Of a stretch of 64,000 nucleotides of DNA, positions 1-64,000 are shown one piece after another. The stretch lies in the IMG/VR virus record IMGVR_UViG_3300020185_000024, positions 26,667-90,666 of that record, one strand, 5' to 3'. A program made the position numbers and the translations under genes. Under the pieces are notes generated by a model, which saw only the letters and a list, made by a program, of their open reading frames with translations, was not told the origin of the DNA and did not search any database. The first letter of the stretch is position 1. Every line of letters begins with the position of its first letter. The DNA is from a virus.

Positions 1-6
1 AACGCA

Positions 7-237
7 ATGACGGTGATTGGAGAGATAGCTAACTCACCTGAAGCTAAAGTGTTTATTAAAACAAATGAACATGGTGCAGCTAACTTACTATTTGAAATGG
101 AAGAAAGTAAAGTAATGTACAAAGAACTTAAAAGTAAATCTCCTTACGTTAAAAGGGGCCTTTTCTTGAACCGATTAGTAGAAATACTAATAAAAGGTAG
201 CGATAGCAGTTATAAGTTAATCCATGTAAAACCATAA
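7..237 (+). CDS. Hypothetical protein (possibly 5'-truncated by window edge)
   Basis: ORF track; tightly coupled to the next gene; no recognisable motif. Confidence 0.55.
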   Translation: MTVIGEIANSPEAKVFIKTNEHGAANLLFEMEESKVMYKELKSKSPYVKRGLFLNRLVEILIKGSDSSYKLIHVKP

Positions 238-239
238 AG

Positions 240-443
240 ATGGCAAGCGATAATATTTTAACAATATTGAAAAGTTGGGGTAATGTGATATACACTAATC
301 CTACGATAGAAAAAGAAGCCGAGAGAAAGCTGATTATTTGTAATACCTGCTCTTATAGAGAAGGATATAAATGTGGAGCATGTGGTTGCCCTCTTATAGC
401 TAAATCTAGAGGGAATAGCAAGTGTCCTAAGAACAAATGGTAA
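240..443 (+). CDS. Small Cys-rich putative zinc-binding protein (DUF6171-like)
   Basis: Seen: CxxC...CxxCGC...CP..KW pattern. Family name is recalled, not searched. Confidence 0.6.
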   Translation: MASDNILTILKSWGNVIYTNPTIEKEAERKLIICNTCSYREGYKCGACGCPLIAKSRGNSKCPKNKW

Positions 444-610
444 TGATAGGAGCAATACCTCTAGATGAGGCAGTAGAAACGATTAAAAAGTATGTTAAGG
501 CAAGGAAAGGAGTAGAGCTTTCAGAAAATATATATTATTTTGGTTATCAATATGAGATGACAGGTCATATGTATAGAATAGCTAAAAAATGGTTAGACGA
601 TAACAAATGA
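443..610 (+). CDS. Small hypothetical protein (55 aa, MIGAIPLDEAVETIKKY...), not in ORF track
   Basis: Read from sequence; TAATG overlap with the upstream stop and ATGA overlap with the downstream start. Confidence 0.65.
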   Translation: MIGAIPLDEAVETIKKYVKARKGVELSENIYYFGYQYEMTGHMYRIAKKWLDDNK

Positions 611-681
611 TAGCAGTATTAATAATAATGGCAGCTTCTACTGTATATGTAGCATTTATGAAAATGATTGATAAGGAGTGA
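607..681 (+). CDS. 24-aa single-TM micropeptide (MIAVLIIMAASTVYVAFMKMIDKE)
   Basis: ATGA overlap with the upstream stop; hydrophobic stretch followed by a charged tail. Confidence 0.45.
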   Translation: MIAVLIIMAASTVYVAFMKMIDKE

Positions 682-750
682 ACAAAGAAAAAGAGAAGCA
701 GAAAAAGAAATAGTATCTTATTATATAATACCTTTTCTGCATGGACCACG

Positions 751-758
751 CAAAGCTA
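751..758 (-). promoter_or_regulatory. Putative Bacteroidota sigma-A -7 element (TAGCTTTG), leftward
   Basis: CAAAGCTA on + reads TAGCTTTG on -, matching TAnnTTTG, in an intergenic gap. Confidence 0.4.
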
Positions 759-825
759 ATCTTTTTTACTATACAAAAAACTTTTTAACAATATTTTTTT
801 AATTTTTTTATTCGGAATAATTTTA

Positions 826-833
826 TATATTTG
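826..833 (+). promoter_or_regulatory. Putative Bacteroidota -7 promoter element (TATATTTG)
   Basis: Matches TAnnTTTG at the end of an AT-rich gap, 4 nt before ATG 838. Confidence 0.55.
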
Positions 834-837
834 TTAA

Positions 838-1593
838 ATGGAACATGTAATATGGACAGGGCAAGAAGGAGCTACACAATTTGAAGAAGCTATTGATCAA
901 CATCTTCAGCAAAACACTTTTCAACAAACTATGACAGCTACAACAAGAACAGTTAGATTTAGTCCTCAAGATTCAATCCCAGCAGGATCAGGATCAGAAT
1001 TAATAGAAGATATGGAAAATACTAATAGTAGATGGTATAGTCAAGAACTACTTAACGCTTACAATAATTATCTTCATAATAATATAGGATTCTCTAGAGA
1101 AACAACTAATGATTCTTTTGGATGGGCGACAGAAACAAATGCTGATCAAGCAGTAGAATACTTAAGAGAGTCTGAACAAAAACTAAAGCTTACAAAAGAC
1201 TTTTTAGAAGGAAAAAGAAAACTACTAGATGTGAAAGAAAATAAATACACTATAAAAGATATAATTCCTAATTACGATAACTTTGTAGCAGAATTAAAAA
1301 TTAAACTAAAAAAAGAAGCTGAGGAACGTAAACTTAAAGGAAACATTAAAGCTAATCCTTCTTCTAAAAGAGTACTAAAAGAATTATCGGATGAAGAAGA
1401 GCGTGCAATAAAAGCTTCAAAAAGAAAAGGAGACTTAGCATGGAAAAGAGCGCCAAGTCAAATATCAGACACTGTTATAGCAACAGGAATGGCAACAATG
1501 GCTACTCAAAACTTAAACAATGCTCCTACAAGTAGAAATGAGCAATTAAAACAACAATGGATAAATTTTCAACAAAGAAATGCACGAACTTAA
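838..1593 (+). CDS. Hypothetical protein
   Basis: 251-aa ORF with a Lys/Glu-rich helical C-terminal half. Confidence 0.65.
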   Translation: MEHVIWTGQEGATQFEEAIDQHLQQNTFQQTMTATTRTVRFSPQDSIPAGSGSELIEDMENTNSRWYSQELLNAYNNYLHNNIGFSRETTNDSFGWATETNADQAVEYLRESEQKLKLTKDFLEGKRKLLDVKENKYTIKDIIPNYDNFVAELKIKLKKEAEERKLKGNIKANPSSKRVLKELSDEEERAIKASKRKGDLAWKRAPSQISDTVIATGMATMATQNLNNAPTSRNEQLKQQWINFQQRNART

Positions 1594-1801
1594 TAATATA
1601 GATTACTTAAAAGATCTAGAAATAGAACAACCTGAAGTAATATTACAAATATTTAGTTCCGATGGAGAACTAAAAGATACCTATGTAGGGTACACGGCAA
1701 TTGAAGACTATATTGATAGTCAAGAATGGAAAATAAAAAAAGAAGAATATAATGAAGCAAAAAGTAATAACAATAAAGAGTCCTCTGAGGAGGTTTTTTA
1801 G
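1580..1801 (+). CDS. Small acidic hypothetical protein
   Basis: ORF overlapping both neighbours in an operon-like fashion. Confidence 0.5.
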   Translation: MHELNNIDYLKDLEIEQPEVILQIFSSDGELKDTYVGYTAIEDYIDSQEWKIKKEEYNEAKSNNNKESSEEVF

Positions 1802-2138
1802 AGAATACCTTGAGGCAAAAAAAGCTATTCATAAATTACCTAATCACGAAGCCTCTTTATTAGCAGAGCTAATGTACCATTATCATATTCTTAAGCAAGC
1901 TATGCCTGTAGACAAGTATAGATGGAAAGTGTTATTTGATTATGATACTAAAATGGAAATGAGAAATTACTTAGGTATTTCAGGACAAGCATTAGAAAAC
2001 AAATTGACAATGCTCAGAAGAAAAGGATTTCTAGTAGACAATAAACTGTCTCCAACTTATATTTTAGATCCAGAAAATAGCTTTATGTTAGTATATAAAT
2101 GGGATATAGATGCAGAAAACTCTGAACCAGATACTTAG
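1752..2138 (+). CDS. Winged-helix DNA-binding protein
   Basis: EMRNYLGISGQALENKLTMLRRKGFL is an HTH plus wing pattern; similar genes lie upstream of the terminase in crAss-like phages (recalled). Confidence 0.65.
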   Translation: MKQKVITIKSPLRRFFREYLEAKKAIHKLPNHEASLLAELMYHYHILKQAMPVDKYRWKVLFDYDTKMEMRNYLGISGQALENKLTMLRRKGFLVDNKLSPTYILDPENSFMLVYKWDIDAENSEPDT

Positions 2139-2364
2139 AGATTTAAATCAAAAGTATAACGTTCCTCAAAAAGTAATTTTAGCTATAGGAGAATCTCCGT
2201 TTAAATTTACAAGAGAACAATTAAAAGATAACGATATTGAAAAAGAAAAGGAATTTAAAAATTTTAGGTATCCTTACTTAGGACAATTATGTACTACTTC
2301 TGAAAGAATAGTAGCAATAAGAAAAACAATAAAAAAGAAGAATGAACACAGAAGAGGCAAATAA
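2110..2364 (+). CDS. HU/IHF-like small DNA-binding protein
   Basis: Two N-terminal helices then NFRYPYLGQL, resembling the HU 'v.l.gfG.F' strand. Confidence 0.5.
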   Translation: MQKTLNQILRDLNQKYNVPQKVILAIGESPFKFTREQLKDNDIEKEKEFKNFRYPYLGQLCTTSERIVAIRKTIKKKNEHRRGK

Positions 2365-2716
2365 GCTTTATACAGAAGGCGGAATACAATACGAAGAAGT
2401 AACTACTCCAGATGGAAAGCAGTTGAAAGTTAGATATGATGATTCTTCTAAAAGATTAGAAGAAGATGAGGAAACTTTTCAAGAATATAAGTTTAGACAA
2501 AAAGCTTTGAAACGTTTTAAAAAGTCTAGAAACAAAGGATTTTTACATTGGCATAGAGAATGGGGCCCAATGACCGAAGCTAAAAAAAATAAAGTAAGAC
2601 AGTATATGGGGGCAGACGATGAGACTAAAGAAAAGATTCTAGCCCAAGCTGAAAACATGAGCAAAGAAGCAGTTATTGCAAAACAAATAATGAAAAACAA
2701 TGAGCAAATCGGATAA
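2342..2716 (+). CDS. Hypothetical protein
   Basis: ORF track, overlapping neighbours. Confidence 0.6.
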   Translation: MNTEEANKLYTEGGIQYEEVTTPDGKQLKVRYDDSSKRLEEDEETFQEYKFRQKALKRFKKSRNKGFLHWHREWGPMTEAKKNKVRQYMGADDETKEKILAQAENMSKEAVIAKQIMKNNEQIG

Positions 2717-3065
2717 TAAATTACCTTTTAAGGTACTAGGAAGAAAAGTAGTAGTAGCCAATCCTATGACAAATTTTAATACTAATTTAATTATAGGAGA
2801 AAAAGAAAGAAGAGCTATGGCTGAAGAACAAATAAAGAACTTAGCTAAGACTGAAGTTCTTCAAGTAGGTGAAGCTATTGAGCATATTAAACTAGGAGAT
2901 ATGATATGCATTAAACAACTCAGTAGAGGACGTTATGAAATCATAGAAATACCTAAAGTAAAAGAAGAAGCTTCTATAATTGAAACAGAAGACTCTAAAG
3001 AGAGCTCAGGACCAGAATTATATTTTGTTTTTGATGAAATGGATGTACTAGCTATCTATGAGTAA
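2700..3065 (+). CDS. GroES/Cpn10-like co-chaperonin
   Basis: KVLGRKVVV ... EVLQVGE..HIKLGDMI ... YFVFDEMDVLAIY align by eye to GroES PLgDRVvV / VlAVG..vKvGD.V / y.i..e.DILA. Confidence 0.7.
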   Translation: MSKSDNKLPFKVLGRKVVVANPMTNFNTNLIIGEKERRAMAEEQIKNLAKTEVLQVGEAIEHIKLGDMICIKQLSRGRYEIIEIPKVKEEASIIETEDSKESSGPELYFVFDEMDVLAIYE

Positions 3066-3366
3066 GATTGGAAAAATATATAAAGGAAGTCAGCTACAAC
3101 GGTTGGCTTCCTTTTTAGGTAGTGCTCCAAGATTATACAGGAGTAAAACGTTATTAATAGAAGTATTAGCTGTAGGAGATTTTGAATTTAGACATGTTCT
3201 CGATAGAGGAAAATATAAACTTATATCTAATCCTAAACTAAAAAAGGAAAACTCTTTAAAAGCAGAAAAAGAACTGAAAAACGAAGAAAAGAAATATAAA
3301 AGTATATTTATTTCTTCTTTTGAAGATAAAAACAAGCCAGGCTATTACGATAGAAAATTAAAATAA
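3058..3366 (+). CDS. Hypothetical basic protein
   Basis: ORF track, translationally coupled. Confidence 0.55.
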   Translation: MSKIGKIYKGSQLQRLASFLGSAPRLYRSKTLLIEVLAVGDFEFRHVLDRGKYKLISNPKLKKENSLKAEKELKNEEKKYKSIFISSFEDKNKPGYYDRKLK

Positions 3367-3923
3367 TGGAATTATTTGAAGTAGACCAAAACAACAATGT
3401 AACTTTTTCACCTGAAGCATTAACTTTAGCTCCATTTAAGAAGTTATGGACCAGAGATAGAAATAGATTAAAGAAGAATGCTATAGAGCAAATGTCTTAT
3501 ATTTATTTCATGTGTGATTATAAATCAGACTATAACAACATAAGAGACTTGCAAGAAAGAAGCGAAATAGTTAAAGAAGCTTGTGTTTCAGATATAAAAG
3601 GATTTAAGGAAGATTCTGATATTAAAGCTGCTATGAAATTTTATACAGATAGATCTAGAACAGTTTCTATGAGTTTATTAGAAAACGCTAGAGATGCTGT
3701 AGACAGACTCTCGATCTTTCTAGCTACTATAGATTTTTCAGAACTAGATAATAAAGGAGGACTTAAGTTCAATCCTAAACAAATATCTGATACTATAGCT
3801 ACTTTAGGAAAACAAGTAGATTCTTTAGCTGCATTAGAAGAACAAGTTAAAAAAGAAATATCAGCTAAGAGCGAGTTACTTAAAGGCGGAAAAGAAAAAT
3901 CAATACTAGAAGACGGAGCTTAA
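3366..3923 (+). CDS. Conserved crAss-like protein, candidate terminase small subunit
   Basis: Immediately upstream of and TAATG-coupled to TerL; helical with a C-terminal coiled coil. Function inferred from position. Confidence 0.5.
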   Translation: MELFEVDQNNNVTFSPEALTLAPFKKLWTRDRNRLKKNAIEQMSYIYFMCDYKSDYNNIRDLQERSEIVKEACVSDIKGFKEDSDIKAAMKFYTDRSRTVSMSLLENARDAVDRLSIFLATIDFSELDNKGGLKFNPKQISDTIATLGKQVDSLAALEEQVKKEISAKSELLKGGKEKSILEDGA

Positions 3924-6211
3924 TGAAACATAAATTATTCAATCAATTACAAAGCCAATTATCTGATGAACTTCTCTCTGAATTTGACGGAGCTACCATC
4001 AGTGATATTTATGAGGCAATAGAGCAAATACCGTTAGTAGATACTCTCACAAATCCAAATAGAAGAAAGATAGCAGATGTAGAGAAAGACTCTGAAGGAA
4101 AGCTGATAGTAGATATAACCAATCTACATATTTTAGAAGACATGCCGTACTTTAGAAAAGCTGCTGCTCACTTTGAAGAATTTGGAACATATACTAACCT
4201 ATATCCTAATAAAAATCCTAATTCAGAATATATAAAGTTCTGGAGAGAAGAAGCTAGAAGATGTAGAGAAGGTTATATTAGAGAATCTGACGGTGAATGG
4301 ATACCTGGAGACTTTTATTTTTATCTTAATTATTCTCCTATTATGGTAACTGTTGCTATAGAAGGAAACACTACAGAACTAGGAGACTTTGAAGAAGCAG
4401 ATAGAATAGAAGGATTTCCTTTCATCTATGATGGCGATTATATGTATTATCATTATCTGGACCAAGCTAGAAGAAAAGGACATCATGGATTTGTACTTAA
4501 GTCTAGGGGTAAAGGATTCTCGTTTAAAGGTGGTTCAGGATTAGCTAAAAGAGCTATACTAGGAGAAAACACTAAATCTCAAAAGAACGTAAAAGCATTT
4601 GCTTTAGCAAACGAAAAAGAATACCTTATAAAAGATGGGGTAATGAACAAGTTTGTAGACGTTATAGACTTCTTAGGTACTAATACTCCTTGGCCTAGAA
4701 GAAGAGAACTTAAAGATTCTATAGGAAATATGCACTGGAAGTTAGGATATAAAGATCCTCTTACAGGTATAGAAAAAGGAATTAAGAATGAGATAATGGG
4801 AGTTACCCTTAAAGATGATCCTCAGAAAGCAAGGGGTAAAAGGGGAACTTATCTTATTTGGGAAGAGGTAGGAAAATTTAAAGCTTTTATAAAGGCTTGG
4901 GGTATTGCTAGACCTTCAGTAGAAGACGGTAATTTTGCATTTGGTACTATGATTGCTTATGGTACTGGTGGTACAGAAGGAGCTGATTTTGAAGGTGCTG
5001 AACAAGCTTTCTATAATCCTGGAGGACACAATATATATGGACTTAAGAATATTTTCGATAAAAATGCTTCTACGGCACTATGTTCATTTTTCTTTCCAGA
5101 ATACTTAAATAGATCTGGATGTTATGATGAAAACGGTAACTCTGATGTTGTAAAAGCATTATTACAATTATTCTCAGCAAGAAATAAAATTAGATTTGGT
5201 ACTTCAGATTCTAATATATTAATCCAAGAAAGAGCAGAGAGACCTATTACTCCTCAGGAAGCTATTATGCGTAAGGAAGGTTCTATTTTTCCTGTACTTG
5301 ATTTAAAAGATTTATTAGCTAACATAGAACCCAATAGGTCTTCTTTTATTGCCCCTCACTATGTAGGTAGACTTTCTAATACTGCAGAAGGAAATATTTC
5401 TTGGAAACCTGACCCTAATGTAAACATATTAAGAAATTATCCTATAGATAAGTCCGTATCTAAAGTAGGAGGAATTGAAATATTTGAACAACCTGTAAAT
5501 GGTCCTAGAGGAGTACCTCCTCATGGAGTTTATATTGCAGGTACTGACCCTGTAGATGATGACCACTCTAGTACAGATTCTGTATGCTGTACTTATATCA
5601 TGAATGTAATGACAGATAGGATAGTAGCAGAGTATACTTCTAGAGAACATACAGCAGAAGAATATTACGAGAATACTTTAAGATTGCTTAAGTATTACAA
5701 TGCCCAGTGTAACTATGAAAATGACAAGAAAGGTATGTTTGCTTACTTTAAGAAAAAGCATGCTTTACACTATCTTGTAGATACTCCAGAAATACTTAGA
5801 GATATGGATATGGTTAAAGGAATTAATCACGGAAATAAATCTAAAGGTACTAACTCAGGTAAAAGAATTAATGAATGGGGTAGAAGACTGGCGGCAGACT
5901 GGATGTTATCTCCAGCTTATGATACAGATCCTGAAGCAGAAACTGTAATGAATATGTTTAAGATTCGTTCTATAGGACTTATAAAAGAAGCTATTGCTTG
6001 GAACATGGATGGAAACTTTGACAGAATATCTGCAATAGGCATGTTAATGATACTTAGAGAAGAAAGAATAAATAGAGTGCCCACCTATGAAGAAAAACCT
6101 AAAAGTGATATGGGAGATGAATTTTTTAATAAATGGTTTCAAAAACATTCTGGAGCTGCTGTTCCTACAAGGAATGGTCAAGCACTAGGAGGAAAATTTA
6201 ACCTATTATGA
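3923..6211 (+). CDS. terL: Terminase large subunit (crAss-like type)
   Basis: Walker A-like LKSRGKGFS, Walker B IWEEVG, GTGG coupling motif, RNase H-like nuclease YIAGTDP and NFDRISA. Confidence 0.93.
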   Translation: MKHKLFNQLQSQLSDELLSEFDGATISDIYEAIEQIPLVDTLTNPNRRKIADVEKDSEGKLIVDITNLHILEDMPYFRKAAAHFEEFGTYTNLYPNKNPNSEYIKFWREEARRCREGYIRESDGEWIPGDFYFYLNYSPIMVTVAIEGNTTELGDFEEADRIEGFPFIYDGDYMYYHYLDQARRKGHHGFVLKSRGKGFSFKGGSGLAKRAILGENTKSQKNVKAFALANEKEYLIKDGVMNKFVDVIDFLGTNTPWPRRRELKDSIGNMHWKLGYKDPLTGIEKGIKNEIMGVTLKDDPQKARGKRGTYLIWEEVGKFKAFIKAWGIARPSVEDGNFAFGTMIAYGTGGTEGADFEGAEQAFYNPGGHNIYGLKNIFDKNASTALCSFFFPEYLNRSGCYDENGNSDVVKALLQLFSARNKIRFGTSDSNILIQERAERPITPQEAIMRKEGSIFPVLDLKDLLANIEPNRSSFIAPHYVGRLSNTAEGNISWKPDPNVNILRNYPIDKSVSKVGGIEIFEQPVNGPRGVPPHGVYIAGTDPVDDDHSSTDSVCCTYIMNVMTDRIVAEYTSREHTAEEYYENTLRLLKYYNAQCNYENDKKGMFAYFKKKHALHYLVDTPEILRDMDMVKGINHGNKSKGTNSGKRINEWGRRLAADWMLSPAYDTDPEAETVMNMFKIRSIGLIKEAIAWNMDGNFDRISAIGMLMILREERINRVPTYEEKPKSDMGDEFFNKWFQKHSGAAVPTRNGQALGGKFNLL

Positions 6212-6279
6212 TAATAAAATATAACCTAACTCATAATAAATAAAGCACTCTGATACATTAATGTTAATTATAATATAGA

Positions 6280-6287
6280 TAAGTTTG
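6280..6287 (+). promoter_or_regulatory. Putative -7 promoter element (TAAGTTTG) for the portal operon
   Basis: TAnnTTTG match in the terL-portal gap. Confidence 0.55.
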
Positions 6288-6306
6288 TCAGCTTAGATAA
6301 TAAATT

Positions 6307-8709
6307 ATGACACTTCCACTTTCCTCAAATAATCATCAGTTTCCTTCTCAAAGAAAATCTATTGCTCAAAAAACAGAGACATGGGCTAAAGCATGCATAG
6401 ACGCTGCTCAACAACATTCTCTTTATACCAATGAAGGATTTAGACAATCCTACCAAAACAAAAAGACTAATTACAACTTGTATTCTAACGTACTTGATCA
6501 GGAAGATGTAGAAAAAGTATGTAATCCTTTTGGATTAAGCGGAATGGCTATACCAGCTAAAATGCAAAACTATCCTATATCAGCTCCTAAAATAGACTTA
6601 TTAGTAGGAGAAGAACTTAAACGAAAGTTTGACTGGAAAGTAAGAGTATCTAATGACGATGCTATATCTTCTAAAGAATTGCAAAAATCTAAAAAGATAA
6701 AAGACTATATCAAACAGCTCATTGAAGAAACTCCAGAAGAAGAAATGGAACATGAGCTTAAAGGTTATATGAAATACTTAAACTATGAGTGGCAAGACTT
6801 CAGAGAAGAAGCAGGCAGCAAACTCTTAAACCATATTTATAAACGACAAAATCTAAAAAGAAAATTTAATAAAGCTTTTAAAGATGCTTGCATATCAGGA
6901 GAAGAAGTTGGATTATGGGATATAGTAGCAGGAGAACCTGTTTGCGAAATTGTAAACCCACTTAAGATTCATACTGTAAGATCAGGAGAAAGTCCTTATT
7001 TTGAAGATGCTGATATTATAGTTATAGATACTTACATGTCCCCTGGACAAGTAGTAGATCAATATTGGGATGTTTTAAATGCTAGTCAAGTAAAAGAAAT
7101 AGAAAGTGGATTTACAACGTCTTCTGCAGGAGGAGGAAAAAGAGGATTTAACGACTTAGGAGATAGTCCAGATTTAGCACTAAGGTTAGACTCTAATATA
7201 GATACTACTCAATTAGAAAAAGATATAAGTTTTGGAGCACCAATAGACCAGGATGGGAACATACGAGTTCTAAGAGTATATTGGAGATCAATGAGAAAAA
7301 TGCAATGGGTAACAACCATTAATGATTGGGGAGAAGAAGAAAAAGAATTAAGAGATGAAAACGATATTGTTGATAAAACTTTAGGCGAAACTTCAAAAAC
7401 TATTTGGATATCTGAATGGTGGGAAGGTCACAAGATTGGCGGAAAAGCTAACGCTAAAGACAAAGGTGGAATTTATACTCGTCTTCAACCAAAGAAACTT
7501 CAATATAGAAATATACAAAACCCTAGCAGATGCCATCCTGGTATTGTAGGAACTCTACACAATACTAATGATAGTAAAGTAGTAGCTCCTATGGATATGA
7601 TGAAACCATATCAGTATATGTACAATGTTCTTATGTACAATACAGAAATAATGATTGCTAAAAACTGGGGTAAGATTATGCGCTTACCTATGCATGAAAA
7701 GCCAGACGGATGGCAGACAGAGCAATGGTTAGCTTTTGCTAAATCAATGAATGCTCTTCCTTATGACGCTTTCCAAGAAAGCACTAAAGGAGCATCTCAA
7801 GGTAAATTAGCAGGAGCAATGAACCAAAGTTCTCCAATGATTGACATGGAAATGGGAAACTCTATTCAGCTTTATATGAATATGATGGACCATATTAAAA
7901 ATGAAATGGGAGAAATAGTAGGAGTATCTAGGGCCAGACAAGGTCAGATATCTTCTAAAGAAGCTGTAGGTAATGTTCAAAGAGAGATTATTCAAACCTC
8001 TCATATAACTGAATGGTTATTTGCAGCACACGATGACTGGAAACTCAGAATGTTAACAATAGGTTTAGAAACAGCTAAAATAGCTGTAAAAGATAATCCT
8101 AAAAAATATCAAGATGTCCTAGGAGACATGTCCACGCTAATATATCAATTTGGTGACAATGATTCTCTTGAAGCAGATTTTGATATTTTTATTTCTGATT
8201 CTAACAGAGATACTGGACTTTATGAAATGATGAAAGAACTTGCTCACGCAGGTATTCAGAATGATAAAATGAACTTCTCTACACTAATGTCTATATACAT
8301 GGACGATAGTTTAGGTTCTATTAGACGTAAAATAGAAGCTTCTGAAAAAGAATCTGAACAAAGGCAGGAACAAGCAAGAAAAGAAGAACTACAAGTACGG
8401 CAACAGAACATAGAGCAAACGGCAGCAGATTCTGAAGCTTTAAGAGAATGGGAAAAAGAGAAAATTTATCTGCAAGAAAGTACTAAGCTAGAAATAGCAG
8501 GAATTAATCAAGAAAGAAACGAAGATGATGGAGGTAAATCTCTTTTAGAATTAGAGAAGCTAAGAGAGACAGCGGCAAAGAATGCTGCAGACATCAAATT
8601 CAAATATGATCAATTAAGAGAAACATCTAATAAAAACTCTAAAGATCATGAAATTAAAAGAAAACAATTGGCTATACAGAGACAACGACCAGCAGCTTCT
8701 TCTAGGTAA
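6307..8709 (+). CDS. Portal protein
   Basis: 800 aa after TerL; NYPISAPKIDLLVGEE, IRVLRVYWRS, EWWEG and GVSRARQGQI motifs typical of crAss-like portals; C-terminal coiled coil. Confidence 0.88.
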   Translation: MTLPLSSNNHQFPSQRKSIAQKTETWAKACIDAAQQHSLYTNEGFRQSYQNKKTNYNLYSNVLDQEDVEKVCNPFGLSGMAIPAKMQNYPISAPKIDLLVGEELKRKFDWKVRVSNDDAISSKELQKSKKIKDYIKQLIEETPEEEMEHELKGYMKYLNYEWQDFREEAGSKLLNHIYKRQNLKRKFNKAFKDACISGEEVGLWDIVAGEPVCEIVNPLKIHTVRSGESPYFEDADIIVIDTYMSPGQVVDQYWDVLNASQVKEIESGFTTSSAGGGKRGFNDLGDSPDLALRLDSNIDTTQLEKDISFGAPIDQDGNIRVLRVYWRSMRKMQWVTTINDWGEEEKELRDENDIVDKTLGETSKTIWISEWWEGHKIGGKANAKDKGGIYTRLQPKKLQYRNIQNPSRCHPGIVGTLHNTNDSKVVAPMDMMKPYQYMYNVLMYNTEIMIAKNWGKIMRLPMHEKPDGWQTEQWLAFAKSMNALPYDAFQESTKGASQGKLAGAMNQSSPMIDMEMGNSIQLYMNMMDHIKNEMGEIVGVSRARQGQISSKEAVGNVQREIIQTSHITEWLFAAHDDWKLRMLTIGLETAKIAVKDNPKKYQDVLGDMSTLIYQFGDNDSLEADFDIFISDSNRDTGLYEMMKELAHAGIQNDKMNFSTLMSIYMDDSLGSIRRKIEASEKESEQRQEQARKEELQVRQQNIEQTAADSEALREWEKEKIYLQESTKLEIAGINQERNEDDGGKSLLELEKLRETAAKNAADIKFKYDQLRETSNKNSKDHEIKRKQLAIQRQRPAASSR

Positions 8710-8813
8710 GAAAAAGCTATAGTAGAGGTATAAATTTTTATGCTATTTGCTCAACAATCGTTATATCAAGTTAGTTAATTTGTTTATTTGTATTACAAAG
8801 GAAAAGAAGAAAA

Positions 8814-10040
8814 ATGGATGAACTGTTTATGAATGCAGATATGGAAGATTCTCCAGAAGTGGAAATTGAAATAAATGCAGAAGGTGTTATTGAAGAAACA
8901 CCAGAAGAAAGACCAGAAGAAAAAACTGACGACAAATCAAATGTTCTTAATCAAGACAAAAAAACTGAAAATACTGAAAATTTAATTGACCTAACTGAGT
9001 TGGGAATTGAAGTTGCTGAAAAACCAGAAGATGATGATTCTGACAAAATTGATCCTTTAGCTGATCCAAAAGAAAAAAAGTCTCCCTCATCAGAAGAAAT
9101 AACAGAACTAGGTGATAAAAAACCTAAATCAGATTCTGAACAGCCTTCTTTATTTAATTCCTTTGCCTCAATTCTAGCTGATGAGGGAGTTCTTTTAACT
9201 GACGAAGTTGAAAAAATTACTGACGCTAAAACTTTTTTAGAAGCAATTAAAACTACAGTAAAGCAAAATGAGTTCTCTGACTTAAATGATAAACAGAAGA
9301 AAGCCTTAGAAGCTTTTAGAGCAGGAGTACCTGCAGAAGAGTATGTTGAATCAGCTAACCAAATAGAAATCTTAGATAGCATCAAAGAAGAACATATTAA
9401 CGGTGAAACAGAAGAGAGTTTAAAACTTAGAAAAGATCTCATTGTAGAAAATATGATGAGAAAAGGCTTTACAGAAACAAAAGCTGAAAAATATGCTGAA
9501 ATGCATGTTGATGCAGGTTCTGATAAAGAAGAAGCTTTAGATGCTCATACCTCTTTAAAAGCTATAGCAAGTATAGATGTTGAAAAAAGACTTGCTGATA
9601 AAGTAGAAAAAGAAAAAAAAGCAGCAGAAAAAAAAGCAGCCTTTCAAGAAGAGCTTAAAAAATCAGTAGAAACAGTAGATATTATACCTGGAATGAAACT
9701 TAACTCTAGTCTTAGAGAAAAGGTTTATGAAAGTATGACAACTCCTGCAGTAACTACTAAAGATGGTAGAGCTTATGATGCAGTTATGACTAACTGGACA
9801 AAAGATCAAAGTTATAAAATGAAAGTTCACGCTTTACATGTTATAACAAAAGGTTTTACAGATTTCACTCCTTTATATGGAGGAAAGCAAAAAAGTCAAT
9901 CTGCTATTGATAGGTTAGACCAATTAGCTAGCGAAGGAAATATCTTAGTTAGAGGTAATACTGCAAGCAATAAACCAAAAGAAAATTTAGGAAAGGTTAA
10001 AAGCTTTTTAGATAGCTTACCTGACCCAAACAATTATTAA
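8814..10040 (+). CDS. Putative capsid scaffolding protein
   Basis: Highly acidic disordered N-terminus plus helical body, located between portal and MCP. Confidence 0.65.
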   Translation: MDELFMNADMEDSPEVEIEINAEGVIEETPEERPEEKTDDKSNVLNQDKKTENTENLIDLTELGIEVAEKPEDDDSDKIDPLADPKEKKSPSSEEITELGDKKPKSDSEQPSLFNSFASILADEGVLLTDEVEKITDAKTFLEAIKTTVKQNEFSDLNDKQKKALEAFRAGVPAEEYVESANQIEILDSIKEEHINGETEESLKLRKDLIVENMMRKGFTETKAEKYAEMHVDAGSDKEEALDAHTSLKAIASIDVEKRLADKVEKEKKAAEKKAAFQEELKKSVETVDIIPGMKLNSSLREKVYESMTTPAVTTKDGRAYDAVMTNWTKDQSYKMKVHALHVITKGFTDFTPLYGGKQKSQSAIDRLDQLASEGNILVRGNTASNKPKENLGKVKSFLDSLPDPNNY

Positions 10041-10067
10041 TAAGAAACAATATAAAAACTATATAAA

Positions 10068-11543
10068 ATGGCAATGATTTCCCCATTACAAATGACAGAT
10101 GCAACTAACTGGAAAGGTCTTACGACTGAAAACCATCTAGGTGCATTGTGGGCACAAAGTCCACAAAAAATGGAGAGTTACATTACTAAGATCTTGCAAA
10201 AGAACTTTGGTAATAACATCGAGTCTGTTTTAGCTAAATATCCAACTAAGTATTTTGAGGATGATACCGACTATACTTGGCAATTGGAATCACAAGCTGT
10301 ACAAAATGTACCTCTTGTTGAAGCTAGAATTAACGGTGTTGCAGTAACTTCCGCAGATAAACCAGGATACGGACTTACAGAATTTGAGTTGGTATTTGGC
10401 ATTGATTGGTTCGATGACACTGAAAAAATCGTAGGTGAGAAGAATGAACTTTACCCAGTAAGAATAGTATCTGAAGGCACGCCTGAAGGAACTAACTTTG
10501 TGTATAAAGCTCAAATGTATACTTCTGATCCTAAGTTTTTCATGCCAGCAGAAGAGCTTGCTAAAGGCAAGAAATTCTCAATTGAGTATGCTCCAGTAGA
10601 ACGAACTATGTCTCAAAAAGGACGTAAACCACACTACAAGTCTAACATTACAATGAAGAATTCTTTCTCTCAAATCAGAATGGAAAAGAAAACTCCAGGT
10701 AATATGAAGTCTCGTAAGTTGGGTACAGTTATTTTAGGAGATAACGGTGAAAAAATGGCAACTTGGCTTGAATATGAATCTTTAAAGTTCATGAAAGAGT
10801 TCAAGGATGACATTAACCGACTATTGTACTTTGGTACTTCTAACAGAGGTAAAGACGGTAACTACGCAACCAAAGGCAAATCAGGTTATCCTATCGTAGA
10901 AGGTTCTGGAATTAGAGAGCAAATGCAATCTAGTAACACTTCCTACTATACAACTTTCTCAATCAAAGAATTGTCTAGCCGACTTTTAGATTTATCTGAA
11001 GGCAAGCTTGCAGGCGATGAAAGAGAATTTGTTCTACGAACAGGAGAACGAGGTGCTGTACAATTCCATGAAGCTCTTGAAGGACACACTCAGTTGTTTA
11101 CTCCTTTACAGAACACTGATAGAATGTACAAAACAACTATGAAGAACATTAAGATGGGTTATGGCTACGGTGGTCAGTTCATTGAGTATATGGGTCCAAA
11201 TGGCATCAAAGTTTCTTTGAGCATTGATTCTATGTACGATGACAGAAACCGTAACAAGGTAATGCATCCTAATGGAGGAGTAGCAGAATCATACAGATAT
11301 GATATCTTTGATATCGGAACTACTGATGGTGCACCTAACATTCAAAAAGTAGGTGTTAAAGGGCAACCTGAGATCATCCACAAATACATTCCAGGACTAA
11401 GAAATCCTTTTGATCCAGATGGCAAAATTACTGCTATCGGAACTGCAGAAGATTCTTGGGAAGAGCATAAAATGTTCATTGGCGGAGTATGTGTGAAAGA
11501 TCCTTCTAGGACTGCATCCTTTATTCCAGCAATATTAGCATAA
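10068..11543 (+). CDS. Major capsid protein (crAss-like, HK97 fold)
   Basis: WKGLTTENHLG N-terminus, GSGIREQ, TGERG and HPNGGVAESYR motifs; strong codon bias; followed by a terminator. Confidence 0.9.
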   Translation: MAMISPLQMTDATNWKGLTTENHLGALWAQSPQKMESYITKILQKNFGNNIESVLAKYPTKYFEDDTDYTWQLESQAVQNVPLVEARINGVAVTSADKPGYGLTEFELVFGIDWFDDTEKIVGEKNELYPVRIVSEGTPEGTNFVYKAQMYTSDPKFFMPAEELAKGKKFSIEYAPVERTMSQKGRKPHYKSNITMKNSFSQIRMEKKTPGNMKSRKLGTVILGDNGEKMATWLEYESLKFMKEFKDDINRLLYFGTSNRGKDGNYATKGKSGYPIVEGSGIREQMQSSNTSYYTTFSIKELSSRLLDLSEGKLAGDEREFVLRTGERGAVQFHEALEGHTQLFTPLQNTDRMYKTTMKNIKMGYGYGGQFIEYMGPNGIKVSLSIDSMYDDRNRNKVMHPNGGVAESYRYDIFDIGTTDGAPNIQKVGVKGQPEIIHKYIPGLRNPFDPDGKITAIGTAEDSWEEHKMFIGGVCVKDPSRTASFIPAILA

Positions 11544-11545
11544 TA

Positions 11546-11588
11546 AGAGTTAAGGAGGAAGATTAAGTTCTTCCTCCACTCTTTTTTT
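11546..11588 (+). terminator. Rho-independent terminator after MCP
   Basis: GGAGGAAGA-ttaagt-TCTTCCTCC stem with AGAGT/ACTCT extension and a T-run. Confidence 0.85.
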
Positions 11589-11607
11589 ATTTATTTAAAT
11601 TTTATTA

Positions 11608-12498
11608 ATGGCAACAAAAGAATTAAAGAAGAAAGAATTTACGTTACCTAATAAAAAGGTAACAATTATCCCTATCATGAGGGCTAGAGGTCCTATCAAG
11701 GATGAAAAACATGAAGCGTTCTTTTTATTTGGAAATGCAACTATAGACGTTTGCGTACCTATGGATAGAATGGGAAACTTAATTGACCCATTATCTCCAG
11801 AGGAGAGAGAATATTTTGAAGATAAATCTAGATCAGGAATGCCTTTTAATGTAGGCGAATTATCTATTTATAATAAGCCAGCAGAAAACTACTGGACTAC
11901 TTTTAGAATCAAGCTTTCAAAAGATGAGAGAGTTTTAAATCTATCTAATCCTAAAGATTATTTAGAATATAAAGTATTACTGTCTAATAAAGAATTGGTA
12001 GCTCCTTCAGGAGATGTCCAATATGATAAAATGACTTACAAGTTTGCTTTAATTTCAGAAGACTTTGCTCAGAAAACTAACTTAAATGAAGCTGATCAAA
12101 ATGAGAGAGCTTGGACTAAGTTTGGTGAAATTAGAAACAATAGAGCTTATATGTCAAACTTCCTTAAGATTTATGGAAGAATGCCATCTGAAGATTCTAA
12201 CGATGACTTCTTAAGAAATGAGATTACTAAGATCATTAAAGAAGATATCAAAAGTTTCTTAAGCATAACAGAGGATGATATGTTTGAGGATAAAATTCTT
12301 ATCCACAGAGCAGTAAGAGCAGGAGCTATTAAGATATCAAAAGGTAATTACATACTTCCAGGTGGAGATAAAATGTGTGAGCCAGGAGATAAAGCAGATA
12401 TAGTAAATGCTATTAAATTCCTCAAAGATCCTGAAAATCAAGAAGTATATGCTACTGTAAGAGAGCGTATAGAAATTGCAGAAGGAAAAACAAAATAA
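11608..12498 (+). CDS. Conserved crAss-like protein downstream of MCP
   Basis: LNLSNPKDYLEYKVLL motif; syntenic position. Confidence 0.65.
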   Translation: MATKELKKKEFTLPNKKVTIIPIMRARGPIKDEKHEAFFLFGNATIDVCVPMDRMGNLIDPLSPEEREYFEDKSRSGMPFNVGELSIYNKPAENYWTTFRIKLSKDERVLNLSNPKDYLEYKVLLSNKELVAPSGDVQYDKMTYKFALISEDFAQKTNLNEADQNERAWTKFGEIRNNRAYMSNFLKIYGRMPSEDSNDDFLRNEITKIIKEDIKSFLSITEDDMFEDKILIHRAVRAGAIKISKGNYILPGGDKMCEPGDKADIVNAIKFLKDPENQEVYATVRERIEIAEGKTK

Positions 12499-12501
12499 TA
12501 A

Positions 12502-13245
12502 ATGACAGCAACTGAAATTAATAATGAGTTCCTATTAGCATACGATAAATTAATGGGGCCTTCAGCTCCAGGGTTAGATGCTTATGAAATCTCAGTATTA
12601 TTAACTAAAGGTGCTGAAAGAAAAATAAAACAAGTTTATAACCCTCTTGGTAACAAATACCAGGAGGGGTATGAACAAAGTGAGAAAAGGAAAAAGGAAT
12701 TAGCTCCTTTAACTAAGACAGCTAATCTTACTCCTAAGACTTACGATAGTTCTTTGAATTTACCAAATGGTAGGTTTGTAGATTTACCTGAAGATTTTAT
12801 GTGGGCAACCACAGAAGAAGTTACAGTATCATCTGCAGACGCATGTATTGACAACACGAGAATAGAAGTTAAACCTATTACTCATGATGGATACAATAAG
12901 AATAAAAGAAATCCTTTTAAAAAGCCTAGTGACAAACTAGTATGGAGAATGGATTATGGTTGGGACAATATTACTCAGCAACATGAGCTTATAGAAGCAA
13001 ATTCTTATGATATTACTAAGTACCATTTAAGATATATTAAGAGACCTAAGCCTATCATTGTATCTGATTTAACTATCTTGCCTGGTAGTTTATCTATAGA
13101 AGGATACTCTACAATTCAAGCAATTGAATACAATGATGTATTTATAAGAGAGATAATAGATGAGGCTGTGCTAATAGGACTAGAAGTGTTCCAAGAACAA
13201 CGACTACAAACAGCAGCACAACTAAATCAACAAAAAACTGAATAA
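12502..13245 (+). CDS. Putative tail ring / head-tail adaptor protein
   Basis: APGLDAYEISVLLT, EQSEKR and YHLRYIKRPKPII motifs; syntenic with crAss-like ring proteins. Confidence 0.65.
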   Translation: MTATEINNEFLLAYDKLMGPSAPGLDAYEISVLLTKGAERKIKQVYNPLGNKYQEGYEQSEKRKKELAPLTKTANLTPKTYDSSLNLPNGRFVDLPEDFMWATTEEVTVSSADACIDNTRIEVKPITHDGYNKNKRNPFKKPSDKLVWRMDYGWDNITQQHELIEANSYDITKYHLRYIKRPKPIIVSDLTILPGSLSIEGYSTIQAIEYNDVFIREIIDEAVLIGLEVFQEQRLQTAAQLNQQKTE

Positions 13246-13275
13246 CAATATTTATTAATTTAATTTTAAAATAAA

Positions 13276-14532
13276 ATGGCAACATTTTCACAAAACAACA
13301 TTCAATGGTTACTATTAGGTAATGACACAAGTACAAACGGAGCTAGTAGAGCTGCAGGGATTAATTCCTTAGCTTCTGGTGAAGTAGGAGTATTTGGGGC
13401 ATACGGAGATAAACTAACTAGCGCAAATGACGCAGGTCTTCGATTTATGGTAGCTCAAGAAAACGGAAATTCTCCTGTTACTTCTGAGATCATAGATCCT
13501 ACAACAGTAACAAAACTTAAAAAAGTCGTTGGTGCTGCTGCAGCTCAACAAGTAGACGTAATTGGATTTAATGGAACTTCTGGTTCTATTAATGTAATTG
13601 CAGATAACGTTTATATGGCTAACGTAAACTTAAACCAAAGTTTAGTTTCAAATCACGGTGGACAATACCTTAAACATGCAGTTTACAAATCTCCTTCAAC
13701 AGGAGCAACTCAGCTTGGTATTGCAAGCGGTTTAACTGATTCATTCATTAAAAATTTCAGCAAAGAAGCAAGTAAAATTGTAAAAGCTGAACGTTTATGC
13801 GATGAAGCAGGTACTGCTTTAGGTACAGGTACTGCAACTTCAGCAACAGTAGTAGCTACCAATGGTAGTAAAGTTGTTACTGGATGGGCAGATGTAGACG
13901 ATGCTACAACTAACGCAGCTATGGAAGTAGGAGGTCTTTTAAGATTTGGTACTGCCACAACTGATCCAGTTTATGTAATTGCTTCTATTGATGCTATTAA
14001 TGATACTCTTACTTTAGATGTTCCTTATCAAGGAACAACTGAAACTTTTAATGACACTGGTTTAGAAACAATTCCTGCTGCAACTGCTGTTGCTTCTGAA
14101 ATGGGAGTTAAAGTAACTGGCATAGCTGGAGAATTTGACACTGGTAAAATGCATTACTACCCAGGAACTTCTTGGACTATGACATTGAGAGATTTTGGTA
14201 CTACTACTCTTACTAATTCTGTTGGACAAGATAACGGAAAAGGTACTTATGAGCAAGTAGCTGAATTGGAATTCTTCCTTCAAGGAAATGGTGGAAACAC
14301 TATGCGAGCTCCAGAACCACATGTCTTTACTCGTAGAGCTAAAGCTGTTGAAGGTGCTTTATACAACTTGTATGAAATCACTTACACAACTAAAGAAGAA
14401 CGAGGATACGGTGCTATTCATGCTCCTAAACAGTTGACTATTGCTGCAATTTCTACTAATGGTGGATGGGCAGATGATCCAATTACAGGTTTGCAAGCAA
14501 CAATTGAAAAGCTTACTGGATTATCATTCTAA
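13276..14532 (+). CDS. Putative auxiliary capsid / abundant structural protein
   Basis: Thr/Gly/Ala-rich, MCP-like codon bias, GKGTYEQVAELE motif, followed by its own terminator. Confidence 0.6.
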   Translation: MATFSQNNIQWLLLGNDTSTNGASRAAGINSLASGEVGVFGAYGDKLTSANDAGLRFMVAQENGNSPVTSEIIDPTTVTKLKKVVGAAAAQQVDVIGFNGTSGSINVIADNVYMANVNLNQSLVSNHGGQYLKHAVYKSPSTGATQLGIASGLTDSFIKNFSKEASKIVKAERLCDEAGTALGTGTATSATVVATNGSKVVTGWADVDDATTNAAMEVGGLLRFGTATTDPVYVIASIDAINDTLTLDVPYQGTTETFNDTGLETIPAATAVASEMGVKVTGIAGEFDTGKMHYYPGTSWTMTLRDFGTTTLTNSVGQDNGKGTYEQVAELEFFLQGNGGNTMRAPEPHVFTRRAKAVEGALYNLYEITYTTKEERGYGAIHAPKQLTIAAISTNGGWADDPITGLQATIEKLTGLSF

Positions 14533-14544
14533 GATATAAATCAT

Positions 14545-14576
14545 AAAAGGAGGGGTTAATTCTCCTCCTTTTTTTT
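14545..14576 (+). terminator. Rho-independent terminator
   Basis: AAAAGGAGGGG-ttaatt-CTCCTCCTTTT hairpin plus T-run. Confidence 0.85.
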
Positions 14577-14604
14577 ACTTTTTTTCTTTATTTATTATTT
14601 CTCT

Positions 14605-15168
14605 ATGGCTTTTGAACCAAAAATATCTGTATGTTATCACAATTGTAATGAAGTTAAAATAACTGACATTACTGGAGTTTATAATGTGGATTCCAATGCT
14701 ACTGCATGGAATACTCCAAATCCTGCATCTTCAGATGCTACTAAGATTGAACTTGTAATTGATGGAGTAATATACGATGTTACTGATGATGCTCCAGGAG
14801 AAATAAATGGAGAATTTACTTATACCATAGCAGACTTAGTTCTAGCTGATGGTTATCATACTTTTGAATATAAAGTATATTACACTGAAGGCGTAGGAGT
14901 TGACGCTGTAGCTAAAAACACTTCTTACACACTTACAGAATTTATTACATGTTCAGCAAGATGCTGTGTAGATAAAATGTGGTTAAGAGTAGCTGACAAT
15001 CACTGTAATTGCGATAAAGGAGATTTAATGCAAAAAGCAATAGAAGCTGAAGCATTACTCAAAGCAGCACAAACATCTGCTGCAGCTTGTGGAAATGAAA
15101 CCCAAGCTAACTTGTTACTTGATTCAGTAACTAATTTATGTGCATTTGAAGAATGCAATTGTAACTAA
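14605..15168 (+). CDS. Putative tail hub / fibre-attachment protein (Cys-rich C-terminus)
   Basis: Ig-like N-half (LADGYHTFEYKV), then helical Cys-rich C-half; position matches the crAss-like hub protein. Confidence 0.5.
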   Translation: MAFEPKISVCYHNCNEVKITDITGVYNVDSNATAWNTPNPASSDATKIELVIDGVIYDVTDDAPGEINGEFTYTIADLVLADGYHTFEYKVYYTEGVGVDAVAKNTSYTLTEFITCSARCCVDKMWLRVADNHCNCDKGDLMQKAIEAEALLKAAQTSAAACGNETQANLLLDSVTNLCAFEECNCN

Positions 15169-15180
15169 AAACTTTAAAAA

Positions 15181-16500
15181 ATGGCAAACGAAACTCAAAA
15201 TCAAATACTTAATTCTTCTAGAAGAATAGAAAACTTATTAGGTGGAACAGGAAATGATGGAGGTGTATCTAGTGAAAAAACTCTAAAAACTCTAGCTACC
15301 GAATCCACTCTAATTTCATTATTAAATCACACAATAGATACTCAAGATATTGAAGTATTATTAGTAAGAGATACAGGAGCATCTGATAAAGTAGTGCAAC
15401 AAATAAGAGAGTACACTCAACCATCAGGTCCTTGGGTAACTTCTTACGAAGATGTGTCTGGAAATGCTTATACTCCAGCAGGGCCATTAGAATATTTAGA
15501 TCCTTCAGCAGTATTAAACTTAATGCTAGCAGAAGAGTTAAGTCAAGGAATAGCTATAAGTTCTCAAATTAATTTGTTAACTTCTATTTTAAATAAAATA
15601 ATTGCTGCACCTGCTACTGAAGCTAAACAAGATACGTTAATTACAGCTCTAGGGTCATTACTTACAGAACTTCAAGCAAAAGCAGACTTGACGGAAACTC
15701 AGCCAGTAAGTGCTGCAGCTTTACCACTACCAACTGGTGCTTCAACTGAAGCAAAACAAGATACTGGCAATACTAGCCTAGGAACAATCGCTGGAGACAC
15801 TACAAGTATCGATGCTAAGTTACCAGCTCAAGGAGCAGCTTTAACAGCCGCTTCAACGCCTGTAAACATTGCTAGTGATCAAATTGTGCCAGTAAGTGCA
15901 TCAAGTTTACCACTGCCAAGTGGAGCTGCAACAGAAACTACTCAAGCTACTTTAGCTACTCAAGCTACTTTATCTCTTTTAGAGAATAAAGATTTTGCTA
16001 CACAAAGTACTTTACAAGGAGTTTCTAACACTAATAATAATATTAGTGATAAATCAAATATTATTGCAGCAGCTACACAAAGTATGGATGTAAACACTGC
16101 TAATATTCAAACTAATGGAGTTACAACTTCACAAAAAGTTACTTCAATAGATAATAAAACTCCTGCATTAGGACAAGCTGCAATGTCTCAATCAGTACCA
16201 GTCACTATAGCTAGTAACCAATCTAATGTTCCTGTAGCTATTCAAACCACTGCTAGGACTTTTTCAGCAGTTAATGTAGGAATAGGAGTAACGTTTACAG
16301 CCCCTGCTGGATGTAAATATATTAAAATATTTGGCAATGCTCATAATATGCCTGGTATAGTTGCTGTAAATGGGTGGCCAGTAGACCTTTCTAATAAATC
16401 TTATTTTGTGGAAATAACAGCTCCAGCAGGTTGTACCATTACTGGATTAGTTTTAAATGGTATAGCAACAGGAAACGTTATTGTTCACTATTTAGTTTAA
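15181..16500 (+). CDS. Fibre-like structural protein with internal repeats
   Basis: Repeats ATEAKQDT/STEAKQDT/ATETTQAT, PVSA..LPLP.GA twice, P.NIASDQ/PVTIASNQ; C-terminal beta domain. Confidence 0.6.
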   Translation: MANETQNQILNSSRRIENLLGGTGNDGGVSSEKTLKTLATESTLISLLNHTIDTQDIEVLLVRDTGASDKVVQQIREYTQPSGPWVTSYEDVSGNAYTPAGPLEYLDPSAVLNLMLAEELSQGIAISSQINLLTSILNKIIAAPATEAKQDTLITALGSLLTELQAKADLTETQPVSAAALPLPTGASTEAKQDTGNTSLGTIAGDTTSIDAKLPAQGAALTAASTPVNIASDQIVPVSASSLPLPSGAATETTQATLATQATLSLLENKDFATQSTLQGVSNTNNNISDKSNIIAAATQSMDVNTANIQTNGVTTSQKVTSIDNKTPALGQAAMSQSVPVTIASNQSNVPVAIQTTARTFSAVNVGIGVTFTAPAGCKYIKIFGNAHNMPGIVAVNGWPVDLSNKSYFVEITAPAGCTITGLVLNGIATGNVIVHYLV

Positions 16501-16518
16501 TATATTTAAAATTTTCTT

Positions 16519-17574
16519 ATGACATGTAAATCATGTAAAAGTGCAACGTGTAATGGAGCTTGTAAAAGCATTACATTACCTGCTACTCTAAATAAAGGTG
16601 CAACTGGGGCTAATGGAGCTGACGGAGCTTCTGCATTTATGTATATAGGTTACGCAACCTCTAATACTGGTGCTGACTTTGCTACTGCTCCTTTTGCTTC
16701 TGCTAATTGGGTATCCTTTAAAAACACAACAGTAGCTTCTACAAACGATGTAAATTTACATGCAGGCAACTGGATAGAACTAGAGTGTCCTTGTACTTCC
16801 AGCAATGGAGAAGATGGTACTAATGGAGTAGGAATTTCTCAAATAGAACTTACTGACGGAGATGGTTCTCCAGGAACTACTGATACTTATACTATAACTT
16901 ATTCAGATGCTACTACTTCTACATTTACTGTAACTAATGGTGCAAATGGAGAATCAGGAGCAGCAGGAACAAGTCAACAAATTCTTTATGGAACAATTGC
17001 TCCTGGAGATATTTTAGGTGAAGATGGAGATTCTTATATAGATACTATAACTGGTAATCTTTATAGCAAAGCTGCAGGAGCTTGGACTTTAGAAACAAAT
17101 TTAAAAGGTCCTACAGGAGCTACAGGAGCAACAGGTCCAGCAGGCCCAGCAGGAACAGCAGCAAATAATAAGTATGCTGCAATAATGATATCCTCAGATA
17201 AGACTATAAATACAACTACTGTAGCAACTCCTATAGAAGAATGGGAAACATCTGAAGCAAGCGGATACTCAGTTAGCCTTAATGACGGAACTCTTACAGT
17301 AAACGAAAATGTTACAACTATTGTTGAATTTAATATAGCATTTACAAGTGGATCAAGTGAAGAGTTTACTTTTACAATATATAAAAATGGAACTACGATT
17401 ACTAATTTACTTGTTTTTGCAAGTACAGGTTCAAGTTCAGCCAAGTCAGGTAAAGCAAGTTTGAGATTTCCAATTACTTTAATAAATGGAGATAGTTTAG
17501 TCATTAAGGTAGCTTCAAATAGTACAGCAACTTTAGTAATTAAAAACGCAACATTTATAATAGAAGGAAAATAA
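16519..17574 (+). CDS. Collagen-like fibre protein with C-terminal C1q/BclA-like beta domain
   Basis: GXY runs (KGATGANGADG; KGPTGATGATGPAGPAG), G.DGDSYIDT.TG.LY module, Cys-rich N-terminus. Confidence 0.7.
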   Translation: MTCKSCKSATCNGACKSITLPATLNKGATGANGADGASAFMYIGYATSNTGADFATAPFASANWVSFKNTTVASTNDVNLHAGNWIELECPCTSSNGEDGTNGVGISQIELTDGDGSPGTTDTYTITYSDATTSTFTVTNGANGESGAAGTSQQILYGTIAPGDILGEDGDSYIDTITGNLYSKAAGAWTLETNLKGPTGATGATGPAGPAGTAANNKYAAIMISSDKTINTTTVATPIEEWETSEASGYSVSLNDGTLTVNENVTTIVEFNIAFTSGSSEEFTFTIYKNGTTITNLLVFASTGSSSAKSGKASLRFPITLINGDSLVIKVASNSTATLVIKNATFIIEGK

Positions 17575-17575
17575 T

Positions 17576-18313
17576 ATGGCATCTACTATTACCACAAGTT
17601 CGGATACTTTTTACGAAAATATAAATGCTCCAGGAGTTGTTGACTTTACTAGAAATATAACCATAAGTATTAACGGATCAGCCACATTTAACGCTTCTAA
17701 AGCAGCTAGTAATTTATATGCAACTAATGTTCCTTTAGGTTGGACATTAGCAGCGAGTGCTGGAAGCAATGTAACTAAAGAAATACTTGTAACTTTTTCT
17801 GGCACTGCAAATGATCACGATGCTGCAGACAGTATTTCTAATTTAGGATTATATCTTCCTTTAACAGGAAGCAATGGACCTACTTACACTGTTCAAGATG
17901 GCTTAGATGATTGGGAAAAAACAGACTTTAATGTAATATTTTATGGAGGAGCAGCCCCAGATCCAGACCCAGACCCAGATCCAGATCCAGATCCAGATCC
18001 AGATCCAGATCCTCCAGTCGAAATTATTGAAAATTTTGTTAGTAAATTTAAAACTTATGTATTAGATTTGCAATGTAAGCATGCTTCTTTAGGAGAAAAA
18101 ATAAGTAAAGGATATCATTATGGTAAATTCTGCGAAAACAAAAATAAAGACTTTATACAATTAAGTTACATAATAGATATACTTTCTAGACATAATTCTA
18201 GATTAGAAGAACTCAATAAAGAATTAGACAGTACTTTTGATCATTATTGCTTAAAAGATACTGAATTACTTAAACTAGTAGATTACGCATACTACACAAT
18301 TAAAAAATACTAA
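17576..18313 (+). CDS. Structural protein: beta domain, (PD)9 linker, helical Cys-containing hub-like domain
   Basis: Two-domain architecture visible in the translation. Confidence 0.55.
   Translation: MASTITTSSDTFYENINAPGVVDFTRNITISINGSATFNASKAASNLYATNVPLGWTLAASAGSNVTKEILVTFSGTANDHDAADSISNLGLYLPLTGSNGPTYTVQDGLDDWEKTDFNVIFYGGAAPDPDPDPDPDPDPDPDPDPPVEIIENFVSKFKTYVLDLQCKHASLGEKISKGYHYGKFCENKNKDFIQLSYIIDILSRHNSRLEELNKELDSTFDHYCLKDTELLKLVDYAYYTIKKY
17957..18010 (+). repeat. Hexanucleotide tandem repeat (CCAGAY)x9 encoding (Pro-Asp)9
   Basis: Read directly: 7x CCAGAT and 2x CCAGAC. Confidence 0.95.
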
Positions 18314-19509
18314 TGTCAGGAACTAGAATAATATCTAATATAGAAGCTTTAAAAGAAATAACTAAAGCAGAAACCCTTGATTTAGTAATCATAGGTAAAA
18401 GAAGTACTTCTAATACAGATGGTAAAAAGTATGATCCTAAGTCCATAACTATAGAAAAGTTTATGGAGCTTGTTAATTCAGGCACTAACATACTATTAGA
18501 TGAAGATGATTTTGCTTCTGACTCTAATTCTAAAGCACCAACTCAACAATCAACTAAAGCTTATATAGCATCACAATTAGCGTCTGGAGGATTTACTCTT
18601 TTAGATGATGATACTATGTCAGCAGCGTCGAGAACCCAAGCAGCCACTCAAGGTTCGATAAAAGTATACATTGATAACAGTGTAACTTTTACGAATCCTG
18701 TAGGAGAAACTACTGTTAGAAACACATTTGGAGATATTAAATCTGGAGTAACTAATATAAACGGATTAACCTATCAAGAAATATTTGAAAATATGTTTTT
18801 TCCTTATTCCTTACCTTCATTCTCTAGTTTTACTTTAAATGGAATAAGTACTGTTCAAGAAATAGGAGCAAGCATAGGTCAAAATCAAACATTTACTTGG
18901 GGATACAATAACTCAGGAAATATAAGTACTGCTTCTAATGCTATAGCACTATCTAATTATATAGGAACTTATTTACCAGCAACTTTTGGCGTACCTAAAA
19001 CTACTACTAGTCAAGCAGTTAGTTTTAATAGCGTCATAACTTCAAGTACTCCTGGAGATACTGTAGGTTTTACAGTAACAGGACTAAACACTAAAAACAC
19101 TACATTTAGTAGAAATTATGTTATGGGATTTTATGGAAGAGTTATATGGGGTACTCACGCAAGCCCAGTAATAAATACTGGTCAAGCTGCAGCTTTAACA
19201 GCTAGTCAAAATGACTTAACTAAAAATATGACTAACTCTACTGGTAATGACATAGTAGGAAGTCGATTAACTTTTAATCCTTCAGGTTCTGAATACAGTT
19301 ATTTACTGATACCTACAGGAGTTCAAATGCCAAACGATATTAGAAATTCTACTTTATCTAGTATAGCTAATAGCTTTGACATGTATCAAAATTTATCTGG
19401 ACAAACAGATATAGTTATAAACACAGCAACAGGAATTAATGTTACTTATAAAGTATTTAGAAGTCAAAATGCTTCTAGTGGAGCAAGCACCTGTATAATA
19501 TCTAACTAA
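18313..19509 (+). CDS. Putative tail fibre/spike-associated structural protein
   Basis: Duplicated LLD.D....S...A.TQ.S.K.YI motif; Ser/Thr-rich beta C-terminal region. Confidence 0.6.
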   Translation: MSGTRIISNIEALKEITKAETLDLVIIGKRSTSNTDGKKYDPKSITIEKFMELVNSGTNILLDEDDFASDSNSKAPTQQSTKAYIASQLASGGFTLLDDDTMSAASRTQAATQGSIKVYIDNSVTFTNPVGETTVRNTFGDIKSGVTNINGLTYQEIFENMFFPYSLPSFSSFTLNGISTVQEIGASIGQNQTFTWGYNNSGNISTASNAIALSNYIGTYLPATFGVPKTTTSQAVSFNSVITSSTPGDTVGFTVTGLNTKNTTFSRNYVMGFYGRVIWGTHASPVINTGQAAALTASQNDLTKNMTNSTGNDIVGSRLTFNPSGSEYSYLLIPTGVQMPNDIRNSTLSSIANSFDMYQNLSGQTDIVINTATGINVTYKVFRSQNASSGASTCIISN

Positions 19510-21071
19510 TGGGAATTAAAATAACATCAAATTTTGAAAGAAACGCTTCTAGCGACACTTATTCTTTAATGGATATTCTTACAGTAAAAGGAGGATTCTC
19601 TTCTTTTGCTAATATGGCAACATTAAACAGTGGATTACCTTTACCTGTTAGAACAGATAATATGGTAGTCTATACAGCAGACAATCAAAGCTTTTATGAA
19701 TTAACTACTAATCCTAGTACAGATGTGACTACTCCTTCAGATTGGACTATCTTAACTGTAGGAGTCTCTGGAGGAGTAACTATAAAAGGAACTGTATGGA
19801 ATGCTTCAGCTAACACTGGTCCAATACTAAATGACAATTCAGGAACTGACGGAGACTTTTATATATGCGGAACTGCAGGAACAGTTAGCGACCCTAATAT
19901 AGCAGTAGCTAACGGAGAAACTTTTATAGTAGGAGACTGGATTATATTTGATGGAACTAACTGGAGAAGGTTAGTTCAATCAGGAAATGCAGGAGATTGG
20001 AATACTTTAGCAAATAAACCAGCTACTTTTCCTCCTGATGTTCATATTCATACAATTGCAGACTTAGATGCAGCAGCACAAGCATTAATCAATGGAAAAG
20101 AAGATCTTACAAATAAAGTTCAAACTTTAACTGATGTAAATGCTAATAAGACTTCTACATCTATGTATCCTTCATTAAATGCTTTAGTAGATTATATAGC
20201 TCAAGAAATTACTGCAGCAGGAACTGGTGGCGGTGGAACTACAGATCATAATCTTCTTACTACCTTACAAGGAGGAAATACTAACGAATATTATCATTTT
20301 GACGCTAGTCAGCATAGCAAATTACTTGCTTTGATATACACAGCACCTACAATTAGATTTAATGGCTCTACGGCTCTTAAATTAACTTCTACTGTAGAAA
20401 CAGGAAATAATATTACAACAGCTGCTTCAAGTACTTTAATTACTACCACATTTACAGAATTAGCTAATATTACACCTGCTACTACTTGGGAAAAGAAAGA
20501 AACTCAGACAGGATCTTTTGGTGCAACTAGTACAACAGCTCCTACATTTACTTCAGCTTATAGCGGAGTACCTGGAAATGGTATAACTAAAGTTTCTGAA
20601 GGGAGGATATATGAAGTCACTTCTTCAGGTTCAGGCAATGCTTTAGTAAGTCCAACAGTTTACACTTATGTTCAAACTATGTATAGAGTATATTATTTTA
20701 TGGCAGATAGTACTACAGATTTTACAGATCCTGGAAACACTGTCGCATTGCAGAATTTTTTAAATACTGCTAAAGGAAATGCTAATGTTCCTAATCAAGT
20801 ATATCATGAACTTAGGTCTGCCAAGAAAACAGGCAAAGTAACATTCACAGAACCAGGAACAGGTGCTGTACATATATATACAGTACATCCAGACGCTTAC
20901 GGAACTCAAGTATTTGATAATGCTACATTTCCTGGAAATAATTATACTACAGTAAGTTCTACATTCAGTTATAATAATAATGGAACTACTACTACATATA
21001 GAATAACTAGACTTAGTGGAACTAGTGCTCCATTAGCTATTAACGGAAGCATAGAAATAAACTTTAAATAA
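19509..21071 (+). CDS. Putative tail fibre protein
   Basis: WNAS.N.P...GDFYI...GDWIIFDGTNW module, WNTLANKPATFPP.HIH and DHN.L..LQGG...YYH fibre motifs. Confidence 0.65.
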   Translation: MGIKITSNFERNASSDTYSLMDILTVKGGFSSFANMATLNSGLPLPVRTDNMVVYTADNQSFYELTTNPSTDVTTPSDWTILTVGVSGGVTIKGTVWNASANTGPILNDNSGTDGDFYICGTAGTVSDPNIAVANGETFIVGDWIIFDGTNWRRLVQSGNAGDWNTLANKPATFPPDVHIHTIADLDAAAQALINGKEDLTNKVQTLTDVNANKTSTSMYPSLNALVDYIAQEITAAGTGGGGTTDHNLLTTLQGGNTNEYYHFDASQHSKLLALIYTAPTIRFNGSTALKLTSTVETGNNITTAASSTLITTTFTELANITPATTWEKKETQTGSFGATSTTAPTFTSAYSGVPGNGITKVSEGRIYEVTSSGSGNALVSPTVYTYVQTMYRVYYFMADSTTDFTDPGNTVALQNFLNTAKGNANVPNQVYHELRSAKKTGKVTFTEPGTGAVHIYTVHPDAYGTQVFDNATFPGNNYTTVSSTFSYNNNGTTTTYRITRLSGTSAPLAINGSIEINFK

Positions 21072-23314
21072 TGGCATATCCAAACAAAACTACTGGAGCT
21101 AAACCTTCAGGTCAAATTAATTTACTTCAATCTTTACAAGTTGCTTCTTATGGTAATAATGTATCTTTATTAGACTCTAAAGAGATTAAAGGAGGACTTC
21201 ACTATATTAAGCATATTGGAGACTTAACTGATACAGATTGGGATGGTATAATGCCTTCTAGAAAGCAAGATGGTATGATGGCTTATGTTCATTATGAGAA
21301 TGATGGAACCACTCTTAGAGATAAATACTATAAGCTTAAACCAGGAACTGCAGGAACTACAATTACTGATTGGGAAGAACTTTCATTTGGTGGAAGTACT
21401 CTAGTTATTAACAATATACAAACTGTAGCTGATATTGCAGCAAGAGATGCTTTAACTGGAATGGTTAATGGAGATGTAACTCATGTTACAGATGCTTCTG
21501 CAGATGCAGCAGTACCTAGTGGTGGAGCTTCTTATATATACGATGGTTCTACTTGGACTAGAATATTAGGAGCAAATGGTATTAATCCATCAGATGTAGC
21601 TTCAAATACTGCAGCCAGACATCAAAAAAACGAAGATACAGCTCTAGATGCTTCTGGATTGAATATAACTGCCAGTTTAATTAATACTCATATTAATGAT
21701 ATTAATCAACATGCTCCTATTAATGATTTAGCAGGACTTACTAATACTAATGAATTATGGTCAGCAGATAAAATACAAACAGAGTTAAATGTAATTATAG
21801 CAGATACAAATGCTAACAGTTCAGATGTCGCCACTTTATCTGCAGCATTATCTAATAAGGTAGACAAAATCACAGGATACTCTTTAATAGAAGATGCTGA
21901 AAAAACTAAAATACATACTAGAAATAAAGATACAGCAATTAAAGTATCCGACTTTCCAGACTTAGATGGAAGTGGAGCAGCTATAACAAACATACCTGAA
22001 CTAAGACAAGTATTTTCTGCCAATTTAGATATAGGAACTATTGTAACTTATGTAGATGCTTCAACAGATAAAGAAGTCAAATATATACTTACTGCTAATA
22101 ATTCTACAGATAATGGAGGATCTACAATAAGACCTGTAGATTATGCTACCTCTACTAATGAAAAAGTATGGGAAGTAATAGGATTAGGAATATATGGTAT
22201 TAATGATATTGCAGATGTAGATGTTTCTGGCATAGGAGTAGGAAATATTTTAGTATGGAACGGTACTGAATTTGTAATAGGCGGTGGATTTAGTGTAACA
22301 GACATAGATGATTTATCAGATGTAGATACTACAACTACAACTCCTAATACTGGAGAATTTCTTAAATGGGACGGTAGTAACTGGGTTCCTGCTATAATAC
22401 CTACTATAAATGCTATAGATGATATAGGAGATGTTGACACTACTTCTGCTGTACCTAGCGTTGGTGAATTTCTTAAGTGGGACGGAACTAATTGGGTACC
22501 TGCTGCAATAATAGAAGCTAGCGGAAGTGTTGACGAACACAGCGATGTAGACACTACTACTTCTGCACCAACTACAGGGGAATTTCTTAAATGGAATGGT
22601 AGCAATTGGATACCTGCGGCAATAGTAGAGGCTAATGGTACTATTGACAGTCATAGTGATGTAGATTTATCTACTCCTCCTGGAAATGGTCAAATATTAT
22701 TATATAATTCTAGTACTGGAAAATGGTTGCCAAGTCCTGTTCCTTTTACTATTACTGAAATTAGTGATTTAACAGATGTAGATACTAGTGGTGCAGTTTC
22801 TGGAGAATTTTTAAAATGGGATGGTATAAATTGGATACCTGATGCAATACCTACTATCAACACTATAAATGATATTGGAGATGCAACTATTACAGCAGCT
22901 ACTACTGGAGATATTATTCAATGGAATGGTTCTGCTTGGGTTAATATACCTTTACCTTCTAGTAATCCTACTAGTGTTGTAGCATCTGCTGTACTAAGCA
23001 CATTTGTAGTAAGTAGTCACACAACATTTGATTTAAGTGGTGCTAATCTTGCTCATAAAGTTATTGAAGTAAATATGGACGAAGCTTTTAGTGGAAACTT
23101 AACATTTACTAATGGAGTTAAAGGTACTAAGTATACTATAAGATTAACTACGGCTACTACAGCTTTTTCTCCTACAATAAATTTAGCAGCTACAACAAAA
23201 GTAAGAAGTGCTACAGCTTTAATTGCTCCTAACAATAGTGATTGGACACATGAATATCATGTAGAGTTTGACGGTACTAACTATTGGGTAACACCAGAAT
23301 ATGACCAAAACTAA
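21071..23314 (+). CDS. Tail fibre protein with tandem ~38-aa repeats
   Basis: VADIAARDAL..GD module; about 7 repeats of I.D..DVD......GEFLKWDG.NW.P. Confidence 0.75.
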   Translation: MAYPNKTTGAKPSGQINLLQSLQVASYGNNVSLLDSKEIKGGLHYIKHIGDLTDTDWDGIMPSRKQDGMMAYVHYENDGTTLRDKYYKLKPGTAGTTITDWEELSFGGSTLVINNIQTVADIAARDALTGMVNGDVTHVTDASADAAVPSGGASYIYDGSTWTRILGANGINPSDVASNTAARHQKNEDTALDASGLNITASLINTHINDINQHAPINDLAGLTNTNELWSADKIQTELNVIIADTNANSSDVATLSAALSNKVDKITGYSLIEDAEKTKIHTRNKDTAIKVSDFPDLDGSGAAITNIPELRQVFSANLDIGTIVTYVDASTDKEVKYILTANNSTDNGGSTIRPVDYATSTNEKVWEVIGLGIYGINDIADVDVSGIGVGNILVWNGTEFVIGGGFSVTDIDDLSDVDTTTTTPNTGEFLKWDGSNWVPAIIPTINAIDDIGDVDTTSAVPSVGEFLKWDGTNWVPAAIIEASGSVDEHSDVDTTTSAPTTGEFLKWNGSNWIPAAIVEANGTIDSHSDVDLSTPPGNGQILLYNSSTGKWLPSPVPFTITEISDLTDVDTSGAVSGEFLKWDGINWIPDAIPTINTINDIGDATITAATTGDIIQWNGSAWVNIPLPSSNPTSVVASAVLSTFVVSSHTTFDLSGANLAHKVIEVNMDEAFSGNLTFTNGVKGTKYTIRLTTATTAFSPTINLAATTKVRSATALIAPNNSDWTHEYHVEFDGTNYWVTPEYDQN
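22198..22950 (+). repeat. Degenerate ~105-115 bp tandem coding repeats (about 7 copies)
   Basis: Recurrent gatgtagatac / gaatttcttaaatgggacgg / aattgg DNA motifs. Confidence 0.85.
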
Positions 23315-25839
23315 TGGTAGAAAAAGCACCTATATATAAAGCACCTAATGGCGCAAAAGTTATTCAACATGTTGGCTCTATTTATGGAGATACTTTGTTA
23401 GATGACATTACTGTACCTAGTCAAAATGGTAGAGTAGTACAACCTGGAAGGTGTGTAAAGGGAGATGTAGGTAATGCTACTGATATTCAAATAAATCTTT
23501 CTAGCTCTACAACAGATGCTATTTGGATAGGCGAAATCTATCAAAAAGTTGTATTTTTTGCAGACTCATCTCAGACTCACAACTATATACTTAATATAGA
23601 GTCATCTGCCAGTGCACCCGCTAGAGTTTACTATAGAGGTACTGACGGAGTAATGGCATGTAGAGTTCTTGGTGTTACAAAAAGTATAAGTGACACAGTC
23701 AATTTAGATGAATGGAACACTTTTGAATTTTGGTTTAGTAATACAGAAGCTATTGTTGTGATAAATAGTGGAACTCCAGAAGTAATAGGTACTCATACCA
23801 CTACAGCTAATTATAATTTTCATATTTTTAATAATACTTTATTAGCTTATAAAAGTAACTACACTCCTGCTAAAGTATCAGAATACTTAGTTAGGAATGT
23901 AACATTAGGCATAGATTTAATTCATTGGGTTTTTGATGAAGGGAATGGAGATACTATACATAGTATTGTAGATAATGGATTAGGAACAAATGATGTAACT
24001 GGAACTATAATGAATAGGCAATCCGATACTTGGGTAGAAGATGGAACTATATCTAGTAGTTATGTTAATGATAATGGTTATACGGATAATCTAGGAATAA
24101 TAGTCCCTGCTGCTTTAAATTCAAGTACGCTAGATGCTTTAGGGAATACTCTTGAATATTCTGGCAAAACTTCTTATACGCCTAAAATAGTTAATCAACC
24201 TTGTTTAACTTCTGATGGTACACAAACATTATCATTTACAAATTTAACAGGTATAAACATAGTTTCTTATGAGGGAACTTCTATTGCTAGTAAAAGTGGA
24301 AATACAATTACACTAACTCCTGGTACAATATATAATTTAATTTTAGATGATGGTACTCTACTACCTTTACAAGAAAGTGATGGACGCACAGCTTATGCAA
24401 TAGGTGGTACAGCAGGAAATGCAACTATTATTAATTACTTAGCTACTAATTGGACAGATAACACGCAAGATAGTTATGCTAGAAATGCTTTATTAGGCTA
24501 TAATAATATGTCTTCTTCTGGTAAACTATTTACTGATTTTACAAATGATTTAGGAGGTGTAGATTACGCTAGTGGTAGTGCTTTAACTCTTTCGCATGAC
24601 GTTATAAATGGACTACTTAGATTAGAAAATTCAGATGTTAATTCTTATTTATATTTAAAGCCTAATAGTAGTATTGCTTCAAGTGGCCCGTCTAGGTGGG
24701 TATTTAAAATTAAATTTACAACTGGTAGAGGGAATGGTAGTTTTAAATTACTTGCTGCAAATACTAGCTCTTACGCAATAACATTAAATTATACAGATGG
24801 GGTTTGGATGGAGTTTGATATTAATCCCCCATTTACTTATATAAATACTACCCAATGGAGAATAGAGCCAGTAGGAGGGATGTTGGTTGGAGATGTAATT
24901 GAAATGGATTATTGGTATATTGCCAATATTGGTAAAGTTTCAGTAAAAACTTCAAATGTTTATGAAGATGCTTTAGGTAATACAGCTTCTCACCCTAATC
25001 CTGGAGGTAGAAAACTTTTAGAAGGAATAGATTTAAAACTTAATCCTAATAATGCTCCTGCTTTAGTTCAGGCAGGTATTACCGACACTACCATTATAGG
25101 AAGTGAATATGGTAAAAATAATAATATCATAAATGGTGAAAATATTTCAAGAGACATTATAGTATATGATAATCCTCCAGATTTTCCTAGAAATTACTGG
25201 GATGAATTTAGTTTTAAGGGTGGCTTAGTCTATCCAAATACATCAGGAACTTATACTAAAATGGCAACTAACTTCATTAATGGTTCTGATTGGTCATTTT
25301 CTGGTTGGTTTATTTTTTCTTCTATTTCGGGAGTACGTTTAATTGGAAGCAGTTTTGGTTCTTCATTTGTTTTTTTAACAAACGCTTCTATATTAAGAGT
25401 AAATCAAGCTGGAGCAAGTGACTTATCTTTTTCAGTATCTATTCCCTTAGACACTAAAGTTCATATTGGAATAAGTGTTATTGGATTACAAACTAAAGTT
25501 TATGTTAATTCAGTAGAAAGTTCTACTGGTGCTTTAACTGCCACAGATAGCGCTCAAAATTCTTTTGATAGATTTGGGGCAACGAATAGTGGAGTAGCTC
25601 AACAAATTAATGGAGTTCAATCTGAAACTGCTTTTTGGAATACTGGTTTATCCCAAGACGAGTTCAAATATCTTTTTAATAAAGGAAGAGGAAGGTACTC
25701 AAATAAAATAAAAGAAGGTAATCTTGTACATTGGTGGGATTTTAATAGCTTGAAAACACCTACAACTGTAGAAGATTTAAAAGGTATTAATACTTTAACT
25801 TTAAAATCTTTTCCTACTGAAAAAATAGTAAACTTTTAA
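23314..25839 (+). CDS. Putative receptor-binding protein with LamG/concanavalin-like domains
   Basis: HWVFDEGNG; C-terminal WSFSGWF...VHIGIS...KVYVN...INGVQSETAFWNTGLS...LVHWWDFN is a LamG-like signature. Confidence 0.65.
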   Translation: MVEKAPIYKAPNGAKVIQHVGSIYGDTLLDDITVPSQNGRVVQPGRCVKGDVGNATDIQINLSSSTTDAIWIGEIYQKVVFFADSSQTHNYILNIESSASAPARVYYRGTDGVMACRVLGVTKSISDTVNLDEWNTFEFWFSNTEAIVVINSGTPEVIGTHTTTANYNFHIFNNTLLAYKSNYTPAKVSEYLVRNVTLGIDLIHWVFDEGNGDTIHSIVDNGLGTNDVTGTIMNRQSDTWVEDGTISSSYVNDNGYTDNLGIIVPAALNSSTLDALGNTLEYSGKTSYTPKIVNQPCLTSDGTQTLSFTNLTGINIVSYEGTSIASKSGNTITLTPGTIYNLILDDGTLLPLQESDGRTAYAIGGTAGNATIINYLATNWTDNTQDSYARNALLGYNNMSSSGKLFTDFTNDLGGVDYASGSALTLSHDVINGLLRLENSDVNSYLYLKPNSSIASSGPSRWVFKIKFTTGRGNGSFKLLAANTSSYAITLNYTDGVWMEFDINPPFTYINTTQWRIEPVGGMLVGDVIEMDYWYIANIGKVSVKTSNVYEDALGNTASHPNPGGRKLLEGIDLKLNPNNAPALVQAGITDTTIIGSEYGKNNNIINGENISRDIIVYDNPPDFPRNYWDEFSFKGGLVYPNTSGTYTKMATNFINGSDWSFSGWFIFSSISGVRLIGSSFGSSFVFLTNASILRVNQAGASDLSFSVSIPLDTKVHIGISVIGLQTKVYVNSVESSTGALTATDSAQNSFDRFGATNSGVAQQINGVQSETAFWNTGLSQDEFKYLFNKGRGRYSNKIKEGNLVHWWDFNSLKTPTTVEDLKGINTLTLKSFPTEKIVNF

Positions 25840-25841
25840 CA

Positions 25842-26387
25842 ATGAAAGCAATAATACATACACAAAACATAGCATCTCTAATGACATCAGAGGTTGTGAA
25901 AGACCAACTTCTTTTTGGACTTATTCTTAATTTAATAGGGGCTCAGACTAATGGTGGTTTACCTAAAGAACATATTCCTGGAAAATTAGTATTTCCTAAC
26001 ATAGATAATAATGACTGCCCTTTAAGTTATTATAAAACATTTTATAATGAAGATAAAGTAACTATGAGCGAGTATCCTTTGTTCATATATGCTCCAATAG
26101 CATTTTTAGAAACAAATGTATTTACAGGTTTACCTAATGCTACTACATTTGATGAAAATGATAATGAAGTTTCAGTTAAATGGAAAGATTGGAGAGCTGA
26201 TGAACATTATACTCAACCTTTATATAAAAATGAAACTCATTGTATTATAAGCTGTCAGTCTTTTGGTAAATACTTAACAGAAGCTGAAGTAGCAAATATT
26301 ATTTCCAATGAAGAAAATTCTGGAATAGAGCTATTAGGAATAAACGAACTTAATGCTAAACTTAATTTATTTATAGAAGAAGAATGA
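25842..26387 (+). CDS. Hypothetical protein (possible fibre assembly chaperone)
   Basis: Follows the RBP gene; function inferred from position only. Confidence 0.5.
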   Translation: MKAIIHTQNIASLMTSEVVKDQLLFGLILNLIGAQTNGGLPKEHIPGKLVFPNIDNNDCPLSYYKTFYNEDKVTMSEYPLFIYAPIAFLETNVFTGLPNATTFDENDNEVSVKWKDWRADEHYTQPLYKNETHCIISCQSFGKYLTEAEVANIISNEENSGIELLGINELNAKLNLFIEEE

Positions 26388-26884
26388 AACTATCAGAAAT
26401 AGAAAATAACATCCGACATGGAGACATCATATTAATAAGAAAGAACAGGTTCATAAGCAAAGCTATTTGTACTTGGACCAATTCTTTCTTTAGTCATGTA
26501 GGCGTAATAGTCAAACATGGAGATAAATGGTTTATAGTAGATTCTAATGAGAAAGGAGTAGATATAGATCCTTTGGTTCGCAGACTTGAAACTACAGAAG
26601 CAGTTAGCATATTGAGACCTAAAGCTTCAAAAGTTAAAATCAATAAAGCAGTTAAAGAACTAGAGAAGTTTACAGATACTAAAACTCCCTATGATTTTTT
26701 ATTGTTTTTAAGAATTGCTATAGAAACAGCTATAAAAGTGAAACTAAATTTTAACACTAAAGGTTTTACTTGTTCAGAGTTCTCAGCATTATATCTATCT
26801 TTGTTGTCTTTTAATCACGGGTTAAAAGAAAATTGTATACCTCAAGAGTTTGCAAAAGTATCACAACTTAAAAAAATAATATAA
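26384..26884 (+). CDS. Permuted papain-like NlpC/P60 enzyme (YiiX/YaeF family)
   Basis: HGDIIL ... FSHVGV (catalytic His) ... PYDF ... FTCSEF (catalytic Cys after His, permuted order). Confidence 0.85.
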   Translation: MKLSEIENNIRHGDIILIRKNRFISKAICTWTNSFFSHVGVIVKHGDKWFIVDSNEKGVDIDPLVRRLETTEAVSILRPKASKVKINKAVKELEKFTDTKTPYDFLLFLRIAIETAIKVKLNFNTKGFTCSEFSALYLSLLSFNHGLKENCIPQEFAKVSQLKKII

Positions 26885-26997
26885 TGAGTAGACTAAAAGA
26901 GCTAAAAGCAACAGAAAATGCTTATACTGATAGCAATTATATAGAAAGTAAAAATGATAAATATTACTTAAGTACCGCAAGAATTTTAAAACAATAA
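26884..26997 (+). CDS. 37-aa small ORF (MSRLKELKATENAY...), not in ORF track
   Basis: Exactly fills the gap with TAATG overlaps on both sides. Confidence 0.6.
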   Translation: MSRLKELKATENAYTDSNYIESKNDKYYLSTARILKQ

Positions 26998-27368
26998 TGA
27001 TGAATTTACTATTTTTTTCTCTTGAACAAATTGTAGAAGCTGTATCTACTATAGGTTTATCTGCAACTTTAATATTATTGTTAGTAGGAGGATTAATACT
27101 CGGCATATGGAAAAGTGTTCCTATACTATATGACAGAATAATCAACAAACAAGTAGAAACTGACGAAAAACAAAATTTGACAATTAAAGAGCTAGAAGAA
27201 AAAGTCATAGCTATTCAAATAGAAACTCAAAGCATATTAAAAGATATAGCCTCTAATAAAGATATTTCTGATGAAAAACATACTTCTTTGATCACTAGGT
27301 TAATAGCTTTAGAGTTAGCAGTTACTAAATTGACTGATTACATATTAACAGCTTCTTTAAATAAATAA
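26997..27368 (+). CDS. Holin-like membrane protein (single TM plus coiled coil)
   Basis: Hydrophobic IGLSATLILLLVGGLILGIW, heptad C-terminus, upstream of the endolysin; starts Met-Met. Confidence 0.5.
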   Translation: MMNLLFFSLEQIVEAVSTIGLSATLILLLVGGLILGIWKSVPILYDRIINKQVETDEKQNLTIKELEEKVIAIQIETQSILKDIASNKDISDEKHTSLITRLIALELAVTKLTDYILTASLNK

Positions 27369-27372
27369 ACCT

Positions 27373-27822
27373 ATGAAAGAATTATCTTTACATGAAAAGG
27401 TAGACTTCATTATAAAACAAGATGTTTTAAAAAGAGTAGCACCTATATCAGAAAAAGAACAATTAGAATTAATTGATAAACTTTGCGATGGATATAGCGT
27501 TATAGATGTTAGCTGGACAGGACCATCTTATAGTATAGACCAAAAACTTTCTTTATCTTTTTATGAAAATATAGGCTACACAAAAGAAGACATTGAATCT
27601 TATCAAAATGGAACTTTTGATAGAGCAGATAAAAAAGCTTTAAATACTCTAGCATTTGATTTAAAATATACTTTAATGAATAATAAAGTAAGTAAAGGAA
27701 ATTTAAATGTTAAAAGAGAAAATGAAAATAAAATAGCACATGTAATGTATAAATATTGTCCTATTAAAGTAGATAGTCGAGGAAGAGTAACTAAAATTAT
27801 AGGAGTCCAATATATATTGTAA
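27373..27822 (+). CDS. Stand-alone PAS/PAC-like domain protein
   Basis: DGYSVID ... SFYENIGYTKEDI ... VKRENENKIAHV.YKYCPIKVDSRGRVTKIIGVQY resemble the PAS 'n.af..l.Gy..eel' and PAC 'r.kdG...wv.....pird..G.v..iiGv..Di' motifs. Confidence 0.6.
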   Translation: MKELSLHEKVDFIIKQDVLKRVAPISEKEQLELIDKLCDGYSVIDVSWTGPSYSIDQKLSLSFYENIGYTKEDIESYQNGTFDRADKKALNTLAFDLKYTLMNNKVSKGNLNVKRENENKIAHVMYKYCPIKVDSRGRVTKIIGVQYIL

Positions 27823-27823
27823 T

Positions 27824-28291
27824 ATGAAACTAAGTAAAAACTTATCATTAAAAGAAGTAATTAAATCTAACACCGCTACTAAATACGGCATAGATAATAA
27901 CCCAACTGCAGAGCATTTAGATGCTTTAAAAAATATTGCTATTAATGGTTTTCAACCTTTAAGAGAAGGATTAGGAATGCCAATATTTGTATCTTCAGGA
28001 TATAGATCTCAAGCATTAAATGATAGAATTGGAGGAAGTAGTACTTCTCAACATTCTAAAGGAGAAGCTTTAGATGTAGATGCTGACGTATATGGTATAA
28101 TTACCAACAAAGAAATATTTGATTACATATATGCTAACATAGACTTTGATCAATTAATCTGGGAATACGGAAATGATAAAGAACCAGATTGGGTACATTT
28201 TTCTATGAAGCTAAAAGGCAAAAATAGAAAAGAAGTTCTTAAGGTTAAAAAAGTAAAAGGTAAAAGCATATACAGTCACTTTAAGCCATAA
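27824..28291 (+). CDS. Endolysin, peptidase M15 (Zn metallopeptidase)
   Basis: SSGYRS, SQHSKGEALD (H-x6-D) and WVH zinc ligands. Confidence 0.9.
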   Translation: MKLSKNLSLKEVIKSNTATKYGIDNNPTAEHLDALKNIAINGFQPLREGLGMPIFVSSGYRSQALNDRIGGSSTSQHSKGEALDVDADVYGIITNKEIFDYIYANIDFDQLIWEYGNDKEPDWVHFSMKLKGKNRKEVLKVKKVKGKSIYSHFKP

Positions 28292-28295
28292 ATAA

Positions 28296-28940
28296 ATGAT
28301 AAATTTAGATTTAGGAAATGTAATTAAAGCTTTACTTCCAGTTGGATTAGGAGCATTATTAATGTTCTTATTAATGCAAACTTGTAATAGCAATAAAGAA
28401 AATGTTGTAATATCTTCAGATAGTACGCTAACCATAATTTCAGATACTATTATAAACATAGATTCTATAATAACTTCTGTAAATAATCCAACTATCATTG
28501 ATACATTACATGATACAAATTATGTAGATCGTTGGTTAAAACCTGAAAGTATCCATGACACAATTAAAGATAGCATCTTTATTCGTATTCCTGTTTTGGT
28601 ATATTCTGATACCATTAGAACAAACAGTAATAATACCTTATGGTATAAAGCTATTGTGGAAGGAGAACTTAGAAAAATAGATTTAGGAGCTATTATTTCA
28701 GATACTATTATCAGAGATACAGTTAAAATTGTAATTAACAATATCGAAGATAAAACAGACTTATATATAGGAGCAAGACTCAGATATGATTTTATAGGCA
28801 GTAATATAGACCAGATAACTATTCCTTTAGATTTAAATTTAAAGAACAGCAAATGGTCTTTCAATGTTTCACCTGGCTATAATATTGCAAATCAAGGATT
28901 TACATTAGGCGGAGGAGCTTCTTATAAGCTAGGCAAGTAA
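28296..28940 (+). CDS. Spanin-like envelope protein
   Basis: N-terminal TM ending in Cys, D(S/T)-rich stalk, amphipathic C-terminal beta strands; directly after the endolysin. Confidence 0.55.
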   Translation: MINLDLGNVIKALLPVGLGALLMFLLMQTCNSNKENVVISSDSTLTIISDTIINIDSIITSVNNPTIIDTLHDTNYVDRWLKPESIHDTIKDSIFIRIPVLVYSDTIRTNSNNTLWYKAIVEGELRKIDLGAIISDTIIRDTVKIVINNIEDKTDLYIGARLRYDFIGSNIDQITIPLDLNLKNSKWSFNVSPGYNIANQGFTLGGGASYKLGK

Positions 28941-28955
28941 ATAAGTATTTTTTAC

Positions 28956-28963
28956 TACCTTTG
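28956..28963 (+). promoter_or_regulatory. Putative -7 promoter element (TACCTTTG)
   Basis: TAnnTTTG match in the intergenic gap before the phosphoesterase. Confidence 0.6.
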
Positions 28964-28988
28964 TTATATTATTAATTAAAACTAAAAT

Positions 28989-29906
28989 ATGAATTTAGAG
29001 CAAGTAATAAGGAAAATGGAAGTCAATAAAAGTTATTTAGAAAATGGCGCAGGTTATTTATCTAAAAAATTTAATTGTCGACCTGACATAATCAAAGAAG
29101 CAAAACAAATAATAAGAAATAAAAGAAAGACTCCAGAAATTAACGAAGATTTATTTAAAGAATTTTTAGAATATGCTAACGCTAAAAAGAAAGATCAACC
29201 TAAAAAGAAAAAGAAACAAAAACAATTGCCTCAGCCTTATCAAGGAGGAGATATAGATAACGTGTTAGTAATAGGAGACTTGCATGAACCATTTTGTTTA
29301 GAAGGTTATTTACAACATTGTAGACATGTACAAGAAGAATTAAACTGTGGAACAGTTATATTCATAGGAGATGTAATAGATAATCATTTCTCTAGTTATC
29401 ATGAATCAGATCCTGATGGATTTGCTGCAGGTCAAGAACTAGACAGAGCTATAGATAAAATAGCAGATTGGCATAATGTATTTCCCAATTCTACAGTTCT
29501 CATAGGTAATCACGATAGACTAGTATATAGAAAAGCTACCACAGCAGGAGTATCTAGAAAATGGGTGAGAGACTTAGATGAAGTATTGGAAACACCTACT
29601 TGGACTTTTGTAGAAGAAGTTAATCTTCATGGTAACAATTACAATCATGGAGAAGGCGGTACAGCAAGAAATAGAATGAAAGTAGAACATCAGTCGCAGA
29701 TACAAGGACATTTACATTCTCAAGCTTATGTAGAATTTTCTGTAGGACCAGATACTAGAATATTTGGAATGCAAGTAGGATGTGGAATAGATAGAAAATC
29801 TTACGCTATGGCTTATGGGAAAAACTTTAAAAAGCCTATTATATCTTGTGGCGCAGTCTTAAATAAAGGACAACACCCGATAGTAATACCAATGAACTTA
29901 AAATAA
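28989..29906 (+). CDS. Calcineurin-like metallophosphoesterase with N-terminal HTH-like extension
   Basis: GDLH, GDVID, GNHD, HG and GHLH motifs all present. Confidence 0.88.
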   Translation: MNLEQVIRKMEVNKSYLENGAGYLSKKFNCRPDIIKEAKQIIRNKRKTPEINEDLFKEFLEYANAKKKDQPKKKKKQKQLPQPYQGGDIDNVLVIGDLHEPFCLEGYLQHCRHVQEELNCGTVIFIGDVIDNHFSSYHESDPDGFAAGQELDRAIDKIADWHNVFPNSTVLIGNHDRLVYRKATTAGVSRKWVRDLDEVLETPTWTFVEEVNLHGNNYNHGEGGTARNRMKVEHQSQIQGHLHSQAYVEFSVGPDTRIFGMQVGCGIDRKSYAMAYGKNFKKPIISCGAVLNKGQHPIVIPMNLK

Positions 29907-29912
29907 AAAACA

Positions 29913-30617
29913 ATGAGTGATATCACACCTAACAAGATTATATTTGCTACTAGAGAAGACATTAGGAGTTTATCTGATGATTCTAATATAGATGATAGAA
30001 ACATTCTATTTGAATGGAACAATCAAAGAGCATTATACCTTAGAAGAAGTCTAGATGCTAATAGCAGAATAATAGACGAAACCCTTATTCAAGATTTAGG
30101 CTGTGTGGAATTAGAATTAGCTCCTGCAGAATCTTGTTGTGATTTTGATAGCACTTGTAAAATAATAAGAACAAAGAAAGAAATTCCTGCTCCACTTTCA
30201 CTAAGAGGTGCTACAGGATTAACCAGGATAGGCTCTATAGATAAATTTTATAGAAACTATTCTATAGTAACTTACGAGAAAGCTTTATACTCAGGCAATG
30301 GAAGAGCTTCTCAACTTGCTGTATATGGTTTTTACTTAAATGGTAGAGTGCATTTAGTATCTAAGAACCCATCATTGTACAGACAAAAATGGATTAATAT
30401 CAGAGGACTATTTGAAAATCCAGAAGATATCAGCTCATTTACCACCTGTGATGGAGATCCATGTTTTACATGGGACAGTCCATATCCTATTACAGCAGAT
30501 ATGGTGGCTATATTAAAACCAGAAGTAGTTAAAATATTATTACAGAGATATTCTGTTCCTACTGACAGTTCTAATAATTCTAATGATGACACAGGTAAAG
30601 TAGTAGCAGGTAGATAA
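29913..30617 (+). CDS. Putative tail ring protein
   Basis: IRGLFENPE and YPI motifs; syntenic with crAss-like ring genes. Confidence 0.65.
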   Translation: MSDITPNKIIFATREDIRSLSDDSNIDDRNILFEWNNQRALYLRRSLDANSRIIDETLIQDLGCVELELAPAESCCDFDSTCKIIRTKKEIPAPLSLRGATGLTRIGSIDKFYRNYSIVTYEKALYSGNGRASQLAVYGFYLNGRVHLVSKNPSLYRQKWINIRGLFENPEDISSFTTCDGDPCFTWDSPYPITADMVAILKPEVVKILLQRYSVPTDSSNNSNDDTGKVVAGR

Positions 30618-30626
30618 AAATAAAGA

Positions 30627-31133
30627 ATGAGAATAATATCAGATTACGGAATAAGAGATTATTATAAATACTATGATAAAAACTATTGCGAACAAAAAAC
30701 GTTTAACGCTTATAATGTAGGAGAAAAACTATATAAAGAAATATTAAGAGCTTTCCTAAAAGAAGTAGGAGAACATATGATACAAAACAACTTAGAATTT
30801 AAAATGCCTTCTAGGTTAGGAGTACTATCAGTTAAAAAGTTTAAGCCTTCTTTTAAGACAGACGGAAATGGAAAACTAATTACTAGGTTTCCTATAGATT
30901 GGAAATCTACAAATGACTTATGGGCTAAGAAACCAGAACTAAGAAAAAAGAAATTCATTTATCATTTTAATCTTCATACTGACGAATACAGATATAAGTT
31001 TAAATACGATAAGCGAACAGCAAACTATCCTTGTAAAAATGTTTACATGTTTAAGTTTGCAAGACCTTTAAAAAGAGAATTAGCAGCTAACCTTAAGAAT
31101 CCTAAATTCAAAGGAGACTTTTTTAAATTATAA
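30627..31133 (+). CDS. IHF/HU-like protein conserved in the crAss-like tail block
   Basis: FKMPSRLGVLSVKK and PIDWKST..LW motifs, C-terminal FKFARPLKREL. Confidence 0.7.
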   Translation: MRIISDYGIRDYYKYYDKNYCEQKTFNAYNVGEKLYKEILRAFLKEVGEHMIQNNLEFKMPSRLGVLSVKKFKPSFKTDGNGKLITRFPIDWKSTNDLWAKKPELRKKKFIYHFNLHTDEYRYKFKYDKRTANYPCKNVYMFKFARPLKRELAANLKNPKFKGDFFKL

Positions 31134-31135
31134 TT

Positions 31136-31846
31136 ATGCATAACGGAAATTTCATACCTTTAGCTTCTACAATAGAAAAACTATTTAGAGATAACGATTA
31201 CACCCAAGAAGTAGAACCATATGAAATATATGAATGGGCCTACGAAGTATTGGACTATATTGGAGCACCTGAAACTTATAAACCTGCCTTTCATGATATT
31301 GTAGTATCTAAGTCTAGAGGAAATCTTCCGTGTAATACAAAACAAATACAAGCTACTTTATGGGTTGATAAAAAACTACCTATGAGATATGCTGGAGATT
31401 TAATGCATAACTATTATCATTGCGAAAACTCAGAAGATACTACTTGTGACTCAGATGCAACTTATACAGTTACTAATGGTTACATATTCACTTCATTTAA
31501 AGAAGGTACTGTTAGAATGGCTACTTTAGATTATTATGCTGATGAAGATGGCGGGCCATTAATTCCAGATGACTATAAAGTAATAAGAGCTGTGTCTGAC
31601 TTTGTTAGATATAAAATTGATTATAAGCTTTGGAGAAAAGGAAAACTCAATGGAGATGTATTCCAATATTCAGAAAGAGAGTATTTACATAGCATAGGAG
31701 CAGCTAAAACAAGACTTGCTATAGGAACTTATGATCAAATGAGATCTATAGCTAATAACAGCTTAAGATTAATTCCTAAGCTTAATGATTGGGAAACCTT
31801 TTTCAAACATACAGGCTCACAAGAAAAAAGAAATAATTTAACTTAA
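31136..31846 (+). CDS. Tail tubular / ring protein (P22 gp4-like by synteny)
   Basis: GNLPC, YIFTSFKEG and DEDGGPLIPD motifs; precedes the muzzle gene. Confidence 0.7.
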   Translation: MHNGNFIPLASTIEKLFRDNDYTQEVEPYEIYEWAYEVLDYIGAPETYKPAFHDIVVSKSRGNLPCNTKQIQATLWVDKKLPMRYAGDLMHNYYHCENSEDTTCDSDATYTVTNGYIFTSFKEGTVRMATLDYYADEDGGPLIPDDYKVIRAVSDFVRYKIDYKLWRKGKLNGDVFQYSEREYLHSIGAAKTRLAIGTYDQMRSIANNSLRLIPKLNDWETFFKHTGSQEKRNNLT

Positions 31847-31847
31847 T

Positions 31848-34800
31848 ATGGCTACAGCAAGACATACTTACTCAGGAGGATTAGATTCTGATACTAGCAA
31901 TCTAAAATTTCAAGCTAATAAGCTTAGAGAATTAGTAGACTTAAGAATATATACAGATCAAGGAGAAACCTCTTTAGCATTATCTTCTGTAAAAGGAAAT
32001 GTTAAAATGTTAGAGTTGCCTTCTATTAGAACGATTGCTATTAAAGATGGTGTGTATAAAGGAGATACATTGCCGTCAGGTCATAATGTATTACTAACAG
32101 AAAGTTCTCTACCTAAATATCATAGAGGAAAAATTATAACTACTACTGCTAATAGTTCATCTGGAGTATATAATGGCAACATGCTACAGTACTCTTATTA
32201 TTATAATAAAGATACTTTAGATTTAGGTAATAGCTTTATTAGTAAAAATGACCATAAAATTATTGGTTGGACTACTATGAGAGATGATTTAATTGTATTC
32301 TCATCTACTAGTTCATCTTCTGCGCCAGACTCGACTGCAAGATTTTGCATATGGAGAATAACTTATGATGATGATTTAACCTATACAATTCAAATGATGT
32401 ACGTTGGAGCAATACCACACTCTACATACTACATGCTTGAAACACATAGCAGACATGAAAACAATAAAGTAGAAAAAGTATATTGGACAGATGCTAAAGA
32501 AACTGTAAAACATTTTAACTTAGGAGCTGACAGCCCCCATGATATATCAAATAGCCAATTAGAATTTACACCAAACGGAGATTATTATGCTCCTAAATTT
32601 GTATCATACCTTCCTGGAGAACCTAAAGAAAAAGGTATGGTACAATATGCATACTCTCTATTTAATAGATCAGGTGCCGAGAGTAAAATATCACCTTTAT
32701 CTTTACCTATCTATGTTAAAGATCAACAAGTTTCATTTTCATTTTGGGCAGATTTAGCTTTTAATAATGCTAGAGTGTATAGAGTTCATTATGCTAATAG
32801 TACTGACATTCCTACTGTAACTTTAATGGAAGATGTTCCTTATATTCCTCAAGAAAATAATTATATAGAAATATCAGACATAGGACAAACTTTAGCTACT
32901 CTCTCTTTAACAGAATTTTCTAACTTAGGAGGAGATCCTAAAGTAGTAGAAACAATAGCAGAAAAAGATAATAGATTATTTCTTGGAGGTATTACAGAAA
33001 AAGAATTTGATTTAGATTGGGATGCTAGAGCATATAGATTTAATTCTTCTAGTAATTGTAAAATATATAAAGCTAACGGAAAATCTACTGATCCTAGCAC
33101 ATATGCATTAGAAAAATCGTTTACCAGCTCTAATTACCCTACGTTAACTGGAACAGAAAGTACATTTGATTGTTTTAATATATCTAATTTAGACTTAAGT
33201 GTTACAGGATACGATGGAAGTTATAAATTCCAATCTAATGGAGGCACTGTAGGAGGAGAAGGTCCTAATATTCAATATCGTTTTGGAACAGGAAAAAGAC
33301 CTTTTGGATTTACTAGAGAAACTGTTCATTCAGGATATTCAAGTTTGTACCAAGACTATGTTCCAGCTAAAGGATACAAAAGAATGGAAATTTATAGATT
33401 TGGCATTCAGTTTTTAAATGAGTATGGTCAATGGTCTTTTGTAAAATGGATAGGAGATATTAAATTTCCTTCTTACCATTTAGATTTAAACGGAGAAGTT
33501 CAAATACCTCATTTAAGTGTAAAATTAAAAAATTTACCTGCAGAATGGAAAGCAGGATGGAAATGGAGAATTGTAAGAGCCAAAAGAAAACAAGCTGATA
33601 GAACTATAGCTACTCAAGGATTTATGATGCAAGGAGTTAAACCTCTTTGGCATATGGACGCTGCTGTAGGAGAAGGAACTAAGCCTGCTCCATATGCTCA
33701 ACCAGAGACATTTTCTTACCCTTTTCATGGTCCTGGATTTCAACAAGGTTATTCATCGCCTACATATCATGGAGCTCTTGTTTACGGTACTCCTTATCCA
33801 GAACAAGAATTTACATCTGATTATGGAGTAAATTATTTAGTTAGTCACGAAGGACATTATATAGATATATCATCAAAAGATGGAGATTATTTTTATCCTA
33901 TAGCGTCTACTCATAATTATAAAACTGAATACAGAACTGAACCTATAGAGTTTAAGACTGATCAAGCTTCATCTGGATTTAAAACGTTTTACCATCGTAG
34001 ATTAGATCAGAAATTGTGGGATAATTTAGTATATCCTGATGATAATGACAAAAAATATACGCCAGGAAACATTGAAAAATTAACAGTTCAAAACAAACTT
34101 TATCAATTAGGAGACTATTCAACAAGAAATTCTATGTGGAATAGACTCCTTTTTTCGCCTGAAGTAGGGTCTGCAGCTACTGAAAGTTATATATGTAGCG
34201 GAACTAATGTTATTGCTTGGACATCTTCAGGATTACCTACTGGAGGAGGAAGCTTTTTAATAGACAAACCTTGCATTATAGATTTTAGAAAAATAGATAG
34301 AAGTCAATATGGAGGATATGCTCATCATCAAAGAGCTAATACTGAATACATACCTTGTTCAGAGCCTTTTACTAGCAACTATGCGTATGAAACAATATAC
34401 GGAGGAGATACTGCTACTGCGTTATGCACTATTCTTAAAGCTTCTTTTGACGAAACTTGGGCAAACAATTATGGGGTGTCTTCTAATAAACAAATAGTAG
34501 AATGCGTATTAGAAACTAGCGTAATTCCAGCTTTTGAAGATTTAGAGAATCAAGACATGTTTGGAGAATTTAAAACTCAAAAAAGTGAATTTTTTAAATT
34601 TGATAGCGTATACACAAAAGAATCAGAATATCCTACATATATTTCAAAACCTATTAATTTTAATGAAGTAACTAACTTTGATTTTATAATTAAAGCCTCT
34701 GAATCTAAATTTAATAATGAAATTATAGACTCGTACACTAGATATTTAACTAATGTATTTTTAGAATTAGATCCCAGATATGGACCTATTAAGAAGCTTA

Positions 34801-35747
34801 TTAATCATAAAGATGAGGTAATGTGCTTACAACATAGCGGAGTAGCTCATATTAGTATCAATCCTAGAGTTCAAACTCAAGCAAACGATTCTAAGTCAAT
34901 TGAACTAGGTTATGGAGGAGTATTGCATGATAAAAAGTATTTAAGTACTAAATCTGGAACATTAAATAAATGGTCTGTATTTTCTACTAAGAGTGCCGTA
35001 TATTATTATGATACTCTTCAAAATAAAATAAAAGTTATAGGCAATAACATGGATATTTCAGATATAAAAAATATTCACGGAAAGCTTAAACAAATAAATT
35101 ATTTAGATGATTATAAATTAGATAGACCTCTACAAGGATATGGAGTAATAGGTCAATACAATAATGAATTTTCTGAAGGATTGTTCGTATTTAAAAGTCC
35201 TCAAATAGTAGAAAGCAAAGTTTTAGCGTTTAAAGAAAGTTTAAATGGTGGTGCTGGAGCATTCTCTGGAGAATATAGATACCAACCTTATTCTTTAATT
35301 CAAGACAATAAAAACTTATTAAGCATAGATCCTGTAACTAAAAACTCTATATATGTTCATAACAGAGGAGATATATCAACTTACTACGGAATTGCGCCTA
35401 AACAATCATATCTACATATAGTTGTCAATGGAGGTTCAGACGTATCTAAAATATTCGATAATTGGACTTTCAACATGGAAGCTAAAGATTCTAGTGGAAA
35501 TGACCTACCTGCTGTACATCCTCACTCATGCAGAGTATATAATGATTATCAAGATTCTGGTATAGTACCTTTTACTAACCTAGGCAATATAGCTAGACTT
35601 CAAAGAACTTGGGAAGCTAATATACCTAGACAACAGAACTCTAGACTTACTATGAGAGGTCCTTGGTTAAATATCATACTATATTTTAATAACGATGACA
35701 ATTATGAATATGTTATGAATGATTTGTATACTACATTTAGATCATAA
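31848..35747 (+). CDS. Tail stabilisation / muzzle protein (P22 gp10-like N-terminus)
   Basis: GGLDSD N-terminus, KVYWTD, KDNRLFLG, WDARAYRF, YRFGIQF..WIGDI, MRGPW; 1299 aa. Confidence 0.8.
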   Translation: MATARHTYSGGLDSDTSNLKFQANKLRELVDLRIYTDQGETSLALSSVKGNVKMLELPSIRTIAIKDGVYKGDTLPSGHNVLLTESSLPKYHRGKIITTTANSSSGVYNGNMLQYSYYYNKDTLDLGNSFISKNDHKIIGWTTMRDDLIVFSSTSSSSAPDSTARFCIWRITYDDDLTYTIQMMYVGAIPHSTYYMLETHSRHENNKVEKVYWTDAKETVKHFNLGADSPHDISNSQLEFTPNGDYYAPKFVSYLPGEPKEKGMVQYAYSLFNRSGAESKISPLSLPIYVKDQQVSFSFWADLAFNNARVYRVHYANSTDIPTVTLMEDVPYIPQENNYIEISDIGQTLATLSLTEFSNLGGDPKVVETIAEKDNRLFLGGITEKEFDLDWDARAYRFNSSSNCKIYKANGKSTDPSTYALEKSFTSSNYPTLTGTESTFDCFNISNLDLSVTGYDGSYKFQSNGGTVGGEGPNIQYRFGTGKRPFGFTRETVHSGYSSLYQDYVPAKGYKRMEIYRFGIQFLNEYGQWSFVKWIGDIKFPSYHLDLNGEVQIPHLSVKLKNLPAEWKAGWKWRIVRAKRKQADRTIATQGFMMQGVKPLWHMDAAVGEGTKPAPYAQPETFSYPFHGPGFQQGYSSPTYHGALVYGTPYPEQEFTSDYGVNYLVSHEGHYIDISSKDGDYFYPIASTHNYKTEYRTEPIEFKTDQASSGFKTFYHRRLDQKLWDNLVYPDDNDKKYTPGNIEKLTVQNKLYQLGDYSTRNSMWNRLLFSPEVGSAATESYICSGTNVIAWTSSGLPTGGGSFLIDKPCIIDFRKIDRSQYGGYAHHQRANTEYIPCSEPFTSNYAYETIYGGDTATALCTILKASFDETWANNYGVSSNKQIVECVLETSVIPAFEDLENQDMFGEFKTQKSEFFKFDSVYTKESEYPTYISKPINFNEVTNFDFIIKASESKFNNEIIDSYTRYLTNVFLELDPRYGPIKKLINHKDEVMCLQHSGVAHISINPRVQTQANDSKSIELGYGGVLHDKKYLSTKSGTLNKWSVFSTKSAVYYYDTLQNKIKVIGNNMDISDIKNIHGKLKQINYLDDYKLDRPLQGYGVIGQYNNEFSEGLFVFKSPQIVESKVLAFKESLNGGAGAFSGEYRYQPYSLIQDNKNLLSIDPVTKNSIYVHNRGDISTYYGIAPKQSYLHIVVNGGSDVSKIFDNWTFNMEAKDSSGNDLPAVHPHSCRVYNDYQDSGIVPFTNLGNIARLQRTWEANIPRQQNSRLTMRGPWLNIILYFNNDDNYEYVMNDLYTTFRS

Positions 35748-35840
35748 CCTAAATCACACTGAGGACAATTAAATAATAAAATTTAATGTAAACCATAATA
35801 AAATTATTAAGTATTTGCATTGATTAGTTATAACTATTTA

Positions 35841-35848
35841 TATTTTTG
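35841..35848 (+). promoter_or_regulatory. Putative -7 promoter element (TATTTTTG) for the ejection-protein operon
   Basis: TAnnTTTG match 5 nt before ATG 35854, with an upstream TTTG at 35814. Confidence 0.5.
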
Positions 35849-35853
35849 CTACT

Positions 35854-37857
35854 ATGAAACCAAAAAGACTATTCAAATCTTCTACTACTAATTATATGTG
35901 GGCAGGAGGAAATCTACCACAAGAGATTAATTTAGGACAATCTAATGCTCAAGGATTAACTGTATCTAAACCTCAATATGAACATCCTGGAAATGCTGAA
36001 TTAACTCAGTATACAATGGATCCTCAACAAATAGCTAATCAACCTATGGCTACAAACGATGCTCAATTGTTTGGTAATCCAGGAGGCGCAGGAGGAGGTT
36101 CTCCAGCAGGAGGAATTGCAAATGCTGCAGGTTCAGTAGCAGGAGTTATATCAGATTCAATAAAAGTTGATCAACAATCTATGGGTAATGAAACCTTAGG
36201 AACATTTAATTATGGAGATGCAAGCCAAATAACAAATAAATCAGCTCTAAAAGGATTTCAAACAGGAACTAAAATAGGTAGCACCTTTGGTCCTGTAGGA
36301 ACTATAGTAGGTGGAGGAATAGGAGCAATAGCTGGTTCAATATCTGGAGGCAAAGAAGCTAGAAAACAAAGAGATGCTGCTCAAGATGCTTATGACAATG
36401 CTGTAGACAATCGCTTTGATAATATAGATGCTCAAAAAGGAAAATATGGAGGCAGACTTAAACAGTATGGTGATGGAGGAAAGCTTGAAAATGCTGGTAA
36501 AAGAGGTATGATGAAAGCTAAAATAGCTTTAGGTAGTGAATTTGGTAATCCAGCAGCTAGAAGAATGACTAGATATAATCCAGATACTTATACTTTTGAA
36601 GATGGAACAACAGGCACTCATTACATGGGCAGCTACGGTAAACACGCAATTCCAGGTATACAAAAAGTAGATGGTAAAATGCAATTGTTAAATGATCCTA
36701 AAAGAGGTCCTGAAAGTATGGAATTTGAGTCATCTGAAGACGCTGAATACTTTGCAAAAAATTATAAAGATGTTGCTCCTATGATGAGAACTCAATTTAA
36801 AGATGGTGGAGATCTTACTGAATTTAATGGCCAGACCCACGAGAATGGAGGTATTCAACTACCTGCTATGGATGCAGAGGTAGAAGACGGAGAAACTTCT
36901 GTAGATAACTATGTATTCTCAGATTCTTTAAGCTTAAATAAAGATATGATAAAAGATTTAGAACTTCCTAAAGGTTTGACAGGTAAGTCATTCGCAGATG
37001 CTTCTAAACATTTAAATAAAAAATTCCCAAGAGAAAACGATATGTTTGCCAACAAAGCCAAAGAAAGATATTTTGAAAGACTTAAAGCTTTTCAAGAATC
37101 TGTAAGACCTAAAGAGCCTAATGGATTATTCAGAGATGGAGGCTTTTTTAAAGATAGAGCAACTAGACAATCAGATAGAGATGTTGCAAGATGGCAAAAA
37201 GAAAATATAGCCAATAATACTGATCCTATAACTGTTAATGCTCCAAACAATCAACGAAGATTGACTATGGAACCTGGAAAAGCTAATGATGCAATAAATG
37301 GAATTTCTAGAATGGCTCCTATAATTACTTCAGGTATTAACTTAGGTAGAAATATGAAGCCTAATGAAAAATTAGATTTAGATATGTTTAATACTTCAGT
37401 TCCTATTGAAGAGAATTTAATAGACAGAAGTAAAATTTATGATGATATAAATATTTCAGCTAGAGCTGCAGATCAGGGTCTTAGAAATGCTTCTGGAGGA
37501 AGTAGGTCTTCTTATTTAAATAATAGACTAGGATTGTTAGATAGAACTTTATCTGCTCAAACAAACGCTAGAATATCTTCTGATACTGCAGATGCTGCAG
37601 AAAAATCTAGAGTAGCTCAATTAAGATTAAGACAAGATGCTATGAACCAAAGAAACAGATATGGTGTTCAAGTCATTAATGATCAAAATGAAGGTGTTAG
37701 AGAAGGTCTTACTCAAGATAGTATAGCTAATCTAGGCAATCAAATGGGAGACTATGGTACTGAAGGATATAGAAGAAATTCTGTAAACAATATGTACGAT
37801 TATAAAGTTGACAGATATGGTAATGTTTATTATAAAAACAAGAAAAAGAAAGACTAA
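35854..37857 (+). CDS. Virion cargo/ejection protein 1
   Basis: Glycine zipper GPVGTIVGGGIGAIAG, THENGG..EVEDGE..YVFSD motif, Cys-free, follows the muzzle gene. Confidence 0.7.
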   Translation: MKPKRLFKSSTTNYMWAGGNLPQEINLGQSNAQGLTVSKPQYEHPGNAELTQYTMDPQQIANQPMATNDAQLFGNPGGAGGGSPAGGIANAAGSVAGVISDSIKVDQQSMGNETLGTFNYGDASQITNKSALKGFQTGTKIGSTFGPVGTIVGGGIGAIAGSISGGKEARKQRDAAQDAYDNAVDNRFDNIDAQKGKYGGRLKQYGDGGKLENAGKRGMMKAKIALGSEFGNPAARRMTRYNPDTYTFEDGTTGTHYMGSYGKHAIPGIQKVDGKMQLLNDPKRGPESMEFESSEDAEYFAKNYKDVAPMMRTQFKDGGDLTEFNGQTHENGGIQLPAMDAEVEDGETSVDNYVFSDSLSLNKDMIKDLELPKGLTGKSFADASKHLNKKFPRENDMFANKAKERYFERLKAFQESVRPKEPNGLFRDGGFFKDRATRQSDRDVARWQKENIANNTDPITVNAPNNQRRLTMEPGKANDAINGISRMAPIITSGINLGRNMKPNEKLDLDMFNTSVPIEENLIDRSKIYDDINISARAADQGLRNASGGSRSSYLNNRLGLLDRTLSAQTNARISSDTADAAEKSRVAQLRLRQDAMNQRNRYGVQVINDQNEGVREGLTQDSIANLGNQMGDYGTEGYRRNSVNNMYDYKVDRYGNVYYKNKKKKD

Positions 37858-40133
37858 TGGCTGCAAATAGATTTACACGAAGACAAGTATATTCTGATTT
37901 TCAACCATTATCTATGGAAGATATGTTGATGCCAGTACAAGCTACTCAACAAAATCATAATAACATTATTACTCTTGGAGATGATATAGATGCTTCTTTA
38001 AAAGATACTAAGCAATTAAGTGTTCACGATGATTTAGTTAAAGCAGAAGTAGATAAATTATCTAAAGGTATTAACGATGTAACTAATAGACTTACTGAAG
38101 AAGGATATAGTCCTGAAATGTTTAGAGAGGTTAGAAATCTCAAAAGACAAAGAGATAAAGCATTTAGTAGTACAGGTGTTATAGGTAAGGCAGGTGGAAT
38201 TTATGATAGTTATCAAGCTAACGTAAAAGAAATAGATTCTAATAAGGATATGTCAGCCGAAGATAAAGATGCTGCAAAAAACTTTGCTTATAGTAGATAC
38301 GTTAAAAATAAAGGTTTAAACGAAGAAGGTGGAATTGCTGACTATCAAAGCTTTGGAGGAACTAAATCTATAAATTATCAACAGAGAGCTGTAGATTATG
38401 CAAACGAAATTAAAGCTAAAACAACTGAATCATATAGAGGAGAAGTTTTTGAAGATTCTGAAGGAAATTTAAGAACAGTAGCAGATAAGACAGTTGTACT
38501 ATCTGCTCAAGATATTCAAGAAAGAGTTGCAGGAGCAATGGGGAATGACCCTGAAGTTATGAACTATATGAATTTTTTATCTCAGACAAGAGGACTTGAT
38601 GAAAAAGGTGTAAGCGATCTTTTATATAATGCGTCAGCAGTCGCAGGAAATTTAAAAATGCAAAATGATTCATATGAGTCTATAAAAGGTTTAGGTAAAG
38701 GTGCTGGTGCTGGTAAGAATGATTATTTACTTGATAACCGTTTAATAACTGTAGCTGGAGGAAAATATATTTTAATGGAAGGCGACTTATTAAATAGAAA
38801 AGAAGAAATAGAAAGACTACAAAATTCAGAAGATCCTGCTGATAATATTAAAGCTAGAAGATTTCAAGAAGAGTTAGATCTTACTGTAAAAGAATTTGAT
38901 GAAAATGAAGGCAAAGCATTTAAAGAAGAAGTAGAAAATAAAAAATCACATATTACTTCAGCATTAGAAAGAGCATATCTTCCTGAAAATTTAAAAGCAA
39001 TGTCTGAAGAAGAATTAATAGGAACTATGTATGATTTAGGTATACCTACAGCATATATGGAAAATGGAGAAGTTCACTCTTATAATTCTAGAGTTGCTAC
39101 AACGGGTCCTGTAAGCGAATTATCAAAACAATTATATAATTTGTATAATTCAGAAGCTTTTAAAGAAGTTAAAAATGATATCTTAAATAGTATTCCTAAC
39201 GATAAAGACAAATACTCTATTCAAAAATTAGAAAAAATAAAAGAAACTGCAAAACAAGAAGATAAAAATATAGCTCTTAAAAAAATTGGCAAATACATAG
39301 ATATGCCAAACATGTTAGAGACTTCTCAAGAAGAATATCAAAAAGCTCTAAATGAACATTTAGAAAACGATGTTCAAGATTTCAAAGAACAAAAAACTGA
39401 AATAAGACCTGCTCACGGAAACTTTGATCATATTACAGAAAACTTGACTTCTGCTTTAACTGGCGAAGGTATAGGAGGTTTTATAGTTAAAAATGTAAAA
39501 GGTACAGAATTATCAGATGAAGAATCTTATGATAAATATCGACAAGATTTTAAAAACAACTATATTACTAATATAAAACCTGTAGCATTTATAAAAGGGG
39601 GATCTTATAGAAATCCTAGAGTAAGAATTAAAGTACACTTTGAAAAGTCAAATACAGATGGTCTAATGGAAATAGAAATGAATGGAGAAGATGTATCTGG
39701 AACAGGCATATCTTATTCAGATGCCATATTTGAAGCTTTAAATTACACCAGAAACCCAGTAACAGGAAAGGTTGAAAAAGTTGTTAACGGAGCTGCAACA
39801 GCTAAAGATTTTACAGATGATATAGCTTATCAAGGATTACTTGCCTCTAGAAGTTTAGACTTTAATATGACTGAAGAGTTAAATAGAGATAATAGATTTG
39901 GAAAAGACAAAGTAAACACTATTAAGCAAAAATTAGGAGGAGGTTCTCAAAGTTCTCTTAATGTTTTTCAAGAAGGACAAGGTTATAAAATTATGGTAGA
40001 TAAAAAACCTATAACTTGGGGAGATCTTAAAAAAATGGGATATGATGTACCTAGAAATGCTAGTGTTAATGATAAAATAACTATGTCAAATCCAGGAGCA
40101 GCGTTTGAACTTTTAGATGTAATAGGAAAATAA
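37857..40133 (+). CDS. Virion cargo/ejection protein 2
   Basis: MAANRF..Y..FQPLS.E..L.P N-terminus, helical, Cys-free; syntenic position. Confidence 0.6.
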   Translation: MAANRFTRRQVYSDFQPLSMEDMLMPVQATQQNHNNIITLGDDIDASLKDTKQLSVHDDLVKAEVDKLSKGINDVTNRLTEEGYSPEMFREVRNLKRQRDKAFSSTGVIGKAGGIYDSYQANVKEIDSNKDMSAEDKDAAKNFAYSRYVKNKGLNEEGGIADYQSFGGTKSINYQQRAVDYANEIKAKTTESYRGEVFEDSEGNLRTVADKTVVLSAQDIQERVAGAMGNDPEVMNYMNFLSQTRGLDEKGVSDLLYNASAVAGNLKMQNDSYESIKGLGKGAGAGKNDYLLDNRLITVAGGKYILMEGDLLNRKEEIERLQNSEDPADNIKARRFQEELDLTVKEFDENEGKAFKEEVENKKSHITSALERAYLPENLKAMSEEELIGTMYDLGIPTAYMENGEVHSYNSRVATTGPVSELSKQLYNLYNSEAFKEVKNDILNSIPNDKDKYSIQKLEKIKETAKQEDKNIALKKIGKYIDMPNMLETSQEEYQKALNEHLENDVQDFKEQKTEIRPAHGNFDHITENLTSALTGEGIGGFIVKNVKGTELSDEESYDKYRQDFKNNYITNIKPVAFIKGGSYRNPRVRIKVHFEKSNTDGLMEIEMNGEDVSGTGISYSDAIFEALNYTRNPVTGKVEKVVNGAATAKDFTDDIAYQGLLASRSLDFNMTEELNRDNRFGKDKVNTIKQKLGGGSQSSLNVFQEGQGYKIMVDKKPITWGDLKKMGYDVPRNASVNDKITMSNPGAAFELLDVIGK

Positions 40134-40138
40134 TAATT

Positions 40139-43100
40139 ATGAGCAACGAATATATAATGTCAAGCGAAGATGTAAAATTGTTGAACTCTCAAAAAGACTC
40201 AACATCATTTACTCCTAGTTCTTTACAGTCTTCTAAGCCTTTAGATCCAAGTAATTATTTACATCCCCAACAACTTCAATCAACAGAAGATGTTAAACCT
40301 GAGAGTTTGCCTGAGAACGAACTTAATACTGTACCTGATATTGCAGCTCAGGAAGCTCCAAAAAATCTTATTAATACTTCAGGACCAAGTGAAATACCAG
40401 AAGGAGAGAAAGCTCCTATTACAGATTCTGAAAACCCTTTAGATTCTGCAAAAGATTATTCTAGTGTAGAATCTTCTGCAAGCCTAAGAAAAAGCATCAG
40501 CTTATACGAAAGCGCAAATAAAATTAATAGTATAGCTGGAATAGAAGAAAGTCACGGAAAAGATCTTACTTCTATGAGTATAGATGAAGTTATAGCTTTT
40601 CAAAAAAGTAGAGGACAAGCTGCAGGAAAAGCTGCTGGGTTATATCAATTTATGCCTGACACATTAAAAAGAATAGCCAATAAAGTCGGAATAACAGGAG
40701 ACCAAAAATTTGATTTAGAAACTCAAAATAGACTAGCTCATGCTCAATTAGAAGAATTAGGCTTAGACGCTTATCAAAAAGGTCAAATGTCTTTAGAAAA
40801 ATTTGCTAAACGTGTAGCAGGTGTTTGGGCAGCATTTCCAGTTTTAGAAGACACGGTTATTGATGATAGGCATGGGTACAGAGAATTAAAAAGAGGAGAT
40901 TCTTATTATAAAAGTGTAGGAAACAATAAAGCTAATGTGACTCCAGAAGAGTTCATAAAAATGATATCGAATGCTGCTACAGAAGAATCTCAACCTGAAG
41001 AAATTTTAAATCCAGATGGAACTTCTAGATTAGATGATCAACAAAAAGCTAAGTTAAACGAGATATTTGCAATGAATACGGCTCCTACTATGCAAGGAGG
41101 TCATCATTCTTATGTTACTACTGATAAAAAGTACGATAAAGAAGATAATTTTATTAAAGGAGACATAGGAGCTTATAGAGCAGCTAGACAATCTACTTTA
41201 AATAAAGTAGGCTCTACGTTATCTAGAATAGCAGTAAACACTGGCTTATCTGCTGTAGGATATTTAGCTGCTGTAGCAGATATAGAAGATTATAATAATC
41301 AAGACGATGAAGTAGGAAACTTAGTTACTAATACTATGGAAGAATGGAAAGCTTCCTTTAACAAAGACTATGCTCCTATTTACAGAAAATCTAATGAACA
41401 TTTAGCTTTAGGCGATGTTGGATGGTGGTTAGAAAATGGTGCTTCTTTAGTTGAATCTATTGGAGCATTTGCTATTACAGGTGCTGTAACTGGAGGAGCT
41501 GCCTCATGGTTAGCTGGAGTATCTAAATTAGGAGCAATGGGTCAAGCTTTAGCTACATTAGCTACTTCTACAGCGTTAAATCAAGCTGAAGGAGTGACTT
41601 CTGCAGCACAAGTATATAAAGACATATACAAAGCTCAATTACAAAAAGGAATAAGCGTTAAACAAGCTAAACAAATAGCAGCAGATGCAGCAGCTAGAAC
41701 TATAAATGTAAACAGAGCCAACATACTATTAAATCTTACTTCAGCTAATATGTTTGTAGCTGCTAAAGGAGGTATAGCTGGAACTGGAAGACATATAATT
41801 CAAGAAGTTACAAAAAAGAATACTAAAAATAGAATTGTTGGAGAATCTATTCAAGAATTTGCAGAAGAAGAAATTAACCTTATAGCTGATAAAGCAGGTA
41901 GAGCTTTTGGAGAAGGTCGTAGTTATACTACTACTGACATAGTTAATGATTTAAGTACTGCAGAAGCAGTAGAAGCTGGTTTATTAGGAGCTGTTGGTGG
42001 TGCAGGACAAACTGCATTATCTGCAGGAATAGGTAATATAGAATCTAAAGGTTATAAAGGATATGGAGCTTATAAAGGAAAATATGCTAAACAAAGAGAA
42101 AACTTTAAAAAGCAACAAGAAGTTATAAAGCAATTTGAAAGTATTTCTGAAACTGATAACATACCTTCAATGAGCGATGTATTTGCATCTAAAGATGCTA
42201 ATGACAAAGCAAATGTAGAAATTCGAAAAATTGTAAATAAAGCTGAAGAAGAAAACAGAGATCTTTCAGAAGATGAAAAAACAAGTATAAATGATATTTT
42301 AAAAAATAATTTATATCAACAAGCAACTCTAGGATTAAAAACTGGAACTGTTGGAGTACTTGTAGATACTTATGAAAAAATATTAAATCTTTCTGAAGAA
42401 GAAGCAAAGGCTAAAGGACTTAACACAAAACAATCAGACGAAAAAGGTTATTATAAGACTGTTGCTCAAGAAGCATTAGATGATATAGCTGCTGCAGAAA
42501 AACAATATAATAAATCAGGAGAATATGGAGATAACAGAATTCCTGTTACTCTAAATAGAATGACTAGAAATAAAACTTCTAGAGATGTTGATTACCATAT
42601 ATCTGCTTTAGAACAGTTAGAGCAGACAATGGAAGCAGATAAAGAAAAAGGTAAACCTGTAAATGAAGCAGATAAAGCTTCAATTGGCTATCTTAAAGCT
42701 AATATTAAAGTAGAAAATGCCAAATTAGCAATATTAGATGAAGAATATAAAAATTTAACTAATAAAGAAAATGTTAAAACTAAAAGAGATAAAACTTTTT
42801 CTAAAAAAATAGAATCTGAAATAGTTACTGCTGAAGATACAGATTCTGCTGTAGCTACATTAGCTAAAGTAGAAGCTTCTAACTTACCCGAAGAAGATAA
42901 AAATAACCTAAGAGGTAAACTTAATAAAAAAATATCAGAACTTCAAGAAGCTGAAGCTCAAGAAAAGAAAGAAGAAGTAAAAACTGAAACTAAGTCTATA
43001 GTAAATAAAAGATTAGAAAAAATTAGAGCCCAAAATAAAAAGAGGTATGACGAAGCTAAAGAACGTTATGAAAGAGCTACTCAGTCTATAGATTTAAAAG

Positions 43101-46100
43101 GAAATGAAGAATCTAGAAACTCAGCTATACAACAAATACAAGATGCTAAAAAAGAACTAAGAGAGGCTTCTAAAGTATATGAAGAAATTGAAGCTGCTCA
43201 AAGAAATATAAAAGATCTCAGAACTAGGTTAGAAGCTGAAAAACTTAAAAAGCTAATAAAAGAAAAAAAAGAATTAGATAAAGAAAGAAGAAAGTTATTA
43301 AAGCAAAGAAGAAAAGCTGTACAATATGGAAGAGATACTATAGATATTCAAAATAGATTGGATTCTGTAACAGCTAAAATTAAAAATGTTATTAAAGCTT
43401 TAGAAACTATAGCAGAAGCTAAAAAAGAAATATCAAAATTAAAGCAAGAAAAACTTAAAAAACTTCTTCAAAAGAAAAAGAAAGATAGAGAAGATAAGAT
43501 TAAAAAAGTTCAAGAGGCTCAAAAAGCTGCAGATGAATTAATCAACGAAAGATTAGAAAAAGAATATGGAACTTCTGTAAGTATTTTTGATGATATATCA
43601 GATAATCATGTAAGGCTTATAGATATGGCTGAAAATGGAGAAGAGATTCTTCAAAAAGAACTTCCTCAATTAAATGAAGCCATAGACTATTTATATTCTA
43701 TATATAAAAAATTAAACGAATTAAAACTTCCTTCTAATACAAAAGAAAGAATAGAATACAATTTAACATTAGATGCTATATCTGAAATTCAAAAAGAATT
43801 AGATGCATCAATAAGTCACTTAGTAAATTATGGAACTCTCTACAAAACAGGACAAGAACTTCAAAAAATTAAATCTAAAGAGCAGGTTGAAGATGCTAAC
43901 TTTAAATACAAAGAATCAGAAAGAACTGCTGAAGAAACTGAGCAATTAGTAAAAGAATATGATGATTCTATAGAAGAAAAAGAAAACGAAGTCGATGAAC
44001 AATTACAATTGGCTTTAGATTTTCCTGTTGTAGAATTGTCAGAAGACGAAGAATCATCTTCAACAATAGAAGAATCTGTAGACATGGGGTCTTCTCAATT
44101 AGAATTATTTGAAGATTCTGAAGAAGAAGTTGAGCTTTCTCCAAAAGATATTCAAGATGAAGCAGAAGCAGACTCAGATGAAGATAGAGCAAATGCAGCA
44201 TTAGCTGCACTGTCTCCTAGTACAGAATCAGGTCCTATAAAAGCTGATATAGAAGAAAAAGGACAAGAAGAATTAGATATAAAAGCAGGAGACAATGAAG
44301 GATTTTCAGAAGCTTCTATAGGAATACTCATAAATGACACTTCTGTTAAAGTAGATACAACAGTAGATGGTCAAGGAACTACAATAATAAAAGTTAAAAG
44401 CGGTAGTGGAGAAATAATAGGAGCCATTTCCATAGGTAATGAAAAAGATGGCTATGAGGGAATATCTATAAATGTAGCATCAAAATATCAAAGTAAAGGT
44501 ATATCTAAACACTTGTATAACTTAGCGTTAGCTAATGCTAAATCTAGAGGACTTAAAGGATTGTATTCTGTAGATAATACTCTTAAGACAGCAGATAAAA
44601 GTAAATCTTCAAGAAAGAATTTTGTAACAAGTCAGGTTTCACAAGATTCTAAAATGAGAAAAGAAATAGAATCAGAACTTATAAATGAATTAAAAGGGGA
44701 AAAAGGTTCTCCTATTACACTCATAACAGATGTCTCAGATTCTTTTGTGGAGAATGGTGCTACTAAATATGCTGAATTATCTGCTTTAGAACAAGAACAG
44801 TCACAAGAACAATCTGAAGAAGATGTTAATGATGATGTTAATGAAGACTTAGGTTTAGATCCAGAAACAGCAGATGAAATAAGAACTTACGAAGGTGAAA
44901 ATGTTAGCAGTAATGAGCTGATGATTGAGTCTAGTAATGCAAAAGATACTCATCCTGGTTCTAGAGGAGTAGAAGTCAAAAATCATCAAAATGAACAAGC
45001 TTATGAAGAATGGTTGTTTACTCCTGGAAATAAAGTAGGAACTAGAGTAAGAATAAGTATTAACTTTGGAGAAGGAGAAGGACAAACAAATAAAGCATAC
45101 TATCAACAAGGAAGTGTTGCTGACGATAACATTTTTATCAAAGTTGAATTTTTAAATCCTGATGGAACTCCTATAACTGTAGGAGGTGTTCCAGTAATCT
45201 CTAGTATGTGGAATACTAAAAGAGCAGATGGAAGTCCTAGAGAAAATGACCCAGCTTCTCAAATAGCATTAGAAGAACAAAGGGCACTTATATTAGAAAG
45301 ACTTAGACAGGAAGATTCTGTAGAAACTGTAATACAAGAACAGCTTCCTGCTGCTTTTAAAGAAGAAATAGGAGCTAACAATAATATTGCTGAAGTATTT
45401 GATAGCAAAATAGAAGATTTAGAATTTGGAGTTGTTAGAAATGATGGTAACTATGCTACTATACCTGATACAAATGAATTAGACGGTGATTTAGGAGCTT
45501 TTGCTTCTGTCCCTAAAGTTGCAGGTAGATTATATATCAAAATACCTAATAACATGAATGAAACAGTTCCTGCTCTTCTTAATATTAGATTTGTAAATAA
45601 AAAAGAAGCAGATTTCATAATAGATCTTTATAAAGATATTCTTGAAAATCTAGACCAAGAATTTAGAAATTCAGAAATATCTGAAGAATTATGGGAAAGA
45701 TTTGAAGAATTGATTCCTGGAGATATTCAAGATATGTTAGGAGATGTTCCTACTTACGCTAATGTTTTAGATTTTTTAATTTATAATGAAAATGCCAGTA
45801 AGAATCCTGACAAACTTTTGACTACTGATAATGGAGTTTTAAATTTTGGATTAGACAAAGTAAGTGCTCATCAAATAGATGATCAAAGAGCTTCCTTAGT
45901 AGACTTTTTTATTAACACTCAAAGAAGAAGAGTAGATATAGAAAAATTATCTGATCCTAAGTCTTCTTATAGAGAACATATAATAACTCAAAATATATTG
46001 AGTACATCTATAGCTATGGGCCCTGTCAAATTTGAAAGAAGAATTAATACTGACGATGCTATTTATAAAGGTAGCATATATATGAAACCTTTAAGCAATC

Positions 46101-46363
46101 CTAAAGTGAAAAATGCTACAGAGACTAAAGAAGACAAAATAAAATTAGCAGGACAAGAGATTGCTGCAAAACTTCAAGCAGTAAATCCTCCAACAGGTAA
46201 AGAGATTACTAAACCAGTAAAAGAAACAACTAATGATGCTGAAGATTCTTCTGACCCATTAGCAAAGTTTAAAGAAGAAGGTAAAAAAAGAGCTAGACCT
46301 AGCAAAAAAATGCTTAGATTTGGCAAAGATGAGGATCAAAATCCTTGTAAAACAATAAATTAG
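40139..46363 (+). CDS. Giant ejection protein (lysozyme-like domain, membrane-insertion segments, coiled coil, GNAT-like domain)
   Basis: AAGLYQFMPDTL...WAAFP muramidase motif; Gly/Ala-rich hydrophobic helices; YQSKGISKHLY GNAT motif A. Confidence 0.75.
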   Translation: MSNEYIMSSEDVKLLNSQKDSTSFTPSSLQSSKPLDPSNYLHPQQLQSTEDVKPESLPENELNTVPDIAAQEAPKNLINTSGPSEIPEGEKAPITDSENPLDSAKDYSSVESSASLRKSISLYESANKINSIAGIEESHGKDLTSMSIDEVIAFQKSRGQAAGKAAGLYQFMPDTLKRIANKVGITGDQKFDLETQNRLAHAQLEELGLDAYQKGQMSLEKFAKRVAGVWAAFPVLEDTVIDDRHGYRELKRGDSYYKSVGNNKANVTPEEFIKMISNAATEESQPEEILNPDGTSRLDDQQKAKLNEIFAMNTAPTMQGGHHSYVTTDKKYDKEDNFIKGDIGAYRAARQSTLNKVGSTLSRIAVNTGLSAVGYLAAVADIEDYNNQDDEVGNLVTNTMEEWKASFNKDYAPIYRKSNEHLALGDVGWWLENGASLVESIGAFAITGAVTGGAASWLAGVSKLGAMGQALATLATSTALNQAEGVTSAAQVYKDIYKAQLQKGISVKQAKQIAADAAARTINVNRANILLNLTSANMFVAAKGGIAGTGRHIIQEVTKKNTKNRIVGESIQEFAEEEINLIADKAGRAFGEGRSYTTTDIVNDLSTAEAVEAGLLGAVGGAGQTALSAGIGNIESKGYKGYGAYKGKYAKQRENFKKQQEVIKQFESISETDNIPSMSDVFASKDANDKANVEIRKIVNKAEEENRDLSEDEKTSINDILKNNLYQQATLGLKTGTVGVLVDTYEKILNLSEEEAKAKGLNTKQSDEKGYYKTVAQEALDDIAAAEKQYNKSGEYGDNRIPVTLNRMTRNKTSRDVDYHISALEQLEQTMEADKEKGKPVNEADKASIGYLKANIKVENAKLAILDEEYKNLTNKENVKTKRDKTFSKKIESEIVTAEDTDSAVATLAKVEASNLPEEDKNNLRGKLNKKISELQEAEAQEKKEEVKTETKSIVNKRLEKIRAQNKKRYDEAKERYERATQSIDLKGNEESRNSAIQQIQDAKKELREASKVYEEIEAAQRNIKDLRTRLEAEKLKKLIKEKKELDKERRKLLKQRRKAVQYGRDTIDIQNRLDSVTAKIKNVIKALETIAEAKKEISKLKQEKLKKLLQKKKKDREDKIKKVQEAQKAADELINERLEKEYGTSVSIFDDISDNHVRLIDMAENGEEILQKELPQLNEAIDYLYSIYKKLNELKLPSNTKERIEYNLTLDAISEIQKELDASISHLVNYGTLYKTGQELQKIKSKEQVEDANFKYKESERTAEETEQLVKEYDDSIEEKENEVDEQLQLALDFPVVELSEDEESSSTIEESVDMGSSQLELFEDSEEEVELSPKDIQDEAEADSDEDRANAALAALSPSTESGPIKADIEEKGQEELDIKAGDNEGFSEASIGILINDTSVKVDTTVDGQGTTIIKVKSGSGEIIGAISIGNEKDGYEGISINVASKYQSKGISKHLYNLALANAKSRGLKGLYSVDNTLKTADKSKSSRKNFVTSQVSQDSKMRKEIESELINELKGEKGSPITLITDVSDSFVENGATKYAELSALEQEQSQEQSEEDVNDDVNEDLGLDPETADEIRTYEGENVSSNELMIESSNAKDTHPGSRGVEVKNHQNEQAYEEWLFTPGNKVGTRVRISINFGEGEGQTNKAYYQQGSVADDNIFIKVEFLNPDGTPITVGGVPVISSMWNTKRADGSPRENDPASQIALEEQRALILERLRQEDSVETVIQEQLPAAFKEEIGANNNIAEVFDSKIEDLEFGVVRNDGNYATIPDTNELDGDLGAFASVPKVAGRLYIKIPNNMNETVPALLNIRFVNKKEADFIIDLYKDILENLDQEFRNSEISEELWERFEELIPGDIQDMLGDVPTYANVLDFLIYNENASKNPDKLLTTDNGVLNFGLDKVSAHQIDDQRASLVDFFINTQRRRVDIEKLSDPKSSYREHIITQNILSTSIAMGPVKFERRINTDDAIYKGSIYMKPLSNPKVKNATETKEDKIKLAGQEIAAKLQAVNPPTGKEITKPVKETTNDAEDSSDPLAKFKEEGKKRARPSKKMLRFGKDEDQNPCKTIN

Positions 46364-46366
46364 AAT

Positions 46367-49300
46367 ATGGATTGTAAATTAACAAGTCTTCAAGACGAAT
46401 TATTAAAGTATCTTCCTGAAGGTAATGATGCTCAAGAACAATATAACGCATTATTCAGTAATGAATTTAAAGAATGGTATGGAGATTGGCAAGCCCCTGA
46501 TTTTGACAGAAATTATTTAAATGAAGAAGGAGAACCTCTATTGCATAAAGGAGGAATATTTTATTCTGCATTAGATAAAACTCATATACCTATAGTAGGA
46601 GATGTTTATGATAGTTTTACTGCTGGAGAAGTTGAAGATGTAGTAGGTAAATTAGCATATGAAGTAGTAAAGTCAGGTAAAATATTAGATTTTGCTGGAG
46701 ACTTGACTGGTGAAACTGCCAATATTGGAAAAATTATTAACGATTTTATAATAAGTCAAGTCAACACTGCAGAAAGCAATAGAGACAAATATCCTAAAGG
46801 TTCTAAAGAATGGGAAAAATATAATGATGAGCGTGAAGGTTTAGATTTAATTAACGATTATAAAGCAGAATTTAAAGAAAAGGTATTAGACTTTTTAGAA
46901 TCTAGAGGAGTTAAAACTAAAAGTAAAAAAACAGAAGAGTTAGAACAAGAAGTTGTAGACGAATTAGAAACATTAGAATCTGAGGCATTAGAAGCAGTAG
47001 AGTCTGACGGATTAAATCTTACAGAAAGTTTTAGAAAGAACTCTAAAGATAATGCTACAGCTAATATAAAATTATTACTTTCTTTTCTACCTAAAATAGA
47101 AATAACAGAAGATAATAAATTTGTATATGAAAAATCTTCATATTTAAATGGAACTTCTTTTGAAGACTTTAATCATGTATTTAATAAACTTCAAGATGAG
47201 TTGTCTAATCTTGTAACATTAAATGGAGAAAATGGAAAAGTGTTAGACATGTTTGATTTAATGCTAGAAAAAGTAGGAGATCTTTCTGCTACTATGCCTG
47301 TTATGGCAGTATTAAAAGAGAGACTGCGAGAACTACCTGAATATAAAAAGACAGAATTTGTGCAAACTTTTTCTATGAGCAAGTATGATTTTATTACTAC
47401 CCTAGTTTCAGGAAAAGAAGGAAATAGAGTAGTTAAAGTAGGTACTGCTCAACAGTTTTCTGCATCTGATATTATTATAGATGCTTGGAATGTAGGCTTT
47501 GAAGAGACTTCTTCTATAAATATAAGCACTGGCAAATTTAATTCTTCTCTTATTAATAAGCAATTAGAAAGCTTAAACAAAATAAAAAAAGATCTTGAAT
47601 CAAAAAAAATTGATTCTGTAAAGTTAAAAGGGGCAATAGAAGATAGAATATTAGAAGCTTTTGAAAGTATAGGAGTAACTCCAAATAAAAAGGCTTTTAT
47701 GGCTTATATGGGAGCAGATTCTGCTGGAAATATAGAAACTGGAGAATTTAAAAATAAGTTTACTTCTATATTAAATGCTTTTATAAGACTTTCTAATATT
47801 ACCGATGAAAACATTTATGATGAAGATAGAAACATGAACAATGTTCTTAAGGACGTAATGGGCAATGTTTTAAAAGATTTAGCTAAAGAACAAGCTAAAT
47901 TTGAACCTTCCTTGACTGACGCTACTGTATTAGGTAAAGACGGTAATCAATTTTGGGAGTATTCTAAACCTTCTATGATGCATTCTTTGTTATCTCAAAT
48001 ACATAGAGGAGATTATTCTTTGTTAGATGAATTATTAGGACAACCTTATGCTAAAGGATCCAGATGGTTAAATCATATAGATGGCTTAAGAAGGCAAGGA
48101 AAGACTGAAGCTATTAAAAACATTAAGATATCTACATTTTTACAGTTTAAAGAAGAAGGTAAAGGAGACCAGGGAGAAGATTCTAAAAGTATATCTATGC
48201 CTGATTTGTTAGCGGATACTATTAACAAGACTCTTAACCATAGAAAGAATAATCCAAAAGAAGGAATAAGAAATCATAATTCTATTAATAGTACAATGAC
48301 TGCTGCAGATAAGTCTCAGCAACATCATATGGAAGGAATGCCAGCTATTAAATCTAATATTTCTGGAAATCCTTCTGATGTTAAATTCTATAATAAAGAA
48401 GTAGTAGAAACATTTAAAGATTATCTTAGAGATGAACTTAGAAGATATGCTAAAGCTTATAAAGAATTAGACACCTTACCTAAAGAAAAACTTATACTGT
48501 ATTATCATACAGACAAAGATGGAAATGTAAGAGATGAAGACTCCTTATTAGGAAATGCTTTTAATATATATTCTTTTCCAGGAATATTAGAAGCTGTTCC
48601 TGGAATACTTAATTCTGCTAAAGAAGTTATAACAGATTCTCAAGGAGAGCCTTTATTGCCTGATGCAGTAGATGCTTACGTTAAAAAGGCATTATCAGAT
48701 AAAATAGTAGAAACATATAATGCAGCTAAAAAATATCACATAGTAAAAGAAGATGGTTCTAACAATGCTATAGATAAAACTATATTAGCTTCTTATTCTG
48801 GCTCACATAAGACTTTTGCAGCTATTGCTGATTTTACTATAAATTCTCTTGTATCTAATATTGAAGGTACTAAAATGTTTAACGGAGACCCTGGGTTTTA
48901 CAAGAATCCTGCTGACTTTCTTAAACGTATACCTGCTTCTTACATAAACGGACTTACTTTAAGATTAGGTATTAAAGATGCAGAAGGAAAATTCTTAAAA
49001 GATAATGACCATGAATTTAAAGTTGCTGTATTAGCGGCAGTAGAAACTAATCCTTCAGCTTACTTAGATTCTATAACTAAAGCATTTGAAGATGCTGGAT
49101 ATTCTAAAGAAGACATAGATGACCTAAAAAAAGCATATGTTGGAGTGAATGTTACAGATGCTCAAGGATATATAACTCCTGATAGATTTAAATTCCTAAT
49201 GGAAAGATTAGGTAAAGGAACTACTCCAGAGTGGAATAGAATATATGAAAAAGCTACTACTAAAGTAGATGGCAAATGGCAACAATTAACTCCAGAAGAG

Positions 49301-52300
49301 TTTAAAACATTGTCTGCTCAACCTTTAAAAGGTGTATACTTTGGACAGAAAAATGGTATGCCTACTTATTTAAAGTACTCTCAAGCTGTGTTATGGCCTT
49401 CTTTTGTTGAAGGTTCTGCATTAGAGAATCTTAAAAATAAGATGGAAACTGAAAAAGTAGATGAAGCAGTTGTAACTGACGGCATTAAAGTAGGTTTAGT
49501 TCAACCTCAAACTGTACATGATGCAGAAAACAATCTTAGATTACCTGATATTCCTTTAAACACTATTACTTTAGATAATAGAAATTGGAGACTTCAACAA
49601 GATTTGCCTAACAAAGGAATAAAGCAAACGTTATTAGGTTCTCAACTTCAAAAGAACATATTAGCTAATATATCTTTAGATAAAGAATATGGAGACATGT
49701 TAGGACAAGATATTGTAGATGATCTTAATAAGACTATCGCAGAACTTTCTAATAGAGGTGTTGAAGAAGTTCTCGAAAACTTTAAAGTAGATAAAGACGG
49801 AAATGTAGATAGAAGTATATTAGATGAAGTTATAATTAAAGAACTTAAAGAAAAAGGCGGAGCCGATAATTTAATCAAAGCTATAGAAAGAGGTGTTCAG
49901 TATGATGCACTATTTCAACATAGAGATAAAATTCAAAACATATTATTCTCTCATATTAACAAAAGAGTTATTGATATAGCTACTAATGGAGGTTCTTTTA
50001 TACAAATGGCCCCTTTTGGAATAACTGAAAAACTAGCAGATTATGCTGGTGTAAAATGGTTAGTTGAAAAATCTGAATTAAAACCGCCTTTAAAAAATAA
50101 AGATGGTTCTATAAGTAGAGGACAAGTACTAATTCCTCATAATCAGATAGTTAAGCATATTCCTAATTATAGAAATATGTCTTTAGAAGATCTTAATGCT
50201 GCAATAGACCCTGAAGCTCTTAAGCTTATAGGTTATCGTATTCCTAACCAAGGAATGTCTTCTAATGACGCTTTAGAAGTTGCAGGAATATTACCTCCAG
50301 AAATGGGAGATATGGTAGTAGCTTATGGAGAAATCACTGCTAAAACAGGTTCTGATTATGACATTGATAAAATGTACATGATGATTCCTCATATAGAATT
50401 AGTAAATGGAGTAGTCAAAAGAGTAGAATATGATGAATCTTTAAACGAAGAAAAATCTGAAGACTCAGAAGATATTACAATAGATAAGAACTCTAAACAA
50501 GCTTTACAAAACAAGCTTATAACTTTATATGATAAAGTATTAACTGACCCAAAAACTTATGCTGCTTTAATGTCTTCTATAGATGCTGAATTTATGAAAG
50601 ATGATATCAAAAGCTTACTTCCTAATGAAGGAAAATCAGATTTAGATTTATTTGATTCTATAAAACAATTAGAACTTAAAATAGATTTAATGTCAGGTAA
50701 AGCAGGTGTTGGTCAAACAGCTAATCAATTGACAGATCATGCTCTTACTCAAATAGCAGACTTTAAATTAAACGAATATTTAGGAGTAGGACTAACTGAT
50801 GAAAAAGGTCATACAGTTTTTAATCAAGTTAAAAGTGAAAAAGTTCCAGGAAGAGACCCTAAAGATATTACAGTAGTAATGTCAGCTTTTTTGAACGCTT
50901 ATGTAGATATTGCTAAAGATCCTTATGTAGTACAAGGTAATCATAATACTTTTACTGCTAATACAGTATTCATGTTACTTAGAGCTGGAGTTGATTATCA
51001 ATGGGTAAATGCTTTTATAGCTCAACCTATTCTTAAAGATTTAGTAAATGAAACCTTTAACGGTAAAGGTAGAATGGCTCTTAAGCAAAAAGGACCTCAA
51101 GGAGGATATTTATCTGCTTTAGAAGTAGTTAAGAAAAAATGGGAAGAAAAAGTAGGAAAAGATTATGAACATAAAGAGTCTTATAATAAGATATCAAGTA
51201 CTTTTAAAGATGTAAGTCCATTAGAGTATTTAAAAGATACAGCAAAAAGTCCAAATTCTGCTGATCCTAGATATCAGTTAGACGTATTAACAATGTTTGA
51301 AGGTTGGAAAAATATATCTAAATCTTTAAGAGATTCTGTAATAGCTTCTAAAAATGATGTTAATGGAGCAGGCTATGATCTTATTAGTAAACAAATTATA
51401 GAAAACACGAAAGAACAAGTACTAAATGATTCTCGTTTAACAAACTTTTCTAATAAGTTTAAAATGAACGGAAAAAATACTGCTTTAGGAACCTTTTATG
51501 ATAATTCTGTAGGGTTAGCTAACCTTATTACTAATAACATGTTTATAACTGATTCTATAGGCTTTAGAAGAATTTTAAATGAGTTTTCAATAGAACTAGG
51601 TCAAGGAGTATTGACTAATAGAGATTTAGGTAAAAAATTAGAAAAAGAAATATTTGCTTATCTTTATTCTCAAACAGATCTACAAATGCAAGATGAGTCT
51701 ATTATTCCCATGTTTAGAGGAAAAAACTCAGTAGCTAATAATGTATCTAGATTGAAAGAGCATAAAAGATATAAAAATAATCCTTTAATTAAACACCTTC
51801 AAATAAAAAAAGGTCATAAAAAAGATGGATATTCTTATGTTACTATATCTAATACTAAGAATCAACCTAAATATTTTAAAGATTTGCTTTATAAAGGTTG
51901 GTTAGAACTATTAGAAGATCCTGAATTAAGACCTTTTGCTGAAAAACTAGTTAGATATTCTTACTATTCTTCAGGGTTTAAGAAAGGTATAGGAAGTATA
52001 TTTGAACATATACCTAATGAATGGATATTTGGAAATGGTATTAACGATAGAATGAAAGCTTGGAAAAACATTTTAAATAACGACGAAGTGTTAGAAGATT
52101 TAAAAGTTCAAGTTTATAAGCATATGTGGGCAGATAATACTATAGTTCCTTCAGTATCTAAACATGTCCCTAAAAAACTTCCAAAAAACATATCTGCTAA
52201 CAATGCAGGTCATGGAACTGATATTATATTTACTATACCTGAATTTGTAGGTAAATATAAAAAAAATGATCAATGGCCTAGATTTGTAACTAGAAAAATA

Positions 52301-52645
52301 GGTTCTACAGATTATCTTTATAGATTAGCAGGCACAGTTGAAAATGATAACGAGAAAAAGACTGAGCACGCAGTATATGTTAGAACTAACAAATTAGGGT
52401 ACTCTAAAAAAGGTAAAACTATAGTGGAATATGGAAGTGATTCTAAAAATTCTATATTCCCAGAAAATATTGCAATTAAAGAGTCGAAAGTTTATAATGA
52501 ATTTAGAAAAAATCTTAGATTTGTATATAATATAGTTACTCCTCCAAAAACAGTAGTACCTGAAATGAGTGTAGTAGAACCATTTGTAATAGATCATCAA
52601 GAAATGTTAAATAAAGCAGAAGCTAGAAAGAAAAATTGTAAATAA
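46367..52645 (+). CDS. Virion-packaged single-subunit double-psi beta-barrel RNA polymerase (phi14:2 gp66-like)
   Basis: Catalytic loop GSDYDIDK (50354-50368), GYRIPNQG, TDAQGY, KRI and VDIAKDP motifs; 2092 aa. Confidence 0.9.
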   Translation: MDCKLTSLQDELLKYLPEGNDAQEQYNALFSNEFKEWYGDWQAPDFDRNYLNEEGEPLLHKGGIFYSALDKTHIPIVGDVYDSFTAGEVEDVVGKLAYEVVKSGKILDFAGDLTGETANIGKIINDFIISQVNTAESNRDKYPKGSKEWEKYNDEREGLDLINDYKAEFKEKVLDFLESRGVKTKSKKTEELEQEVVDELETLESEALEAVESDGLNLTESFRKNSKDNATANIKLLLSFLPKIEITEDNKFVYEKSSYLNGTSFEDFNHVFNKLQDELSNLVTLNGENGKVLDMFDLMLEKVGDLSATMPVMAVLKERLRELPEYKKTEFVQTFSMSKYDFITTLVSGKEGNRVVKVGTAQQFSASDIIIDAWNVGFEETSSINISTGKFNSSLINKQLESLNKIKKDLESKKIDSVKLKGAIEDRILEAFESIGVTPNKKAFMAYMGADSAGNIETGEFKNKFTSILNAFIRLSNITDENIYDEDRNMNNVLKDVMGNVLKDLAKEQAKFEPSLTDATVLGKDGNQFWEYSKPSMMHSLLSQIHRGDYSLLDELLGQPYAKGSRWLNHIDGLRRQGKTEAIKNIKISTFLQFKEEGKGDQGEDSKSISMPDLLADTINKTLNHRKNNPKEGIRNHNSINSTMTAADKSQQHHMEGMPAIKSNISGNPSDVKFYNKEVVETFKDYLRDELRRYAKAYKELDTLPKEKLILYYHTDKDGNVRDEDSLLGNAFNIYSFPGILEAVPGILNSAKEVITDSQGEPLLPDAVDAYVKKALSDKIVETYNAAKKYHIVKEDGSNNAIDKTILASYSGSHKTFAAIADFTINSLVSNIEGTKMFNGDPGFYKNPADFLKRIPASYINGLTLRLGIKDAEGKFLKDNDHEFKVAVLAAVETNPSAYLDSITKAFEDAGYSKEDIDDLKKAYVGVNVTDAQGYITPDRFKFLMERLGKGTTPEWNRIYEKATTKVDGKWQQLTPEEFKTLSAQPLKGVYFGQKNGMPTYLKYSQAVLWPSFVEGSALENLKNKMETEKVDEAVVTDGIKVGLVQPQTVHDAENNLRLPDIPLNTITLDNRNWRLQQDLPNKGIKQTLLGSQLQKNILANISLDKEYGDMLGQDIVDDLNKTIAELSNRGVEEVLENFKVDKDGNVDRSILDEVIIKELKEKGGADNLIKAIERGVQYDALFQHRDKIQNILFSHINKRVIDIATNGGSFIQMAPFGITEKLADYAGVKWLVEKSELKPPLKNKDGSISRGQVLIPHNQIVKHIPNYRNMSLEDLNAAIDPEALKLIGYRIPNQGMSSNDALEVAGILPPEMGDMVVAYGEITAKTGSDYDIDKMYMMIPHIELVNGVVKRVEYDESLNEEKSEDSEDITIDKNSKQALQNKLITLYDKVLTDPKTYAALMSSIDAEFMKDDIKSLLPNEGKSDLDLFDSIKQLELKIDLMSGKAGVGQTANQLTDHALTQIADFKLNEYLGVGLTDEKGHTVFNQVKSEKVPGRDPKDITVVMSAFLNAYVDIAKDPYVVQGNHNTFTANTVFMLLRAGVDYQWVNAFIAQPILKDLVNETFNGKGRMALKQKGPQGGYLSALEVVKKKWEEKVGKDYEHKESYNKISSTFKDVSPLEYLKDTAKSPNSADPRYQLDVLTMFEGWKNISKSLRDSVIASKNDVNGAGYDLISKQIIENTKEQVLNDSRLTNFSNKFKMNGKNTALGTFYDNSVGLANLITNNMFITDSIGFRRILNEFSIELGQGVLTNRDLGKKLEKEIFAYLYSQTDLQMQDESIIPMFRGKNSVANNVSRLKEHKRYKNNPLIKHLQIKKGHKKDGYSYVTISNTKNQPKYFKDLLYKGWLELLEDPELRPFAEKLVRYSYYSSGFKKGIGSIFEHIPNEWIFGNGINDRMKAWKNILNNDEVLEDLKVQVYKHMWADNTIVPSVSKHVPKKLPKNISANNAGHGTDIIFTIPEFVGKYKKNDQWPRFVTRKIGSTDYLYRLAGTVENDNEKKTEHAVYVRTNKLGYSKKGKTIVEYGSDSKNSIFPENIAIKESKVYNEFRKNLRFVYNIVTPPKTVVPEMSVVEPFVIDHQEMLNKAEARKKNCK

Positions 52646-52646
52646 T

Positions 52647-55600
52647 ATGAGTTGTCCAAATTTAAATATAAGTCCTTTAAAAGAAATTAAAGAAGAGTAT
52701 GGAGAAGATGCTGCATACTTAGCTAATGAAATGCTAACTGAAAATTCATTTAAGGATTGGTATGGCTCTGAAGTTTATCCTTTTGTAGACGCTAATTTAA
52801 GAATAGAAAATTCAATAGGAGAGCATTTTGATTTAGGAAAAAATCTTACATCCAGAGGTTATACCAATAAACTAACTAAATCTGAAACTGTAACAAAGAA
52901 TAAAGATTCTTATGGAGAAGTTTCTAAACAAAATGTTGCTGATATTGATTCTATTTTAGGAAAGTCTAAAAAAAATCTCAACAGTAGAGAAATTTTATCA
53001 AAGTTACATCCTAAGCTAAAAGATCCTTTAATGGAAAAGTTAGCATATATGATGTTGAATAAAGTCGAAGGTAGCGATAATGTAATAATAGAAGAACTAG
53101 AAGATGGACAATATATGGCATTTGATCCAGATACAGATACTGTGCACCTTAATTCTAATATGTTATATGATAATGGTATAGACATGTTCTCTAGTACTTT
53201 TATGCATGAAATGGTGCATAAATATACTGCAAATGCATTGTTTAATCCTAAAAACAAAAGAGAAGAAGCATTTAAATTTCAAATGACTTCTTTATATAAT
53301 ACTGTAAATAAATATTTTTCTAAAGAACAGAAAGAAGAATTTTTTAGAGTATTTGGAGAAGAAGCTTCTGAAGCTGGAGTAAATGTTCATGAATTTGTCA
53401 GCGAAGTAATGACTAATAAGAAGTTCCAAACTGCAGTAAAAGGTATAAAATTTAATGTTTGGGATAGGTTTATAAACTTTGTAACTTCTCTATTTGGAGG
53501 AACAGATTCTTCAAATGTTTACGGAAATGCTGTTGAAGCTATATTAAACCAAGTAGAAAAATATAATTTCTCATATAACTACAATTCAAATAATCAATTA
53601 CAAACTTCAGTGACTTTATATGCTACTACTAAAGAAGCTAAAAAAGAGACTGAAGAAAGTGAATCTAATAAAAGAGCTAAAAAAATAGTAGATAACTTAG
53701 AAGATAGAATAATAACTTTAGAAGATGTTGCAGCAGCAGCTATCAAAAAAATAGATAAAACACTTAACCGACATACTCTTAAGAAAAAAGAAACATTTAG
53801 AAAAAACCTAAAAGATCTTAGAAAAGAACTTGTTAAGTATCAAAAAACAGATACTTTAAAAGCTTTAATGCTATTTAGTCAACGAGTACTTAAACAAAGT
53901 GTAGATGTAGAAAATAAAATGAAGACTGCTATCGAAGAAGGAACTATAAATGATAAACTTTTAATGGATGTTCAAGAATTTTTAGGAGCTTATGATTTAA
54001 TAGATATAATAGTAGAAAAACTTCAAAAAGAACCTTTATCTGAACATTTAACTGCAGAACTTAAAGAAGAAAGTATAAAAGAACTTAGAGAAATAGAGCA
54101 TAAAAGAAAAGATGTTTTAGCTAAAAGAGAAGAATTAGTTAAAGAATCTGTAATAGCTGCACTATCTAAAGAATCTACTTTAGCTGAAGGTAAGTTTAAA
54201 GAAAAATTTGAAAGAGAAGCTAATAGTCAAGGACTAAAAGGAAATCAAAAAATAAAGTATATAGCTGAAAAAATGGAAGCTGCAGAAGAAGAAATTAAAG
54301 ACTATTCTTATAATTTCTTTGAAAGATTGGTTAATATATCTGAAAGTGATTTAAATAGCCTAGAATCTTTAATATTGGATCCAGGCTCATTAAACTCTAC
54401 TACTATTCAAGGAGTAGTTAATATTTTAAACAGAGCTGATTTAAATACTAGAAGATATACTTTAGATCATAGAAGACATATAGCTGAAGCTTTTATTGAA
54501 TATGAAAAAGACCATCCTGAAGGAAATGTAAGTAAGAAGTATGATGCTTTATTAGGAAAAAATGCAGATGGAACAAAAAATGGAAAACTTGTAGGAGAAT
54601 ATAAATATGAATTTTATGAAACTCTTTCTAAATTAAATAGAGCTTACGGAAAAGCTGTAGCTGAATCTGGAAAAAACTCTCCAGAAGCTAAAGCTGCACT
54701 TAAAGACTTAAAATCATGGAGAACTAAAAATGTAACTAAAAGTCCTGATGGATTTTATTTTCCTATGAATAAATGGAAAGATCCTAACTTTAAAAAGTTA
54801 TCAGAATCTGAAAAAAAGTTTTTAGATGTTATTAAAGCTTCTATAGATGAAGCAGATAGAAAATTACCAGATTTTGCAAAATTAGCAAAGTCTCCTCATA
54901 AGTTTGAACCTTCTTGGTATAGTCTTCCTACTATAAGTAAAAGTCAATTAGAAAGAGTTTATGAAGATAAAAAAGGAATGGTTCCTTCTTGGATTAAAGA
55001 TAGTCTTACTAAGCAGGCAGATGATCAAGAAAGAAATGAGTTTGTAGATGAAACTAATTCTGACAATGCTAAATCATTAAGCAAATTAGGATATGAAGAG
55101 ACTATATCTACAGAAACTGGAAGTGAAAGACACGGTGTTCCTGTATTTTTTAGAGGTAACTTAGATGTTTCTCAACAATCTTTTGATTTAGGTACATTAG
55201 CTGTAATGAATGCCCACATGGCAGAGAATTATAAGCAAAAAAGTTTAACTGTTCCTACTTTAGAGTTAATCAAAGAAGTTACTAAAAATAAAGAAGTTTT
55301 AAAAACTGAAGGTCTTACTAAAAAATATTTAATAAATAAATTAAATAAGACAGAATTATTGAAACTTCAAGATAAAGAGTCTAATGAATATAAGGTATTA
55401 AAGTCTATATTAGAAGATAGATTATACGGAGAATCTACTATAGATATGAAAATGTCTGCAAACTTTATGGGAATGAAGATAGACGGTAATAAAGTAGTTA
55501 GTGCTGTAGGTTCATGGACTAGTCAAACTATGTTAGCAATGAACTATTTTGCTGGCGGAGTAAACATATTTCAAGGTAAGGTGCAAAACTTCATAGAAGG

Positions 55601-56819
55601 CGTTGGAGGAAATGTATTTAATAGAGAGCAATTAAGAGGTGCTGAAAAAGAATTTTGGGCAGACAGTCAATCTTGGGTAAAAGACATAGGAAAGCCTCTT
55701 AAAACGTCTAAAACAAACCTTTTAATGGAGCTTTATAATGTCTCTGGAGACTTCGGAGCATTGTCTACAAAATTTGCACAGGATAATAGATTTAAAGCGT
55801 TAATGACTAAGGACATGTTATATTCTACCAGTCATGTTGGAGAATATTATATACAGTCTACTTTAATGTATTCAGTAATGAAGTCTATTAAAGCTATGAA
55901 TAAAAACAAAGAATGGATTAATGCTGAAGGAAAAGTAGTAAAAACTGAAGCAGAAGCTGCGACCTTAGATCAAATGTACACTGCTAAAGACGGTCACATA
56001 GAACCTCATCCTTCATTAGGATTTATCTATAGAAAAGGTCAAGGAGCATCTAAATTTTCAGAAGTAAGAGTAAGTAATCTTATTAAAAAATTATCTGCAG
56101 ATTTACATGGTCAATATGATCCACAAATGCAATCTATACTTCAAAGATATGCTGTTGGTAAATTAGTATACCAATTAAGAAAATGGTTACTAAGAGGTAT
56201 GAAAAGAAGATGGAGAGGTATTAATACTTCTAGAAAAAGTATTGATGAATTAAGAGATATAGATAGATATTGGTCAGAAGACCTTCAACAATTTGAAGAA
56301 GGATACTATACTACAGCCGTAAGATTTATATCTGATCTAACTAAAGCAGGTAAAGAATTTAAGTTAAGCTTACTGTCTACTAATTGGCAACAGTTAACAG
56401 ATGCTGAAAAAGCTAACATTAGAAAAATAACTTCTGAGTTAGCGTTATACGGAATATCATTTATTTCTGCATCTTTGTTAATGGCTTTAGGAGATGATGA
56501 ACCAGATGAAGATACTAAAAATTCTATATTTAGTGCAGCATATTTAGTAAAAAGAACAGCTTCTGAAATAGGATTTTATTGGAACCCTGCAGAATTTTTA
56601 ACTATTATGAGATCTCCAGCAGCCTCTATAAGCATGATAGAAAAAAGTATTCACTTTCTAGGACAACTTTCAGATCCTACAGAATTGTACAAAACAGGAA
56701 GAAGAAAAGGAGAGTATAAACTAGTTAAAGATGTAGAGGATTTAGTTCCTATTATTAGACAGCTTAACAGACATGAAAATATTAGAGAAAGTTTAAGTTA
56801 TATATACAACACTCATTAG
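52647..56819 (+). CDS. Giant ejection protein with N-terminal zincin metallopeptidase domain
   Basis: HEMVH (53205-53219) plus downstream HEFVSE third ligand; C-terminal helical/TM-like region. Confidence 0.75.
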   Translation: MSCPNLNISPLKEIKEEYGEDAAYLANEMLTENSFKDWYGSEVYPFVDANLRIENSIGEHFDLGKNLTSRGYTNKLTKSETVTKNKDSYGEVSKQNVADIDSILGKSKKNLNSREILSKLHPKLKDPLMEKLAYMMLNKVEGSDNVIIEELEDGQYMAFDPDTDTVHLNSNMLYDNGIDMFSSTFMHEMVHKYTANALFNPKNKREEAFKFQMTSLYNTVNKYFSKEQKEEFFRVFGEEASEAGVNVHEFVSEVMTNKKFQTAVKGIKFNVWDRFINFVTSLFGGTDSSNVYGNAVEAILNQVEKYNFSYNYNSNNQLQTSVTLYATTKEAKKETEESESNKRAKKIVDNLEDRIITLEDVAAAAIKKIDKTLNRHTLKKKETFRKNLKDLRKELVKYQKTDTLKALMLFSQRVLKQSVDVENKMKTAIEEGTINDKLLMDVQEFLGAYDLIDIIVEKLQKEPLSEHLTAELKEESIKELREIEHKRKDVLAKREELVKESVIAALSKESTLAEGKFKEKFEREANSQGLKGNQKIKYIAEKMEAAEEEIKDYSYNFFERLVNISESDLNSLESLILDPGSLNSTTIQGVVNILNRADLNTRRYTLDHRRHIAEAFIEYEKDHPEGNVSKKYDALLGKNADGTKNGKLVGEYKYEFYETLSKLNRAYGKAVAESGKNSPEAKAALKDLKSWRTKNVTKSPDGFYFPMNKWKDPNFKKLSESEKKFLDVIKASIDEADRKLPDFAKLAKSPHKFEPSWYSLPTISKSQLERVYEDKKGMVPSWIKDSLTKQADDQERNEFVDETNSDNAKSLSKLGYEETISTETGSERHGVPVFFRGNLDVSQQSFDLGTLAVMNAHMAENYKQKSLTVPTLELIKEVTKNKEVLKTEGLTKKYLINKLNKTELLKLQDKESNEYKVLKSILEDRLYGESTIDMKMSANFMGMKIDGNKVVSAVGSWTSQTMLAMNYFAGGVNIFQGKVQNFIEGVGGNVFNREQLRGAEKEFWADSQSWVKDIGKPLKTSKTNLLMELYNVSGDFGALSTKFAQDNRFKALMTKDMLYSTSHVGEYYIQSTLMYSVMKSIKAMNKNKEWINAEGKVVKTEAEAATLDQMYTAKDGHIEPHPSLGFIYRKGQGASKFSEVRVSNLIKKLSADLHGQYDPQMQSILQRYAVGKLVYQLRKWLLRGMKRRWRGINTSRKSIDELRDIDRYWSEDLQQFEEGYYTTAVRFISDLTKAGKEFKLSLLSTNWQQLTDAEKANIRKITSELALYGISFISASLLMALGDDEPDEDTKNSIFSAAYLVKRTASEIGFYWNPAEFLTIMRSPAASISMIEKSIHFLGQLSDPTELYKTGRRKGEYKLVKDVEDLVPIIRQLNRHENIRESLSYIYNTH

Positions 56820-56826
56820 AAAGTCT

Positions 56827-56861
56827 AAAAAAAAGAGAGGGATTTATTCCCTACTCTTTTA
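56827..56861. terminator. Bidirectional terminator between convergent operons
   Basis: A8-GAGAGGGA-ttta-TTCCCTACTC-T5 hairpin flanked by A- and T-runs. Confidence 0.75.
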
Positions 56862-57446
56862 TAAGTTTTCTTTTCCTGTCCCATTACATTCTTCACATTT
56901 TTCAGGTTCATCTCCACAATGTTCTTTACATGTAGGGCATAAATCATTCTCAGGTAATTGGTGTCTTATATCATCTCCACAACAAGAAAAGTATACTTCT
57001 CCAGTACCTTCGCAATTAAAACATTCTCTATTGTTGTTGTACCATTTAATAAATTCTATTACTGCTTTATAAACAGCTTCCATAGTATTTTTTCCTTGTA
57101 CAGATAAAGTTAGTTCATCTTCTCCATCAGTTATGTGGCAATGTCCATACATTATTACGACTTCAAATCTTCCTGTATTATTAATCTTCTCAACTACTGG
57201 CATAAGCCAATTCCAATCTTTATAATATCTAAGAGCTTTATGTGTCCTACATAAATAACCACCTATTTTCAAGTGCTTAAATGCTTTATGTCTCCATCCA
57301 GGAGGATCATAATCAGGTATAGACTTATTACATTCATTAAAAGGATGATATTCATATCCCATGAACTCAGCTATAAGCTTATTATTCTTTATTCTATTTG
57401 TTTTTTTTCCTTTCATTTTAAATTTTTCTACTACTCCATTTTTCAA
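56859..57446 (-). CDS. Hypothetical protein with C-terminal DnaJ-type zinc finger (true start may be near 57416)
   Basis: NKLIAEFMG...DWNWLMPVVEKI...AVYKAVIEFIKWYN phage domain fused to CxxCxGxG...CC...CxxC..CxxCxGxG. Confidence 0.7.
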   Translation of the reverse strand: MKNGVVEKFKMKGKKTNRIKNNKLIAEFMGYEYHPFNECNKSIPDYDPPGWRHKAFKHLKIGGYLCRTHKALRYYKDWNWLMPVVEKINNTGRFEVVIMYGHCHITDGEDELTLSVQGKNTMEAVYKAVIEFIKWYNNNRECFNCEGTGEVYFSCCGDDIRHQLPENDLCPTCKEHCGDEPEKCEECNGTGKENL

Positions 57447-57708
57447 TAAGAGCTAAATAGCTACCGAATAATCCTCCTGTTAAAGAAAATGCTACAATAA
57501 TTAAATTTTCCCATTTAAAGTCGTTAATAATCTCGTACATGGAGATACTGCTTATAGCAATGCCCACAAGCCAACTTAAGTGCACTATTGCACCGCTTAA
57601 TAGAACTTGAGGAATATTATGAGCTGCAATAGCTTTAACATTCCAAGTTCTTGTTCCTATAAATACTAATTGTGTAAAAAATACTATTATTGAATATTCT
57701 AAAATCAT
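57418..57708 (-). CDS. Small 3-TM membrane protein (DUF2179/UPF0316 N-terminal-like)
   Basis: Three hydrophobic segments ending in GGLFGSYLAL; family name recalled. Confidence 0.6.
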   Translation of the reverse strand: MILEYSIIVFFTQLVFIGTRTWNVKAIAAHNIPQVLLSGAIVHLSWLVGIAISSISMYEIINDFKWENLIIVAFSLTGGLFGSYLALIEKWSSRKI

Positions 57709-57980
57709 ATTGCGTTTTTATCCCTATATTTAGGAGATTGTTTTCTTGATTTGCTAGGATACCCTTTATTCTTAAGAGCTTTTTGCTTTTTCCTATTCTT
57801 ATAAAGTTCTTCTTGTTTATCTATGTGATAATTTTTCTGACTATTACAAGAAAAAAACAGAACCATTAATATTCCAAATGTTATGAAAATTATTACCATT
57901 TTTCTTTCTTTAGAAGCTTGATGTCTTAAAAAACTATCTACATAATCCTCTCCATTGAGCCATTTCATAAATTTATTCAT
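57705..57980 (-). CDS. Putative membrane-anchored lipoprotein with basic tail
   Basis: RKMVIIFITFGILMVLFFS-C lipobox-like; start re-assigned to ATG at 57980. Confidence 0.5.
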   Translation of the reverse strand: MNKFMKWLNGEDYVDSFLRHQASKERKMVIIFITFGILMVLFFSCNSQKNYHIDKQEELYKNRKKQKALKNKGYPSKSRKQSPKYRDKNAI

Positions 57981-58794
57981 ATTGTCTTTCTTTATAATCT
58001 GGATACAAATCTTTAACAAAATCACTTTGCCAATATTCTTTTGTATCTATATCCATTATACTTAATTTGCCTCCCCAGCCTCCGCCAGTATCTAGATTCC
58101 AAACATTACACCTATTCATAGGTACTATAATACCTCCATTTTTAGGCTGATTTGGATCTTTATATTCTTTGTACTTAGGCTTTATTTTATGCATCATAGT
58201 AGTACTATGACCAATAAATATTTCTTTGTGCTTATACATTCTATATGGATTAGGTCTATAATACTGATCTGATTTATCTGGTATGTTACCATTTAAAGCA
58301 ATAGCTAATTCCCACATATCTCTGTCCCAATAATAATCAGACTCATGAGCAGCATGTCCTAAACCTTTTTTAGATTTAAAACCTCCGTGAACAAAACCTC
58401 TATTTTCTTCATCTACATAGTAGTTAACTAAGTGTTTAAAAAAGTTTTTATGAGAATCTTTATGTAAATAACAAGTCTCTAAATAAGAATCTTTAGTAGA
58501 TTGTCCTCCTTGCTTTAACCACATTTCTTGAGCTATTCCATAAGTAAACCATTCATGACACCATTGATCATGATTACCTCTTATAAATATGATAGGTTTT
58601 TCTTTAGGGCTAAACTCTTGCAACTCTATTAAATAATCTATTAATTGAGCACTTTCAGGCCAACCATCTACATAATCTCCTAGAAATATTAATTTATCTC
58701 TCATTGAATCATAAGAAGCTCTTTGTAATGCTTGTTTTAAAGCTTTTAAGCCTCCATGAATGTCGCCACAGACCAAAGTTCTTATACTTCCCAT
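57973..58794 (-). CDS. PPP-family Ser/Thr protein phosphatase-like metallophosphoesterase
   Basis: GDIHG, GDYVDG, RGNHD, VHGG, GHS and LDTG motifs as in lambda phosphatase / PrpA. Confidence 0.88.
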   Translation of the reverse strand: MGSIRTLVCGDIHGGLKALKQALQRASYDSMRDKLIFLGDYVDGWPESAQLIDYLIELQEFSPKEKPIIFIRGNHDQWCHEWFTYGIAQEMWLKQGGQSTKDSYLETCYLHKDSHKNFFKHLVNYYVDEENRGFVHGGFKSKKGLGHAAHESDYYWDRDMWELAIALNGNIPDKSDQYYRPNPYRMYKHKEIFIGHSTTMMHKIKPKYKEYKDPNQPKNGGIIVPMNRCNVWNLDTGGGWGGKLSIMDIDTKEYWQSDFVKDLYPDYKERQYE

Positions 58795-58985
58795 GTTATA
58801 AAATCTTTTCTAACAGATTTACCTAAAGATTGATCATTAGGTATCTGCTTTATTCTACTTTCAAGTTCTTTATTAGCTTCATATAACTTATCATAATAAG
58901 CTAATATTTGTTTTTGTCTTACTGTAGGTTCTGTAAATACTACATGTCCGCCATCAGGATGATGTACTTTTGTTTTTTTCATCAT
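58782..58985 (-). CDS. Hypothetical protein
   Basis: ORF with a C-terminal PNDQSLGKSVR motif. Confidence 0.55.
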   Translation of the reverse strand: MMKKTKVHHPDGGHVVFTEPTVRQKQILAYYDKLYEANKELESRIKQIPNDQSLGKSVRKDFITWEV

Positions 58986-59003
58986 TTTTTAATTTTTTTA
59001 TGT

Positions 59004-59035
59004 AAAAAAGCCCCAGAACTAGAAAGTTCCAGGGC
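59004..59035 (-). terminator. Rho-independent terminator after RNR
   Basis: Minus strand GCCCTGGAACT-ttct-AGTTCTGGGGC-TTTTTT. Confidence 0.8.
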
Positions 59036-59109
59036 ATAACTTATGTCTCTACTTGCTTTGAATATATATTGAATATATCCAGCAAGGTAATCCTAAATAA
59101 CTGTACATC

Positions 59110-60975
59110 TTAAGTAATTTCACAACTTCCGCCACTGCAAGCCAAAGATTCTTTAAGGTCCGTATTATCTTGTTCTTCTACTACATTAGTTAAATCAATA
59201 GCATGTAATTGAGATTCAAGGTTATCGTATTCTTCTTTTGATATTTCTTCAAAAGGAGCTTGTTTGTAAGTATGATCAGAAAAAGGTAAAACAGATAAAC
59301 CATTATAGTGTTCTCTATTTGACCACATCCAACTTCCTACTATTCCCCATTCTGAATCTTTAATAGATATTGTAGCAGATACATTATGCGTATTCTGTCC
59401 ATCAGAATGTCCAGGATTTACCCATTCTTGAGAAACTTGTTTAACTCTTTCTAAAAAATCCAATGCTGTTTCTGATTCTCTAGTAGTTGCTCCTTCTGGT
59501 GCAGCTTGAGGAATAGATATAACAGCTTGAATATCAGGGTTAAAGTAGTCATCTTCTACTAATTCAGGGTGATTATTAAGCAGATAAGAATAAATAGCTT
59601 CATCTTTGCCGACTCTTATTCTACGAATATAATACTCTGAATGCCATGCATGAATACCGCTAGAGGAACCCACAACTAAAGAAGTAGTTCCTGAAGGTTT
59701 AACAGCAGTTCTTCTAGCAGCAGAATTAATGTTAATAATTTCTGCTACTCTTACATTCTCTTCTTCTACTAAATTAGAAGCTTCTTCTATATTGTAGTTA
59801 AAAATGTTATTAGAAGCTATACCTGTCATAGATACTCCAATAAGAGCGTCTTTTTCAGTAGTCTTCTTCCATTTTTCTCTCAAATAATGAAAGTCAGTAT
59901 AACCTGCTTGTAAAGTAGCTATAAAACTAGCTGCTTTAGCTCTATTATTGTAGTCTTCTTGAGATTCAATAGTAGAAGCATTGATTTCAACTAAATTACA
60001 GAATTGAAAAGGTCTTAGAGCAATCTCACAACAAGGATTAGTTCCCCAATCTTTATCGTTAGTCCAATAAATGCCTGGTTCTCCAGATCCAGAATCTTTA
60101 ATTCTTTCCCAAATACCATTAAAAAAGTCTTTATTAGCTCTATGTCTAAGTAATACAGCAGAGTTATTAGCTCTACCTCTTTGAGGATTTAATTCCCACC
60201 AATTACCAGACTTACAACTAAGCATAGCAGAGTCATCAGCAGAGAATAAGCTAATCATAGCTGCTCTTCTGATACCACCTGCTAAAACAGCATCTGCCAA
60301 GTGACACATTATATCATGAGCTTCTAAAGGAGTAAGTTTACTACCTTCTTCTTTCTCATTTAATAGTGCAGTTACTTTAGTTATGCATATTTTTAATGGT
60401 TCTGGGCCAGGTGCTTTACCTCCAGAAGTAACTAATTCAGTACCTTTAGACCTAATATCACTAAAATCAAATCTTACAGTAGAAGAATTTCCGTCAAAGT
60501 ATGTCTTCATTAACACTTTAACAGCATCTGCCCAACCTTCTATAGAATCTCCAACTACAAATCTTCTAGTCCTGTTAGGATTAGGTTTTCTGATTTCTGG
60601 AAGCTTATCTACATGATGATTTTGAACAGAATATCCTACCCCTGTACCACCTAATAATAAAAACATAGTTTCACTAAATGCATAATAACTATCAACTGGA
60701 AGATAAGCACAATTGTATATCCTACTTGGATTTACATCTATTGACTTACCTGCAAATTGCATAGAACGCATGCTTGGTAATACTTTCTTAGGAATTACAT
60801 ATTCGTTATATATTTCTTCAATTTCATTTGATAAAGAAGGATACTTGGATTGGTGCATAGTCTTATTTCTAAAACATAGCTCTTCCCAAGTTTCTCTTCT
60901 TTTTAATTCTGGAATATAACGAGCATATTTCATATGCACTGTTATATCAGATAAAATACTAATAGAGTTATTCAT
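59110..60975 (-). CDS. nrdJ: Class II (adenosylcobalamin-dependent) ribonucleotide reductase
   Basis: YNCA, TNPCCEI (thiyl Cys), VKPSGT, GLSVLP instead of class I YY, C-terminal CSGGSC; no ATP cone; no nrdB in the window. Confidence 0.85.
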   Translation of the reverse strand: MNNSISILSDITVHMKYARYIPELKRRETWEELCFRNKTMHQSKYPSLSNEIEEIYNEYVIPKKVLPSMRSMQFAGKSIDVNPSRIYNCAYLPVDSYYAFSETMFLLLGGTGVGYSVQNHHVDKLPEIRKPNPNRTRRFVVGDSIEGWADAVKVLMKTYFDGNSSTVRFDFSDIRSKGTELVTSGGKAPGPEPLKICITKVTALLNEKEEGSKLTPLEAHDIMCHLADAVLAGGIRRAAMISLFSADDSAMLSCKSGNWWELNPQRGRANNSAVLLRHRANKDFFNGIWERIKDSGSGEPGIYWTNDKDWGTNPCCEIALRPFQFCNLVEINASTIESQEDYNNRAKAASFIATLQAGYTDFHYLREKWKKTTEKDALIGVSMTGIASNNIFNYNIEEASNLVEEENVRVAEIININSAARRTAVKPSGTTSLVVGSSSGIHAWHSEYYIRRIRVGKDEAIYSYLLNNHPELVEDDYFNPDIQAVISIPQAAPEGATTRESETALDFLERVKQVSQEWVNPGHSDGQNTHNVSATISIKDSEWGIVGSWMWSNREHYNGLSVLPFSDHTYKQAPFEEISKEEYDNLESQLHAIDLTNVVEEQDNTDLKESLACSGGSCEIT

Positions 60976-61112
60976 TACAAATACTAAAATTTAAATAGTT
61001 AAAAAGGGCTGTAAAAATAATACTCTTTTTTCATTTAACATCTATTTGTCGTCAAAATCTCTTATTTTTTAAGATAATTTTTATATCTTTTTTGTATTTT
61101 ACTTAAAATAAG

Positions 61113-61652
61113 CTATTTTCCTGTACTTCCAAATCCGTTTTCTCCTCTTTCAGTATCAGATAATTCATCAACTTCTTCAAATTCAATTTGAGGATAAGGA
61201 ATTATCATTAATTGACAGATTCTATCTCCAACACCATAAATAGAAGATTCTACTATATTGTCTCTAGCTTCATCTGTTGCAAAATCATAATGTAAAAATA
61301 CTCCTTTTTCTAGATTTCTTTCAAATCCTGTATAATCGTCTGTTGCTGACCAATAAGGCTTTGTTAATCTAAAAGAAGCTTTAATTTCGCCTCTATAACC
61401 AGAATCAATGACTCCTACATGGTTACTAAGCATTAAGTCTTTTTTTCTAATAGAGCTTCTAGGAAATATTAATCCTACATATCCTTTAGGGATTTCTATT
61501 GAAAGACCTGTAGAATAATCTATAGTGTCTGTTTTAGAATTATAACTTACTTCAGTAGTAGTTAAATCCATACCTGCATCTCCATCTTTAGCATAAGAAG
61601 GTACTATAGCATTTAACGTTAATCTTTTAATTTTTATTTTCATTCCATTCAT
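61113..61652 (-). CDS. dut: Trimeric dUTPase with long insertion
   Basis: Motifs 1-5: AGMDL, PRSS, GVIDSGYRGEI, GDRICQL, RGENGFGSTG. Confidence 0.93.
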   Translation of the reverse strand: MNGMKIKIKRLTLNAIVPSYAKDGDAGMDLTTTEVSYNSKTDTIDYSTGLSIEIPKGYVGLIFPRSSIRKKDLMLSNHVGVIDSGYRGEIKASFRLTKPYWSATDDYTGFERNLEKGVFLHYDFATDEARDNIVESSIYGVGDRICQLMIIPYPQIEFEEVDELSDTERGENGFGSTGK

Positions 61653-61875
61653 AGGAGTATAATTTATATGTGTCTTTATTAAATTGACTTTTAAATTCTT
61701 TAGATATAGATTTAGGATTCCTTAAATCGTCTACAGATAAAGTCATTACTTTTATTTCTTTACTAGGAGTTATCAATTCTAATTGTATAGGAACATTAGC
61801 ATTTATAGCTTTTCTTACAGTATGATCTCTAATATCTCCGCAACCTCTGAAAAGTTTCTTAATTTTTACTGTCAA
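61627..61875 (-). CDS. Hypothetical protein
   Basis: ORF overlapping neighbours. Confidence 0.6.
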   Translation of the reverse strand: MTVKIKKLFRGCGDIRDHTVRKAINANVPIQLELITPSKEIKVMTLSVDDLRNPKSISKEFKSQFNKDTYKLYSYEWNENKN

Positions 61876-62266
61876 AACCTAAATCTTTAAGAACTGAAAG
61901 AACTATATCATTTAAATCATTTCCAGAACTTAGAATAACTGCATTTGAAACATCTTCTTTTGAAATTTGGACTTGACCAGCAATTTCTTCTAATTCTTTT
62001 TTTATTTTAGCTTTGAAATGAGGTTTAGATCTTCCATAATAATCCGTACCTATCTCAGAAGCTAATTCTTGAGTAAGATTGTTTTGTTCTTTATGTAATT
62101 TATCAATTTTCTTTTCTACAGCTATTAACTTTTTAAATGTTGCAGATTCGTTACAACCTACCTTAGTAATTGTTTCGTCATCTATATTTATTTGATTGTT
62201 GTGATTATTTACTATTTTCATAATAGTGTTAACCACAGCATCTACTTCATATTTTTTAAGTGCCAT
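61859..62266 (-). CDS. Hypothetical coiled-coil protein
   Basis: ORF track; TAATG coupling. Confidence 0.6.
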   Translation of the reverse strand: MALKKYEVDAVVNTIMKIVNNHNNQINIDDETITKVGCNESATFKKLIAVEKKIDKLHKEQNNLTQELASEIGTDYYGRSKPHFKAKIKKELEEIAGQVQISKEDVSNAVILSSGNDLNDIVLSVLKDLGFDSKN

Positions 62267-63030
62267 TATAATATTTTTTTTATTTTTTGAATTAATTCTT
62301 CAATTGTACCATTATTATCAATAGTATAATCAAAGTCTTTATAATCATCAAGAGCAGTTTCAGAAGGGTGATTGTCAATTTTTAAACATTTTTTACCTTT
62401 TTCGTCGTAAAAGAAATTATTTCTTTCAACTCTAATAATAATACCCCCTTTAGCTTTAATAGCTTCAACCTCATTAGGAAATCTAACATCACTAATTATC
62501 CAAGAAGCTGGCATATTGTTTCCTTTATCATCCCATCTATTTAAAATAGGTTTGCCATAATCAGCAAACAAAGCATTTACCCAAATATTAGGATGGATAA
62601 TTTGTCTACCACATTCTGTACCTATTAATTGAAGAAGTTTTCTAGGTGTAAGCACTTCGTCTTTACAATTACATAGTCCACAAGAATCCATATCACAAAA
62701 CATATTTTTTGTAACTTTCCATTCTTCCCCAAGTTCTTTTTCTTTAAATTCTCTATCTTCTAGTTGTTCTCTAGTACAACCTAATAAAAGACATACTATA
62801 TCTTTAAGTTTATCTGCAAACTTTTTGATTTGGTAGCTTGATTGAGAATTAGACATATTTTCTAATCTTTCTTTAATAAATCTATCTAAAGTATACTCTT
62901 TTACCCAATCTGAGTTAGGTCTATTGTAAGAACTTATGCATTGCAATATCTTACCTACAGTATCTTTACCTGAACCTATTTTTCCAGATATTCCAATTAA
63001 ATTATTTTTCATCGTCCTTCTCTTTTTCAT
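62266..63030 (-). CDS. Deoxynucleoside monophosphate kinase (T4 gp1/T5-like; likely start 63012)
   Basis: P-loop GISGKIGSGKDT, FADKLK, RKLLQLIGTE.GR, ISDVRFPNE, HPSE. Confidence 0.9.
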   Translation of the reverse strand: MKKRRTMKNNLIGISGKIGSGKDTVGKILQCISSYNRPNSDWVKEYTLDRFIKERLENMSNSQSSYQIKKFADKLKDIVCLLLGCTREQLEDREFKEKELGEEWKVTKNMFCDMDSCGLCNCKDEVLTPRKLLQLIGTECGRQIIHPNIWVNALFADYGKPILNRWDDKGNNMPASWIISDVRFPNEVEAIKAKGGIIIRVERNNFFYDEKGKKCLKIDNHPSETALDDYKDFDYTIDNNGTIEELIQKIKKIL

Positions 63031-63163
63031 CTAACTGTCTTTGATCTTTCATCATATCAGCAAGTTCTTCTTCGGCTTCAAAATCAGCTAATCTTCTTTC
63101 AGCTTCATAAGCCTCATCATATGGATTGGATAATCTCCAATCGTCGTAATTTCTACAACTCAT
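63002..63163 (-). CDS. 53-aa acidic protein (MSCRNYDDWRLSNPYDE...), not in ORF track
   Basis: TAATG-coupled to the ung-like stop; 19 of 53 residues are D/E. Confidence 0.65.
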   Translation of the reverse strand: MSCRNYDDWRLSNPYDEAYEAERRLADFEAEEELADMMKDQRQLDEKEKDDEK

Positions 63164-63873
63164 TACCATTTAATTTTAAATTCGGGACCATTAGCTGCTT
63201 CTAAGATCTCGTTAGTTTTACTAAAATGCTTATTTCCGAACCAAGTTCCTTTATTAGCAGATAAAGGAGAAGGAGATCCTGATTCTAATATGTGATTAGT
63301 TTCAGAATTAATAAAAGTTTTATAACTTTTAGCATTGTCTCCCCATAATAACCATATAGTTCCTGGTTTATTTTCTGAAATAGTTTTAACAACATATTCA
63401 ATAAAAGGTTTCCAAAGAATTTTATGTGATCCAGGTTTATTTTCTTCTACTGTTAAAGCTGTATTTAACATTAACACACCTTGTTCGCTCCAATGTTCTA
63501 AAGTATAGTCTATGAAATTTAAGCCGTCATAAAGATCTTGCTCAACTTCTGTGACAATATTTTCTAACAAAGGAGGAAAAGGATTTAAAGAATTAATAAG
63601 ATCATGAGAAACTCCAAATGCTAAACCTGAAGCGTACTTAGGAGTGCAATAAGGAGATTCTCCTAATATAACAACTCTAGTCTCATTCCAAGGAGTATTT
63701 TTAAAAACCTTAAATATGTCAGGTTTTTTAGGATATACAATGGTTTGATTAGATCTAATATTAACTTGAGTTCCTATCTTAAGAAATTCTTCAGTGTGAA
63801 TAAACTCTTTAAGAGGTTCGTACCAAGTATTAAATTTCTCTCGGAATAATTCCTCCAATTGAGTTTGGTTCAT
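63163..63873 (-). CDS. ung: Family-1 uracil-DNA glycosylase homologue with substituted catalytic residues
   Basis: VYP..DIF, VVILGESPY, GLAF, WSEQGVLMLNTALTV, SH..LW, LLWG, SPSPLS, FG.KHFSKTN. Confidence 0.85.
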   Translation of the reverse strand: MNQTQLEELFREKFNTWYEPLKEFIHTEEFLKIGTQVNIRSNQTIVYPKKPDIFKVFKNTPWNETRVVILGESPYCTPKYASGLAFGVSHDLINSLNPFPPLLENIVTEVEQDLYDGLNFIDYTLEHWSEQGVLMLNTALTVEENKPGSHKILWKPFIEYVVKTISENKPGTIWLLWGDNAKSYKTFINSETNHILESGSPSPLSANKGTWFGNKHFSKTNEILEAANGPEFKIKW

Positions 63874-64000
63874 AATTATCTATTTTATATGCGTTTAAAA
63901 ATGTTTCTTCTTTTAATAAAGGAATGCTTAATAATTCAGCATTTTTAGGAAATTGATCTCTATCAACTCTGTCAAATAATTGATTTATTAAAGCTTCTCT
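63830..64000 (-). CDS. 3' end of a hypothetical protein truncated by the window edge
   Basis: Open frame REALINQLFDRV...IIPREI* overlapping the ung start. Confidence 0.55.
   Translation of the reverse strand, partial: REALINQLFDRVDRDQFPKNAELLSIPLLKEETFLNAYKIDNYEPNSIGGIIPREI

Follow-up and report, generated by a model that had tools for sequence, protein, structure and literature searches.

The 149-aa protein encoded at positions 27373-27822 of a marine crAss-like phage has a PAS fold that is well supported by predicted structures, and comparative genomics supports a link of its gene to lysis. The preferred reading, which is held tentatively and falls slightly short of an even chance, is that this protein is the cytoplasmic, output-less PAS half of a membrane-anchored regulator of the lysis cassette, encoded here as a two-gene version of a protein that is a single polypeptide in Cellulophaga phage phi14:2 and other phages.

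Phage and window

The window analyzed here is a stretch of 64,000 nucleotides corresponding to positions 26667-90666 of a 90,666-base virus record, which is 92% complete according to CheckV. Nearly all of its genes lie on the same strand, the G+C content is approximately 31%, and three giant ORFs (2074, 2092, and 1390 aa) are present. The sole named relative at the DNA level was Cellulophaga phage phi14:2 (Crassvirales, Steigviridae), through the metallophosphoesterase and structural genes g075-g074 (Table 1). Metagenome runs containing the stretch were of marine, estuary, and marine sediment origin, with at least half of the sampled words found in six runs. From the relationship to phi14:2 and the marine metagenome runs, the window was assigned to a marine crAss-like phage, the host of which is most likely a member of the Flavobacteriia. 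No integrase was noticed on general inspection of the 64-kb window.

The PAS gene and its relatives

The 149-aa ORF was found as described in the earlier note, and the short intergenic distances given there were also correct: the TAA stop codon of the upstream gene occupies 27366-27368 and is separated by four nucleotides (27369-27372) from the ATG at 27373, and the endolysin ORF begins at 27824, a single nucleotide beyond the end of the PAS gene. The protein carries no output domain, as had been claimed; no Pfam family was matched at E ≤ 1, nothing useful was obtained from PHROG, and no hydrophobic segment was found. Because it has neither a membrane segment nor a signal peptide, the product is predicted from its sequence to be cytoplasmic, and the absence of a membrane segment means that it cannot serve as a holin by itself.

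Table 1. Genes at and around the PAS gene (positions of the window)
Feature	Position	Strand	Supporting observation
Permuted papain-like amidase (Peptidase_C92, YaeF/YiiX type), 166 aa	26384..26884	+	PF05708 E 1.5e-9, 38.6 bits; PHROG 1128 E 5.9e-15
Single-pass membrane protein, 123 aa	26997..27368	+	Hydrophobic window within 11-45, score 2.5 (Kyte-Doolittle)
Stand-alone PAS-fold protein, 149 aa	27373..27822	+	ATG start; relatives, AF2 model, Foldseek, VIA, Atlas
Endolysin, Peptidase_M15_3, 155 aa	27824..28291	+	PF08291 E 1e-18, 67.9 bits; PHROG 894 'endolysin' E 1.5e-32
Membrane-anchored beta-rich protein, 214 aa, spanin-like slot	28296..28940	+	N-terminal hydrophobic segment 6-31
Metallophosphoesterase	28989..29906	+	71% nucleotide identity to phi14:2 across g075-g074

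Two relatives of the protein were obtained, P0001 (149 aa, 94% identity, on a 98.8-kb contig) and P0002 (154 aa, 39% identity, E 1.9e-25), which together with the window's own protein form a family of three, all of them stand-alone and 149-154 aa in length. No further relatives were found in phage records, IMG/VR, or JGI metagenomes; one additional candidate (P0003) was left out as a 33-residue local match inside a 1171-aa surface protein. A 718-base contig from a separate marine run (X3) was identical to positions 27004-27721 with zero differences and zero gaps, and the stop/start junction between the two genes is therefore real and not an assembly accident of one sample. With all three family members stand-alone and an identical junction in another run, the split into two ORFs is stable.

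In a metatranscriptome run (X19) covering 9 of 30 bins, the sole identical piece was 28095-28241, inside the endolysin gene, and no identical piece fell on the PAS gene. No terminator-like sites were found in 25500-30000, and promoter-like sites occurred at chance level (26 versus 24.9 expected) in a scan for sigma-70 promoters, a type that may not apply here.

Neighboring genes

The upstream 123-aa protein consists of an acidic N-terminal tail, one hydrophobic helix (residues ~16-38), and a charged, helix-prone tail. The single transmembrane segment ascribed to it in the earlier note was confirmed as one strongly hydrophobic stretch; the coiled coil also ascribed to it was not upheld, a crude heptad test being non-significant, with 42/200 and 14/200 shuffles matching the observed score. 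Family matches were weak (phrog_937, E 0.0015), no relatives were found in IMG/VR or phage records, and the Atlas neighbors were unnamed viral clusters (score 0.92). No holin family was matched by either this protein or the PAS protein. The 123-aa product is regarded as a candidate for the membrane half (holin-like anchor) of a split pair.

Downstream of the PAS gene, the M15 endolysin reported previously was recovered by both Pfam and PHROG (Table 1). No signal, SAR, or hydrophobic segment was detected in it, and because it has no export signal it needs a hole-former. The beta-rich protein that follows gave only a weak DUF6808 match and no BLASTP similarity to g076 of phi14:2; membrane-anchored proteins of like build nevertheless lie after or beside the endolysin in phi14:2 (g076) and at three other loci (L052, L019, and L099). 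Among the five ORFs examined in 26384-28940, membrane segments were found in two only, those of the 123-aa and beta-rich proteins. The Peptidase_C92 amidase may or may not belong to the lysis cassette, and the metallophosphoesterase is a synteny anchor with g075 that stands outside the lysis function.

Fold of the PAS protein

An AlphaFold2 model computed from the single sequence was poor (pLDDT 42), and a model from the three-sequence alignment was used instead (pLDDT 74.4, pTM 0.69). In this predicted structure, N-terminal helices (~6-37) are followed by a PAS core (40-148) made up of strands 40-49 and 52-59, helices 61-65, 71-78, and 87-103, and strands 107-114, 121-133, and 139-148, which is the PAS order of A-beta, B-beta, C/D/E/F helices, and G/H/I-beta. 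The motifs that had been quoted as PAS-like and PAC-like coincide with predicted PAS elements: DGYSVID maps to the first strand, SFYENIGYTKEDI spans the first two helices of the core (61-65 and 71-78), and the 'PAC-like' stretch spans the final three strands.

The Foldseek comparison proposed in the earlier note was performed with this model against the PDB and gave at least 123 matches at E ≤ 1e-3; the matches listed were all LOV or PAS structures, headed by output-less short LOV proteins. With VIA-align against 48,161 representative chains, 8 matches were obtained at Z ≥ 8 and 166 at Z ≥ 5, to be read with the tool's own caution that a Z of 7-8 is common among unrelated models. The best match was the LOV structure 6hmj (Z 10.2, rmsd 2.5 Å, 96 residues), and all 50 matches listed were PAS or PAS-like sensor domains. 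The ESM Atlas model of the protein gave TM values of 0.56-0.64, with a PAS family named in 9 of 10 structure rows and a viral stand-alone PAS cluster (141 aa) among them. In BFVD, most of the best matches were PAS or sensor-kinase proteins, including short proteins from uncultured marine phages that are named 'PAS domain' and 'histidine kinase'; a weak match was to a holin of Proteus phage phiP4-3 (E 0.067).

Searches with the relatives pointed the same way. P0002 came close to two Pfam thresholds (PAS_3, 24.5 bits with a cut-off of 25.6; PAS_9, 24.2 bits with a cut-off of 27), and the best PDB match of the three-sequence profile was phototropin-2 LOV1 (E 0.21, residues 60-147). The PAS assignment of the earlier note thus stands on structure prediction, fold searches, and the near-threshold hits of P0002, while the window protein itself has no Pfam PAS match.

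A canonical LOV flavin photosensor was considered as a candidate and rejected. No cysteine is conserved among the three family members, C38 and C129 of the window protein being missing in P0002, and in a weak, low-confidence alignment with phototropin-2 LOV1 (2z6d) the flavin-contact residues, the cysteine position, and the neighboring basic residues were unmatched. No residues of a ligand-binding site were identified.

Fused counterparts in phi14:2 and other phages

The product of g078 of phi14:2 (NC_021806, YP_008242302) is annotated as a 'PAS fold protein', and its existence as such is already in the public record; no study of its function was found within the searchable literature. Within this single polypeptide of 209 aa, a hydrophobic helix at 7-27 is joined by a helical linker to a PAS_4 domain at 95-198 (22.8 bits, cut-off 23.1). 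In phi14:2, g078 is followed in order by a GH19 endolysin (g077), the membrane-anchored g076, the metallophosphoesterase (g075), a structural protein, and IHF, and the gene order of the window at 26997-29906 matches this order from g078 to the metallophosphoesterase. Both g078 and the window pair occupy a crAss-like slot after the tail genes and directly before the endolysin, with a membrane protein gene and the metallophosphoesterase further downstream, and both combine a membrane helix that has K/R on its C-terminal side, a helical linker, and an output-less PAS domain. They differ in that g078 encodes one polypeptide whereas the window has two ORFs (123 and 149 aa) in different frames, and in that the endolysin is of the GH19 type in phi14:2, or of the GH108 type in the Chryseobacterium jumbo phages MA9V-1 and MA9V-2, but of the M15 type in the window.

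Relatives of g078 were found at 22 IMG/VR loci, as 35 database proteins (170-230 aa, most with PF08448 on record), and in two bacterial genomes, namely those of a Maribacter strain and a Cyclobacteriaceae MAG. In MA9V-1 and MA9V-2, the relative lies two genes after the GH108 gene and is followed by a one-helix protein and then by a protein that starts with a lipoprotein-type N-terminus and has a helix at its C-terminal end. Parts of the fused-family members matched PHROGs labelled 'hol-like chemotaxis' (E 1e-5 to 1e-3), a label without a traceable basis. Among 70 IMG/VR loci with a metallophosphoesterase related to that of the window, a g078-type gene was found in L052 only, a helix-only module in L046 only, and a relative of the window PAS protein in none.

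Direct comparison of the window pair with the fused family by BLASTP gave nothing, and hhalign between the window pair and the g078 family gave a probability of 0.14-0.18. In hmmsearch, a profile of 57 family sequences gave E 0.14 for the window PAS protein; for the 123-aa protein it gave no more than a low-complexity match of 6.3 bits, in the expected register. Because no sequence homology to the fused family was detected, the split reading draws only on parts, order, and genomic slot: a g078-type architecture and position (N-out helix, linker, C-terminal PAS, endolysin-adjacent) is present when the two window ORFs are taken together. It is plausible, on these grounds, that the two genes are a split form of the fused protein. 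The 'split sensor' suggested in the earlier note is accordingly retained as to its architecture and the fused proteins found in the same slot of phi14:2; homology was not detected, and no kinase was found in any of these proteins, with HisKA and HATPase_c absent from the six ORFs in 25842-28940 and from the scanned neighbors of the fused family.

Linkage to cell wall hydrolases

The survey of gene neighborhoods in Bacteroidota phages suggested in the earlier note was carried out on the fused family, which was clustered at 90% identity into 20 clusters drawn from phage records, IMG/VR, and the two bacterial genomes. Not counted among the 20 were the helix-only ORF of L046 and two clusters of PAS-only proteins (L096/L097 and the Brevundimonas jumbo phages). 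A recognized hydrolase was located within three genes in 9 of the 20 clusters and DUF5675 in two more, and the resulting 11/20 is a lower bound because part of the neighbors were scanned. The neighbors were GH19 (phi14:2), a PHROG 435 endolysin of the amidase type (L052, E 4e-33), GH108 (MA9V), Peptidase_M15_3 (L078/L079, L080, and L084, that of L084 being partial at the contig end), GH108 with PG_binding_3 (L095), Phage_lysozyme (L099, E 9e-39), and Amidase_2 (L100), with DUF5675 directly downstream in L081 and L085. These hydrolases represent seven enzyme families. In a 2026 preprint, DUF5675 is grouped with C82-type (C82-like) peptidase lysins.

No hydrolase was recognized among the scanned neighbors in seven clusters (L077, L082/L083, L087, L088, L091, L092/L093, and L094), and two were not scorable, L086 because the contig ends at the gene and L089 because TGA occurs in frame at two positions that are W in the family; this locus seems to read TGA as W. 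Swapping of the endolysin family while its neighbor persists is a pattern known for holins and their partners, and the varying endolysin beside a constant neighbor argues for a functional tie to lysis over chance. Of the ligand-responsive lysis-timing regulator suggested in the earlier note, it is thus the association with lysis genes that these neighborhoods support.

The helix-plus-tail module also occurs alone, as a 108-aa ORF in L046 (E 6e-8 with the N-terminal profile) whose immediate upstream neighbor is an amidase endolysin sharing 68% identity with that of L052. A separate small two-helix holin-like ORF is already present in the cassettes of L052, L078, and L080, and the PAS-bearing protein therefore need not be the holin; it may be a regulator rather than the hole-former.

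The same neighborhoods bear on an explanation in which the gene is an accessory outside lysis, meddling with host signaling, for example by pairing with the PAS domain of a host sensor kinase or by soaking up a metabolite, and owes its location to an accessory-gene spot. The region between tail-fiber and lysis genes is indeed a common insertion place for accessory genes, and the absence of an output domain from the 149-aa protein, together with the 7/20 fused clusters in which no hydrolase was recognized nearby, would suit such a role. PAS-only phage proteins are likewise encoded outside lysis cassettes: those of the Brevundimonas jumbo phages lie close to tRNAs, PhoH, and deformylase and away from lysis genes, and that of L096 has a packaging gene nearby. 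L019, a related crAss-like contig of 89.7 kb, carries the genes for the M15 endolysin, membrane protein, and phosphoesterase but no PAS pair, and the PAS module is therefore dispensable. However, members of seven hydrolase families adjoin the fused gene in 11/20 clusters, on contigs of podo, sipho, and jumbo type as well as in two prophages, which would be an unlikely product of chance because a phage has one endolysin among 50-270 genes, and the genes of the window are tightly packed, with the gaps of only 4 nt and 1 nt given above. An accessory role outside lysis is thus considered unlikely, though it keeps appreciable weight.

Topology and proposed mechanism

In 55 of 55 helix-bearing sequences, including the 123-aa protein, K/R were more numerous over the 15 positions that follow the helix than over the short N-terminal tail; in the 123-aa protein, none precede the helix and K/R follow it. 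From this distribution and the positive-inside rule, an N-out/C-in orientation is predicted, with the linker and PAS domain in the cytoplasm. The free PAS protein of the window, which has no export signal, fits the cytoplasm and speaks against a periplasmic, spanin-like role.

The 149-aa protein would accordingly be the soluble partner in a membrane helix-linker-PAS protein that is here encoded by two genes. The 123-aa protein would insert in the N-out/C-in orientation, so that its helical tail and the PAS protein would both be cytoplasmic; the PAS protein might dock via its N-terminal helices on that tail, and the pair may act as a holin or as a holin regulator of the antiholin-like kind. In such an arrangement, the PAS domain could tie the release of the M15 endolysin, which lacks an export signal, to an intracellular cue, namely a metabolite or the redox or energy state. 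A wider proposal, put forward with greater reserve and rather doubtful as it stands, is that Bacteroidota phages (crAss-like, sipho-type, and jumbo phages and prophages) share a lysis part consisting of an N-out helix and a helical tail, either alone (L046), fused to PAS (g078), or with a separate PAS protein (the window), by which hole formation would be gated or delayed by an intracellular signal; in virulent phages, lysis would then be signal-gated at the holin level.

The PAS fold might instead act only as a ligand-free binding module, keeping hold of or accompanying the M15 endolysin or the membrane protein until lysis begins. Dimerization is a frequent job of PAS domains, no cofactor motif was found, and the absence of both cysteines from P0002 and the unmatched flavin contacts in the weak LOV1 alignment favor such an adaptor. 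Nevertheless, the PAS-bearing protein stays constant while the endolysin family varies between phages, which argues against specific endolysin binding, and many polar residues are invariant in the PAS part of the fused family. This role is therefore judged improbable.

An i-spanin has an N-in membrane anchor, a periplasmic coiled-coil domain, and a paired outer-membrane lipoprotein, and the N-terminal membrane helix and long helical region described here resemble that build. The helix and helical stalk could then be an i-spanin analogue, with the PAS-like domain in the periplasm together with the beta-rich protein of 28296-28940, a type of protein that accompanies the endolysin not only in the window but also in phi14:2, L052, L019, and L099. 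This explanation is highly improbable in view of the charge bias, which predicts C-in throughout the 55 sequences, the lack of a signal peptide in the separate PAS protein, the position of the gene upstream of the endolysin, and the presence of the beta-rich protein in L019 without the PAS pair. That the PAS assignment is altogether wrong, an artefact of a thin alignment, is scarcely credible: Pfam was empty, the single-sequence model was poor, and Z values of 7-8 are common among unrelated models, yet the Atlas model, the three-sequence AlphaFold2 model, the near-threshold PAS hits of P0002, and the LOV1 top profile match all agree, the PDB matches listed by Foldseek and VIA-align were all of the PAS type, and the best BFVD rows were mostly PAS or sensor-kinase proteins.

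Implications and comparison with known systems

Phage fitness and burst size are set by lysis timing, and the known lysis regulators (T4 RI/RIII, lambda S107, etc.) answer superinfection or membrane energization. If the reading as a membrane-anchored PAS regulator is true, phages of marine and gut-related Bacteroidota would read an intracellular chemical or redox cue for the timing of the host's burst. The membrane-helix module that recurs beside seven kinds of endolysin would also be a practical marker for the holins of Bacteroidota phages, which is useful because the lysis genes of these phages are, to our knowledge, poorly known. Since the fused form is carried by a cultured phage and host, phi14:2 and Cellulophaga baltica #14, the idea is directly testable. 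In the searchable part of the literature, no report linking PAS domains with lysis cassettes was found.

In T4 lysis inhibition, as described in PMC11413866 and PMC8385771, the holin T is bound by the antiholins RI (periplasmic) and RIII (cytoplasmic), and the timing of lysis is altered by a signal. T4 and the window are alike in that accessory proteins are encoded with or near the lysis genes, and those of the window may likewise bind a holin and shift lysis timing when a signal is received. They differ in that T has a large periplasmic domain and the signal is superinfection, whereas the window encodes a predicted cytoplasmic PAS sensor with no sequence relation to the T4 proteins. The earlier note had mentioned a GAF-like domain in holin T; the terms 'GAF' and 'PAS' are both absent from the available text of PMC11413866.

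The short LOV proteins (PpSB1-LOV, W619_1, PF5-LOV, and RsLOV), which gave the best Foldseek matches among those listed, resemble the window protein in being output-less PAS proteins of ~130-180 aa with flanking helices. They are, in contrast, flavin-binding bacterial proteins with a conserved cysteine, encoded outside lysis cassettes, and the window protein has no conserved cysteine.

A phage PAS sensor that ties host killing to a small molecule is known in VqmA_Phage of vibriophage VP882, as described in PMC8284805, and the complex of phage VqmA with DPO (7dwm) was matched by the window model in VIA-align with Z 6.9 at rank 49. VqmA_Phage carries a DNA-binding domain and works as a transcription factor on the lysogeny-lysis switch, whereas the window protein has no DNA-binding part and is encoded among the lysis effectors themselves.

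Lysins and candidate lytic enzymes around the lysis genes

The permuted papain-like amidase encoded just 5′ of the lysis genes of the window (Table) could be a second enzyme acting on wall or lipid. In two compared contigs, L081 and L085, the endolysin slot is occupied by a DUF5675 protein, and this position agrees with the proposal, made in a 2026 preprint, that DUF5675 is a lysin. Within the M15 endolysin gene of the window, positions 28095-28241 were identical to a 156-base contig of the marine metatranscriptome run X19, for which DNA carry-over is a possible source.

Table. Coordinates of genes in and around the compared lysis cassettes
Feature	Location	Remarks
Peptidase_C92 amidase (YaeF/YiiX type)	window 26384-26884	E 1.5e-9
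DUF5675 protein	L081 649-1257	directly 3′ of PAS-bearing gene
DUF5675 protein	L085 5572-5988	directly 3′ of PAS-bearing gene
Helix-plus-tail module alone	L046 4753-5079	108 aa; directly 3′ of amidase endolysin
Beta-rich membrane-anchored protein	window 28296-28940	
Beta-rich membrane-anchored protein	L001 7063-7641	
Beta-rich membrane-anchored protein	L052 5314-5868	
Beta-rich membrane-anchored protein	L019 5375-5965	
Beta-rich membrane-anchored protein	L099 4409-4999	
210-aa protein	L002 4999-5631	two genes 3′ of PAS-bearing gene

The fused g078 family

In locus L046, the helix-plus-tail module that forms the N-terminal part of g078-family proteins is encoded on its own. For the helix-plus-linker parts of fused members (L001 5887-6516, L078 3946-4566 and L099 5001-5609), the matches at E 1e-5 to 1e-3 were to PHROG 3671, of unknown function, and to two PHROGs that carry the label 'hol-like chemotaxis' (2658 and 8369). 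The g078-type gene of the IMG/VR contig L089 (1910-2476) contains two in-frame TGA codons, both at tryptophan positions of the family, and is closed by a double TAA; translation with table 4 gave a complete fused protein of 188 aa, and TGA may be read as tryptophan in this phage.

Membrane-anchored proteins beside the endolysin

A beta-rich, membrane-anchored protein of 184-214 aa is encoded alongside the endolysin in the window, Cellulophaga phage phi14:2 (L001) and loci L052, L019 and L099. Sequence similarity between the proteins of the window and phi14:2 was not detectable. These proteins may represent an outer-membrane-disrupting component of lysis in Bacteroidota phages. In Chryseobacterium phage MA9V-2 (L002), the 210-aa protein combines a lipoprotein-type N-terminus with a membrane helix in its C-terminal part, the same build as a unimolecular spanin.

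Follow-up and report, generated by a model that had tools for sequence, protein, structure and literature searches.

Facing terminal cysteines of three giant cargo proteins in a crAss-like phage: a probable head-to-tail disulfide chain in the virion

The cargo block and its four cysteines

The window analyzed here, a stretch of 64,000 nucleotides from a crAss-like phage with Cellulophaga phage phi14:2 as a relative, contains the cargo block of that phage. Its genes are arranged in the order muzzle, cargo 1, cargo 2, P1, virion RNA polymerase (P2), and P3, and the same synteny is found in phi14:2 and in IMG/VR loci. The muzzle is identified by the Pfam family crAss_MUZ (E 8.6e-142), and cargo protein 1 (35854..37857, plus strand, 667 aa) by crAss_CARG1 (Pfam, E 2e-11). 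The candidate for cargo protein 2 (37857..40133, plus strand, 758 aa) is matched by BLASTP to the ORF at the same position in relatives, while neither Pfam nor PHROG returned a family for it.

The three giant proteins follow on the same strand. P1 (40139..46363, plus strand, 2074 aa), the first giant RNAP-associated cargo protein, corresponds by position to g067 of phi14:2 and carries a GNAT domain at residues 1413-1477 (Pfam). P2 (46367..52645, plus strand, 2092 aa) retrieves 6VR4, the structure of phi14:2 gp66, in a phmmer search of the PDB with an E-value of 1.5e-258, and the residues D1330, D1332, and D1334 of its DFDID motif (the DFDxD catalytic motif) are invariant in alignment A1; judged by its sequence, P2 is a two-barrel RNA polymerase of the virion type. 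P3 (52647..56819, plus strand, 1390 aa), the third giant cargo protein, is the homologue of phi14:2 g065 (BLASTP to L010 g065, E 4e-150). Its match to a SprT-like zincin is weak (E 0.0084) and below the cut-off; an HExxH stretch was seen in the alignment of the relatives L017 and L014. No PHROGs family was found for P1, P2, or P3, and megablast of window positions 45000-54000 against a phage collection gave no match. Mass spectrometry places the cargo proteins in the virion of phi14:2, according to the record notes, and in that of crAss001 (PMC10172136).

The original prediction was that the three giant proteins contain four Cys residues in total, and a program count gives exactly these, with identical codon coordinates. 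The sole Cys of P1 is C2070, encoded by the TGT codon at 46346..46348 (plus strand), which forms the donor end of junction 1; the acceptor end is C3 of P2 (46373..46375, plus strand). The only other Cys of P2, C2091 (52637..52639, plus strand), is the donor end of junction 2 and faces the sole Cys of P3, C3 (52653..52655, plus strand), at the acceptor end. C2070 lies 4 residues before the end of P1, and the C-terminal sites of P1 and P2 are each 1 to 4 residues away from the end of their own protein. The two upstream cargo proteins, of 667 and 758 aa, contain 0 Cys, as had also been claimed.

Cys makes up 0.62% of the residues (120/19,283) in the 37 ORFs of at least 150 aa in the window, which are those of a list of 40 after removal of three antisense ORFs nested in longer ones. 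For four Cys placed at random, the probability that every one of the four inner termini has its own Cys no more than 5 residues away is about 1.6e-11. This figure is post hoc; the real test is conservation, which the pattern passes. In the cargo proteins, predicted to be packaged and ejected and totaling about 7,000 residues, selection has purged all Cys but these four.

Conservation of the pairs and their loss on fusion

Conservation was evaluated in 68 lineages dereplicated at 90% core identity; of 300 relatives found in the search, the 80 listed were used. The counts of junctions, fusion and fission events, and outer ends exclude 17 near-identical loci with at least 90% core identity (L012, L013, L022, L025, L027, L030, L031, L033, L043, L056, L058, L060, L063, L068, L071, L078, and L085). 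A junction was scored as having the pair when one Cys is at most 6 residues from the C-terminus and another falls within positions 2-7 of the protein that follows. Among the matches listed, both facing ends carry Cys at 52/54 split P1|P2 junctions and at 60/61 split P2|P3 junctions. The outer ends are free of Cys in all cases, with 0/55 first members having one in the first 10 residues and 0/60 last members in the last 10. Internal Cys are few: 29 against 198 terminal ones in 293,516 residues of module proteins, that is, 0.099 internal Cys per 1000 residues, compared to 14.0 per 1000 aa in minus-strand ORFs of the same loci.

At the alignment level, Cys is the sole invariant column at the P2 N-terminus (53 sequences), in the 150-aa stretches of the P2 C-terminus (59 stretches), and at the P3 N-terminus (59 stretches), in terminal regions with a mean column identity of 10-23%. 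Also left out of alignments A2-A5 are L006 and L010, plus L034 in the case of junction 2. The pattern is also present in phi14:2, at about 30% identity to the window, where the sole Cys of g067 is C1797 of 1797, g066 has C3 and C2179 of 2180, and g065 has C3. The same holds for crAss001, where gp47 has Cys 2339 of 2341 as its sole Cys, gp50 has C5, C1334, and C2404 of 2412, and gp49 has C5; the sets g067-g066-g065 and gp47-gp50-gp49 are homologues of P1-P2-P3 with the same roles. It reaches Suoliviridae, Intestiviridae, and Flavobacterium phage Fpv3. When an extra interior member is present, as in L044, this 1167-aa protein has Cys at both ends (N4 and C-1).

Some exceptions are found. L006 has an 871-aa member with Cys at N3, while its upstream ORFs (1943 and 1161 aa) have no C-terminal Cys; Pfam gave no usable match for these odd ORFs or for the extra L044 protein. 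The P1 Cys is farther from the end in L024 (11 residues) and L041 (31 residues). Seemingly unpaired terminal Cys occur in p-crAssphage gp47 (C-1), crAss002 gp30 (C-7), and a 598-aa Fpv3 protein (N5). Nor is the purge universal, the fused protein of cr130_1 and cr131_1 having 26-27 Cys.

Terminal Cys were proposed to vanish where the genes are fused, and no Cys is found at the join in 6 P1|P2 and 3 P2|P3 fusions, the closest one to any fused join being about 142 residues off (L055). In L032, P1, P2, and P3 form one 4726-aa protein with 0 Cys, and the 5322-aa fusion of L079 has a single Cys, at its C-terminal end. The loss is specific to the junction. When P2 and P3 are fused, the Cys of the P2 C-terminus and P3 N-terminus are gone and those of the P1 C-terminus and P2 N-terminus are retained, so that L014 and L023 (about 3520 aa) keep the N-terminal Cys alone; the P1+P2 fusions show the converse. 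In place of the tails, fused relatives have about 116 aa of non-homologous sequence. At least 4 fusion or fission changes are required at P1|P2 and 2 at P2|P3. On well-supported branches the independent pairs number 2 plus 2, with 4/4 in the predicted direction, which are too few events for a sign test on four pairs to reach significance. Conservation when the genes are separate, combined with paired absence when they are fused, argues for a head-to-tail pairing of the P1 C-terminus with the P2 N-terminus and of the P2 C-terminus with the P3 N-terminus.

Nature and role of the proposed link

The best explanation for these pairs, and in our estimation the probable one, is a disulfide-linked P1-S-S-P2-S-S-P3 chain in the virion. 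Each C-terminal Cys would bond to its counterpart at the N-terminus of the protein that follows, resulting in a linear chain that runs from N to C just like the single polyprotein of some relatives and has a length defined by the Cys-free outer ends. Because the cytoplasm is reducing, the bond would be made after assembly or lysis. It would hold the three proteins together, in order, during packaging or ejection, and would then be cleaved by the thiol reductases of the host cytoplasm to free the polymerase. That Cys are otherwise so scarce is consistent with the avoidance of wrong cross-links in a dense cargo that has to pass through a narrow tail. The reducing cytoplasm and the life of gut crassviruses without oxygen count against a disulfide. 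The 90.7-kb record of the phage yielded no thioredoxin or glutaredoxin, and a search for Erv1/Alr matched 0 control genomes and is uninformative. In single-chain AF2 models, the P2 C-terminal end is predicted as a terminal helix (residues 135-147 of the model) that is carried by a low-confidence linker of about 50 aa and directly followed by the Cys. At the P3 N-terminal end the Cys precedes a confident 30-aa helical hairpin (residues 9-32) and a low-confidence linker of about 60 aa.

We have also considered several alternative readings of the pairs. An origin by chance, or through a nucleotide signal of the junction (translational coupling, promoter, or terminator) that incidentally encodes Cys, could be suggested by the TGTAAA at 3/4 Cys sites of the window and by P1 and P2 sharing one frame with TAG plus one codon between them. 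However, the two strands of the window contain 47 and 46 copies of TGTAAA, and the residues flanking the Cys are variable. A DNA-level signal is excluded by crAss001 gp47, which keeps its C-terminal Cys on the opposite strand and distant from gp50, by P2 genes that group-I-intron-like inserts break at the DFDID motif and that have no Cys at these breaks, by pairs retained over intergenic gaps of 350-714 nt, and by the use of both codons (TGT 208 and TGC 21, in counts which, like those of the neighboring residues, dropped L010 in place of L013). Within the limits of sequence comparison this origin is refuted, and its probability is negligible. It is very improbable that the terminal Cys serve other partners, such as homodimers, the portal, or another virion protein. 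The seemingly unpaired terminal Cys on other cargo proteins of Intestiviridae and Fpv3, and the one N-terminal Cys too many in L006, would be accommodated in this way, but fusions lose exactly the matched pair and the full fusion has none, which disfavors independent partners. Slightly better, though still improbable, is a link between the facing Cys through a metal ion that bridges them or through some other thiol-based cross-link, since covariation shows partnership of the Cys and not chemistry, and a His precedes the Cys in some lineages (L007-L009, cr118_1, and cr130_1). Yet two thiolates by themselves would bind a metal poorly, and the alignments show no conserved column for a further ligand. 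In addition, the commonest neighbor is Lys, which comes after 33/117 N-terminal and 41/112 C-terminal Cys, and an adjacent Lys favors a reactive thiolate. The one solved case of the signature, in cyanophage A4, is a disulfide (PMC12002296).

The A4 case also bears on a further alternative, in which the disulfides are real but serve assembly: they would staple a pre-formed cargo complex, ensure 1:1:1 packing, and hold the proteins in place inside the capsid, in the manner of the A4 pre-ejectosome, exit order and reductive release being side effects or absent. The A4 bond does secure a docked C-terminal helix in an ordered fivefold core (PMC12002296), and the AF2 helix next to the P2 Cys and the hairpin next to the P3 Cys could dock onto one another. 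Against this, the termini are hypervariable apart from the Cys as sole invariant column, which disfavors a conserved docking interface, and fused relatives have the tails swapped for the unrelated stretch of about 116 aa. Moreover, the cargo is not ordered in the crAss001 maps (PMC10172136), and Cys located 0-6 residues from the ends are easier to reconcile with a near-linear chain than with a staple that is buried. We regard a role limited to assembly as unlikely, albeit the most serious of the alternatives.

A split intein or ligation was ruled out by reasoning, since Cys 0-6 residues from the ends leave no space for intein halves. Read-through from P1 to P2 was considered as well, given the shared frame. 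TAG is the stop codon of 3/37 tabulated ORFs, P1 and P3 among them, no tRNA genes were found in the window, and the junction gaps of relatives follow no frame rule.

Known systems and implications

In the cryo-EM structure of the cyanophage A4 virion, a disulfide connects Cys1715 of gp27 to Cys5 of gp26 and stabilizes a C-terminal helix that docks into a cleft on the following protein, within the ordered fivefold core of the pre-ejectosome; the bond is presented there as a structural detail, and the text consulted draws no general rule from it (PMC12002296). In the A-4L sequences, the sole Cys of gp27 (1717 aa) is 2 residues from the C-terminus, the sole Cys of gp26 (1114 aa) is at position 5, the gp27 gene comes before that of gp26, and gp29 has 0 Cys. 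Cyanopodophage A4 (Anabaena phage A-4L, Saffermanviridae) resembles the window in having consecutive ejection proteins with single facing terminal Cys, and differs from it in having one link rather than a chain and no virion RNA polymerase. BLASTP of gp26-gp29 against the five cargo proteins of the window gave no similarity (best E 0.37). The likeness concerns the signature and the probable mechanism, and not the family. As the A4 bond staples a folded, ordered core, the role may be structural instead of that of a thread, and the comparison does not support an unfolded thread. The original prediction, in which disulfides join the proteins in gene order into a redox-cleavable polyprotein that threads through the tail, is as a whole partly supported.

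For the crassviruses themselves, the text of the phi14:2 preprint gives 0 matches for "cysteine" and for "disulfide"; as far as that text goes, it suggests cleavage for the fused forms and does not suggest joining of the split ones. "Cysteine" has 0 matches also in the text of the crAss001 paper, whose Extended Data Table 2 lists disulfides and may bear on the matter. Intermolecular disulfides do occur in crAss001 virions, those described in this text being in the dimer of gp57, in the tail hubs, and in R1-R2, with no others, and the cargo proteins are not resolved in the reconstruction (PMC10172136). A search of the literature, supplementary files aside, for Cys or disulfides in crassvirus cargo found no relevant paper.

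Coliphage N4 is similar to the crassviruses in ejecting a giant virion RNA polymerase through a narrow tail, although the available text describes its polymerase as having an unrelated fold (PMC13434306). Ejected proteins were said to be Cys-poor, and N4 bears this out, gp50, gp51, and gp52 (3500, 644, and 150 aa) having 0 Cys, much like the fully fused polyprotein of L032. With the N4 polymerase being a single chain, junction Cys are neither needed nor present. In AB toxins, such as diphtheria toxin and the clostridial neurotoxins, a disulfide keeps two chains joined while they cross a membrane, and reductases of the cytosol then cleave it. If the present reading is right, the likeness to crassvirus cargo would be functional only, with no homology: the toxin chains come from one cleaved precursor, whereas the cargo would consist of separate gene products that become joined.

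The crAss001 and N4 papers both regard it as unsolved how, and in which order, crassviruses and other podophages move giant proteins totaling several megadaltons through a narrow tail (PMC10172136, PMC13434306). A conserved chemical tether would account for the near Cys-free proteins, for the free splitting and fusing of the genes in evolution, and for the protease-free release of an active polymerase. More broadly, and tentatively, since we consider it less probable than the chain itself, the terminal Cys pairs may be a general modular coupler that joins any number of podophage ejection cargo proteins post-translationally, head to tail, into a pseudo-polyprotein, which would traverse the tail in gene order, as a single thread, and be uncoupled by the thiol reductases of the host. 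If so, gene fission and fusion would be nearly neutral, a new member would need just a Cys at each end, and the remaining Cys would be purged so that the thread stays unbranched. The presence of the pairs in Crassvirales and in the unrelated A4 lineage would then be either ancient or convergent. The pattern would also provide an annotation rule, by which a Cys pair is read as the sign of a genuine boundary between proteins and a break without a pair as an intron or a fusion.

Cysteine layout of the cargo block

The window is AT-rich (31.7% G+C), comes from a 90.7-kb IMG/VR record of 92% estimated completeness, and holds a crAss-like phage's genes for structural and cargo proteins. Downstream of a crassvirus muzzle protein (31848-35747, Pfam E 8.6e-142) and of the cargo genes, among them cargo protein 1 (35854-37857, Pfam E 2e-11), lie three consecutive giant ORFs, P1 (2074 aa, 40139-46363), P2 (2092 aa, 46367-52645), and P3 (1390 aa, 52647-56819). 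P2 matches the solved phi14:2 gp66 (6VR4) at E 1.5e-258 and retains the DFDID catalytic motif, on the basis of which we assign it as the virion RNA polymerase. Among named phages, Cellulophaga phage phi14:2 is the closest, with an identity of about 31%. P1 additionally contains a GNAT acetyltransferase domain at residues 1413-1477 (44375-44569; the Pfam Acetyltransf_1 match passes the cut-off at E 3.7e-05).

The programmed count yields one cysteine in P1 (C2070, codon at 46346), two in P2 (C3 and C2091, codons at 46373 and 52637), and one in P3 (C3, codon at 52653), exactly the four terminal residues of the original prediction, and it likewise bears out that both cargo proteins encoded upstream lack cysteine. 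The probability of this layout under random placement is near 1.6e-11, a post-hoc figure, and we therefore rely on the comparison with relatives.

Two small cysteine-rich ORFs are also present in the window. One lies directly after P3 on the minus strand (56859-57446, 12 Cys in 195 aa) and gives a weak DnaJ CXXCXGXG-type match (E 0.0031, below the cut-off), while the other is on the plus strand at 14605-15168 (11 Cys in 187 aa). At 46361-46369, P1 and P2 share one reading frame and are separated by a TAG stop and one AAT codon. TAG is rare as a stop in the window, ending 3 of the 37 tabulated ORFs, P1 and P3 among them, and no tRNA genes were found in the window. Read-through of the P1 TAG would yield a natural P1-P2 fusion.

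Conservation at split and fused junctions

The equivalent four cysteines are carried by phi14:2, in which g067 has only C1797 of 1797 residues, g066 has C3 and C2179 of 2180, and g065 has C3. For the wider comparison, 84 loci of 25-35% identity were taken from the matches listed in two IMG/VR scans, their P1, P2, and P3 were assigned by BLASTP, and dereplication at 90% identity over the 510-aa polymerase core gave 68 lineages, including the window. A junction was scored as paired when a cysteine was located within 6 residues of the upstream C-terminus and another at positions 2-7 of the downstream protein. Among these lineages, where adjacent members are encoded as separate ORFs, paired cysteines are found at 52 of the 54 P1-P2 junctions and 60 of the 61 P2-P3 junctions, so that the predicted conservation in orthologues holds among the matches listed. 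In the two P1-P2 exceptions, the single P1 cysteine is set back from the C-terminus by 11 residues (locus L024) or 31 residues (L041). At the P2-P3 exception (L034), three unrelated cysteine-rich genes are inserted at the junction, and the true P3, further downstream, has its cysteine at position 3 as elsewhere. The outer ends of the module are free of cysteine in the dereplicated lineages from the matches listed, with none in the first 10 residues of 55 first members and none in the last 10 residues of 60 last members.

Internal cysteines are scarce, as anticipated. The 293,516 residues of module proteins in the 68 lineages from the matches listed contain 198 terminal and 29 internal cysteines, an internal rate of 0.099 per 1000 residues. 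The background rate in the minus-strand ORFs of these loci is 14.0 per 1000, computed from mechanical ORFs of at least 150 aa, some of which may not be genes. The 96 upstream cargo-like ORFs of the relatives have 11 cysteines in 61,801 residues. Terminal stretches were aligned for the P2 C-terminus (last 150 aa), the P2 N-terminus (first 60 aa), and the N-terminus of the next protein (first 150 or 60 aa); the mean column identity is 10-23%, and cysteine is the sole invariant column of each alignment.

The terminal-cysteine rule holds almost everywhere in the mechanical ORF table of the relatives. It fails in a long-branch relative (L006:7448-19442), where the polymerase is cut downstream of the DFDID motif, a 1943-aa ORF has an extra tail of roughly 520 aa and an 8-nt overlap with a 1161-aa ORF that matches no known family, and the subsequent 871-aa ORF has cysteines at both ends, the upstream ORFs being without a C-terminal cysteine. 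In several P2 orthologues that otherwise lack cysteine (L012/L017/L022/L043, L036, L070/L071), one internal cysteine recurs at about residue 1315-1334, near the catalytic motif; crAss001 gp50 has one in this region as well (C1334).

The original prediction further proposed a test of whether terminal cysteines vanish where the genes are fused, and this is the outcome obtained for P1+P2, P2+P3, and full fusions. When P2 and P3 form one ORF of about 3520 aa (L014, L023, and near copies), the N-terminal cysteine alone remains, and the upstream P1 retains its C-terminal one. When P1 and P2 form one ORF of up to 5322 aa (L044; L046 with L056 and L060; L055; L072; L079), no cysteine is present at the join, and those at the C-terminus of the fusion and the N-terminus of the next protein are retained. 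The L055 fusion has three internal cysteines, none closer to the estimated join than about 142 residues, and in L044 an additional 1167-aa protein between the fusion and P3 has cysteines at both ends. In L032 all three proteins are fused into 4726 aa with no cysteine. Compared with its split relative L017, the fused L014 has the cysteine-bearing tails replaced by about 116 non-homologous residues.

Because loss and gain of cysteine are matched with fusion and fission, the comparison identifies the probable pairing partners from sequence as the C-terminus of P1 with the N-terminus of P2, and the C-terminus of P2 with the N-terminus of P3. An IQ-TREE phylogeny of the 68 polymerase cores (quick search, LG+G4) requires at least four changes at P1-P2 and two at P2-P3. 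Well-supported branches provide 2 + 2 independent pairs, all in the predicted direction, a number of fusion and fission events too small for a sign test to reach 0.05.

Protein-level versus DNA-level signal and other crassviruses

We have also considered that the paired codons reflect a signal in the DNA of the junction. In crAss001, gp50 (C5, C1334, and C2404 of 2412) and gp49 (C5) are encoded on one strand and gp47, whose sole cysteine is residue 2339 of 2341, on the other, and the C-terminal end of gp47 therefore adjoins no partner gene. More than a dozen loci keep the cysteine pairs with 350-714 nt of intergenic sequence between the genes, and both codons are used (TGT 208, TGC 21). In four loci (L004:14002-14933, L077:11654-12597, L078, and L085), 249-943 nt interrupt the polymerase gene itself precisely at the DFDID motif, and no cysteine is present at any of these breaks. 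The inserts of L004 and L077 match the Rfam group I intron in two ordered segments, with E-values of about 2e-6 and 6e-4 that fall short of the gathering score, and the corresponding gap in cr131_1 (L092:15383-16178) holds a 242-aa ORF. The breaks in the four loci do not create separate proteins and act as a natural negative control. The opposite-strand gp47, the long gaps, the use of both codons, and the cysteine-free intron-like breaks together rule out, at the level of sequence comparison, a DNA-level signal.

In the Suoliviridae cr50_1, cr1_1, cr4_1, cr115_1, cr118_1, cr130_1, and cr131_1, P1 and P2 are fused into 4.4-5.8 thousand residues, with the last cysteine 1-4 residues from the end and that of P3 at position 3-5. 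In cr10_1, whose linear record stops before P3, the last cysteine is 10 residues from the C-terminus. The fused cargo protein of cr130_1 and cr131_1 contains 26-27 internal cysteines, and the purge is therefore not universal. Under table 11, the annotated cargo genes of cr4_1 (L088), cr115_1 (L089), cr131_1 (L092), and cr130_1 (L093) contain 6-80 in-frame stops, and a stop codon is therefore read as sense in their late genes; these recoding genomes also carry more internal cargo cysteines.

In the Intestiviridae, p-crAssphage gp45 has a cysteine at C-1 and is followed by gp44 with cysteine at position 3, and cr11_1 is likewise. In crAss002, gp32 has a cysteine at C-1 and gp33 has its first at 35 by the annotated start, where an internal Met-Ser-Cys at 33-35 suggests that the true start is later. 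The 4287-aa protein of Flavobacterium phage Fpv3 has its only cysteine next to last, and the next protein has one at position 3. Terminal cysteines without an apparent partner occur in p-crAssphage gp47, crAss002 gp30, and a 598-aa Fpv3 protein.

Proposed disulfide links and known systems

A disulfide between facing terminal cysteines is the most likely arrangement, as it would be the simplest chemistry for conserved, covarying, solitary thiols, and three outside findings, on A4, crAss001, and N4, support it. Excerpts of the cryo-EM report on cyanopodophage A4 (Anabaena phage A-4L) describe one such gp27-gp26 bond (Cys1715 to Cys5; PMC12002296). In A-4L, the sole cysteine of gp27 (1717 aa) is Cys1715, that of gp26 (1114 aa) is Cys5, and gp29 has none; the gp27 gene is directly upstream of that of gp26, and the terminal-cysteine signature is that of the window proteins, whereas similarity between A-4L gp26-gp29 and the window cargo proteins is undetectable (best BLASTP E 0.37). 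Several intermolecular disulfides elsewhere in the particle are described for crAss001 virions in the accessible text of PMC10172136. The ejection proteins gp50, gp51, and gp52 of phage N4 (3500, 644, and 150 aa; L098) have no cysteine, resembling, with their single-chain polymerase, the fully fused crassvirus form; the N4 major head protein also has none, and its DNA polymerase has 12.

Single-chain AF2 models of the terminal stretches, built on 59-sequence alignments, place the C-terminal P2 cysteine after a short helix (pLDDT about 81) that spans residues 135-147 of the 150-residue C-terminal stretch and hangs on a low-confidence linker of roughly 50 residues, and the P3 cysteine before a helical hairpin modeled with confidence (pLDDT 85-94 over residues 9-32) and followed by a low-confidence stretch of roughly 60. 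The N-terminal stretches of P2 and P3 weakly resemble each other (hhalign probability 82%, E 1e-5, 23 columns). As modeled, such small handles on flexible tethers would be compatible with a near-linear chain or with a small docked staple.

In the proposed mechanism, disulfides would link the facing ends of P1, P2, and P3, the three proteins would exit in a set order, and reduction would release them. No thioredoxin or glutaredoxin gene was found in the 90.7-kb record of the window phage, and oxidation, whose timing is likewise part of the proposal, would therefore be spontaneous after lysis or host-dependent. In the p-crAssphage record (L094, 28978-30245), gp39 is annotated as a putative thioredoxin and gp37 as a truncated one, both a few kb away from the cargo block. 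Recombinant phi14:2 gp66 was purified and active in DTT, and the reduced, free polymerase is therefore functional.

A full-text literature search returned nothing on cysteines or disulfides of crassvirus cargo proteins, and the pattern is absent from the accessible parts of the phi14:2 preprint and of the papers on crAss001 and N4. Relative to these sources, the single A4 bond is published, and the chain, the fusion/fission rule, and the purge of cysteine across Crassvirales are new.
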